In this document: one piece after another, positions 1 to 64,000 of the stretch
How positions within the stretch are numbered: position 1 is the first letter of the stretch
Layout of the letters: the number at the start of each line of letters is the position of its first letter
Assembly: GCA_040954595.2 (NCBI GenBank)
Contig: CM082596.2
Location: forward strand, 7,018,791-7,082,790
Direction: 5' to 3'
Source of the DNA: Balanoglossus misakiensis
Lineage: Eukaryota; Animalia; Hemichordata
Length of the DNA: 64,000 nt
Program-made: the position numbers and the translations under genes
Notes under the pieces: generated by a model
Seen by the model: the letters and a program-made list of their open reading frames with translations, nothing else
Told to the model about the DNA's origin: nothing
The model's database searches: none

Positions 1-637
1 CTACATTATTGAGCACCCGGCAGCGGGGGAAATTAATCACGCCAAACAGGCTGCAGGCCATCGTCTGCCCTCTGATGAATAATACATGGGACGTTGCGAA
101 GCACGATTGAGGCAAACCTATAAGTCTTTGATGTGGACCTCAAGAATTGAAATTACTTTTATTATTAATAGTAATACCTCTCCGCAAATACGTCGTCTTG
201 GGAATGTAATTGAAAAGGAATGTTCTGAGGAGATCGCTTGACAAGTAAATGATAAATCAAGGCGTACACGAAGGAAAGCGTCCTAGCTTTTTATCTTCCA
301 ACTACATCAATATGTATCCCACATAGGCGCTGTATTAATCATGCAGATATTGCACAATTGTAATAAGTTATTGATGATACTGTTGCAATCTACGAATGTT
401 TGATTTTAAATCATTGAATATCAGACTGGATTCGCGTTTAAGGAGAAACGAGAAAACATTAACAGGGTGTCGAGTAAATCACTGAATGAATGATAAAATA
501 GGAGTGTTATGTTAATTTTTGAGAAAGAGATATTCTTACGAATAAGAGTTCCACTAAGAACGTTTTAATGCAGTGACCTATATGCAAAGTTGAAGGCAAT
601 GTTTAAAGCAAAGAATCATTCGTGCTGGCAGCATCAG

Positions 638-682
638 AACAACAACATCGCTAGCAACAGCAACAACAACAACAACAACAAC
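638..682. repeat. (CAA)n-rich microsatellite
   Basis: Imperfect run aacaacaacatcgctagcaacagcaacaacaacaacaacaacaac read directly. Confidence 0.8.
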
Positions 683-1635
683 TGACTGACCTATAAGGAG
701 GATCAATCCTAAAGGATTAAAAGCTAAACAGATCATTTTAAAAACGTGTACGTTTTTTCTTGCATTTTTACTTGAATACTAAATTCGCTATTCGTGGAAC
801 CATACGTCGCCGGCGACAGCGAAAATGACCTCCATCTCATATAACTTTGACACAATCCAATATGGCCACTCTTGAGCATTTCGTCGTGCGACAGCGACAG
901 TTATCTCACAACAACACAGAAACCCGATCGCTGCCGTTGCAGCCCTTGTAGGGCAGCGGTGGAGCAGATGCAAGGATTATGTTAGTATACGTGCGTTCTG
1001 CAGATCCCATGACAAGGACGCCAGGGCTCTTGCAGCTGGATCAAAACCCAGCGACACTGGCGGAAACTACAGGATACGTCTTAAAATAATACAGCTCAGT
1101 CTTTTGTGGTAGACGTGATACTTAACCCACACTGACCGTATGCTGAAGGCAGTGTGTTGGATCAGTATTTTGCCATACGGTACATACATCATTTTACAAA
1201 ATACAATACTTTCGTAGTAAATACGACACTGATTTACTGCTCACGTTACCATAGCAATAAGGGAAACACAACACGCGTTTTTAAGAATGCTCGGGCCTAT
1301 TGTCCTGTCGGCGACTGCAAAAAGACTTTGCCAAACACTTACTCTGCATAAATATATCGCCATGACTAATAGGGCACAGTTGGATACCGTGTTCGATTAT
1401 ACGCTCTAAATGCCACATATTGTCCGAGGAAGCGTATAATACTGCTTATTTGTAGTATAACGTTTAGATTTGAAGCCCACCATTAACTAATGCAGTGGAA
1501 CACAGCCATAATATTTTTTGACACGCAAGTTTTCTATGTAAACACTGACATACACATAACTACTCGCTTGTCGTGTCATTGTGGTTGTGAATAATTACTT
1601 GCAAAATAGATTACTTTCCCTCCATTGGAGGAGCA

Positions 1636-1990
1636 CGCGAGATTTGGTTAATTACCGTAGCAACTGGTTGCTGGCTGAGTAATACCAGTCAAGCATTGTA
1701 CGAAACCGAAATAGGAACAGTGTGTAACTTATGTGCCTGTTTATAACACGTTCTTGTTTGTCCTGTGTCACATGAGAATGTCCTCTAATACCTAGTCGCG
1801 CGAGATCTCGCAGGGTCACGCGGAGTTCGGAAAATGGTCTACTGTAAACACAAATCAGTTTCCGGCAAACCTCACTTTCCGGAGAGGTCCAACGGTCGAC
1901 AATAGCGCGATTAATTTTCTGATATAGCAACTGTAGCTCGTATCGGCTGAAATCGCGTCGTTCGAGACGTTTGACGCGTGCTCAATAAAT
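1636..1990. mobile_element. Copy of a dispersed repeat family, probably a non-autonomous transposon relic; related copy at about 33229-33640
   Basis: Shares the blocks 'tgtcacatgagaatg', 'cctag..cgcgagatctc..agg' and 'ttcggaaaatgg.cta' in the same order with 33229-33330. 'gcgaga.tt.gttaattacc.tagcaac' recurs at 51560-51710. Boundaries are approximate. Confidence 0.5.
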
Positions 1991-3619
1991 CAATTATGTA
2001 TTAGAAACATTTTAGCATGTTTTAAACATGCAAGTATATGGATCATCGCGTTAATATAATGAGCTGTAATATAATGGCTTTTAGATTACCATACATATAT
2101 TGAAGGATATATATAACACTGTATTTTAAACGTGGGTGGGCGGGGAATATTGCTACAGAAATGGTTGTTTAATTTTAAACGAAGAAAAAAATCAACCAAA
2201 CGGCAGGAAAACTATGACGAAACAAATGACGTCAATCTTAACATTGTGAGGAATATCATCATTATACTTGCATCATGGTAATATGTTCACCGGTAACGCG
2301 ATACACAAGCATCGAAATAGGCAAAAAAGTAGTCATTTTTGCATTTTCAGGGGTTTAATGAGACTCTATGACGCGTGGAATGGATACTATTGTCAAAATT
2401 CTGTTGTGTAGAGGCCGTTTGGTAACTTGTCATCAAGATAATGAAAAACAGTCATATTTTCCGTTTTCAAGTCTTAGGTAACTAGCTGGTCGCAGCTGCA
2501 GCTAAGAATCTCGCCCACTGGTAAATTGTAACTGTACACTTCACAACCTGGGCTTGTCGTCGCAGTCGCAGTTCCTTTACAAATCACGCCCCTCGTCTAC
2601 AACAAAAGCAGACCCTGACTATGTACATAAAGCGTGTCAGAACGACAACACCACGAACGGAGACGTCCGGATTAGTCGCGGGGGAAAAACAATCAATGCG
2701 TTAGGCAACCGGTTCGGATTACGACGGTGTATACCCGAGACGGTTCGCCAGCTATAGTCTGGTGACGCCAGTCTGTCTTACGCAGCGTTATGAATTAAAA
2801 CGTAGTATTGCCCGCGAGTAACCGGGGAGAGCAGAAATTTAAAGTCATTCAACCCGATCCAGTGTACACTGTCCAACCACCCAACCGAAGAATCGATTCA
2901 CCAACTGATATGAATACACAGAGCATTTAAAAAACTTCAATCACCTAAGTTCTCCATTCAACACCACAGAAATGTCCAAACTCGACATTTCATTTCACTG
3001 ATGACGAATGCCCTGATTTTCTTTCTACGACTTGTCGTTTACTGCTACAAAAAACAGCCTCCTTGATATACAAAAGCAAGAAGCGAAGGTTTCCACAGTT
3101 GTGACGTACCTAAGTGTATGTCTGTCTGTCTATCTGTCTGTCTATCTGTCTGCCTGCCTGTCACATTGAAATGGAATATTACTGACTATTGATTACTGTA
3201 TCTACTAGGCAAGTATTTCACTATCAAACTCAGATTATGCGAGTGGAGGTGTAATTTAACCATTTAACCATTTGCAAAAGGTTGAGAGAGAGAGACAGAG
3301 AGAGACAGTGGGTACATCCTGAGCTTATTAAATGACCTGTGTATACTCGTTCGTCGGTAGCTTCCTTGAGAGAGACACACATATTGATTAATGTTGTATA
3401 CACTCTATCCAGACTTGCATTGGGTTAAATGAGACGTTTAACCACATTTCCGGACACCGGATACGCGACTTATTTTCTGTATTGACACGTTTGAAGTCAC
3501 ATTAACATCCCTTCAAATGCGTAGGCGTTTAAGTTGTCATTAGATACAGTATTCCGCCCTATCCATCTTTTTTTTTCGAATACACCGATCCCGGAATATC
3601 TTGCCATATGTCCTCGACA

Positions 3620-3926
3620 AATTAATTTTACTATTTTTGTTGTTAAACAGCATCACAATAAACTATTTTAGTCCAACATCTGGGCGCTAAAATACTCAGA
3701 AATATCTTTTGTAAAGCTCTACTCAGATATTTTATACTATATTAGTATTATACGACGCAATAACGACCTTTTGAGAATTAATTCTACTATTTTTGTTGTT
3801 AAACTGTACACTTTTAGACCAACATGTGCACGCAAAATATTCCAAGAAATTTATTTTCTAAACCTCTATTCAGATATTTTTGTACTCTATTTGTTTAAGA
3901 CGCAATAATGACCTTTTTGAGAATTA
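3620..3926. repeat. Degenerate tandem duplication, about 155-bp unit, 2 copies
   Basis: 'aattaatt.tactatttttgttgttaaac ... cagatatttt ... gacgcaataa.gaccttt.gagaatta' occurs twice in succession. Confidence 0.7.
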
Positions 3927-6267
3927 CAAGTCTTATATTAGTGTTGAATGACTTTCATCCTGATTCACTATAATAGTTAATGTTGCGTTAAATGTTCTAT
4001 TTCATTCTTCACTACGTTAGTGATTTGTTGATTCTTTTGACCTTTTGACGACTAGTAAAGCTTTTTTAAAGAACCCGATATTCTAGTTTTGTATGGTCTG
4101 GCTTGCCATGATGTACATTGTGGCTCTCACAGTTTGGGACCACTTTTGTTGTGAGGGAACATGAATTTCAAATGCAATTTTACGTTACAACGGGGTAAAA
4201 TGTCCACGATGCTCGTGCTTAGAAAAAAAACTATGGGCGTCAGTATATCAGGCGTTCATTCAAATGCGAAGGCACCGCGACAAACGCATTAACCGCCGCC
4301 GACTCCAAGGTTACATGTACTGCCCGTTCAAGCGAAAGACCCCAGGGAGAGGGTAACATTGTTCTCCGGCGAAGTACATGTCTGTGGCTAAATATTAACA
4401 CAGCCTTGAAACAACATGCACGCATTCTCGGTAAGTGGAATACTGCCCGCGGATACTTCAATCCCAACGCTGTACAATTTTGTTCCAAGGTTTAAATTCT
4501 TAGCTGCGCATTCGGACTGATTTCGCTTTGAAGGGGGAGATTTAATCTGTCTTCCGTTCTCCCTGCATGGCGCGTCACAGGAAGCTTCCACGAATTAAAC
4601 GCTTTCGTTTTTGTGCACGAACGATGATCAAACCGAATCTACTGATGCCTGACCGGTGGCGAAAGGCCACATATTTGTCGTTTCTCTCTACATTAACCCT
4701 AACACTGTATTTTTCTCAGTCAAAATTTGGGTGCAATTTTTTTTATTTTATGTAAATCAGAAGGGACTGTATACAAGAGAACACCAGCAGCTGTGTGGAT
4801 GGACGGTACCCAAATAAAAAAAATCACATTAAATCGAGAACATTTATCATAATGTATTTCAGTTGTTATATCAATAGACCAGTTATGACATATTTTACCA
4901 AAGCTTTTTTTTAGCTCAGCAAAATCAATCACACACAAGCAACGTAATGACGTGTAAACTGCCGTATGCTGTTTTCACCATCTGCATTTTTCTAATAAAA
5001 CGCTTTTACGTGTAGAGACGTTCACTGCTTTAGTTCGTGTAGTCTGGTCACGTGCTCCGTCAAGGTCACGATTGGAGTCTCCGAGTCGTACATTAATTAA
5101 TTGGGTTACATTGAATCTGCGTTTTCAGCGAAATGTGCGCAAAACACTCAATGTATTCTAACTTCACCTGTCCGAGTTTTGGCGCGGTCGGAAGTCGCAC
5201 AAACCAAAATTCCGTTCTGCAGGATGTACGCGCTGCATCTTTTTTCCCAGAATTCACCAAGATGGCGGCAACAAGATGGCGGCGTCTTCTCAACAAACAA
5301 CTATACCGCTCAGGATTTTTGCGTCAGAGAGATCCAGCCATGACCCCTGGCGCTTACAACCAGGGAACGTGCGACGTATTAGGCTTTTTACGGAAGCAAT
5401 ATACATCTACTCATGAATGGACGAATAATTGACAAGTCACTATTCAAAATATAAATTGAGGCATTGACAGGAGACGATGTATTTCTGAAGAAACAATTTT
5501 ACATGACTCGCGGAGCCAATGTTTGAAATTTGTGCATGTATGTTTTATAACTTAATCACAGCCTACCATATATATACAGTACACAGGTCATTGCAATTTG
5601 GAGACCGCCTTTGAAACTGTAAAAACGTGCACATCCGCTGCGGCGGTGTTTCGTGTCTTCTATGTCAAAAAAAGCTGAAGGTCGGGGAAGATGGCGACAG
5701 CTAGACGCAAAACAGACTGGCGTGAATACGTCATCGTTGTGTAAGATACACACATTTTCTTGCGGTTATGATTTTACTCCTTGCCACTTCCCCGGGTTTT
5801 GGTGCGACCGTCTTGGTTTCGACGCGATCTCTGGGGTCACCACGCCCATGCCTACGTCCGTTCCTCTGGATATTTAATACCTTCTCTCAATACGATGGTT
5901 ACAGAGACCAGGGGAGTCTGGAAACTAAGATAAGGGTTCTGTCACGTTGTACATTTCAAGAGTTGTTTACGCGGGAAACCATATGTCGTCTCGCTCTGAT
6001 GTCATCACTCCGGTTGTAGTGACATATGCCATGAAGTGGTTTTCATACGGGCAGACAAAAAGACAACACGGCTGTCTGTCTGTTTAGTTGAACGGGTTTC
6101 GCAAAAACACAACAATGGCTGCCAATTAAAGTACACTTCTGGGATACAGATTCTCAGAAAAGATGTACTTCTTCAAACTTTTCAATTCTTTGATACATAG
6201 TGTGTGTGTGGGGGGGGGGGGTCTTTTTAACAGAAAGAAGACCATATGGTGTTCACCATCTTGTTGT

Positions 6268-6463
6268 CAAAAATCACTACTTTATATTTCTCCGCATAGT
6301 TAACACAGAAATGGCGGCCATTTTGAATTTCAAATTTTAGACACTTTCGCTCTCTCCTTCAACAGTTTGCACGGTGACCCAAACATTATTCGCAATTTTA
6401 AGCTTGTGCAAAATAAGAGAAAAAGCTTATAGACCTTGATTTTCGAGGCGCATTCTACCTTAA
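6268..6463. mobile_element. Dispersed repeat (end of a non-autonomous DNA transposon, ...ccttaa), copy 1
   Basis: 'caaaaatcactacttt...tggcggccattttgaatt.caaattt...tttcgaggcgcat..accttaa' is shared with 9817-9995 and partly with 19376-19540. Confidence 0.65.
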
Positions 6464-9400
6464 GCGTGGTTTTTGACAATTGTCAACATATAATACTAAT
6501 GTTCGAAATTTATACTGATGTACTCTCCCTTTCCATTATTTAATATGCTCACTATCATTCGCGTGAGCTCATAAAAAGAACAAGAAAATCGTACAACATA
6601 CAACAAAATCGCCGACACTAAACCCATCTATAGATGCACTGACCTGCATTTAACTAAATTGTGTGTGTTATCTCAAGCTCTGGTTATTGTCAAATGGAAT
6701 GGGGCTTTGCGCATGTGTGAGCAGAATGAGTTCAAGCACCGCAGCGCACAAGGAGTATATAGACTTTCATTCCCTACCTTGCTTTAATTATTCACGACCC
6801 GAAAGCCTACACGTAGATCACAGCAAGCCCTAATCAAGGCGGAGATCAACGTGGCACAAGTTCGCTGCTCCAGAATTGCGTGCTACTCTGGGTTAAGTGG
6901 CCATTTTAGGCTTACACCGGGCGATGCATAAACATTTGCTAACAAATCGTGAGAGGCTAGATTGCATGAGTCCGTAAAACGCATCGATGCGAGAAGTAAG
7001 TTGATGGGCCTCGGTAACACGACATGTTTTTTTTCCTCTTGCGACGTGGCTTCAACGTTTTATGTCGTCTATAGTCAGCCAGATGTTACCCCTATGAAAA
7101 TTTAAATTGGCCACAGTTATCATGAAAAGCTGAGGTTCAGCCAATCACAGATTTTCGTGAGGTGGTACACGGTTACCTACATGTATGTATATTTAGCCAC
7201 AGTAACCATGGCAAGTAGAGATCCAGCCAATCACAGATTTTCAAGAGGTGACCACGCGAAAAACGTGCACCACCAAACAGTTATTTGAAGACTTTGACAC
7301 AGCATTACCCCATAAATGGGTATATGTAAATTACGGGTGTCTAGGACCACAAGTAGCTGTGAGAGTTGGTGCTTAAAATGTACACGTACTCATGATCAGA
7401 TATGGCAGTGTTTATACTCTTTCATGATTTTACTGTTAAAGTACGCATCTGCTCCTTAAATGGGCATTTCCCCTTCATCAATACACTCAAAACCACCATA
7501 AAACTGCACGGGTTATGGAAGGTTTCAGATAATAACATCAGATATCGATGATTTCAGCAGGTGTCTTTAAAAGTTTGTGTTGTCAATCGATGGTATTTTC
7601 CATCATTGGAATTTTTTTTCGCTGAGAATCGTTCTGGGTGCCCCACCCCTGAGTGGGTCGCGTCAATCATGTTTAATTCCATAACACTCCGCAATATACT
7701 CCACGTTGGGGTTCTCACACGATTATATACATGTATACGACTATTCAGCGAGCGAACGTAGCATATTAATACCTATCAAGGCAAAGAGAGTGGTGCATTC
7801 ATCGAAGGACGGTATAAATTGCCTGTTTGCGCCGCAACCGCGGTAAATTACATATAAATATTGGCTGAAAAACACTCCGGTCTTGAATAGGGGTGGAAAT
7901 ATGCGTGTGTGTTAACACAAGGAGAATTTACCTGAGCAATTAGCATGTTGTAGGCGAACGCCGGACTAATAAGACGCCCCCCCCCCCCCTGCAGGGCAGT
8001 CTCATTAGTTTAATGCACTAATTTTATTAGCGCAATTACCCAGCAATAAGGGCGGTTATCACAATCGTTCTCGGAGCTGCTGAAATTTCGCGTTCTCTGA
8101 AATTCCTGTTGAATTGTGTTTTTTTTTTCTCCGGAGTAGGATCGACTGGATTTCTCGGTAAACGATCAATGTCGGCATTGAAAGATTTTTAGACAATAAA
8201 AATAACCCTGAGCATTTTGTTTTTTCAGAACTGTTAACATTAAAGGTGCTGTGGCGCACGCATAATTTCTCTGTACGGAAACAATTTGACACTTTAATTG
8301 GTTGTCGTTGAGGACGATGCAGTATTGCACTAAACAGGTTTTTATAGAAAAACACGCTGATTAAAATATGGGTGGGTCACTTTAATGATATTTCAGATCG
8401 TAGATGCTACGTTTCGACCGCTCACTCCAGAAATCAAAATGCCTGTCTCGTGATCAATTGACATTAATTTTGGTCCGATACATGTACTCGCCACAGGGGT
8501 CTAGTTCTGGTCTATTTTCAATCAGCGGAAATAAAGCATATAAAAAGGTGAACAACGGCCTTTTCTTGTATACGCAGTTGTGGATTATGCAAATATCAGG
8601 TAGCCCGGCAAATCTACGTACATCCGGGATAGTCAGAAAATGAACGCCATAGATTCCCACGTGATCACGACCAGTGTCTCTAAACTTTACTTATGCACCG
8701 AACACGATAGCACAGCAAACGGGATCGACCTTCTAATTGAAAATTATCTCTCTTCTCCAACACTGCAACGGATAATAGAAACATCCTCGCTAAGGTTCTA
8801 AGTGGAAGTCGTTCGGGCCGTTCTATAGCGGCTAACAATATTAACATTAACGCGCTTTCAGTCACACGTCGCACGAAATTGAATGAGGGGCGTTGAAGAC
8901 GGGACTGCATAGAACCGTTTGCTGGTGGCACAATGGGCCATTAGTGGGGATGGATTTTATACGCGTGTCATCAATTATGCCGCGTCTTTCAGGATGCGGT
9001 CTACGTTGCATTAAAGGCCCCAATACCTGCCAACTTTTGAATTATATTCATTTCCTTTCGAACTTAGAATGATCCATTTAAGCTATAGTTAACTGGTGTG
9101 TGTGTGCACAGGCACATTATGAACTTCTGAGTGTGGCTGCACATTTAAATACGAACAAGTTAATAAATAAACGGGTACCACACTCGTTTATTCAACTGCC
9201 CATCGCAGAAATACACAACTATTGTGGTATGCGCACATGGATAATTATGAAAGTCGCCCCACCCACCCTATCTATCCCCTAACAAAGGCCGACAATTGAC
9301 CTGCTTGTAACAGATAAAGTACTCGCACATATTCAGCTTGTACTTGATTTAAATCTCAGATGCGACATCCGGGCTTTTTACACCACTCAAATAACGACCA

Positions 9401-9816
9401 AAATGTATCTTAGAGGTGACCCTATAAATAAATCAATTAGTGGAAATAAGACCGATCCGAGAGAAAAAACGGTCCCTGACTTCAATCGCTTCGCTTATTC
9501 TATTTAGATAACACGACCTCTGACTTTCATCACAGCTAAGAATCGAAGTCACAATAACCGGCGCAGTATATTGGCTTATGAAGACCCCATTGATTGTAAA
9601 TCACATTTAAACTGCCGCAACCGATCAATTGCGTCGTGTGCTTTCCTGCTTCGCGAACTATTTGTGTGTGACGTCACGGATCAATTCGAGACTCAAGTCT
9701 AAAAAAAACAACCCTTTTACATTATTCGTCTTGCGCCTTGGGACGTCTACGGGACGAGATAATTGGTGAACTTCCGTTTTATCAGGAACGAAATAAAAAA
9801 AGGGCGTTCACCGTCA

Positions 9817-9995
9817 CAAAAATCACTACTTTCAGTTCCATACTGTAGACGTGGCGGCCATTTTGAATTCAAATTTGAGACAATTTGGCACTTTCATTCA
9901 AAATTATGCACCGTTACCCTAATTTTTATTCTCGTTTTCAAGAGAACAAAGTTGCCTTGAGCAAAATGGTTATTTCGAGGCGCATATCACCTTAA
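9817..9995. mobile_element. Dispersed repeat, copy 2 (same family as 6268-6463)
   Basis: Same motif order and the same terminal 'gaggcgcat..accttaa'. Confidence 0.65.
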
Positions 9996-11167
9996 ATGAG
10001 AACGCAGCTGGTATTGGGAAGTGGTACTTTAGAACCATAGCATGCTGGTAACTTTCCCGGCATTCTTCTTGGCAACCAAATGAACGATTTGATTAATTTC
10101 ATTCTATATTCCTCTGTATAATTCGTGTCCCTGTCAAGCGAGGGCAGATTTCTGAGGTAACCTCGAACTGGTGACGAGGTTTTAGGAAGGGGAAGCTGAC
10201 AGCCACGCAGAATGAGAGAAATCAATAGCGGGCATGACTACAATGAAGGGATAAGCGATGTACACACGAAAAAGAAAAAAAACTCAAGTCCTGATGTTTT
10301 TGCGTTGAGAGACACGCGATTTTTATCCGCGTGCAGTCGACGGCTGGTTTCTATGACAATCGGGGGTATTTTTGTATACGCAATATGACACGGCCGCGTG
10401 ATTGGTGCCCGCGAAGTACCGTCAAGTGAGTCTCCGTCGTCAAACTTTACGTACAATTGCGTCGTCGAAGCGGCGATCTGGATTCTTCGCGGCCGCAACA
10501 GGGAGCCCCGTCCCGACGCAAGACATTACACGCGGGGAAAAAAAGCCAACGGACGATGGCAACGCCAGTCAACCGTGCCTATCAACTCAGCCACCCAGCA
10601 AATGCAGAAAAATGACGTCAAATTCAGTTGCGTATACGGCATATCGAACACGTTTTAATTACACCATAGACACCGGGGAATACGGAAACGCGAGAGACAC
10701 TCACTGCAGGACTCGTGATGGATTCCTAATAAGCGTGGGTTTCTCCACTCTCGTAATCCGTCACGAAATAACCGTCCTTTCAGACGCATACATTTCGTGT
10801 TGAGTTTTGTTCAAGTGATATAATATATCTTCACTTTTGCGGTATCATCGCCAGACGACTGATTTGCGAGAACTCATCACAAGTAACTATTCAACATTTT
10901 TCTCACTTAAATAACCCTGATATTTTTCATGGCATATATGATACTAATCCCTGCGGTGTAGTTTACTGATATTTTTTTTTCTTCATAGAGGAATCTTGCC
11001 CTTGATCATGTGAGCCAGTATGACTGAGGTACGTGCTATCGACTGGTGGGGGTTATTTCACAAGAAGGGACGGTGTAACATTATTTTTTTTCTTTTCTAT
11101 TATTTGCCGTAAACGTCTGACAGGGTACTGGTGAAAACTCCAATTTTTCGCCTGTCTGTCTGACTGA

Positions 11168-11198
<31 letters not shown>

Positions 11199-12374
11199 CA
11201 TGATCACTTGACGGTTTCTAACAGGTAAAAAAGCAGGTACGTTTATGGTTAAAGTCTTAGACGGCCAGATCACGCAAATTTAAAGCAAATGTCACTGCGT
11301 GTATCACGAGTATATATGTATATAGGTTAAAATGGGAGCAATTAACGCTTGATACTGGAGCAGGTTTCGTTCTCATTAAAATGTGCGTACACTACACGCT
11401 TTATAATGTCCAGAACAGGTGCAATTTTGACAATCTCCGGCATAGTTTTCCGGGACTCAACCTCGGTGCGCGTTAACGGGCCATACCGACAAATTTTAGC
11501 CTACATCAACGGACCGATCTGTGAAAAATATCAACCATCTCTATCGCATCCTGGACGGTAGTGTACGTCCGTGGGTGAATTATTCAATACCAATATAGCG
11601 GAAGATTTTAACTACTGCCTCTGTTAGTCGCTAAAAGTGTAACAATCGTGGAACAGGAAATCTAACAAGGGAGTGCTTAGCGGGAGGAAACCTTCCAGTT
11701 TTACGCCACGTGAAGTCGCCCAGCGCTCAGATGCGGAAAGCTCACTGACGAATGGAAGCCAGTTTACGCAGGGTACCCCATGATACTTTTAAGTTTTCAT
11801 GACATATCTCGCAATAGTGCGAGTCTTCTCTTGCAAATGGGTACCGCAATAAGATAACCAACCCGGGCAAAGCACCTTGCCGACATACACAACCTCGCTA
11901 TTTGTCAAACACACGTAAAAAACAGCGTGTTATACACAGAGATAAAGGTATCACATACCTTGCTGGTGAGGTCCAACCTCGTTCTCCATTCTGCTCGATA
12001 GGGGTGCAATCTTTTTTTTCTACAAATTGTCTCGGAGGCAGGTATCCATACCAGGGACTGGGCCCATGCAGTCGAGAAGTGATTAGGCGCAGCTCATCCG
12101 ATGACAAACGCAACACAGCTACACAGTCAAGTCCCACTTTGACTCGGATCATTCCATTGCCTACTGCAGGGGGGAGGGGTCCGATAATGACCTTTTGAGT
12201 GTGATAAACGATGGCCGTCTGTACCTGTAAACGATGCGTTTTCAGACAGTCAATCGATCAAAATGAAAGTTAAACAGTTGCATTGTGTCTAGAGGTCATT
12301 TAACAATCGTTCAGGTAGGAGGTATGACTACGGCGAAGGTGTTGTATTAATGAAAATATAACGACAGTTTTTTG

Positions 12375-12493
12375 TGATGATGATGATGAGATGATGATGA
12401 TGATGATGATGATTATGATGATGATGATGATGATGATGATTGATGATGATGATGATGATGATGATTATGATGATGATGATGATGATGATGATG
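12375..12493. repeat. (ATG/GAT)n trinucleotide microsatellite
   Basis: About 120 bp of near-perfect gat repeats; it produces the spurious poly-I/poly-H ORF 12328-12600. Confidence 0.95.
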
Positions 12494-14224
12494 CGCGGTG
12501 GAACTAAGCAAATGTACACCCTAGATAAATACTCAAATGGACAATGTTTGTAAATCAACGGAAACGACGTCCCCTTGAGAGAAGATTGACGGTATTGCAC
12601 GAAAACGCCTTCTCGGAAAATGAACGTACACGCGTATGCGGATCTTTTACTGTTCTAGCCAATAATGATGTTATACATTCACTGTAACTATATACGAACA
12701 TACATTTCTGGGTCGGGTTGTCGCTACTTACACGTTGACTGCCGTTTGTGAGATTCGCCGCATGTGGGCGCGCTTCAACTCTTCTCCATCTCACGAAATT
12801 CGGCTCCTTTGTGTTGAACACCTGGTCAACGCGAAATAGTATGGCTTCTTGAACGTAGTTTGCCACGAAGGTGCAGCTGGAGTACTCATTGTCTTTATGT
12901 TATCATCAGCAGGTGGTGCGATGTTTTGTCTGTACCGTCCCACAACGGGAAGTTCCTTGCCGCATACGGCTCATGGGCTAGACAAACTCTGGTATGACAG
13001 TGCTGTTGATGGGCACGGTGCACGATTCGGTAGTCCGTGCATCAAATCATTGACGCGTCTGTCCAACTTCAGAAATATCGCCTCCATTCCCTACAAATAA
13101 AATATCACAATTGTTGAACCAAAATTACCCAACTGTACAGTTGCCACATAACAAATACGACAGTCTTGTCATAATTACAATCAAGATCAATTACGTAGGC
13201 CTACAATGATTTTTTAAATGGTACAACGCCTCAGCGGAGTTGCGTGTCCACGGCTATATACGTGTACATTGCCAGATTAGGGATACCAGTCGCACTACAC
13301 AATATGACGGATAGGGGTTAGAAAATACGCTTTTCAACCCATGAGCCTGAGCCATATCACATATCCTTTCTCTTTTTCTCCTGGTGTTGGCATTTATCTG
13401 TGTCGTCATTTACACTAAAAGTTGCAGCAACGTGTATCATGTAAAAAATAACCAAAAGGTGCTCCCTGGCTGGCCATATTTAATATGCAACGACGGCCCA
13501 TGTCACAACTGCAACCGTCGCTCTCTTTCGTCGAGTCCGCTTCGGTCCCTCAAAACGTTCCCAGAATGTTCTCACATCACCGAAAGACTCGAGTCGCACC
13601 TACCACGTGGTAAAAATCTGCCAGGTGACATCCGACTCCTTTCGTCCGCTGCATGCGCCTCGAGCGCTCGAAACAGGGCCGGGCCGCAGCCATTTTGTCT
13701 TCTGTAAACATTGGGACCCCCTAGCTCATATACATTTCATGACGCCTCCCAAGATAAGAGGGGGAAAGCACTCGCGCAAGAAACGTTGCCTGTGATTTGA
13801 AGACGTAATCTGAAACTCAGAAAATTATTCAAGTTGTCTGATAGACTATATCGCCATAAAAATAAGAAAATAAGGCGTCGTGGATGTTTCTTATTACTAT
13901 CATGAGTTTAAGCTATCTAGTGTACAGCAATACGAATTATGGGATGTATAAAAATGTTCTCAAATCTGTAGTTACTTTTTATTAGACTTTAAAATTGATA
14001 TGCATGGTCTACAGAAGAAGTTTAAAGAATTTTATTGCGAAAGTGTGCTTAAAGTGGCATCTCACGGGGCTTTGAGCACAGGGCGACCTAATAACCTTTG
14101 GTTCTTTATGCATTGTACTATACAAGAATAAGTGTCATAGTCATAACCTTTCCCAAGCCACGCTCAATAGATATTAGATTTCACTGCATGGTGTATGGTT
14201 TTCATTTACGTTTTCACCGAGACA

Positions 14225-14357
14225 GTCAACTCGCCAACGGTTAAAGAGACGTGTCTATCCTGTTCATGCCAATGTATATCTTCTTTTTGCTGGTTATAAA
14301 CCATTTTGGCATCGTCGTACAATTTCAAGTCCCACTGGTTTTCTACTTCGGACCTCA
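14225..14357 (-). pseudogene. Relic 3' fragment of a third sulfotransferase copy
   Basis: 14274-14356 closely matches 14730-14808 and 17995-18072 (the WDLKLY..AKM.YNQQKKIY end) but carries extra T's that break the frame. The 3' flank 'caac.cgccaac.gtta' is also shared. Truncated next to a MITE. Confidence 0.75.
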
Positions 14358-14360
14358 TAA

Positions 14361-14549
14361 GGACTGGTCATTTCTTTCGCCTGAGGTGGGAGGGGGGGGT
14401 GGATTCTATTTTGTGGATATCTAAACGTGACCACCCCCCCCCCATTGAACATGGAAAAGAGGGTGACCCCCATCACCCAATTTCAAACCATGGTGACCTC
14501 CCACATGAATCCACCCCCCCCCCTCCGGCCGAAGAAACTGACCAGTCCC
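14361..14549. mobile_element. MITE, PIF/Harbinger (Tourist)-like
   Basis: Imperfect TIRs of about 27 bp (ggactggtcatttctttcgcctgagg / cctccggccgaagaaactgaccagtccc), with TAA on both sides (14358-14360 and 14550-14552). Confidence 0.7.
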
Positions 14550-14695
14550 TAACCTTTGATTTTTTAGTATACAGTATATGTATCACGTATAAGTGTCTTA
14601 ACGACAGTCATAACCATTTCCCAGTCCATACACTGTATACAGATTAAATTTCGCTGGAGTCTGACGTTTTTCACCCACATTCAACACGCCAACAG

Positions 14696-15893
14696 TTAGA
14701 AATAACCAGTTCCCTTTTTCATATCAAGATATATCTTCTTTTGCTGGTTATAAATCATTTTGGCGTCTTCGTACAATTTCAAGTCCCATCGGTTTCTACG
14801 TCGGAGCTCCGTCAGTTCGAAGTCGGTGATATTGAGGTCGTGTTTATTCGCGTTGAGATGCGTCTCAATCTTGATCGTCGGTATCCCAAACACGTGACAC
14901 AGCATGTCCTGGGACGTTTTGAAATCCTCCGTCAAGCCGACAAACGCCATCTTGGTGAGGAGGTTGTCCCTGGCGACTAGGTAGTGTTCCAGTTCTATCT
15001 CCGGGATGGTCTTGGCGTCTTTGAGGGCCACCCCGCCGTACCCATCCTCATACGTGGCGTCTACGCTCGGAAAGTCGCCAAACTGCAGAAGCCTTACGTA
15101 AAAATTGTCCATGGCTGGATAGCGGATGTCCGCGGTGTTCAGCAGAAATTCCGTCAGGTTCTCCGATTTCAGGACGTATTCAACGCAGATCTTATGTTGA
15201 CTCGAGCAACGTCGTCGCTTCTGGTCGTAATAGTTAGATAGCAGCCTTGACAGCGGCTCGCGGAACCAGGTCACGTAGGCGAACGGTCGCCCGGGGTACG
15301 CGAAGCGGTGCAGGCCGAACGTTCTCTTCGAGTAGAAGTAAGTCTGTTCGCGAGTCTCGCCGAATGTCCTGCCGATGTCGTAAAAATTCTTGCAGTGGGT
15401 AACGGCGAATTTTCTGACCTTTTCCTCTGTCTTCAGTCCGGGTATCTTGCTCAAGACGCTCTCCACCGAAGTACCGCCCGCCTTCGGCAGGTGGACGAAA
15501 GCCAGGTTGGCGTTTCTGTACAAACCGTCGCCGGGTTCGGCGCCGCCGTTCCGCGCCAAAAAGAAGTTCGGCAATGGCTTCCGACCAATTTCCGCCTCGC
15601 TGTGACAGTTTCTCATGCGCTCCATGAGAACGGAGCAGTTTGCCGACTTTTCCGTTGAAATGAAGCGATCGAGATATTCACAGGAGTGATTGAAACGACC
15701 ACCGTCTCGCTGCGCCCCGAGTTCCCAGGGAACATACCGCGCCGTGGTGGCGGTTTCCGAAGAATCGCCCGTCTGCCCGCGGGGAATTAATTTTGACATC
15801 TCGAATGTCTGTGTACTCGTAGAAACCGACCGTGGCCACGAGTAGAGCGCAGGCGGCGAGCAGACAGGCCAAATGTCGTTGACAACACTTCAT
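14696..15893 (-). CDS. Golgi type II sulfotransferase, HS6ST/Sulfotransfer_2-like, copy A; frameshifted after the signal anchor (pseudogene or assembly error)
   Basis: ORF 14696-15799 has the 5'-PSB motif FVHLPKAGGTS, the 3'-PB motif FREPLSRLLS, MAFVGLTE and N.WDLKLY. The signal anchor MKCCQRHLACLLAACALLVATVGFYEYTDIR (from 15893, homologous to the start of copy B) is in a different frame. Total span is 1198 nt = 3n+1 and no intron signals are evident. Confidence 0.8.
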
Positions 15894-17965
15894 AATGTCC
15901 TTAGAAATGGCGGCTGAACCAGGGTCTACACCGTTTCACGGGTTTTCGTCAGCCGAAAGGTATCACGGAGAAATCTTACTTTAAGAATACTCGGCGTGTC
16001 ATCCCAAGTCGATCGGATCTCCCCCGCCAAATTGCGGATCTCGGTGCCGAGAGCTGCCGCGGATCCCGTTCAGAGCTCAAGACAGACAGACAGACAGACA
16101 GGTCTACGTGTACATAGTGAATCTCTTTTGCTGAGAATGACATGCATTGTCTTGATAGGGTCAACGGAATCAATGTCGAGCCAGTAAGAAAGTAGATCGT
16201 GAAACTGGGAATTCATTACATCACGGTTACTACATGTATACTACCGAGGCGCGAGTACTGTGAGCTTGTGAGAAGTGCGCCTCGAGCGGTAGGATATGAG
16301 TGACGGGTTATGCAACGTTTTCATATTGTATTTTCCACATGCTGTAGCTGTGGCAACACACAATCAATGTTTGCCCGTCCACGTGGTGTGAACATTAGAA
16401 CCGATGATTCAGCATTTTTCCACAAAACACTGAGAAAAACAGAAAATATTGAAAAACTTGAATAATGCCTCATTGTTTGGTTCAAAAACATATTAAATGA
16501 GCTCTGATGAGTAAAGAGGTCATCTTCTACTGATTTATTTAAACATATACAACATAAATTATTCCGCACTAGTGTTTGTGTTGACTTACATTTATTTTAT
16601 AAAAACGTGTAAAAAGTTGCATTTTGTTTCTGTATTAGATCACCATTGACTGTCATTTGCAACTGAAAATAAGTAGTTTGAAAACCATATACAAACAAGT
16701 GCCATTTCTAGGCGGTTTCTGAGGGGTCGGCCAACAGACTATTGGGAGGGAAGGGAAAGTGAACTGGCCCACTAGACAGTTGCCTAAAACAAGGCACTAT
16801 AGCCCAGTGGCATAGGTCACACACAAAAAAAAACATCCAAGGAGGACAACAGCTTCTACCTGCACTGAGCCTCGAACGAGTGTAATACACTAACAGCGTT
16901 CATGGGTCGCATTGACAACCATGTCAACCAACGCCTACGCACCCGCATCGTCTGATCGCACGGGTCGTTGGCTCGACCACAGCTAGTCTCCCTATAAACC
17001 CTCTATTTTTCAGACAACAAACCGACCTTGACGGGCTAAGATGCCCATATACTTTTAACATAATGCTTGCATTGTGCACAAATAAAGGTCGTGCAAGGAA
17101 CGCCCAATGCACTGAACTACATCATGTAACCTTCGGCACCATTCTTTTCTTTGTTCAACTCTCTCACACCATGATCACGGAACACCCCCCTTTCTATACG
17201 TGGCACTGAGCATTCTTGTTCCGGGATATGACAAGTCAAAACTGCACTAGCCCGGCGGTCACACAATACATATACACGCCAGTTTTACACACGAAAAATA
17301 GCGAAGCAGAACAATTCTGTAGGAAGCATAGACGAACAGAACTATATTCGAGCATCGGAACGTACCGGTACGAACACACAAAAACACTTAGGAGCCTTCC
17401 GTGGTGTCTACCCGGCTTACGCCCATTTAAATTCACACGATACACTGCCCTTGGCTTCAACTCACACAGATATTCCGTATACATTGAGTATCTAATTCAG
17501 TGCATAGTAATATTGCAGTTTATTATCATAAGTAGTTTGGGAACGCTTATAAATCGTCAATGTACCGAATTCTTTTTTTCCTTGCTACATAACCAAAAGC
17601 CACAAAGTGGATTTGCCATGTTAAAGTGAATGGCGCAGATATTTTCCTTGGCGTGGACATTTCAGGGGGAAGCTTATCGTTCTACACATGTACCTGCTTC
17701 CATGCCCCAGACGCCATCGGGGAACACACAACAAATCGGACTACATGTATATTGATTTTAAATCCGGTTAACTCAGTACTCAATTATTAAAAAATAAATA
17801 TTATATGAAAGTACGTGTTAAAATATGTGCTAAGTCAATGTTTTGACGGAAGTCATAGTTTTCCCCAATCCCTACACAGTAGATTTGACCAGAGTCAGAA
17901 GTTTTTCACTCCCTGTACACAAGGACAGTGAACGCGCTTATAACAGTTAAGAGAGAAAGACTGGT

Positions 17966-19192
17966 CTACCCAGTTCCCTTTTTCATATCAAGATATATCT
18001 TCTTTTGCTGGTTATAAATCATTTTGGCGTCTTCGTACAATTTCAAATCCCACTGGTTTCTGCGTCCGAGCTCCGTGAGTTCGAAGTCGGTGATAGTCAC
18101 GTCGTGTTCATTCGCGTTGAGATGTGTCTCGTTTTTTGCCGGCCGTACCCCAAACACTTGACACAGCATGTCCTGGGACGTTTTGAAATCCTCCGTCAAG
18201 CCGACAAACGCCATCTTGGTGAAGAGATTGTTCCTGGCAGCCAGGTAGTGTTTCTCTTCAATCTTCGGGATGGTCTTGGCGTCTTCAAGCGCCACCCCGC
18301 CGAATCCATCTTCGAACGTGTCGTCTACGCTCGGAAAGTCGCCAAACTGCAGCAGCCGCACGTTGAAATTGTCCATGTCTTGATAGCGAACGTCCGTGGT
18401 CCTGAGCAAGTAATCCGTCAGATTTCTTGACGTCAGGAGGTACTGTTTACAGATTACGTGCCCGTGTGCGCAACGTGTTCTTTTCAAATAGTAATAGGTG
18501 GAGAGGAGTCTTGAGATGGGTTCGCGGAACCACGTCACGTAGGCAAACGGTCGCCGAGGGTAGGCGTAGTGATGCAGGCCAAACGTTCTTTTTGAATACA
18601 AATACGTCTGTTCACGAGTCTTACTGAGTGCTATGGCGGAGCTGAACATGCTCTTGCAGTGGGAAATGGGTGATTTTCGGATTATATTAATCCCCGTTTT
18701 CAGTCCGGGTATCTTCTTCAAAACGCTCTCCACCGAAGTGCCGCCCGCCTTCGGCAGGTGGACGAAAGCCAGGTTGGCGTTCTTGTAGTCGCCGTGGAGG
18801 AGGGCGCGGCGGCTGCGGTTCTGCGCCAAGAAGAAGTTGGGCAACGGGTCCCGGCCGATCGCTGTCCCGTTGTGGCAGCGCCTCATGTGCTCTATGACGA
18901 GAGCGCAGCTTGGCGACCTTGTCTTTGAAGCCAGGCTCTCGATATAACCACACGAGTGGTTGGAACGACCGCGTGCACCGTCGTCACGACCGTCTCCCAG
19001 TTTCCACGGAACAAAGCCCGGGTCAAACCGTGCGGCGGCCGCCGTCGTCGTGTTCTCCAAAGGCACGACCTCTAGCTCTGCCACGTGGACGTGACGCTCA
19101 CCGCGAATGTTGCTGTAGTCGTAGAACACCACCGCCATGGATAGGACACAGAAGACGAACAGACAGACCAAAGTATGTCGAAGGAGCTTCAT
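17966..19192 (-). CDS. Golgi type II sulfotransferase, HS6ST/Sulfotransfer_2-like, copy B, intact 408 aa single-exon CDS
   Basis: N-terminal hydrophobic anchor, then FVHLPKAGGTS, FREPISRLLS, DNFNVRLL, ARNNLFTKMAFVGLTE and NQWDLKLYEDAK. The motif order matches heparan-sulfate 6-O-sulfotransferase-like enzymes. Very similar to copy A in the C-terminal half. Confidence 0.9.
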   Translation of the reverse strand: MKLLRHTLVCLFVFCVLSMAVVFYDYSNIRGERHVHVAELEVVPLENTTTAAAARFDPGFVPWKLGDGRDDGARGRSNHSCGYIESLASKTRSPSCALVIEHMRRCHNGTAIGRDPLPNFFLAQNRSRRALLHGDYKNANLAFVHLPKAGGTSVESVLKKIPGLKTGINIIRKSPISHCKSMFSSAIALSKTREQTYLYSKRTFGLHHYAYPRRPFAYVTWFREPISRLLSTYYYLKRTRCAHGHVICKQYLLTSRNLTDYLLRTTDVRYQDMDNFNVRLLQFGDFPSVDDTFEDGFGGVALEDAKTIPKIEEKHYLAARNNLFTKMAFVGLTEDFKTSQDMLCQVFGVRPAKNETHLNANEHDVTITDFELTELGRRNQWDLKLYEDAKMIYNQQKKIYLDMKKGTG

Positions 19193-19375
19193 ACTGACCA
19201 GTCAATAGTGAACTAGAGTCGTCGATTTAAGTCTATGTTCCTTCCCGAGTTTGCATCACCTGAAATAGTAAACGTACTCGTTTCATAAAGACGTCTCTCA
19301 GATATACCGCTATTAATACCAGATGGCATACCAAATACGTTAGTTATTAATGATCTTGTCAATAATTCTCCATTT

Positions 19376-19540
19376 GTGGAGTTAACACAGAGATTGGCGG
19401 CCATTTGGAATTTCAAATTGGTGGCCATTTGGTCCTCCGTCGTACGGTCGCCCCACTTTTCGATTTCAAGAGAGAATAATGTAAAGTTGCCTTGGAGAAA
19501 AACGCGATAGAAAGTTGAAGACAATGGTTTTCGCGGCGCT
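19376..19540. mobile_element. Degenerate copy 3 of the 6268/9817 dispersed repeat
   Basis: 'agttaacacaga...tggcggccattt.gaatttcaaatt ... aaagttgccttg ... ttttcgcggcgc'. Confidence 0.5.
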
Positions 19541-22275
19541 TGATACCAGCCAAAGGATCAATGCGATTGAATTGAAAAATGTGAACATGTGAGACTTCAC
19601 TTGTGCGTCGAGACCACTTAAATTCAATGCAACAAGAAAACTCGAGGCCAGATGTTTAGTAAGTACATGTACACAACTCACAAAGCCGGCGACCTTCCAC
19701 GCAGTTTTATAGGGCGTTCACATTACTAAAAAAAAGGGCTAGCACAAAAGAAAATAGGACGGTGGCCATTCGCATGATCCGACACCGGTTCGTGGTAACT
19801 TTTCATTGGCGGTTGTGCTTGAAACCAAAGGTCAAGTATTTCCTTTATGGAACCAACGTAAGAAGAGAAACCTGTTTGATTTCCCGTCCATGTATTGTAT
19901 TGCAGCGATCGAGTAAACAAGCTATGTACGCCCAGTGTTCTGGTCGGGTTATTTCCCCGCTTTTCGAAGTCTAACTCGTCTCTACTTGAGAAAACTCTAA
20001 CATTTGACGTGACAACGAAATGCAGCTCGTTGGAACAAGATGTGTTCCTCGGACGTTTGATTTTCTTATGTACATTGTATCTGAACTGCTGTCCGTTCAA
20101 GGCCTTTGGCATTGTCCATACACTTGAGTGGCCGCGCCTCGGACCAGCCGACAAGTCGCTTGGCGTTTTGTGGGGTTTTTGCCTTCACAAACATTATCTT
20201 ATTAAGTTTTTCGACATCTACCAATATGACTCTTTACATAATTAAGCCTATAGACCTTGGGCAAGCCTATAGCATTCTCCCAAAACTGTAGTCGCTTTTT
20301 CTTAGGGTTGCATTGACAATCAAGGTTATACGTGACCGTTCTACTCGGTGTCTGTATCTGCGATCTTCCGGGGTGCAGTCTCGATCGCGATCCGCAGCGA
20401 AAACGTGTTCCTGGCAACGAAATGGTGCCTAAAACTTGGTGGTCAGGGCGTTATCATTGACCTAAAGTTGCTCAACAGATAAAAAAAGTACGTACCGCCA
20501 AATCACGGACCCGAGCGCAAATCTGATTTAGCGCCGTGCGCGTATATATACGTATACGCGCATGCCACTGTTTTATATACTGTGCTGGGTTCAGTGCAGC
20601 CGCTGGCTTTGTCTCTAAGGCGTTTTAGAGGCTGTTATTTTTATCAAATCCACACGATACATTTCTGCCCCCAAAATTTGGGTATGGCCACCCGACCACA
20701 TCTTCTGAAAATACTCCCGACACCTTGTGTCCTGCGCGTCTGCTTATAAGGTGAGCGGCGTAGCAGCCTTCGCATACGCTTAGGCGGCAGTGCTAAATTT
20801 GGTATGCAGCCCTAGAGACAATGACAACAAATCTTGATCGACACTACTTCACATAAAAGAACACATTTTTTCGTGTCATATAACACACCCATCTAGCACG
20901 CGTACACAACAAATTCATCAGACGGGTTGCCTAAGACTAGGAAGGAAATCATACGTTCATATATACCTTATGTACATCCGTTTCCATGCAAAATCCGCAA
21001 CGGCGTCTCGTCTCCGTGAAAGAAGAATGAACACGCAAGTCGATGACGTCATCAACAAAATCAGTGACGTTGACAATTGTATAGCTGGCCATGTGAAGTC
21101 GGTAGCACTATTGAATAAGGCCAATAAGGAATTCATCTGATCATCGAGCGCTACATTGAAAAAATATCACGAGCGATCGAAATTTTTCGTAAAATATTTG
21201 CATACGTATACCTGTGCCAAAATTGGACGACATTATACATAAGTACGAAAGCTGATACTGTATTGATATCGATATGCCATGAGGTTTTTCAGCTGAGGAC
21301 AAATCGATAGAATACCATTTTAATTACTTCTTATCTGTGTGCATTTACAAAAATATATTCAAATATCTGTTTGGATCGCTAATTTCTACGGATAATGACT
21401 TGGAGCTCACAAAGGTATTATAATTATACCTCTCGTGTTCCAAGTCTATGTGTACATGACAACAATGGATCAGCAGGGCATTCGTTGGTTGCATATGTAG
21501 CCCACTAATCTTAACGGCCCCGTATTCGTCGACACGGGCATTCTATAGATGTAAACTATAATTATTAACCCCATTTTTCCGCGCATGTAAATGGTAATTC
21601 AGTGGTGACCCCAAAGGGAAGAAAAGATGTCCTTTGTGCCACGGGTTTTAAAAATGCGAGGAGAAAAGAGTGCAGGGCCTGAGGCTGGATGCGAATGACC
21701 GCACATACACCGTACATGCGGTTTAACGTTGACTGTCACGTATCCTGTTCAGTGACCCAATTCTAAGCTGATTTTGTATTCAACCACATGCATTCAACAC
21801 AAAGACTTAATTTTTTTAAAGTATTCCATAGATCGAATATGCATACTAGTACGGGTATTGTGATATGCTTGTTACCGGTGAAGAAAGCTTTCTGATTGGT
21901 TGGGCGGCCAAGGTTCAGTAATTAGAACACGTAGAAGCGATCACACGTAAATGAAACGCAATTCACAGTTTGGCTTTGGAATACAGTCGCAATGGACGGG
22001 AAGTTCGTTAAAACAATTTTTATTTCTGAATTAATACATCTACGGAAATTTATGTCGCAGCTAGAGAGATTGTAGGTGTTCGACATAATGGCGTGTTTTG
22101 TGATCAATTTGCATTTCACCTTATGACCACATATACTGTTGAGTGGTGCGCACAGGGAGAGACCTGGAAAAGAGGATGTGGGTTGGTGGCGCTCTACCGG
22201 CCACGATGCGGTACTTGCATCTTGGAAATTTTCGCGTTCAGCTCAAATTGGCATCTTGTCATTTACCACGACGTT

Positions 22276-22911
22276 ATGGATGGGCTCGCCTCGGAAACCG
22301 ACGCCACCGAGCGGGACCTGGACAAGAGATTCCGGGAGGAGTTTGTCAAGCTGGCCGTGGACTTGGAGGAGAAATGCCGCCAGAAGGCCGCCGCGCACGC
22401 CGATCTCGCCTCCTGGTGGGACCGACTCGGCAACTGGATGGAGCTGGTCGCCGTGGCCATGGGGGTGGTGGGGACCGTTCTGGCGGGCAGCCTGTGGGCC
22501 GAGACGGTGTCCACCACGCCCTGGCTGCGGTCCATCGCCATAGCGACCACCCTGCTGGCCAACGTGCTCCTGTCCATGGTGGCGGTGTTCCACAGCAGCC
22601 CGCACTGCCCGCGCAACCGGAGCCAGTCGCACGCCCGCTCGGCCAACAGGCTGCGGGAGCTGGAGAAGAAGACCGAGACGTGGCGCAGGATCACGCTCGT
22701 CGATCCGGCGGTCAGCGCCGACGTGCTCTTCCTTCAGTACGAAGTCATCCTGCGGGAAAGGTTTTGCGCCGAGGACGAGCTAATCACGCGCTGGGGTCCC
22801 AGTCAGCCCGGTGTGAAGAAAGGAAAGTCGTCCCAGAGGAGCGTGAAGCGATACTGGGGACCAGATAGCGGACCGAACTCCAACTCGCTGGATTTTGTAA
22901 GTTCTGTGTAG
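22276..22911 (+). CDS. SLATT-like (SMODS/SLOG-associated 2TM effector) membrane protein, about 211 aa
   Basis: GC-rich ORF with ATG at 22276, just downstream of a plausible acceptor (ttttcgcgttcag, 22241). Architecture: helix (..KAAAHADLASWWDRL..), two TM segments (about 22435-22500 and 22522-22590), then RSQSHARSANRLRELEKK, which resembles the SLATT 'H..A...Y..L' helix. The family call is from memory of the pattern. A GTAAGT at 22897 could mean the C-terminus is spliced. Confidence 0.65.
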   Translation: MDGLASETDATERDLDKRFREEFVKLAVDLEEKCRQKAAAHADLASWWDRLGNWMELVAVAMGVVGTVLAGSLWAETVSTTPWLRSIAIATTLLANVLLSMVAVFHSSPHCPRNRSQSHARSANRLRELEKKTETWRRITLVDPAVSADVLFLQYEVILRERFCAEDELITRWGPSQPGVKKGKSSQRSVKRYWGPDSGPNSNSLDFVSSV

Positions 22912-25544
22912 TGATTGCATCTGAAGCAAACTCACCCCGCCAAAAATGAACCAGAATATTAAACGATGCGCGGGAAAGTATTTTAACACGTTCTTATTTG
23001 GTGGACATGGAAAGTAACTTAGATATGCGTATAAAATTATTTTTACCAGCTTATCAAAGCCCCTGTGCAATAACTATACTTACGTTACGCAATTTCAATG
23101 TATAAGCGAATTTCAACCGAACAACTCCATAACTTCACGAACAAGTATGGCCGCTTAACACAATTAGACTGGGCAACATGGTTATTGAAATTCGTCTGCA
23201 GTTTTCTGTAAGTTGTCTTTTACATCATGGCCGTCGCCAATAGTTTACAACAAAACTATCATTGAACGCGTAATAATTCAGAGAAAAATTCCGAAAAAGA
23301 ACGAAAGTGATTTTTTATTTCAACGATTATTGTGATTTTTTCTCCCAAGTCGAACCAAGAGACGCAAAGAGAACGTTTTGGACAGATAATGCGTTTAGTT
23401 TTCAGTATGCTTTAATTCTCTGTAATTTTAAGATTTATAACAATTTATATTCTGAGGATGGTGCTACTTTGACTTTGCAAACATTAATTTAACGGATATC
23501 GATATTGACCCCACCGCCGCGAATGCCGGACATGCGCAAATAACGACGGAGTAGTAAATATTGATGAAGACGCCGAAACAACCCATAATGATGGTGCACA
23601 GTCTGGAAACAGAACGAAGAAAGCCACCGTGACGTCACAGGTCACGAAAGGGCACCTTATCGGTTGTGACTGACCCACCGCGAGCCAATAACGTCGACTG
23701 GTAAGCTTTCAGGTACGAAGGAGCCTGCGTATCGATTTGCAGAGATGTGATAATAGACTGTCTATTAGCCAGATACACTATCAATCCTTTCTTTATGTGT
23801 GTTCTCAAGGCTTGGCCAGGTGTCGCGATACAGAAACGGGAAAAATCTTTTTCACCACCCATTATTATCATTGAAATGAAAACTGCTTGTGTGTGCTATT
23901 TTTAAAAGCAATCTAGTCTTTTTTAATATTTTGAAATAATTAAAACTGCATATTGCTTGTTATTATTAGTCTCGAGCCTGTCAAGCGCATTATTGTGACG
24001 CTATTTTTGAACGAAAATCTCTATTTAAAAAATCATGTTATTTTGTCATTTCTATCTCTTGTCATGCATGACAAAACCTTAGATGCGAAACGTTTGTGGC
24101 GCCGTGTGCGTGTGGCATCAACTTTTATTCCCAGACAAAAACGTCTGCTGAAGGTGACGAGATATTTTCAACACCTGATGTCTGGGTCATTCTGCGTTGT
24201 CCAGGCGGTACATTTACTCGCACATGCTGTCTAAGTACACGAAATGTAAATTGAAAGCAGAAAGCTATTATGTATGCCCTTCCGTCCCATTGTTTATTCA
24301 CAATGTAATAAAATGTAATGTAATGTCTTTTTGAAGTAATGTCTATTTTGAACAGCCACCGATATCTAGTGATGCATTCCAAACGCATCCATCACTCGGC
24401 CTTTTCCATATGCTAAATACTTTTGGCCTATGCTTCTGGAAATGTCTGCGCGCGAACGTCAAGTTACACGTGCTGTTGTGTCTGTGTATATCCATGTGAA
24501 AGGGGAATTTCTCTTTTGTTAATGCTAAGAAGCCGTTATAGGAGACCTATAGTTAATTGCAGATTGTCGAAAATGAAGACCAACGATACAAATCAATGCA
24601 ATACAATACGCACAAGTATCGTTGCTTCTCTGTCTAGGCAATGCCTATGTAAGGTTTCCTGTCTAAGTTTTCCAATCCATTATACGCACTTAAAAGTATA
24701 CTGTCCGTGAAATGATCATCAAGATTTTACAGATTGTAAGAAAACAGTATTAAATTGGGTTTTTATCGGACTCGTAGTTTTCGTTTTCAGGTGAGTTGTC
24801 GAAAGAAGCTGAATCGATCTGTGTGTAGTCGAGGATAATTAAAACAGAAATTAATCAATATATTTCACCCCTCGTGCCACGAAACGCAAAGATAACATGC
24901 AAGAAATAGGCGGGGGAAAGACACCGGCGAATTAACTTTTTTGCTGACCGTCCTGTGTATGATTGACCTGCCTGGTGACACATCTACTTGACCTTAGGAG
25001 CCCCTCCCCGGTTCTTGTCAAAATTTGACAAGGTCTGTTCTCTGATTATCGAAATGATAAATCTGGCAAAGCCTTTCAGTCAGTCGCCGGTGGCAAAGTA
25101 CCACGTGCATTTGGCATGTTGGCGAGTGTACACAACGTCTGTGTAACGACATCGGCATCCGATATTTAACCATAAGCTTCAGATATGCCACTTCAATAAT
25201 GCGAGTTGGACGGAGCTGTCGACGACGCGAGTGCAACTCTGCTGGATTATTCCACGCGTTGCTAACGTTCCAGACAGCTGGAAAATAACCTGCTCTTGTT
25301 CTAGCGTGGATGAACAAAGTTGAGTTGCTGGCGGGCTCGGTATTGGGGATATTTTAGAGACGGATGAAGCAGCGTCCTTTTGCCGGAAGACCGTTATTTT
25401 GAGAGTGACGTCGTGGTGGTGAAATTTGCCAGAAAATACAGCGCCTGTGTGTGGTGGTGGTGACTGCGGTATCAAGTGAACGACGCTGGAACAGCACACG
25501 CCAATATCAAAGATTTTCAACGGTAGGCTTACAGTACAAACACC

Positions 25545-26300
25545 ATGGGTACAAAATCGTCCAAATCTGTCAAACTGGGGTCAACGTCCGTCAAGATATT
25601 CAAAGACAGAGACTCGGGATATGTTACATTGGACCTCAAAGACAAGGAATTAGACCAGTTGCCGCCCCGGGTGTGCCGCCAAAAGAAGCTGCAAGTTTTG
25701 GACTTGAGTCACAACCAACTGCAGACGTTACCAGTGGAGATTATCCGATTGGAGAAACTCAGAGCGTTGTTACTTTACTCCAACCAGTTTCAAGTGGTGC
25801 CGAGGTGTGCCTTTGAGCTGCGCAGGCTCGTCGAGCTGGTGCTCGCCAAGAACAAGATATCGGCGGTCCCGACCGAAATCCGACACCTGTCCAATCTGAC
25901 AGTTTTGTCTCTCAGTGGGAACTGCCTCGAGGATTTCCCCGTGGTGCTGTGCTGTGTCGAGCTCAGCGGTTTAGTAAAACTGGATTTGGGACACAACAAA
26001 ATCAGATACGTGCCGAACAACATCAGCAAACTTGTCTACTTGGAGACGTTTATAATCTCAGACAACGAGGTCGAACTTGTGTCCGATTCGATATGCAAAC
26101 TGGCCAGGATGACGGTGCTGCACCTGCACAACAACAGGCTGACGTCACTTCCGAGCAAGATGGCGACGCGGATGGCGAAATTGGAGGAGATTAGTTTCCA
26201 CGGCAATGACTTGCCTGGTGAAATCAGTAAAGTTGTGTCACGAGGGGTCGAGGGGCTAAGAGAATATGAATTGCAGCCAAGAAAAGAAGCCAAGAAATAG
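25545..26300 (+). CDS. Stand-alone leucine-rich-repeat protein (about 9 x 23-aa LRRs, 251 aa) with N-myristoylation motif
   Basis: Kozak context caccATGg with an in-frame stop upstream at 25524. Starts MGTKSSK (G2, S6, K7). LxxLxLxxNxLxxLP repeats, then a C-terminal cap (GNDLPGEISKVVSRGVEGLREY). Confidence 0.9.
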   Translation: MGTKSSKSVKLGSTSVKIFKDRDSGYVTLDLKDKELDQLPPRVCRQKKLQVLDLSHNQLQTLPVEIIRLEKLRALLLYSNQFQVVPRCAFELRRLVELVLAKNKISAVPTEIRHLSNLTVLSLSGNCLEDFPVVLCCVELSGLVKLDLGHNKIRYVPNNISKLVYLETFIISDNEVELVSDSICKLARMTVLHLHNNRLTSLPSKMATRMAKLEEISFHGNDLPGEISKVVSRGVEGLREYELQPRKEAKK

Positions 26301-26879
26301 TCGAAGCAAGATGCAACGGTCATGATTAAGCTGAAAATGCCAGACACATCTGGCAATAACGGGGCTGTACATAGCTGTCACTTTTGATGGCTCTAACTTG
26401 TTTTGGTGGTTTGGTTTGTGTGATATCTGCACCTTAGCCCGAAGTGTTTATTCTAGATTGCATGATCAGCCGTTTTAGAAACGTCTCAGATGAAATACAG
26501 GCGTAAATTATTTTATGTGTGAACGGTTTAAGTGGTCCTAAAATGTCTCAGATTTGAGACGGCTTTGCTGGCCAGACCTGAGCTGGTGTAATGATTAACA
26601 CCTCTCCGCAATGAGCCTCAGCGCCTACTCATAAAGTTTGTGTGTGTGGACACAACGCGACTCAAAGGATTAATGCTCTGTGTTTACCATAGGCAAATAG
26701 TGCCTCAAGTTTTACCCTGTGTGAACCCCAAGCGCGAAAGTATGATGAACCTATACTGTACTATGGTTATCTTAAGCTGGCTTGACTTATACACACATGT
26801 ACATGTACATAAAGACCATGTTGACGTCAGAAACAAAGTGGTCATTCGCAAACGTTTTCTGCACGTAAAAATAAAAAAT

Positions 26880-28140
26880 ACTCGAGGTTCTACCTTACAA
26901 AGTCTTATTTTTAGTCGATTCGATGATAATTTCTCATTAAAAATTAACAATTCTCGCTCTATAGCTCTCTCATATCATCAAGGTTCTTAAATAGGCAGTT
27001 TTATGCATAGCCGTGGTTCTTACCGAAAAATCGTGGTTCTTACGTTATGCAGCCCACAAAGTCAAAATTTTTCAAGGTTCTAACTTACAAAGTCTTAACT
27101 TTAGTTTATGCAATGATAATTTCTCATTAAAAATTAACAATTACCGCTCTCTGATATCATCAAGGTGCTTAGATAGGGAGTTTCATGCATAGCCGTGGTT
27201 CTTACCAAAAAATCGTGGTTCTTACCGAAAAATCGTGGTTCTTACGTTATACAGCCTACAAAGTCAAAAATTTTCAAGACTCTAGCTTACAAAGTCTTAA
27301 CTTTAGTTTATGCAATGATAATTTCTCTTTAAAAATTAACTATTCTCGCTCTATAGAACCTTGATGATCTCCGCCATGTATAAAATCCTATTTAAGAACC
27401 TTGATGATCTCCGCCATGTGTAAAATCCTATTTAAGAACCTTGATGATCTCCGCCATGTATACAATCCTATTTAAGAACCTTGATGATCTCCGCCATGTA
27501 TAAAATCCTATTTAAGAACCTTGATGATCTCCGCCATGTATAAAATCCTATTTAAGAACCTTGATGATCATCGCCATGTATAAAATCCTATTTAAGAACC
27601 TTGATGATATCGGCCATGTATAAAATCCTATTTAAGAACCTTGATGATCTCCGCCATGTATAAAATCCTATTTAAGAACCTTGATGATCTCCGCCATGTA
27701 TAAAATCCTATTTAAGAACCTTGATGATCTCCGCCATGTATAAAATCCTATTTAAGAACCTTGATGATCTCCGCCATGTATAAAATCCTATTTAAGAACC
27801 TTGATGATATCGGCCATGTATAAAATCCTATTTAAGAACCTTGATGATCTCCGCCATGTATAAAATCCTATTTAAGAACCTTGATGATCTCCGCCGAGGT
27901 CCTACCAAAAATTGAGGTTCTTACGTTTTACAGCCTAAAAAGTTAAAAATACTGATGTTCTAGCTTACAAAGAAAATATTTTTAGTCGATGTGATGATAA
28001 TTTCTCATTATTAATTAGCATCTATCGTAATTAATCTGTCCGATATCATCAAGGTTCTTAAATAGGATGTTATACATGGCCGATGTCATCAAGGTTTTCA
28101 GATGATAATTGCACATTAAAATTTACAAACTATCGTAATT
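26880..28140. repeat. Complex satellite with an approximately 190-200-bp unit, enclosing an inverted 40-bp array
   Basis: Units beginning 'aggttcta.cttacaaagtctta' at about 26885, 27075 and 27277, plus a diverged one near 27955, with internal 'cgtggttcttac' subrepeats. Confidence 0.8.
27355..27896. repeat. 40-bp minisatellite, about 13.5 near-identical copies (agaaccttgatgatctccgccatgtataaaatcctattta)
   Basis: Exact 40-bp periodicity read directly; no unique spacers. Confidence 0.95.
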
Positions 28141-29906
28141 TATCTCTCCAACCTCTCCTGACATGTACATGCCAAAATCACCCTTGGTGACGCCTCGATC
28201 TATTTAAAACACGTCACAGGGTGCCATTTTGAAGTCGTTCGCACTGAGTGCTGGCAGCTGGTCTCTGCACTTTCCACAATTTTCACCAGAAATCTCAAGT
28301 GTGCAAGGTAAGCTTGAGTCTTAAGATATCGGGGCACAAACGTATATATTTTATAAACACAAAGATTGTGTTAACGAGGGAGCCAATGGACCGAGAGACT
28401 TTCAGGTGCAGTGCACTAGTGGAATGGCATTGCAACACTTCCCTCTTTAAATCAGTCGCCATATTTGATAGCTTTCGCACTTTTGTGTCGCTGCTAGAAC
28501 AAACGAATTTGCAAACAATCCTGCACTAACAACAAGTAGGTAAGATTAAGATATGTCCGACTCGTAACAACCACAAATTTCTTAACCATTTTCCAGTGGG
28601 CTTGTGTGAATATTACTGGCTGGTTTGTATTTATTACACCTGTACCGATTACTGTTAAATTGTACAATAGTTATTATTCCTGCTCAAAGCCTACCGTGTG
28701 TATTATTACCGTACAATTGCAGAACAACTCGACAGTTAAAATCCGGGTGTGTGCAGGTAACCGAGAACATTATAAGGAAGTTGGTTAGGATTTTGGTGTT
28801 TCATATCTAGGTGTCAGACAGAATTTATCCAGGGCGGGGTGGCTGTTGGGGATGTTGACTTGTTCGCAAGAACTAGACAGGAACAAGTCTGTTTTCTCTC
28901 TCTCCAAAGAATGGCTTGTTTGAAGTCGGTACATATAAAGTTTACAACTAGAACCAAAAACCAAAAATACATGAGCTTTAGTTGCGACTTGTTCATCTAC
29001 TTTCTTTCTGGGTTATTTATGTCTAATTCCCTGCAAATCTCCGTTTATTAGACAATGTGTAGAATATCCAGGCATTGTCCCGCAATCCGTCCTGATGGCC
29101 GTATGGGTCACTAAACCTGATTATTAGCACAATAGTTAGTCCTCAAAAGTGGATTGTATTTAATGTTTTGTCAAGTGACGTACAGTGTATGTCTGTCATT
29201 TGCCCTGCTTTTAGGGAGACTTTTCGTACCAACAACAAACGTGTGATACTTGCCCCCCTCCCCCGCTAATGATTCTTGAGCCCTCAAGGAAGTAGAACCT
29301 ATTTTTCGAGACACGTAGCACCATCATTGGGAATTTATAACTTCAGTATCTTGGGCGTAAATCGCCCGGCAGGCTAAACAATTGGGATCAAAGTTTAAGA
29401 AGTCTGCTGCTGTGATTGACGAGAAATGCGGCTATTAAACAATCAGGACACTTTGGGTGAGGGAGACTGTTCTAGAGAGATCCATGTCAGTCTGCCTGCC
29501 TGCGGCGATGGCGTAGAAATTTTATTACCTAGATACAGCAAATATTACGATAATATTATGATTTTATTACATAGATATGAACATCGTATGATCAAGTAGA
29601 AGCCATTGAAATTTCTAATTTTAAATGATGACTCATTGTAAGAAAGCTGACTAATGGGATTTGTACAATATATATAAGAGTGATGTACACCTTTCTACAG
29701 ATTCAGATGGGAGATCGGATGAGATTCACATCGGAGCTTGATTATTAAAGACTTGGTTGAAGATTGGAACTTGAATACTTGGTGTCTGCCTCAGTTACTA
29801 AAAAGTATTACGATCCTGAGTGGTATCTCGACTGAACGGACTCCACGGACTGACAGTGAATGAGGGTCTAGGGTGAAGACGGCGACAAATTAGGAGCTGG
29901 TAACAC

Positions 29907-30027
29907 ATGTATGTATGTATGTATGTATGTATGTATGTATGTATGTATGTATGTATGTATGTATGTATGTATGTATGTATGTATGTATGTATGTATGTAT
30001 GTATGTATGTATGTATGTATGTATGTA

Positions 30028-30101
<74 letters not shown>

Positions 30102-30143
30102 GATGGATGGATGTATGTATGTATGGATGTATGTATGTATGTA
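29907..30143. repeat. Compound (ATGT)n-(GT)n-(ATGG)n microsatellite, probably intronic, upstream of the LRR-caspase coding exon
   Basis: Read directly. It produces the artefactual MYVC/CV prefix of ORF 29907-31127. An acceptor gtttacag lies at 30281-30288. Confidence 0.95.
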
Positions 30144-30293
30144 TTATCCTTAGCTCAACATTTGCTAAATCATCAGAAAGTTTCGCATTTGATTATATAC
30201 ATGAAAACACTGTCCAACAATATTTTGTTAGTTAGAGTTCTCATAATGGGAATAAACGTCAGAATTTGTCATGTTTATGTGTTTACAGGAATC

Positions 30294-32328
30294 ATGGAGG
30301 CAGTTTGGGACCAAACAGCTAAGAAGTTCGACTTCAGTGCCTCTCACGTCGGCAGTGTACCTGCAGACCTCTGGACAAAGTACAAGGACGCCAAAGTTGT
30401 GAACTTGTCAAGCAACAAACTACGAACACTGCCAGACCAGCTGAGGAAACTGACAAACGTCGAGGAGCTCTACCTTGACCACAACCAATTCGACTACTTT
30501 CCACGCGTCATCTGCCAGATGAAGAGTCTGAAAATACTCCATCTTGGATACAATAATATAAAATATATCCCGGTGGAGATTTCAAACTTGCAGCAGCTGC
30601 ATGAACTGAATCTATCGAACAATGAGATCGCTTTCATCCCACACGAGCTTTGTTCTCTTAAAGAGCTTCAGCGACTCGATCTACAAAGGAACAAGATAGT
30701 CAAGCTTCCTGACAATCTAGGGGAACTTGAGAAGCTACAAGTCCTACTGTTGTCAAATGGACATTCGACTGAGGATAAGAATCGACTGTCTGAACTTCCT
30801 GACAGCATATGCAAGTTGCAACGCCTGCAATCATTGGACGTCAGCGGAAATAAACTCACCACTCTGCCAATCGGCGTGCAGGAACTTAAATATTTGCACA
30901 CAGTCGATTTTTCCGACAATCCATTTTGCAATGGTGACCCCCTGCAGTGCCACCAGAGTCGCAAAAATGCTCAGATGTGTGTTGAAAAAGTCCTGCACTA
31001 TGTTTCATATAAATTTGAGCGATATTCTATGAGCAATAAACCACGAGGATTGGCTGTAATAATAAATAACCAACACTTCAAAGGCTTGCCCGAACGTGTC
31101 GGCACAGAACATGATGAGCGTAAGTAGCCATCAAAATATTATGAAACTTATAACATTTGTACGGCTTCATGACATTGTTTTTTCAAGATTGTTAAAGGCT
31201 CTACTGTTTTCACTACAGTGAACTTGATTTGAACCAATATATCTTTTAACGTAGTTGCTCTTGAGTTTACACTTGGATGACATGGAAGAGTATATTTGCG
31301 CCTAGAGTAAACCATAATATCGAAAGTTTGCAAAATAAGGACATTACTTCTGTTAAAAATTCTAATAGTACTTGAAGCATTCTCGATGTTGATAAGCTAC
31401 TAGTATATGACATTTTTGAAAATGAGGTAGTTTTTGCTCATCAGCTGTTCGTATTTTTGCAGGACGGCTGGTGGAGCTGTTTGGGAAATTGCATTTCACG
31501 GTAAAAGTACATCGTGACCAAAGCATTCAGCAAATGGACGACGTGATGCGGGATGCCAGTAGGAGCAGCCATGAAAAGCACGACTGCCTCGTAGTTTGCA
31601 TCATGTCTCATGGGGTTGGCGACAAGATCTTCGGCAGTGACGACCAAGGTATACATATACATGATCTAACAAGATGGTTCAAGGCAAGCATGTGCCTTTC
31701 CCTTGCTGGAAAACCGAAGATATTCTTCATTCAAGCGTGCAAGGGAAGCGAACGCATGACAGGAGTGACCACGGATGAGGCGTGTCCAGTTGACGCAATC
31801 ACCTTTCCGAACCAAACCCCGGATGTAGGAGATTTCCTCATAGGCATGTCGACGGTTCCAGGTTATGTTTCATACAGAGAACGTCGAACTGGAACTTGGT
31901 ATATCCAAACTCTAGTAGATGTAATGGAAAAGTATGCCAGCTACGAAACTCTCCCAGCTATTCTAGAAAGGGTTGCTAAACAAGTTGGCGAGATGTCGAC
32001 AGACAAGTCGGCAAAGAAGACGAAAACCAAAAGCAAGGCGGCAGAGAATACGAAAACCGGAAGCAAGACGACACAGAATACGAAAACCGGAAGCAAGACG
32101 ACACAGAATACGAAAACCGGAAGCAAGACGACACAGAATACGAAAACCGGAAGCAAGACGACACAGAATACGAAAACCGAAGACAAGACGGCTCAGAATA
32201 CGAAAACCGAAGACAAGACGGCTCAGAATACGAAAACCGAAGACAAGACGGCTCAGAATACGACAGCTGAAACTCAAATGTCATCGCATTTTAGCACCCT
32301 CAGAAAGAAGCTGTTCTTGACGTACTGA
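30294..32328 (+). CDS. LRR-caspase fusion (N-terminal LRRs + caspase-8-like C14A domain), about 563 aa, 2 coding exons
   Basis: Exon 30294-31119 (donor GTAAGT, phase 1) joins exon 31463-32328 (acceptor tttttgcag) in frame: ...GTEHDE-R-RLVELF. It has 8-9 LRRs, then YSMSNKPRGLAVIINN, R.GT..D, SHG (31606-31614), GKPKIFFIQACKG (QACKG at 31732-31746), DFL...ST.PGYVSYR...GTWYIQTL and a C-terminal STLRKKLF, as in caspase-8. Confidence 0.92.
32011..32262 (+). repeat. Coding 30-bp minisatellite (about 8.5 units; NTKTGSKTTQ / NTKTEDKTAQ) inside the caspase small subunit
   Basis: Exact 30-bp periodicity, in frame, between the last helix and QMSSHFSTLRKKL. Confidence 0.95.
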
Positions 32329-32516
32329 AGTCATCCAGACTGTAGCTAGGTGTTTCCCTAGTTTTTCTGCTCTTTGCAGCCAAACACTGGGTGTTTGACC
32401 AAGTAACACTAACATGTTTATCACATTTGACGAAACTATTTGAAAATCATTTACTATACTGTCCAGCTGCTGTTTGCAACTCACTGGAGTCGGAGGTGAC
32501 ATGTCAATGCAGCAAT

Positions 32517-32619
32517 CAATCTGATTAAAATCAGATGTAGGGAACGGCGACGTGGTTTTTATGCTGTCGCCTCACAAAAAAAACGTCGCCGTTCCCTACA
32601 TCTGATTTTAATCAGATTG
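32517..32619. mobile_element. 103-bp fold-back MITE with perfect 37-bp TIRs and a 9-bp target-site duplication (Mutator-like)
   Basis: Arms 32517-32553 and 32583-32619 are exact reverse complements; tgcagcaat occurs at both 32508-32516 and 32620-32628. Confidence 0.9.
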
Positions 32620-35600
32620 TGCAGCAATATGTATTAAGTCGTGTCCCATTTGGCCATTCACTCGTGAATTTCCATTTGGTTGGTGAAACATGAACCTTTA
32701 CCAATGTTAACACGATTACAACTATAAATTCAAATAATTGCATTTGCATAAAATTTTCAACATTCTTATCTCGGGGTACATTTATTGAACCCCCCTCTGA
32801 ACTGGTCATTTTGTTCTGTTCAGATGTACAGTATCAATTTCTCTCATGAAAGACAGCAAGTTCGTTTACTACGTTTTGGAGTTTGGCGGAATTGAATTGA
32901 ATTGAATGCAACACTACCAAAACTGCAGCAGCAAATTACGCGCTATTCAGCACAGTAAAAAAACGAGAAAATGTTCATAGTTGAGGGTCAAAAGTTTGTT
33001 TTTTTATCAGATGGCACACGTAATATTAAACCAGGGCGCATAATATACATATACTCTCTTTTCAAATTAACAGTTCAGAAATAGATTGAAGTCTTCCGAC
33101 AGTAAATGTAGATGCTTTTTCCGCTTGTTGCGAAATCTCGAAAAACGTGTTTATTACCGTACCATGAGTTGCTAGCCAAAATGCAAGTCAAAATGTGTTT
33201 GAAACTAGAATGGGGCGATGTATTGTTTGTCCAGTGTCACATGAGAATGCCCCCCCCCCCCCCCAGCTTAAAAACTCCCTAGCCACGCGAGATCTCACAA
33301 GGTCTCGTGGTGTTCGGAAAATGGCCTATTATACGAAGTATGAAAAAGATGAACTTACATGTACCAGGTAGTCCCGAGCAGTGCAAAGATAACGTACTGT
33401 CCGTAGCTTCACCATTATTTTTGCCGTCCAACAGGTTGAAGTTGACGTACAGGTTATCCTTCAGGTAGTTCATCATCATCGGCAATCAAGTTGTTACGTT
33501 GCTGCTGTTTTCTCTAAGCTATGGATATTTACAAATACTTTAGCCATCAAGCGCTGGTCAGCTAGGAGAACCGTGGCTATTTCGGACAGAACAGCATGTT
33601 TCTGTTGAAATAAACGTGGTTATATTCGCGTCAATAAAATTCGTGTCTTTCAATAAAAGCATCGTGCTCTATCAGTAAATTTTCACAGCACTAAGCCGAG
33701 CACTAGACATGGCAAAAATGGTAGAGGATAGCCAGCAGTTAAAACAGTTGAATTCAAGCCGCGATTCCACGCCCACTAAACACCACGTTTACCTTAGCGG
33801 TCACGCCCACCACGTGTAGGGAAGGATATTTACGTGTTTCAAACTTGTCGCCCAGTGCACGGCGATGCGATCCGAAATTCCCGAACAGAACAAGTGAAAG
33901 TTATCAGAGACTCGTCATAGATTACCTGTTTGCCTCTTTAAAGACCTTGGCACGCGATTTTCACTTGAATTTACGGAGCTGAGCTGCGCCGAACAGTGTC
34001 GATTTTGCGGCCATGCGGTAGACAGTATTGCGTAATGACCTGCACGATCTGTTTTTTTTTTTTGTTTGAGTATCATGTTGTCGTCAGCATTTCAGGTGCC
34101 ACATTGGCGATTAAAAATAACATCTCTGGTTCTTTACTTGTATAAATATATAAATTGTTGCCGGCAACGGAAGTAAACGGCATGACCTGGAGTGTGACCT
34201 TATTTACGCACAGCGCGGCCATTTTGTATTTGGTTCATCATATTTGCATGTAGGAACGCACTTGCAATAGTAGCCAGGTGTAAGAGGACTATACCACCTG
34301 TGCTCAGCGTGGTGGCCAATGTATACAGAGATTAAAAAAACAATATCCCAAAGTATTTATAAACCCACAGAAAGTTTGATATTCCTGTACAAACCTTTGA
34401 TAAGTCAATGAAGCCGATATAGTTACTTAATTTAAAATTTAGAATCTTAAAATTGCAAACATCTCGCACAACCCAAGATAGACGGCTAGCATTTTATTAT
34501 ATTGTAAAACTTCTCGCAGGGTCTACGGCCTGTTATACTGAAACAAACATATAGCATCATCATTAAATTTTTATTCATATATTAAAGTTTGTTGAAGTTG
34601 CATATACATGTACTACTAATTTAATACCATATAACCTTAGCTCTATCGTTACAAGTCAAGATACATTTAAATAAATACATAGATCATTAAAATTAAGTTT
34701 CTTTGAGATTTAAAATATTATCCCTATAAGGGGGCAAAGATACCAATGTATGTGTTTTTGTATATGTTTTATAAGAACAGTAAAGTCTTGATGAAACATA
34801 CACTGGACTGAAACTTACCAGCAACTGTACCCTCCAAATCAACATACGTGTATAATGAACTAACTTAGCCAGTCCCAGGTTTTGGTACTTGCAAGGTTCG
34901 ACTTTAGTATTACACCAGACGGTACTTTGCCCCTTCCATCAAGCAAAACTAAAAAATACACATTTCATCATCAAACCCATCGAATACTTCCTATACTTGA
35001 AAAACAACAATCCTTGTTAAGTTGAACGCATGCCCTTGTTTTTGACTATATGTACTTGTAACAAACCCTTAATCTCACCTTTTGAAATAATTTAGCAATT
35101 CAAATGAAAGTACGGGACACAGGCATTACCTGCATATATAGAAATAATAGAAATACATAACTGATATAAACTTACAAAATATAATGAAATACATCGTTAT
35201 AATGTTGATTTGACATAAAATCTTTACAACCTAGTTGTCACATTCCATAGAAAGTAGGTCCTAGAATAGAAGTAATTTTTTTATAGATAGTTTACCAAAA
35301 TAACACAGACTGGTGGATTATTTGCAGGAATTGAAATCCAAATTTTTTCTTGACATGCCTTCTGACAGTTGTAGTACCTTCATATCCGGGCAGGAAATGG
35401 CAAGACACAATTATACTTTATCAACTGAACTTTATCACAAAGTATCAAATAGCTGGTTTTTACTTGATTGATTGTACTAGCACTTTACTTAATTTGTGAT
35501 TGTTTCAATCAATGTTTGATTGCATAAGTGAGCATTGTTATCTGATTTTAATTGATTTATTGATTGATTGACGGTTGCCTGACTAACTGATTGACCCATT

Positions 35601-36446
35601 GGCTCACTGATCGATTACCAAGTAACTGTACTCAATCCCATGTTTATTTTTTTGCGTGTCCGTGCACCCAAGTGAAATTCTCTGATTTGAATAGATCTCC
35701 ACTTTCCATGGTAACAGGCTCAATTTGCATAGGTGATAGCTTGATAAAGACAGCTCCAACTAACATGGTTATGTCTAAGTAGACACCTGTAAACTTAATT
35801 GACAAACGCAACTATTTCAAAATTTTCTATACCAACCATTTCTGGTCTGGAATATCTAAAGCCCCAACAAGCCACTGAACTTACAAATATTTGAATAAAT
35901 ACAAGACTATATATGCAATATGGGAAAAATCTTTCACACGTCAAAGATTTGCCATTTTGCTTGCTGTGTCCAAATCTCAATACAGTGTACTGTTATATTT
36001 CAGTTGTTTAAAATTGTGTCGATCAGTCAAGTTGACACATTTAAATCTTGAGCACCTAAAGGTGTCATATTGTCAAGCAAATGCAAAATGTATGCTCAAA
36101 AGACATACCTGTATTTGAAGTCATAATGATTCTTTTTATGACATTACACTATTATTTCTGTTATATAATAGATCTTGTTTGAGAAGCAATGTTAGCTATT
36201 CAAAAACTCTTTACACCGACACCACAAAACACAGAAAAATGCTTTTGTAAGAATTAAAGTACTGTAATGAACAGGTCAATTATATTTCCGAAGAATATTT
36301 ATACTACGTAATACATTACATGCGTTGTAGTGTCCACTCAGAGAAAAATATCTGCTGTGTAGTATATATATCATCATACAAGCTAAGCTGTGAGAAAACC
36401 TTGCTTCCAAGCTTCTGAGATTAAAGGTCAACGACCTCCTTGACCT

Positions 36447-39400
36447 TTACTCGCTCCCCCACAGAGCGTAGAGGGTTCTCAGGGCTCCGTGCAGTTCCGA
36501 CATGCAGGGGTCCGCTAGTTGCAGTCTCTCTTCTCCAGTGGGCGACTTGACGACCTCGTAGCCCAGGCTCTGGACGAAGATTCTGGCCGGGCCCGGGGAG
36601 GCGCGGAAGAGCTCTTTGACGGTGGGGTCTTCGAGTGACGGACAGAAGCCGGTGTCCACAGTCTCTTTCACCTGGGGGAGCAGAACAGGAAGTTAGGGTT
36701 GCCCACAATCCTTTACTACTGATCAGTATAAATGAGAAACAACTTTCATGTGGCAAAGTTTCACTCTGTACTTGAGTTTTTTTTGGAATAAGCACACAGT
36801 TTGAATTCAAGGACAATCTCCCTCCTGAGAGTTACTACACTTGCAGGCCTGCAGTAACTATCCCATTCAGGCAACAACCACTACCCACAACATTTCACGA
36901 GGGAACTTACCAAATGGAAGACCAACTTGTAGAGGTCCCCGTGCCACTCATAAAGTGCTTTACACTGCTCATCGGACAATTCTGAAGAAGAAAAAAAACA
37001 TTGAGAATGTTTTAAAGGCAATAGATCGTCTCACGCGCATGCACGTTACCGTAACTTCCCAGCAAATTTTCTGTTCGATGCATTCAAATAGTGGACTGCC
37101 TTCACTTCCTTCCATATTTCATGCGCACCCAAGCTGGTGTCTTTTCCCGATCTCCGATACAGATTATGGTCGCCGCCATCTTCTCTGTTGTTAGGACAGT
37201 CTTGAAATGTCAGACTAGTTGAGCAAACAGTACTGAATGCCGTGAGACATTACCTAACATGGCAGCTAGAACACAGTGGAACGCTCGTAGGAGATCGCCC
37301 TCGTCTTCATCTGGGAAGATCACTTTTTCTGCCTGGAAATTTGGAAGAAGAAATAATTGATTAGTTTCAGGCTTTGTGCAGACATGAAAACATGTCCAGC
37401 AAAAACCACCTCAATGGCAAAGACTTGTGACTTGACGCGCCAGTTGAGTTGGTACCCCTGTTGACAAACATGCACACTTTTACACATTCATCTCATTATA
37501 AGGGCACAAATAGATGACCTGGACTACTTACTGTGAAGGAGTACTTGATCTTTTGCAGGAATTCTTTCCACTGCACAACCTGGCCATCCAGTTTTTCCGA
37601 CACGAGACTGAGATCTTGTTCCAATGTGGTCTTCTCGCTCTCGTTGACATTGCTGTGACCTAGCCCAACCTGAAATTTGAAAAGGTGAGAGAGAAAATCT
37701 AGGTGAGATTTTACCCAACTTTCAGCCTTTGCATCACAGACATGGTTGAAATTTCCCCTCGTCAGTGAATGTCTAAGGTCAAGGTTAAGATAGCGGAGTA
37801 TGAGGGCACTGCATTGTTCCATTGCAGTAAACACGGCTCTGTGTTATATGACTGCTATGATTAATTGTGAAGACACGGTAGGGGTATAACAATTGAGTAT
37901 GAGGGCGCTACACCATTCAACTGCACGAAACAGTACTCTGTATTATATGACCAGCACACATGGAAGTAGAAAAGAAATAAAGCTCCAACTGACGACTGAG
38001 GCCAGAAAAATAACGGTACGTACAATTTGTTCCAGGTCACCAATGACATAGGGACGTCCCAACAGCGAATGCAGCCAATGAGAGAGCCAGTATCTTTCCA
38101 CAAACTCCACAAATTCCAACCCGGTGATTGGTTTAAACATGTCGTACAGATCTGGATCTGTTAGCCAAAAGAAACAAATTAAACAGAATGTTAATCACAC
38201 TCAAACAAAATCACTAATATTTCCATTCAACTCCTTGGGGAGCAAACAACTGCTCACATGTGCGGCCGTTGTATCGGCACAGCAATCTCTGTCCTACCAG
38301 GTACCCATTTCTCCTGGGTGGGGAGAGGCAATGAGAAGCAAAATGCCTTGCCAAAGGACACAACACCACAGCCATGCCGGGGCTCCAGATCCTTCGATCA
38401 TGAGTCCAATGCTCTAACCACTAGACTATGATGCCTCTAGACTCTCTCACAGCCCCTCTCGCCGTCCATGCAGGCTTATGGACTGATTGCATGTGTGCCC
38501 GGCGCTACACAACACCATATGGGGCTTCTCCTTTGCTAAACGGTCGAAGGCGCATCAGTGAAGAGCCTTGTAGTGAACCGTGGGCTGTGAGAGAGTCTAC
38601 GACGCCTCCTACTCAAGTGGCAAGAAACAAACTCACCAGTCGGTTCAGCTTCGGCTTCATCTTCAAACGGATTATCTGTCTCGTCGTCTTCGCCGTCTAT
38701 CACCGTCACCATCTTGGGTTCTGGTTTCGGAAGAACGAAGCCGCCGTCGCCCTCACCCAGGATAAGTAGCTTCACTTTCCCGTCCATGGATATTTGCAGC
38801 TCGGAGACGTGGTACGCTATGGGCGTGTTGGCAGGGATGAGGAGGGAACGAAGTTTTTCGTTGTCAATAGTAACATCCTCTTCTCCCTGAAAAACAAACA
38901 AACAGATGACTTAAATTAAAATTCAAGCAAACAGAAAATAGTTTGCATGGAGAAACTCCTCACCACACATTATTCAATCTAATATGCATCATGAACAGTT
39001 GAAATGTGTTTGTGGGTGGGACTAGGTATACAAAGAATTACGGCGATTTTCAACCTCAATAAGATGTGGTCAAACATAATGAATATTGTTTTCTAGCTTG
39101 ATTAGGCTAACAAAAACATACACAAGCTAAGATATACTTCTAACCCTGGAAACGTTAACAAATTAAACAGTTAAAAATAATGATGACAGGTTACACTGGG
39201 TAGCTTGTGTCCTTCTGTTCATCTTCAAAGTCTGACTAACCTTGCTATTAGATGTCCCATGAGGAAGCTTGAAAACTTTCTCCGGTCAAACAATTTTCTC
39301 TACCTCTCTCTCTCTCTCAGCATATAGCATGTATAAAGCATATAATTCACGAAAAAAAAACAGAATCATTTCCTGGTTTACAACCAGTCAAGTGCACCAT

Positions 39401-40860
39401 CACCCTTACCTCCGTCTGGACTGAAACAGGCACCTCCACATCTTCTATGCCATCGCGCATGACATGAGTGACCAGCCTGCTGTCCTTCGATGGGGACAAC
39501 ACACCAACAACCACGCACAGGACGTTGCGATAATTCTCGTGTACTTCTTTCACGAAGGGGTGATTCAGGTTCAGGGACCTAATGAAAAAGACCACTACTA
39601 CATTACTAAGAATGTTTTTATCTAAACGTGGTCACTCGGTCGGTATTCGTGTACCTAGACTTTCTGGCTAATATTCTACAGACAGAACTTCACCCCCAGT
39701 ACAGTGACCTCTGTGACATGGACGACTGATATAGACTCAGGCCACACAACATGCCTGGCAAAGCATTGTTTGCTCTGTTCAATAGTAAAACAGTAATTAT
39801 GTCTTATCAGTACAACAGTGCCATATCATGGATGGAGTTCATGCCACTTGACTTGTTAACAAGTCATAACATGGGCGTACCTACCACACGGGTACATCCA
39901 TGGTTATAGTAGTACCGTACATGTGTGCCCTCTACGTGTGACATTATCACTGTTATTAGCATTGAATGCAATGGACAAATATCACAGATTTCAGTACATG
40001 CCTGTAACACAGTCTGATCAGTACCTGTAACAGTCCCTGAGAAACACCTATGTTTTAATGGACCTATAAAAATTGGTCAGGTACCAGGGGTGTGTGGACA
40101 GGTTTGAATCAGGCCTGGCATTACAGGAATGTATAGTAATACAGTGATATAATTTCTAACTGTGATCACACATCTGAAACACTGGTGCGCGAACAATAAT
40201 GTGACAGGGCTGAGGATACATGGTCTGAAAAATTGTAAGATTTCAGGGCTGTATATTTCAGAAAAATGGACCAATTTTGATGAGAGAAATGAATACATTA
40301 CAGGCATAATTGTGTGTACATTACACATCCAGCTATTCCTATATACCAAATGTTGTATCAAGGTCTGTACAAGACCTGTCACAGGGACGATTTTTTTGCT
40401 GTGTATCAGAATTTCCGCTAGTTCAGTTCCTCATTTTTTTTATCACGACCTACCTGTTCATCAACGCTTGCTGCAGTACGGGGATATTGACCTTCTCTTT
40501 GGCTATCGTGCCCAGATTTGACATGACGTGCACGGCGTCCTCCCCGCCCACCTCGAGCCCGACTTCGCTGAGGACCTTTCCGCCGATCTTGCCCTTGGCG
40601 TCGAACTTGGCGCTGTCCTCGAACTCGGTGAGATCCTCTTTGGAGACGGGAACATCGAGGGGCTTGTCGTTGTTCTCCAAGAGCTGTTGGATGGTGAACG
40701 GGCTCGGGGTGTACTTCGGCGACCGCCAGAACCAGCGGCGCTTCTTCTTGACGACCACATGGAAGCAGCAACAGTCCTTCGCCTGGTCGAGGGACGGCAC
40801 CGGCAGCAGGGTGTCCTCCCCGAGCGATTTCGATAATTTCTTTGCCACCGCAGTAAACAT
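36447..40860 (-). CDS. GSDME: Gasdermin, GSDME/DFNA5-like, 8 coding exons, 490 aa
   Basis: Exons 40454-40860, 39410-39578, 38637-38886, 38024-38157, 37532-37669, 37254-37332, 36911-36981 and 36447-36671. All introns are GT-AG and phase-compatible, giving 1473 nt. MFTAVAKKL...LLPVPSL...VVKKKRRWFWRSPKY matches the GSDME N-terminus (MFAKATRNF...VTKKKRFWCWQRPKY). LLIPANTPIAYHVSEL...DG...GGF ends the pore domain, followed by an acidic linker and a helical C-domain with AAMLELSDEQ. The family call is firm; exact orthology is inferred. Confidence 0.88.
38221..38437 (-). mobile_element. tRNA-derived SINE in gasdermin intron 3
   Basis: The minus strand starts gaggcatcatagtctagtggttagagcattggactc (tRNA A-box-like head). 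It continues with gtgtcctttggcaaggca, ctctccccacccaggagaaatgggtacc and ctccccaaggagttg, blocks typical of conserved-core invertebrate SINE2 families. Confidence 0.7.
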
Positions 40861-40873
40861 AGTTGTTTGCTAT

Positions 40874-40932
40874 GTTTCACGTTGACCTCAATTTCACTTT
40901 GACCTCACGTAACCTGCGACTGGACTTCCGGT
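40874..40932 (-). promoter_or_regulatory. Candidate gasdermin proximal promoter/5'UTR motifs: ETS (ACCGGAAGT) and IRF-like AAAGTGAAAT between two TGAGGTCA repeats
   Basis: The minus strand reads accggaagt at 40924-40932 and TGAGGTCA-AAGTGAAAT-TGAGGTCA at 40883-40907, 23-72 nt before the ATG. These are motif matches only. Confidence 0.35.
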
Positions 40933-40981
40933 TTGGCGAGCTAAAACAAAAGTAAATTGTATTTCGCCGTAAGAGGGCGTA

Positions 40982-41089
40982 AACGCACGTTCCTTTTAAA
41001 TATGTAAATTTATAATATGCCAAATTTACATATTTAAAGAGAGAACGTGCGTTCTCCCTTTAAATATGTAAATTTGGCATATGATAAAT
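40982..41089. repeat. Inverted triplication (overlapping hairpins) upstream of the gasdermin
   Basis: 41008-41047 and 41050-41089 are reverse complements (38/40 matches). 40982-41011 also pairs with 41022-41053. Confidence 0.85.
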
Positions 41090-43176
41090 GTTGAAACGAC
41101 CCAAAACGGGCCAAATGACCATAAACCGGCTGAAACGACCCATTTCACCAAGTACACGACCTAACACAATCACCTTGGGTATTCAGGGGTTATATAAAAT
41201 CCCAAATTCTAGAAAAGCGCGCTGAAAATACGATGGAAACCACAGGGAACCTAGAAATGTTGTTGCTGATGATGATGAAGATAATAGTAATTAAAAAAAA
41301 TAATCAATGTGTCATTTCTTGCTTTTGTTTGTCAACGTTGTAGATAACTGTAAAAGAACACCATAATCGTGGAAAACACGACCTAGGTCGCCCAATGGCT
41401 GAGTAACGGTATGGGATGAGTTACTGGCCAACTGCCACTGCACACAATTAAGGAAAAAAAACACAAAATCAAATTTGATGTGGATAATATTTTATTACAC
41501 TACTGTTGAAAACATGTTTGGTACATGTTGTCAAAAATAACCCTTGACATACACAATTTATCGAAATCCATCAAATCAATGTTTGTTCCCATACTTACCA
41601 ATCATGATTACCAGCTATTCTAACTTTCAACATCAAATTTCACCTTGTTTTTAACTTCAGAGAATTTGTGTGAGATAAACACCTTTGTGAGCAAGAAAAT
41701 GCCTGAAAACTGTGAAAAATCTACTAAGTAAATCTAAACAAACACTGTCTCGACAGTGTAAATGCTGACACGGTACAAGATGTGAGACAATCAGGTGGGG
41801 ACATATAATAATGTGGGTTGGACAAAACAAGGCATTCTCGTTTTGTAAAACACTGCTGTTTTCTCCTGTGGTAAGTTCTTGCCCTTGAACAAATGACACA
41901 AAAAAGGAGTTTATGCAGGGTATCTAAAGAAGCATTTTCGCAAGAAGTTTTAACAGCCGTTGCTACTTATATAAAATTTCTGAAGATGAAGGGGAAAACA
42001 CTGATGGCAAAAAAAAAACAATATTCAATTTTGCAGGAAACAAAGAAAATTATGACAACCTCTGGCATTTTGCAGACGTGAAAACTTTTGCACATATTTG
42101 AGGTCTTGGCTTAAATAAAATGTTATACACCAGACTACTGTGCTGTGGTGTTTTTATGGACTGAAATCATACTATGGCACATATTTTTCCATGCTTGTTT
42201 ATACATTGAGTTTGTTTGTTTGTTTGTTTGTCCACAGAAATTCTAGGCTATTGCTTTCTAAACTTCTGAAAATTCTTGGCTTTTGCCCTTAACCCTTTCA
42301 CCCCAAGTTCCCTCTTCAGAGGTCCAATCTTACCATAGCATATAATGGGTTTTGGACTGAACCATGGTGGTGAAAGGGTTTTAAAAGGGCTTTATTTGTC
42401 TGATAGACGAAATTGACACGTAAAAAGACAATAACGAAATCTATAAAATCAATTTTCATTAAAGACATTTTATGTCTGGCACACCTGAGGAAGAAAACAA
42501 ATAGTGTGGTCATGTGACCTTCTAGAATTTTTCTAGAATAAGAAATATTAAAAATTTTAACCTCAGATTGCTCTACATACATGTGTAATGTACACATAAG
42601 CCACCAACTTCACAAGTGACAAAGGCAAGAAGCTTAAGCTGTACGAAGAGTTGTACAAATAAAAATAATATGCAGCATGCACAGACAGCCTACGGCGTAA
42701 AAAACAAACAAAATAACACAGACATTATTGCTATTAAATTAACATAATCAGTGTTTTTTGTTAAGGGCAGTACCTAGGTTACTGTAACCAGGGTTCCCCG
42801 GTCATTTTACTGGGGGGGGGGGGGGGGGGGTAATGTTCCATTGGTATATCAATGCAGTCATATTGATGGGTCGCAGAATTGTTACCAGGGTTACCACAAC
42901 ATCTACCAATCTTCCCCACCCTTGACAAACACACTGATACAGATATCCATCAGTAGAATACCGTAGACGCAAGAGAATGCTCAGATAATGCCCACTAATA
43001 CCGGTATACCACACTGAAGATTTTACATATATGAAAATGTGAAGAAAAGAATACTTAAAATTTTGTTCGAGAAACACTGTGGGACGTCAAGGTGCAATTT
43101 AAAAACAAACTCTGTTTGTTTGGTCTTTTCATTTTATCTGTTTTGTTTTGTTTTTGTTTTTCATTTATTTTGTTGT

Positions 43177-58798
<15,622 letters not shown>

Positions 58799-60920
58799 TT
58801 TGTCTGTCTTTTGTTCAGTTCACAAGAAAATGAAGAAATCTGCAAGAGAAGCAAACGATGTACAATGATAAGTTAACAGTTTGAGTTTATTCAATCATCT
58901 CCCTCTGGTCAGCCTTATCGCAAAAGATACTTTGTAATCTTACAGATGCAAGTCGGAAAAAATCCAAAGTAACTGATAAGAACAAATTGCATGGAATATC
59001 ATTAGGATTTTATCAGCTGCTTTCCCAAACTACCGTAGTGACCTAGACGTGCGCCAATGTCTCGATTAACCTTCAAAAAATTACATTTTGTGTCGCCACG
59101 CATTTCTGTGTTACTTCAAATTCCCGTCTACTCTAATGGAACGGGCAGAAGACTCGATCCGAAGATTCAATATACGGTTACCACGGAAACCGTGATGACT
59201 TCGATCTAATAATGCCTCAGATCTGTCACTCGGTGTCATAGCACGTTTTATTTTAATTGACGCGAGTGAAACCCAATATGCGGCGCAAACTCAAAAGATT
59301 TGCTTCGATTCTTCGGCTGTTGTCTGCCTGACAGACGCTAAGACGCTGTGACGATTTCTAAAAGACGGGAGAAAAGAACGGCTGCCTGGTTGCCATGGAC
59401 ACATCACAAACAGTCAGTCTAAAAGCCAACAAGCCTATGTTTTATGGTCGAGTCAAGATGTGGCTTCATAGGTCACATCTGATCAAACAGCTTCACTGCT
59501 ATGAAAGCCAGATTACTTTAATCCCTCGGTAGGTATCGGTATATTAACCGAAATATTATTCAAGCATTAAAGGGACAAAGTCGCTCATTTTTGACATTCA
59601 GTAGGATTATTCTAACTTCTTCTGATAGATGTTTTTCTACATGCTGAAATATGCTCAAACATTGATTGCTAATACACGTGAGGTTTGAATATTACTAGGA
59701 AATGGAGTCTGACAGACATTTCATCATGTATCACAAAACTGCAGACCCCACGAGGCTTGCTCCATGAGGGCATTGGCAAAACATTATATTAGTCATGTAT
59801 ATATATCATCCCACATGATTTCAAAGTCTCCATATATAACTGTTAAAGAATAACAATTGCGACTAATGATTCAATGTTAAGGGCTTTGAATTTCCCATAT
59901 GTTGGGATTTTTATTTTCACTTCATTTCGCTCTAGCTGTTTCTGACTTCCAACATGCTAATTTAATGATTCGTACATTTCATTCATGCATTATTAAAATT
60001 TAGCTAAGCTCCTAACACCCAAACTTAAATCATCATTAGTATCTTACAATTGTGATTTCCTATTTTCCGCCATATATTACTATCACCATAATCATCAAGG
60101 CAGCTAGTATGTTTCTAAGTACTCTGTATTTTTTTTACAACAACATATGTTTTTCAAAACTGGTTCCATTAAACTAAAATGAGTTTATTGTCACAACGCT
60201 CATTTTCTGGCTCAGGTCATCGATGGGATTTCACCATGAGTACACAAAAACTGCCACACAATTCCATCAACAGATGTATGCCATTGTAAAATTTTCCCAC
60301 TGAATAAACCATAGTGGAATTTTCATACTGGAATATTTTTTTTCATGAAGTTATTAACTGTAACATTAATTCCCTGTTGATCATTCATTATATACATATA
60401 GCTTAGCTTATTATTAAAAAGTCTCTCATTTCAACAACAATGTAATTATGACTTTAATTATTTTTTTAATAATTTCCTACTGCAGTCCCTTGATCCGAAA
60501 ATTAAACTTAAACAAAATTTAAAATCCACTATACGTGTTCACTGTTCAAGACTTTTCAAGAAAGTCTGGATGGGAGTAGTACCAGAGTTTTATATTTTGA
60601 AATTTTGAAATTTATGAAACTGGAATGTGAAAAAATTCATGTTTTAATTTTCCATCATTTTTCTATGATTTCCAGACTTTTATTCACAACAATCGCAAGA
60701 CTTGAGGGGCCAAAAATTGATCAGCACTGTATTGATGTTTTCACTTAGACAATGCTATTTCAAGATCTACTCATTGTAGGCTGTATCGGAGTTTCAAGAG
60801 GTAACCGATAGCAACACAATTCATTCGATCATTACGACTTCCGCTTTAGGGGGGACAGACGACTGGATGTGTACAGCACGATATGATGCGCATCAAAAAC
60901 ATAGTTACTGAAATACCTAC

Positions 60921-61090
60921 CTTGTTGCAAGCGAGATGAAATGATGACGCTCAAACTCTCATAAAATATTGAAATCTCAAGTCAGATGCATTCCGCGAGC
61001 AACAATCTTGACGAGCAATTTCCAGCGACAGCGCAAGACAATTCTGAAGAAACGTCACAGATAAACCGAGGGATGAAGAGTGCAGCATCA
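60921..61090 (-). other. Possible non-coding first exon of the CPS gene
   Basis: The ATG exon has an acceptor (ttctcttgcag, about 58840) about 40 nt upstream of the ATG, so an earlier exon is implied. A good donor (aag|gtaggt) lies at 60920 after a CpG-richer patch. The upstream boundary is a guess. Confidence 0.3.
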
Positions 61091-64000
61091 ACCACCAATG
61101 ACTTCCAAATGAGATTATGTACCCGCTAAAATGACTGATGTCGACGGACGGGAGAACCTATTCATTTCACTTCCTTTCATCCATCGCTATTCCTGTTTGC
61201 GTTTCAGTCACAAATTGGCAAAGATTGCATCTCAAAAGGTTCAGGGGAGAAAAAGCAGTTGGATCACACTACTTTGGTCGAAGGGGGTGTCTGCTTATAT
61301 GTGGACCACCGATCATTACCTTAATGGAAAAAAAAATATATTTCTTCAATAAAGTAAAATTATACAGGCTGCTCCAGCTAGTCAATAAATCATACTATTT
61401 CCATTTCAGAGATAATACCTTATTTTTAATTTCATGATAACTAGCTTAGGAGAATATCATATGGAAATAAATCTTTAAACAGATGGATACTACTTGAGAA
61501 GACTTCAAGCATACAAGATTCGAATTTCCTGAATTCTTTTCTCCCCTAAATAATTTTGTGAATTTTGAAGTGTTTTGAAACAAACGGCACAATTTAGAAT
61601 GCCCATGCAAATCTTTAGATTCTACTGACAACATCTTCATCACAAATAAACTGATGTGAAATTCAAAACAACTGCAACCCTGAATTGGGTGTTTTCAAAA
61701 AAGATATAGAATGTCTGATTTTCTTTTCAGAATCCCAAATCATCATAAAACCTTGATGTGGGAAAAAATAGAACCGGAAACTGGTGTCCAATTCTCTTTT
61801 TTCCTAGCTCATCACCAAAAATCTAATCTGACAGTGAATAGCATTTTCTAAATTAAATTAATGTGTGTGCAAATTAAATTAACTGTCCGTCATTCACTGC
61901 AACACAAACAATCTTCGAGCAAACTGCAACACGGCAACTGAAAATTTTACAGAAAAATTTTCCTCCAAAAAATGTCTGATTCATTCATTGAACAGTTTCA
62001 CAAAAATACACACATTTTTCAGTTTTACAAAAATACGCACTTTTTTTAATGATTGTTGCTCAAAATGGCAAACGCTCTGGAATATTACAACGACAAATAG
62101 GACGATAACATTACAGTACTACATTACCACGACAACCTTGCCGAAAGAATCACTTAGTTCTGCTTGATTAGAAATTGCCAGCTCTACACATTATTACTTC
62201 TCAATTCAACCGTGATAAAGCAACTTAAATAGACTTTTACTGAAACATAAAGTGAGATGTGGATTTTACAGGTTCCTTGGCTGTATTGGCAAATCTCAGC
62301 CCTGCATAGCAATGATTTCAACGATTTTCAGTAATCTGAGAGTGCAGTGCAAGAAATCTGCAGTCTTTAATAGTTCTGTCTTGACCTGCGATTCTCAGAT
62401 ATTTTTATGGCACTATCGAAGATGAGAATTGCAAGTTAATTTTCTCAGAGGGAGACGACTCTTTCCTTCTCAAAAGTAAACCATGTTTCTCAGAACTCAA
62501 TTCGTCACCAGTTTCCACAAACTGCCTTTTGACAGTCATCATTTCCTAGCTTGAAGATATTTCTTATTAAACTTTAACAATCCACTCATGCACACTCATT
62601 ACACACTCACACACGCAGTCCTTAGGGAGACCTCCTTCAGAATCAACTGCCCAGTATTGATTTTACAAGACTGTGGAACATTTTGATAGAGCTCTCTTAA
62701 AACGCACACAAATCCGGCAAAAGCGATTGTCTATTCAAACTACCAGAATGACATCTGCACTCGGTCCTTTTAGATTTTGCGTCACAACCCTGTCTGTCAT
62801 AAGAAGCACTCCCTTACTGTGCATATTTGCAAAATTTGTCGAGATAAGTTCACCTCAATATGTAAAATTGACCCCCATCATCCCTTGTGGCATGGTTCAA
62901 ACCATTCTTTGAACAGGTAAGACAGGCATCATCAGGAGGGAGAAACAAGATGAAAAGGATGACTTTATATTTCCAGTTCACTTTGATTCAAAATTGCCAT
63001 AACTGTCCTTTGACAATGTTTTTAAGATAATTTCTTGCAGTGATATTTAATAAACACTCAATATGGTGTATAAATGACCATATTGATTTAGTTGATGGCT
63101 GCTTTTTGCACAAATGGGAGCAACAGTGCCTCTGAGTAGGCCAATCTTCATAGGCAACAGAATTAACACATGCACTATTGTACATCTGTTTAAAAACTGA
63201 GCTGACCAATCAAAACCAACCTTACAAGAACGTTGTTGCATGCCCCTGGCATGAAGCTGTGTATGACCCATTCTGTAGTCTTTCTGCGGAGCCCCTTTTT
63301 ATAGAAATGAGTTGAATTACAGGGTTAGTGACTAAATTGGCACAAGCGGATATGATGAAACACCTGGAAATGTCTACATCTCTGGTCCTATCTTGTGTGT
63401 ACATAAGATATCCCCACAAGGGGGGGGGGGAGAGATTAATGGGGTCACCAGATAACTGTTATATGTCCTGGACTGGTGTCTCAGAGACAACAGATAGCCA
63501 GGACACAAGGGTGACAATGAGGAAACGTTTTCTGTTTGTGCTCATTTCAACACTGACCTGTTCACAATACCAGCAACTAATGCAAAAGACAGGAAGACAT
63601 TTTAATGATATAACTGAACTGGTACTGAAGGCCAGTATCATAACTTCATGCTGGGATTATTAGTCAGGCTAACTCTTGTTTTAAACTTGCCTGTCAATAT
63701 TCAAATTTACCTATACAGGAATTCTCATGTAAAAACGAATTTCGAGCCCTGTGTAAATAAGGATTCATGTACTTCTGCATCTTGGCTCAGTCAACAGGTA
63801 ATAATAAGGGCAGGTCAGGTTATTAGAACCCCAATATATTTTAATAAACAATAAATGTGAAATAAAAAGATACATTGTAAAATTTCACAGAAGAAAAACT
63901 TCTAAATTCTTCTATTAAATCAATACTAACTTGGTTCTATGTAAAATAAAGTTTCAGTAATTTTCTGGCTACTTTTTACTAAGTACATGTACGAGTCCTG

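Follow-up and report, generated by a model that had tools for sequence, protein, structure and literature searches.

Four genes with intact coding sequences stand in a row in the 64,000-nt window of the Balanoglossus misakiensis genome (the whole stretch of DNA analysed), encoding a SLATT-type membrane protein, an LRR-only protein, an LRR-caspase and a gasdermin. The first three are on the plus strand and the gasdermin is on the minus strand, tail-to-tail with the caspase. In our main reading, held at a probability of roughly 0.5, the caspase can probably trigger the gasdermin, either directly or via caspase-3/7, in a neighbourhood that is probably limited to this lineage and not a dedicated conserved module.

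Gene models confirmed the positions given in the initial annotation, including the caspase and gasdermin stop codons at 32328 and 36447, and the identities it proposed for the four proteins were supported by Pfam profiles and homologue alignment, for the SLATT-type protein through its relatives. Its description of the row as operon-like failed, as the gasdermin is on the opposite strand and the intergenic gaps are 2,633, 3,993 and 4,118 nt, the last measured from caspase stop to gasdermin stop; with gaps of 2.6–4.1 kb the cluster is neither an operon nor a shared transcript. As had been claimed, no gene was detected between the four: intergenic ATG-ORFs of at least 60 aa had GC3 values of 0.29–0.58 (0.52–0.86 for the four genes), none matched any fetched protein and none of the five scanned had a Pfam match. 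The gasdermin directly adjoins a protease gene with repeat domains, as in microbial-type modules. IRF-type motifs near the LRR gene were not counted, because the window as a whole contains 18 of them.

This adjacency, with nothing detected in between, also favours a tentative second reading, in which the LRR-caspase unites sensor and activator in one protein, with the neighbouring gasdermin as its main substrate, and the linkage of the two is under selection. The pair would then be a convergent animal counterpart of bacterial and fungal protease-gasdermin clusters, working without NLR or ASC. Of 50 bacterial gasdermins, 43 reportedly adjoin proteases, as do 40 of 52 fungal ones, and some of these proteases are LRR-fused (10.1101/2021.06.07.447441); the parallel with such microbial neighbours drawn in the initial annotation agrees with published descriptions (10.1101/2021.06.07.447441; PMC12881547). 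According to one study, N-terminal effector domains are missing from acorn-worm NLRs; for Hemichordata it gives only NLR and GSDME/PJVK, with caspase-1 not listed, which leaves room for another gasdermin route (PMC11508797).

The gasdermin gene runs from 40860 to 36447 on the minus strand and encodes 490 aa in eight exons (40454..40860, 39410..39578, 38637..38886, 38024..38157, 37532..37669, 37254..37332, 36911..36981 and, with the stop codon, 36447..36671) separated by seven introns, all GT-AG. Exon 1 is 84% identical to the P. flava gasdermin-E-like protein and matches Pfam Gasdermin (PF04598, E 2e-18, 67 bits against a cut-off of 25), exon 2 is in frame and matched by three relatives in tblastn, exon 3 carries the end of the pore domain and an acidic linker, and exons 4–8 follow from the splice model and tblastn of relatives. 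Alignment spans the whole protein both with P. flava XP_070569883.1 (gasdermin-E-like, 72% identity) and with the S. kowalevskii gasdermin (49%); for the C-terminal part the values are 72% and 47%. The best PDB matches of the P. flava gasdermin are gasdermin E pores (E 1e-22), with gasdermin D at 5.5e-4, and by sequence comparison the gene is of the gasdermin E type. A full C-terminal domain of 210 aa lies behind the linker and would inhibit the pore part. When metagenome contigs were scanned with the P. flava gasdermin, 80 pattern matches yielded no relatives.

Two linker aspartates, D256 and D263, are kept in all three acorn-worm gasdermins compared, the first in TVID/G here and in DVPD/G and VDID/V in the others, the second in DETD/N here and in SEVD/N and DEPD/N. 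A cut at D256 is predicted to release an N-fragment of 28.3 kDa, in line with the 28–29 kDa first proposed, and the small P1' residue at TVID256/G suits a dedicated pair. Against such a pair, the caspase-3-type DxxD site is kept in all three acorn worms, also where no linked caspase was seen; with DETD263 in place, an ordinary executioner caspase would suffice and a dedicated partner is not required. The gasdermins described from amphioxus (BbGSDME, PMC10155998), coral and Hydra (PMC13475620) are likewise GSDME-type, with Asp sites near residue 253–263 and a predicted fragment of about 28–29 kDa, although the amphioxus motifs VHTD253 and DVVD304 are absent from the acorn-worm protein (PMC10155998). 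In the passages of PMC10155998 that were covered, no caspase is placed beside BbGSDME.

The LRR-caspase (563 aa, plus strand) has two exons, the first (30294..31119) encoding seven LRR units and running into the caspase domain, the second (31463..32328) the catalytic domain (Pfam Peptidase_C14, E 3.7e-43). The intact active site noted initially was confirmed, with His325 in SHG324–326 and Cys368 in QACKG366–370, and the RVGTEHD and VSYR segments, which hold the Asp-pocket arginines, align with caspase-3/8; dyad and pocket both suit a dedicated pair. VTTD381 is the predicted self-cleavage linker, and 8.7 in-frame copies of a 30-nt repeat (32004–32263) precede the last strand. Because an AG acceptor is found 5 nt ahead of the ATG, the actual start of the protein may lie upstream of it. 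The N-terminal exon matched only LRR families in Pfam, with no tandem DED prodomain, and no upstream coding exon with a death-fold was found in the genomic DNA, where a distant exon is possible. Splicing of the LRR gene onto the caspase found no support: the LRR frame has nine in-phase GT dinucleotides, none of them of the GTRAG type.

The closest match to the protease is an LRR-caspase of S. kowalevskii (46% in the catalytic domain), followed by caspase-8 proteins. In PDB comparison caspase-3a scored equal to caspase-8, and a tree of 14 rows (using 13 of 24 caspase matches, with near-duplicate mustelid and metagenome rows omitted) held no supported set containing the LRR-caspase. Best matches thus point to a caspase-8/10-class enzyme with LRRs in place of DED/CARD, an assignment without support in the tree. 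The Saccoglossus protein (LOC100369664, XP_006816014/5) likewise combines LRRs with Peptidase_C14 and has its linker at the same position (VETD versus VTTD), but differs in a 130-aa low-complexity N-terminus, fewer LRRs and the lack of the repeat insertion. It is named Sko_casp10b in supplement 3 of PMC11251625, whose domain-organisation section is silent on LRRs. The architecture is therefore common to two acorn-worm lineages, which again suits a dedicated pair; we found no prior description of it in a search covering few subscription journals. The ESM Atlas held no LRR-caspase cluster among its structure rows, and the Saccoglossus LRR-caspase had no usable feature match there.

In the main reading, the LRRs would serve in place of DED/CARD in ligand binding and in dimerising the protease, as caspase biology suggests. 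The dimerised enzyme would cut itself at VTTD381, then cut executioner caspases and, as one enzyme among several, cleave the linker of the gasdermin after D256 or D263, releasing a pore domain of about 28–29 kDa. Human caspase-3 cut amphioxus GSDME, and so did each of the three caspases tested from amphioxus itself (PMC10155998). Synteny suggests that the gasdermin occupies an old neighbourhood with CPS1, its upstream neighbour here (ending 2,316 nt upstream); the ancestral chromosome that carried it probably also carried genes of the caspase-8/10 class, one of which would have come to lie beside the gasdermin by local shuffling. The SLATT-type and LRR genes would be fast-moving immune-type genes, which the evidence here does not tie to the caspase-gasdermin pair.

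Conserved linkage, whose absence in related species the initial annotation had itself named as refuting, found no support. In S. kowalevskii three separate contigs (552,588, 380,760 and 191,429 bp) of a fragmented assembly carry the relatives of the gasdermin, the LRR-caspase and the SLATT-type protein, and these relatives may be paralogs; no linkage is seen there, which weighs against a dedicated pair. Accession-number distance was taken as a putative stand-in for gene order. On this measure, the nine S. kowalevskii caspases in the PMC11251625 list come no closer than 1,345 accession numbers to the gasdermin belonging to that series. Published invertebrate gasdermin surroundings lack conserved synteny, and the neighbourhood labels for seven invertebrate species include no caspase; CPS1 is among them, in a run apparently belonging to the limpet Lottia (PMC8742441, Fig. 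S3). Also against a dedicated pair, no P. flava ortholog of the LRR-caspase was found, with none of 24 caspase matches coming from that species in a search limited to proteins of 315–2000 aa; the same search tool returned only two gasdermins, and the negative is weak. The pairing looks lineage-limited and not like a conserved operon.

Given a gasdermin, the chance of a caspase directly adjoining it is p ~0.0006–0.0045 (0.06–0.45%) per genome, assuming 10–45 caspases among 20,000–35,000 genes; such adjacency is improbable in a single genome, yet is to be expected now and then when many are scanned. This low prior, lowered further by a rare SLATT-type gene three genes away, counts against the lineage-limited reading.

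The three public DNA runs, in which sequence variation was assessed, come from a single sample that may have given rise to the assembly. They contain a second caspase sequence that differs at 50 of 392 and 21 of 400 letters; for gasdermin exon 1 the figure is 10 of about 500, and for the LRR gene 8 of about 1,050. Among the changed codons listed, 21 of 28 in caspase exon 1 alter the protein (2 of 8 in the SLATT-type gene), an unusual variability that a dedicated pair would predict and that fits a sensor under pathogen pressure. Weighing against such a pair, the 21:7 split of changing to silent codons (again among those listed) comes close to 647:178, the neutral ratio of sites, and hence points to relaxed or mixed rather than positive selection on the caspase.

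The same variability and the LRR fusion suit an immune role better than pure coincidence, in which the LRR-caspase would act in apoptosis or development of other cells and never meet the gasdermin. Its caspase-8/10-class identity fits this improbable account, as does the report that poly(I:C) produced no enrichment of apoptosis terms in Saccoglossus (PMC11251625), while the cutting of amphioxus GSDME by every caspase tested argues the other way. In a further Saccoglossus poly(I:C) paper, neither "caspase" nor "gasdermin" occurs in the main text or one supplement (PMC10210618).

We also consider it unlikely that the LRR-caspase is a linked regulator that binds microbes or gasdermin and dampens the response, or that cuts at an inactivating site. 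The precedent is oyster CgCas1-2D, likewise an invertebrate caspase with a sensor-type prodomain replacing the death-fold and tied to GSDME, which binds bacteria and GSDME without cleavage and lowers inflammation; it differs in being caspase-1-like and in carrying two DSRM domains where the acorn worm has LRRs (PMC12122919). A second, inhibitory cut is known in amphioxus GSDME (PMC10155998), and the long repeat insertion near the last strand of the caspase could alter its groove. Nevertheless, neither the catalytic His and Cys nor the linker Asp has been lost, and no inactivating site was identified.

The LRR-only protein (25545..26300, single coding exon, 251 aa) has eight LRR units (Pfam LRR_8, E 7.7e-30) and 37% identity to the LRR part of the caspase; among solved structures it is closest to LRR proteins of the SHOC2/LRRD1 type and of leptospires. 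It starts with MGTKSS (G2, S6), an MGxxxS motif from which N-myristoylation is predicted. The SLATT-type gene (22276..22911, intronless, GC3 0.86) encodes 211 aa with two adjacent hydrophobic helices (about residues 53–75 and 81–107; hydropathy peaks 1.99 and 1.72) and helical flanks, as expected of SLATT proteins. A structural model (pLDDT 74.7) places helices at 3–70, 82–107, 112–140 and 148–170; a single-sequence fold (pLDDT 54) matched nothing in the PDB.

This protein itself has no Pfam match, but two of its three acorn-worm relatives pass the SLATT_4 cut-off of 27 (28.6 and 27.6, the third scoring 21.2), which supports the initial SLATT call. It matches a PADLOC 2TM effector (E 1.6e-4), and its top ESM Atlas matches are SLATT_4 clusters (0.93). 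The model's best viral fold matches are giant-virus SLATT proteins (E about 1e-3), and a wide PDB search gave generic helical bundles only (Z up to 10.6). HMMER found four relatives among 1.84 billion representatives, three of them from Glandiceps, Saccoglossus and Ptychodera, whereas a word-based search found none among 514 candidates. SLATT_4 (PF18186) effectors of prokaryotic defence and giant viruses share the two hydrophobic helices between helical soluble parts (PMC9503650). In contrast to those systems, the acorn-worm protein falls below the Pfam cut-off, and a Pfam scan of 26 ORFs of the window showed no SMODS, SLOG or TIR nucleotide-signal gene. No prior description of this SLATT_4-related family of three acorn-worm genera was found, few subscription journals being covered.

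Uptake of the whole block as a bacterial or fungal gasdermin cluster is very improbable. The gene layout resembles bacterial systems, and the SLATT-type gene is intronless and GC-rich with distant look-alikes in bacteria and giant viruses; however, all the named relatives it has at E up to 0.001 come from acorn worms, and PADLOC matches neither gasdermin nor caspase. For these two genes transfer is refuted, by the seven introns, full C-terminal domain and GSDME type of the gasdermin and by an animal QACxG caspase whose best matches are animal caspases. An old transfer of the SLATT-type gene alone is possible.

Bacterial gasdermin-protease operons, such as Runella bGSDM with its LRR-NTPase-CHAT protease, likewise place a gasdermin beside a repeat-fused caspase-family protease (10.1101/2021.06.07.447441; PMC13475620). 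The acorn-worm genes differ in being spliced and in lying on opposite strands, 4.1 kb from each other; their protease is a true QACxG caspase lacking an NTPase domain, and their gasdermin has the full, presumably inhibitory domain. Cleavage of the gasdermin by its neighbour and conservation of the linkage are putative here. Fungal HET-Q1/HET-Q2 clusters also join a eukaryotic gasdermin to a multidomain repeat protease, with clustering described for >80% of genes (PMC12881547), as against one genome here; their partners are often subtilase-like (10.1101/2021.06.07.447441), and the acorn-worm partner is a caspase.

Of the compact pyroptosis module proposed initially, the protein identities, active site, fragment size and microbial parallel are supported, and conserved linkage is not. 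The wider proposal that ptychoderids rebuilt a sensor-protease and gasdermin cluster from animal parts is doubtful; in it the LRR-caspase would sense, self-activate and cut the gasdermin without NLR or adaptor, with the SLATT-type and membrane-anchored LRR proteins in the same defence island. How invertebrates activate gasdermin E in infection is largely open according to an amphioxus study (PMC10155998), and a caspase whose sole prodomain consists of LRRs is directly a candidate for combining sensor and activator in one protein. A search covering few subscription journals found no description of a dedicated sensor-protease-gasdermin pair in animals. If the pair is not cognate, the LRR-caspase of two acorn-worm lineages and the SLATT_4-related family remain as finds in their own right. 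Genomic clustering of sensor-proteases with gasdermins is treated as a microbial trait in a 2025 review (PMC12881547); if the pair is cognate, such clustering would reach an animal.

Four genes stand in a row in the window, and rebuilding the gene models confirmed the positions of the coding sequences proposed in the initial annotation. On the plus strand are an intronless SLATT-type ORF (22276–22911; 211 aa, two hydrophobic helices), a 251-aa LRR ORF with the N-terminus MGTKSS and eight LRR units (25545–26300), and a two-exon LRR-caspase (30294–31119 and 31463–32328) whose 563 aa comprise seven LRR units and a Peptidase_C14 domain. Next comes the gasdermin (minus strand, 40860 to 36447; eight exons, 490 aa, every intron GT-AG). 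Further genes were searched for in the intervals and none was detected, in line with the original description of an uninterrupted row. The row had also been called operon-like; owing to gaps of 2,633, 3,993 and 4,118 nt between consecutive genes and the opposite orientation of the gasdermin, it is a cluster rather than an operon. Profile and protein matches place two sulfotransferase ORFs on its left and CPS1 on its right. The former are a tandem intronless Sulfotransfer_2 pair (14699–15889 and 17969–19192, minus strand), with a possible third copy, partial, around 15237–15935. The stretch separating the LRR gene from the caspase holds a 40-nt tandem array (13.5 copies, 27355–27895) and a 182-nt near-duplicate (26885–27225).

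The closest match to the LRR-caspase (46%, among 24 matches to proteins of 315–2000 aa) was Saccoglossus kowalevskii LOC100369664, which likewise bears LRRs, followed by caspase-8 proteins. Judged by these matches it is an animal enzyme and not a bacterial one, and acquisition of the block from a microbe by transfer is highly improbable. LOC100369664 is tabulated as ‘Sko_casp10b’ in supplement 3 of PMC11251625, whose section on domain organisation makes no mention of LRRs. A caspase tree left the placement of the window protein without resolution and caspase-3a and caspase-8 scored equally against it in a PDB comparison, hence the label “caspase-8/10-class” is likely, not proven. The catalytic motifs SHG and QACKG are present in the Peptidase_C14 domain, and the predicted self-cleavage linker, VTTD381, aligns at the position of the Saccoglossus VETD. 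By analogy with oyster CgCas1-2D (PMC12122919), the protein might instead be a regulator that does not activate gasdermin, which we consider unlikely. An in-frame 30-nt tandem repeat (8.7 copies, 32004–32263, plus strand) adds ~85 Lys/Thr-rich residues inside the small subunit, ahead of the last strand, and is absent from the Saccoglossus homologue. The start of the caspase is uncertain, as a splice acceptor lies 5 nt upstream of its ATG.

The gasdermin model aligned over its whole length with Ptychodera flava XP_070569883.1 (72% identity) and S. kowalevskii XP_077870584.1 (49%), which makes an acorn worm related closely to Ptychodera the most likely host. It is classed by homology as GSDME-type, because the P. 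flava ortholog matches solved gasdermin E pores (E = 1e-22) over gasdermin D (E = 5.5e-4). The 476-aa S. kowalevskii protein, labelled ‘pejvakin-like’, has a full C-terminal domain; thus full-length GSDME-type proteins are present in hemichordates, contrary to a statement in PMC11508797. Two linker aspartates are kept in all three acorn-worm proteins, D256 (TVID256/G, DVPD/G, VDID/V) and D263 (DETD263/N, SEVD/N, DEPD/N). A cut after D256 is predicted to release an N-fragment of 28.3 kDa, within the 28–29 kDa anticipated in the initial annotation. Caspase-3/7 prefer DxxD motifs. Conserved DxxD sites are remarked on in PMC11508797, and amphioxus GSDME was cleaved by human caspase-3 and all three amphioxus caspases tested (PMC10155998). 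Given a caspase-3/7-type linker site and the cleavage of amphioxus GSDME by every caspase tested, the adjoining LRR-caspase can probably cut the gasdermin, yet it is unnecessary to account for gasdermin activation. Our preferred reading, with a probability of about one half, is that the LRR-caspase is one of several gasdermin activators, acting directly and via executioner caspases, in a gene order limited to this lineage. LRRs in place of DED/CARD would dimerise the caspase upon ligand, the dimer would mature by a cut at D381, and the mature enzyme would cut executioner caspases and the gasdermin linker, as one activator among several.

A dedicated LRR-caspase/gasdermin pair, held together by selection, is a tentative alternative. 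It has parallels in bacteria and fungi, where 43 of 50 and 40 of 52 gasdermins, respectively, adjoin proteases (10.1101/2021.06.07.447441). Conserved linkage, which the initial annotation had proposed examining in relatives, was not seen when assessed indirectly through contig membership, accession spacing and published synteny labels. In S. kowalevskii, relatives of the gasdermin, LRR-caspase and SLATT-type protein lie on three separate contigs (552,588, 380,760 and 191,429 bp). In P. flava, a 41.5-Mb sequence carries the SLATT relative and a 44.0-Mb one the gasdermin, and no P. flava caspase was found among the 24 LRR-caspase matches (proteins of 315–2000 aa). Neighbouring genes usually receive close accession numbers. 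Counted within its own series, each of the nine S. kowalevskii caspases listed in PMC11251625 is separated by 1,345 or more numbers from gasdermin XP_002740828, or by 2,445 or more from XP_006824139. These negatives are soft, because the Saccoglossus assembly is fragmented, the relatives are possibly paralogs and the word-based protein search returned just two gasdermins. Synteny around invertebrate gasdermins is stated as non-conserved in PMC8742441, whose Fig. S3 label text, covering seven species, includes no caspase. In Nematostella, the identifiers of gasdermin NVE20414 and caspase NVE20429, an ortholog of the Hydra pyroptosis caspases, are 15 apart according to PMC11251625; the published scaffold labels at the Nematostella gasdermin locus, as text, include no caspase.

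Multi-exon CPS1 (43177 to ~56300, minus strand; human CPS1 E = 2.6e-30; MGS and GATase exons) ends 2,316 nt from the gasdermin, on its upstream side. In PMC8742441 Fig. S3, CPS1 is grouped with the labels NUB1, SF3B1, SLC40A1, ATG9A and ANKZF1, a run that appears to be the locus of the limpet Lottia, whose gasdermin adjoins nub1 according to the text. Since CPS1 both adjoins the window gasdermin and stands among labels seemingly of the Lottia locus, there is a hint that the linkage is old. We take CPS1, SF3B1, SLC40A1, ATG9A, ANKZF1 and CASP8/10 to lie on human 2q. Human PJVK likewise maps there, at 2q31.2 (PMC8742441). Gasdermin, CPS1 and caspase-8/10 may have shared one ancestral chromosome, on which shuffling would have brought the caspase beside the gasdermin; if so, adjacency would be several times likelier than its genome-wide chance of 0.06–0.45%. 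That the two proteins have no functional contact at all is, in our judgement, very unlikely.

The SLATT label held in the form ‘SLATT_4-related’. The window protein had no match in a Pfam search; its Ptychodera and Saccoglossus relatives pass the SLATT_4 cut-off, a PADLOC 2TM effector profile matches it (E = 1.6e-4) and its Atlas neighbours are SLATT_4 clusters. The folds closest to its model (pLDDT 74.7) are giant-virus SLATT proteins, none reaching E 0.001. A search of 1.84 billion representatives gave four relatives, from Glandiceps, Saccoglossus and Ptychodera plus one further record; identity within the family, just 22–33% for all pairs, is too low for orthology to be decided. Position is the sole tie of this protein to the caspase or gasdermin. 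The LRR protein has SHOC2-like repeats of cytoplasmic type, is predicted to be myristoylated from its N-terminal motif, and is 37% identical to the LRR part of the caspase, a level reachable by any two such LRR proteins.

DNA contigs from one sample contained a second caspase version (30200–32074), possibly a divergent allele or paralog, differing by 21 letters in 400 across the LRR part (~5%) and by 50 in 392 across the catalytic part (~13%). Variation was far lower in the LRR gene (8 of ~1,050 letters) and gasdermin exon 1 (10 of ~500). At the 35 listed positions of caspase exon 1 that were tallied, with 406 further rows outside the tally, 21 of 28 changed codons were amino-acid-altering, as were two of eight in the SLATT gene. 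As 21 of 28 is near the neutral ratio, the caspase pattern is one of weak constraint or mixed selection, and an arms race is not proven. The contig of the other haplotype over the 5′ part of the SLATT gene (22173–22671) has four gap positions.

In the literature searched, which left most subscription journals outside, we found no description of an animal gasdermin beside its own caspase, an LRR-caspase in animals or SLATT proteins in acorn worms. Each protein family at the locus is already known, as is the arrangement from microbes. Anatomy, conserved motifs and gene order are the parts demonstrated here, and the locus is real and unusual.

What the first reader, a model, noticed from the sequence alone, without database searches (positions are those of the whole stretch)
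30294..32328. LRR-caspase: caspase-8-like protease whose death-fold prodomain is replaced by leucine-rich repeats
Seen: the LRRs and the start of the caspase large subunit (YSMSNKPRGLAVIINN) lie in one uninterrupted exon, so the fusion is not a splicing guess. The catalytic His (SHG) and Cys (QACKG) are present, as are the Asp-specificity residues (Arg of R.GT..D, Gln of QAC, Arg of SYR). Established: canonical initiator and inflammatory caspases use CARD or DED prodomains and need a separate sensor. VSYR...GTWYIQ.L and TLRKKL are caspase-8-like. Inference: this is a single-chain sensor-protease activated by ligand-induced dimerisation or by release of LRR autoinhibition.
Basis: partly seen in the sequence, partly recalled or inferred. 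Interest (0 to 1): 0.85.

Follow-up and report, generated by a model that had tools for sequence, protein, structure and literature searches.

The report
Acorn-worm LRR-caspase beside a gasdermin
A genome that is likely an acorn worm's has an intact gene fusing a leucine-rich-repeat domain to a caspase protease, a layout already listed for amphioxus in 2008, and it sits directly beside a gasdermin pore gene, so it is predicted to be a one-piece sensor-protease that may trigger lytic cell death.

Summary
Two exons (30294-31119, 31463-32328; GT-AG intron of 343 nt) give a 563-residue open frame: eight LRRs, then a caspase domain with His325, Cys368 and the Asp-pocket residues. No DED-like exon was found in the window.

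The layout is not new. 'LRRs-caspase' was listed for amphioxus in 2008 with the same sensor-shortcut idea (PMC2575513). I found LRR+caspase proteins in Saccoglossus, Ptychodera and Glandiceps (3 of the 150 nearest caspases). In the papers searched, none has been tested.

'Caspase-8-like' fits the motifs and best hits, but the tree does not settle it. The nearest orthologue (Ptychodera) is annotated without LRRs.

An intact eight-exon gasdermin with an Asp-rich linker (DETD) faces the gene 4.1 kb away. A caspase-less LRR gene 4 kb upstream aligns gap-free with the prodomain of the Glandiceps LRR-caspase.

Best reading: an initiator-type caspase whose LRRs replace the death fold and drive dimerisation (0.55). 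The neighbouring gasdermin is a candidate substrate (about 0.25), which would echo fungal and bacterial repeat-protease/gasdermin clusters.

The parts
30294..31119 (+). LRR-caspase coding exon 1: N-cap, 8 LRRs (repeat 6 has a 7-residue insert), C-cap, and the first 32 residues of the caspase including Arg268
31120..31462 (+). 343-nt phase-1 GT-AG intron inside the caspase domain
   Evidence: sequence; gap-free alignment to P0001 across the junction
31463..32328 (+). LRR-caspase coding exon 2: His325 (31609), Cys368 (31738), inter-subunit sites VTTD380 and CPVD386, Arg414, last strand SHFST (Phe552), stop
32004..32263 (+). In-frame 30-bp minisatellite (8.7 copies) giving a Thr/Lys-rich loop, net charge +10, modelled with very low confidence (likely disordered); absent from the Ptychodera orthologue
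29701..29899 (+). Candidate non-coding 5' exon (AG before, GT after, stops in all three frames); inferred only
25545..26300 (+). Single-exon LRR-only gene, 251 aa, starting Met-Gly (possible myristoylation site; motif recalled). It aligns without gaps over 220 aa (33%) to the LRR prodomain of the Glandiceps LRR-caspase
36447..40860 (-). Gasdermin gene, 8 exons (40860-40454, 39578-39410, 38886-38637, 38157-38024, 37669-37532, 37332-37254, 36981-36911, 36671-36447), 490 aa, open frame, 7 of 7 introns GT-AG. It converges on the LRR-caspase, with 4118 bp between the stop codons. The linker has 8 Asp, including TVID|G 256 and DETD|N 263

Best explanation
The gene encodes, in one chain, eight leucine-rich repeats and a caspase domain with intact catalytic and Asp-pocket residues; it is likely an initiator-type caspase that would stay monomeric until the LRRs bind a cytosolic ligand or scaffold, bring two protease domains together and let them cut themselves at VTTD380/CPVD386. 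Shown: the architecture, the residues, the absence of a DED-like exon in the window, and relatives with the same layout in three acorn-worm genera. Inferred: (1) activation by proximity, from Phe at the dimer-strand position of caspase-9 Phe404; (2) the LRRs stay attached to the large subunit, because no Asp lies between residue 216 and the caspase start at 244; (3) the outcome is cell death, either through effector caspases or through the gasdermin encoded next door, whose linker offers DETD and TVID sites. The ligand is unknown.
For: Intact residues and frame. A confident caspase fold in which the last strand docks despite the insert (pLDDT above 90 there); the best structural match is caspase-8. 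LRR+C14 occurs in 3 of the 150 nearest representatives: Saccoglossus, Ptychodera and Glandiceps. The Ptychodera protein P0099 begins at the same place with the same N-cap (WD..KK.D, LWTKYKDAK), which supports the ATG at 30294. One clade for all six family rows is not rejected, and the constrained tree scores 9.15 lnL higher than the free tree (p-AU 0.611). The last-strand pentamer is SHFST in both the window protein and its orthologue, against CIVSM in effector-type P0129; Phe at that position impedes constitutive dimerisation in caspase-9 (PMC1088972 passages). The inter-subunit site is VTTD here, IETD in the orthologue and VETD in Saccoglossus. The Glandiceps protein models as two well-folded domains with a low-confidence linker.
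Against: The nearest orthologue (Ptychodera XP_070570941.1; 63% over the exon-2 query, 100/100 sister) is annotated as a 236-aa protein starting at the Met equal to Met246, without LRRs. This is either a truncated model or a real loss. The LRRs are a generic type whose nearest matches are scaffold proteins (LRRD1, SHOC2; SHOC2, LRRC57, RSU1 clusters, all under 0.9), so nothing shows ligand sensing. Ser549 for a conserved Pro and the 95-residue loop may mark relaxed selection. Paralogues P0099 and P0057 have an effector-like Val at the dimer position, so the family is not uniform. The tree does not exclude grouping with effector-type caspases (p-AU 0.195).
Confidence: 0.55

Rival explanations
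1. The three adjacent genes would form one pyroptosis module: the LRR-caspase senses and cuts the convergent gasdermin at DETD263 or TVID256, and the caspase-less LRR protein acts as a decoy or co-sensor. This extends the best explanation rather than excluding it.
For: No ORF over 81 aa lies between the two stop codons, which are 4118 bp apart. The gasdermin is intact, and an xE.D-NPF site is kept in all 3 of 3 acorn-worm gasdermins compared: DETD, SEVD, DEPD. Amphioxus GSDME is activated by caspase cleavage at D253 (PMC10155998 section 7). Fungal gasdermins are clustered with repeat-fused proteases (PMC12881547 passages). The LRR-only gene matches an LRR-caspase prodomain gap-free. In Ptychodera the orthologous caspase, the gasdermin and two other family caspases share one 44,037,996-bp contig length. 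A rough chance of about 0.5% per genome that some caspase neighbours a gasdermin, assuming 2 gasdermins, about 40 caspases and 30,000 genes (my assumptions, after the fact).
Against: Adjacency is seen in one genome only; positions in Ptychodera could not be read, and sharing a chromosome is expected from kinship. The Saccoglossus gasdermin (contig 552,588 bp) and its LRR-caspase (380,760 bp) lie on different contigs, though that caspase is a paralogue. DETD is also an effector-caspase-type site (recalled), so the neighbour need not be the enzyme. One paper classes the hemichordate gasdermin as PJVK, for which it reports no pyroptotic function (PMC11508797 passages).
Confidence: 0.25
2. The LRR domain is an autoinhibitory lid or a substrate-recruiting and localising scaffold of SHOC2/RSU1 type rather than a ligand sensor, and the caspase has a narrow, possibly non-lethal signalling role.
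For: The nearest LRR matches are cytoplasmic scaffolds. In the window protein the LRR cap abuts the caspase with no Asp site to release it.
Against: The linker between LRR and caspase is about 35 residues here but 60 to 250 residues in the three relatives, which argues against a fixed docked geometry. The Glandiceps model has a low-confidence linker and pTM 0.50.
Confidence: 0.25
3. This copy is a decaying or enzymatically dead paralogue (a decoy like cFLIP), or the main product starts at Met246 and lacks the LRRs.
For: Minisatellite expansion within the protease domain and loss of a conserved Pro. The orthologue is annotated from the Met246-equivalent.
Against: There is no stop or frameshift in 1692 nt, the repeat unit keeps the frame, and all catalytic and pocket residues are kept. 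The ATG at 30294 has A at -3 and G at +4 and matches the start of P0099.
Confidence: 0.15
4. The true protein is longer at the N-terminus: the upstream LRR-only gene splices into this exon and gives a membrane-anchored LRR-LRR-caspase.
For: Two GT donors near the end of the LRR-only frame (26218, 26227) are phase 1, matching the phase-1 acceptor at 30289.
Against: The LRR-only frame runs on through a cap helix to its own stop. A candidate 5' exon at 29701-29899 has an in-frame stop. P0099 starts where this protein starts. A phase match arises one time in three by chance.
Confidence: 0.07

Closest known systems
Amphioxus 'LRRs-caspase' hybrid genes (Zhang et al. 2008, PMC2575513; passages, sections 9 and 10, and a supplement search were read)
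   Same: LRRs joined directly to a caspase domain, proposed there as a direct link from pathogen recognition to apoptosis.
   Different: There they are predicted gene models. The cDNA section names no LRR-caspase, and the 2 of 5 'caspase' rows shown from its table (plus a Death-caspase row in their context) were other fusions. Their motif is QACXG with X = R, Q or G; here it is K. Orthology was not tested, as the supplementary .doc files were not readable. No gasdermin link is mentioned in what I read.
Uncharacterised acorn-worm LRR-caspases: Saccoglossus XP_006816015.1, Ptychodera XP_070569699.1, Glandiceps XP_077999233.1
   Same: Same domain order. The N-cap is shared with the Ptychodera protein. 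A single clade is not rejected.
   Different: They have longer linkers, 6 to 10 repeats, a different dimer strand and no minisatellite loop. They are paralogues rather than the direct orthologue.
Caspase-8/-10 (DED initiator caspases)
   Same: Best named protein hits and best structural match; VSYR..GTWYIQ and TLRKKL motifs; (V/I)xTD inter-subunit site.
   Different: No DEDs, so no FADD recruitment. QACKG for QACQG, and SHFST for QPTFT on the last strand. The best sequence hit in the PDB is zebrafish caspase-3 (125 bits against 121).
Fungal and bacterial repeat-protease plus gasdermin gene clusters (PMC12881547, passages)
   Same: A protease fused directly to superstructure-forming repeats is encoded next to a gasdermin.
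   Different: Those use TPR, WD40 or ANK repeats with CHAT or S8 proteases. Here the repeats are LRRs, the protease is a true metazoan caspase and the gasdermin is of the E/PJVK type. Function and conserved linkage are not shown.
NLR inflammasomes and PIDD1-RAIDD-caspase-2 (recalled)
   Same: An LRR domain upstream of caspase activation.
   Different: These are multi-protein systems with NACHT or death-domain adaptors; this protein has no NTPase and no death fold.

Membership tests
Caspases (MEROPS C14A) | His-Cys dyad in SHG and QACxG | tested here: met
   His325, Cys368
Caspases (MEROPS C14A) | Arg/Gln/Arg pocket for P1 Asp | tested here: met
   Arg268, Gln366, Arg414; the roles of these positions are recalled
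Caspases (MEROPS C14A) | Caspase fold | tested here: met
   Model of exon 2 has mean pLDDT 74.6 with the core above 90; Foldseek gives caspase-8 at E 3e-20
Caspases (MEROPS C14A) | Measured Asp-specific cleavage | not testable with these tools
   Needs an assay
Caspase-8/-10 subfamily | Tandem N-terminal DEDs | tested here: not met
   A DED profile found nothing better than E 5.6 in 2155 six-frame pieces of the window; a control protein not in the profile scored E 6e-24
Caspase-8/-10 subfamily | Protease domain falls in the DED-caspase clade | tested here: inconclusive
   It lies in an unresolved polytomy among DED caspases, outside the starred effector clade; grouping with effectors is not rejected, p-AU 0.195. 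No caspase-1, -2 or -9 references were deliberately included
Caspase-8/-10 subfamily | QACQG motif and QPTFT-type last strand | tested here: not met
   QACKG and SHFST, both shared with the Ptychodera orthologue
LRRs-caspase (PMC2575513) | LRRs joined directly to a caspase domain, with no NACHT or death fold | tested here: met
LRRs-caspase (PMC2575513) | Common descent with the amphioxus proteins | not testable with these tools
   No amphioxus LRR-caspase sequence was retrieved; the 3 LRR hits among 150 are all hemichordate
NLR sensors | Central NACHT or NB-ARC domain | tested here: not met
   Pfam finds only LRR and C14, and the two domains abut
Repeat-protease plus gasdermin clusters | Repeat-fused protease gene adjacent to a gasdermin gene | tested here: met
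Repeat-protease plus gasdermin clusters | Linkage conserved across genomes | tested here: inconclusive
Repeat-protease plus gasdermin clusters | The protease cleaves and activates the linked gasdermin | not testable with these tools
   Candidate sites only

The most novel reading that the evidence does not exclude
This locus is an animal counterpart of the fungal and bacterial sensor-protease/gasdermin gene clusters: a one-chain LRR-caspase that senses infection and directly cuts the gasdermin encoded tail-to-tail with it, tuned by a caspase-less LRR paralogue next door. That is pyroptosis with no NLR, no adaptor and no death fold.
Probability: 0.22. Interest if true: 0.85.

Novelty: new member of a known kind. 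Interest (0 to 1): 0.5.

Why it matters
How invertebrates without an ASC/caspase-1 inflammasome switch on gasdermins is an open question (raised in PMC10155998, passage). The LRR-caspase shortcut was proposed in 2008, and I found no test of it in the papers searched. This locus offers a compact enzyme, relatives in three acorn-worm genera, a candidate substrate and a candidate decoy in 16 kb, so the idea can be tested by simple co-expression. If the gasdermin link holds, animals would have re-evolved the minimal repeat-protease/gasdermin module known from fungi and bacteria. If not, this is one more shuffled invertebrate caspase.

Tried and rejected
RNA runs: no RNA holder listed, so no reads were laid. 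No whole genome is held, so paralogues and synteny in this genome were not searched.

Complex prediction of the LRR domain against the caspase pieces: no answer, score 0.00 in both runs, alignments not used.

A full-length search with the Saccoglossus protein returned only itself and 7 proteins without a caspase domain (LRR, some LRR-Roc-COR). The Atlas had no LRR+caspase cluster among those shown; it holds only clusters of 50 or more members.

An upstream DED exon was rejected. A coding role for the 29701-29899 exon was rejected because of stops in all frames. RefSeq accession order was judged unusable for adjacency in Ptychodera.

Trees: 13 of 173 rows with under 75% domain cover were dropped; the careful tree used 78 of the 160 remaining rows, chosen by hand, under LG+G4 without a mixture model.

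Ten literature searches found only PMC2575513 naming this architecture; the library lacks most subscription journals. PMC8195603, PMC11508797 and PMC11251625 (passages; section 9 of the last) showed no LRR-caspase in what was displayed. PMC10210618 has no mention of caspase in its main text, and its supplement could not be read; it might show whether the Saccoglossus gene is induced. Earlier scan findings: none by sequence, place or the first word search.

Full report
OBSERVATION. The + strand frame 30294-31119 is open and holds both the LRRs and the first 32 residues of a caspase. A 343-nt GT-AG intron follows, and exon 2 (31463-32328) completes the protease. The joined frame is 563 residues with no internal stop, and the junction aligns without a gap to a Saccoglossus caspase. 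Pfam gives LRR_8 at E 5e-25 for exon 1 and Peptidase_C14 at E 6.8e-43 for exon 2. There are eight repeats, the sixth with a 7-residue insert. Arg268, His325, Gln366, Cys368, Arg414 and Trp421 are in place. A model of exon 2 built on a 54-row alignment folds as a caspase, with the last strand confident and the repeat loop below pLDDT 50; its best structural match is caspase-8. A DED profile found nothing in six frames of the window, while it detected a control protein not used to build it. The junction is supported by sequence and homology, not by a transcript.

A 30-bp coding minisatellite of 8.7 copies stretches the loop before the last strand to 95 residues, against 10 in the nearest orthologue. 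Ser549 replaces a Pro kept in at least 90% of 54 rows. A phase-1 acceptor lies 5 nt before the ATG. The nearest candidate upstream exon (29701-29899) has stops in all frames, so it is likely untranslated.

ORGANISM AND FAMILY. The neighbouring gasdermin is 72% identical over 490 residues to a Ptychodera flava protein. The caspase is 60-63% identical to another. The window is therefore likely from an acorn worm (inference). The best named hit by caspase domain alone was Saccoglossus XP_006816015.1, itself LRR+C14. Among the 150 nearest representatives (148 scanned, the other two known), 3 carry LRRs, 55 a DED and 6 a CARD. The LRR ones are from Saccoglossus, Ptychodera (XP_070569699.1) and Glandiceps (XP_077999233.1). 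The Ptychodera LRR-caspase shares the window protein's N-cap and start position. Against this, the direct orthologue, Ptychodera XP_070570941.1 (sister at 100/100), is annotated as 236 residues starting at the Met246-equivalent, without LRRs; I could not see its DNA.

TREES. In a 78-row tree (78 of 160 rows, chosen by hand) the window protein sits in an unresolved polytomy of DED caspases, outside the starred effector clade. It is joined at 78/86 with the Saccoglossus and two Ptychodera family members. Holding all six family rows together gave a tree 9.15 lnL better than the free search, p-AU 0.611, so one origin is allowed but not shown. Grouping with effector-type caspases was not rejected either (23.5 lnL worse, p-AU 0.195). 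The quick 160-row tree split the family into three places. By sequence, the best PDB hit is zebrafish caspase-3, narrowly ahead of caspase-8. 'Caspase-8-like' is a fair description by motifs, not a proven ancestry.

PRIOR ART. Zhang et al. 2008 (PMC2575513; passages, sections 9 and 10, supplement search) list 'LRRs-caspase' among amphioxus hybrid genes. They write that LRRs joined to a caspase could link pathogen recognition directly to apoptosis. Their cDNA section names TNFR-caspase and death-caspase but no LRR-caspase; the supplementary .doc files with the examples were not readable. Ten searches found no other paper naming the architecture (listed under Tried and rejected).

MECHANISM. The five residues of the last strand that set dimerisation are CIVSM in dimeric caspase-3 and GCFNF in monomeric caspase-9, where Phe404 appears to impede dimer formation (PMC1088972, passages). 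The window protein and its orthologue have SHFST, with Phe at that position, which suggests a monomer that needs induced proximity (inference). The inter-subunit linker has VTTD380 and CPVD386, where the orthologue has IETD and Saccoglossus VETD. No Asp lies between residue 216 and the caspase start, so the LRRs would stay on the mature enzyme. Linker length differs widely in the family, and the Glandiceps protein models as two folded domains with a low-confidence linker. That fits tethered clustering better than a fixed inhibitory lid. I therefore commit, at 0.55, to an initiator-type caspase activated when its LRRs cluster on a ligand or scaffold. The LRRs are of a generic cytoplasmic type, so sensing is not shown.

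THE NEIGHBOURHOOD. On the - strand, 4118 bp from the caspase stop codon and with no ORF above 81 residues between them, lies a gasdermin gene (PF04598, E 2e-18 for exon 1). Eight exons with 7 of 7 GT-AG introns give an open 490-residue frame. Its linker holds eight Asp, including TVID|G and DETD|N; the xE.D-NPF site is kept in the Ptychodera and Saccoglossus gasdermins. Amphioxus GSDME is activated by caspase cleavage at D253 (PMC10155998, section 7). In fungi, gasdermin genes are clustered with proteases fused to TPR, WD40 or ANK repeats, and similar clusters are reported in bacteria (PMC12881547, passages). Upstream, a single-exon LRR-only gene (25545-26300) aligns with no gap over 220 residues to the prodomain of the Glandiceps LRR-caspase, including its irregular 25- and 24-residue repeats. 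That was its best match among 11 LRR proteins compared, and it looks like a caspase-less paralogue. In Ptychodera the orthologous caspase, the gasdermin and two more family caspases are on a contig of the same length, but adjacency could not be read. In Saccoglossus the gasdermin and a paralogous LRR-caspase are on different contigs. One paper calls the hemichordate gasdermin PJVK and notes no pyroptotic function for PJVK (PMC11508797, passages). I put a direct enzyme-substrate module at about 0.25.

VERDICT. The gene is real and intact, and it belongs to a small acorn-worm family with an architecture first listed for amphioxus. It is a caspase by sequence and fold. It fails the DED test for caspase-8 membership, though it likely works like an initiator caspase. 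Novelty of the gene itself is modest (new member of a known but, as far as I found, untested kind). The added value is the gasdermin and LRR-only neighbours, which make the 2008 hypothesis directly testable. Interest 0.5. Earlier scan notes on LRR plus caspase-like fusions in bacteria and protists are unchecked leads and were not used as support.

Noticed in passing
window 14696-15889 and 17966-19201 (-): Two tandem single-exon Sulfotransfer_2 genes (E about 2e-5 each), probably a local duplication.
   Followed up: partly
window 22030-22911 (+): GC-rich ORF of 293 codons stop to stop with two hydrophobic stretches and no Pfam hit at E 0.01. Its two-helix layout recalls SLATT-type membrane effectors (resemblance from memory, untested); it lies 2.6 kb upstream of the LRR-only gene.
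   Followed up: partly
window about 44500-56300 (-): Multi-exon carbamoyl-phosphate synthetase gene (CPSase_L_D1 and GATase hits), the neighbour on the other side of the gasdermin.
   Followed up: partly
window 27355-27895 and 26885-27225: A 40-bp minisatellite (13.5 copies) and a 182-bp repeat between the LRR-only gene and the LRR-caspase.
   Followed up: no
window 32524-32630: An inverted-repeat element just downstream of the caspase stop codon, seen by eye (arms of about 30 bp); possibly a small transposon remnant.
   Followed up: no
proteins P0018-P0022, P0024: Metagenome proteins of 600-665 aa joining a caspase domain with PF15009 (recalled as TMEM173/STING); used only as outgroup.
   Followed up: no
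proteins P0055, P0073, P0082, P0112, P0153: Other shuffled caspases among the nearest 150: kinase-, ankyrin-, Macro- and BIR-caspase fusions. Prodomain swapping on this caspase type is recurrent.
   Followed up: no
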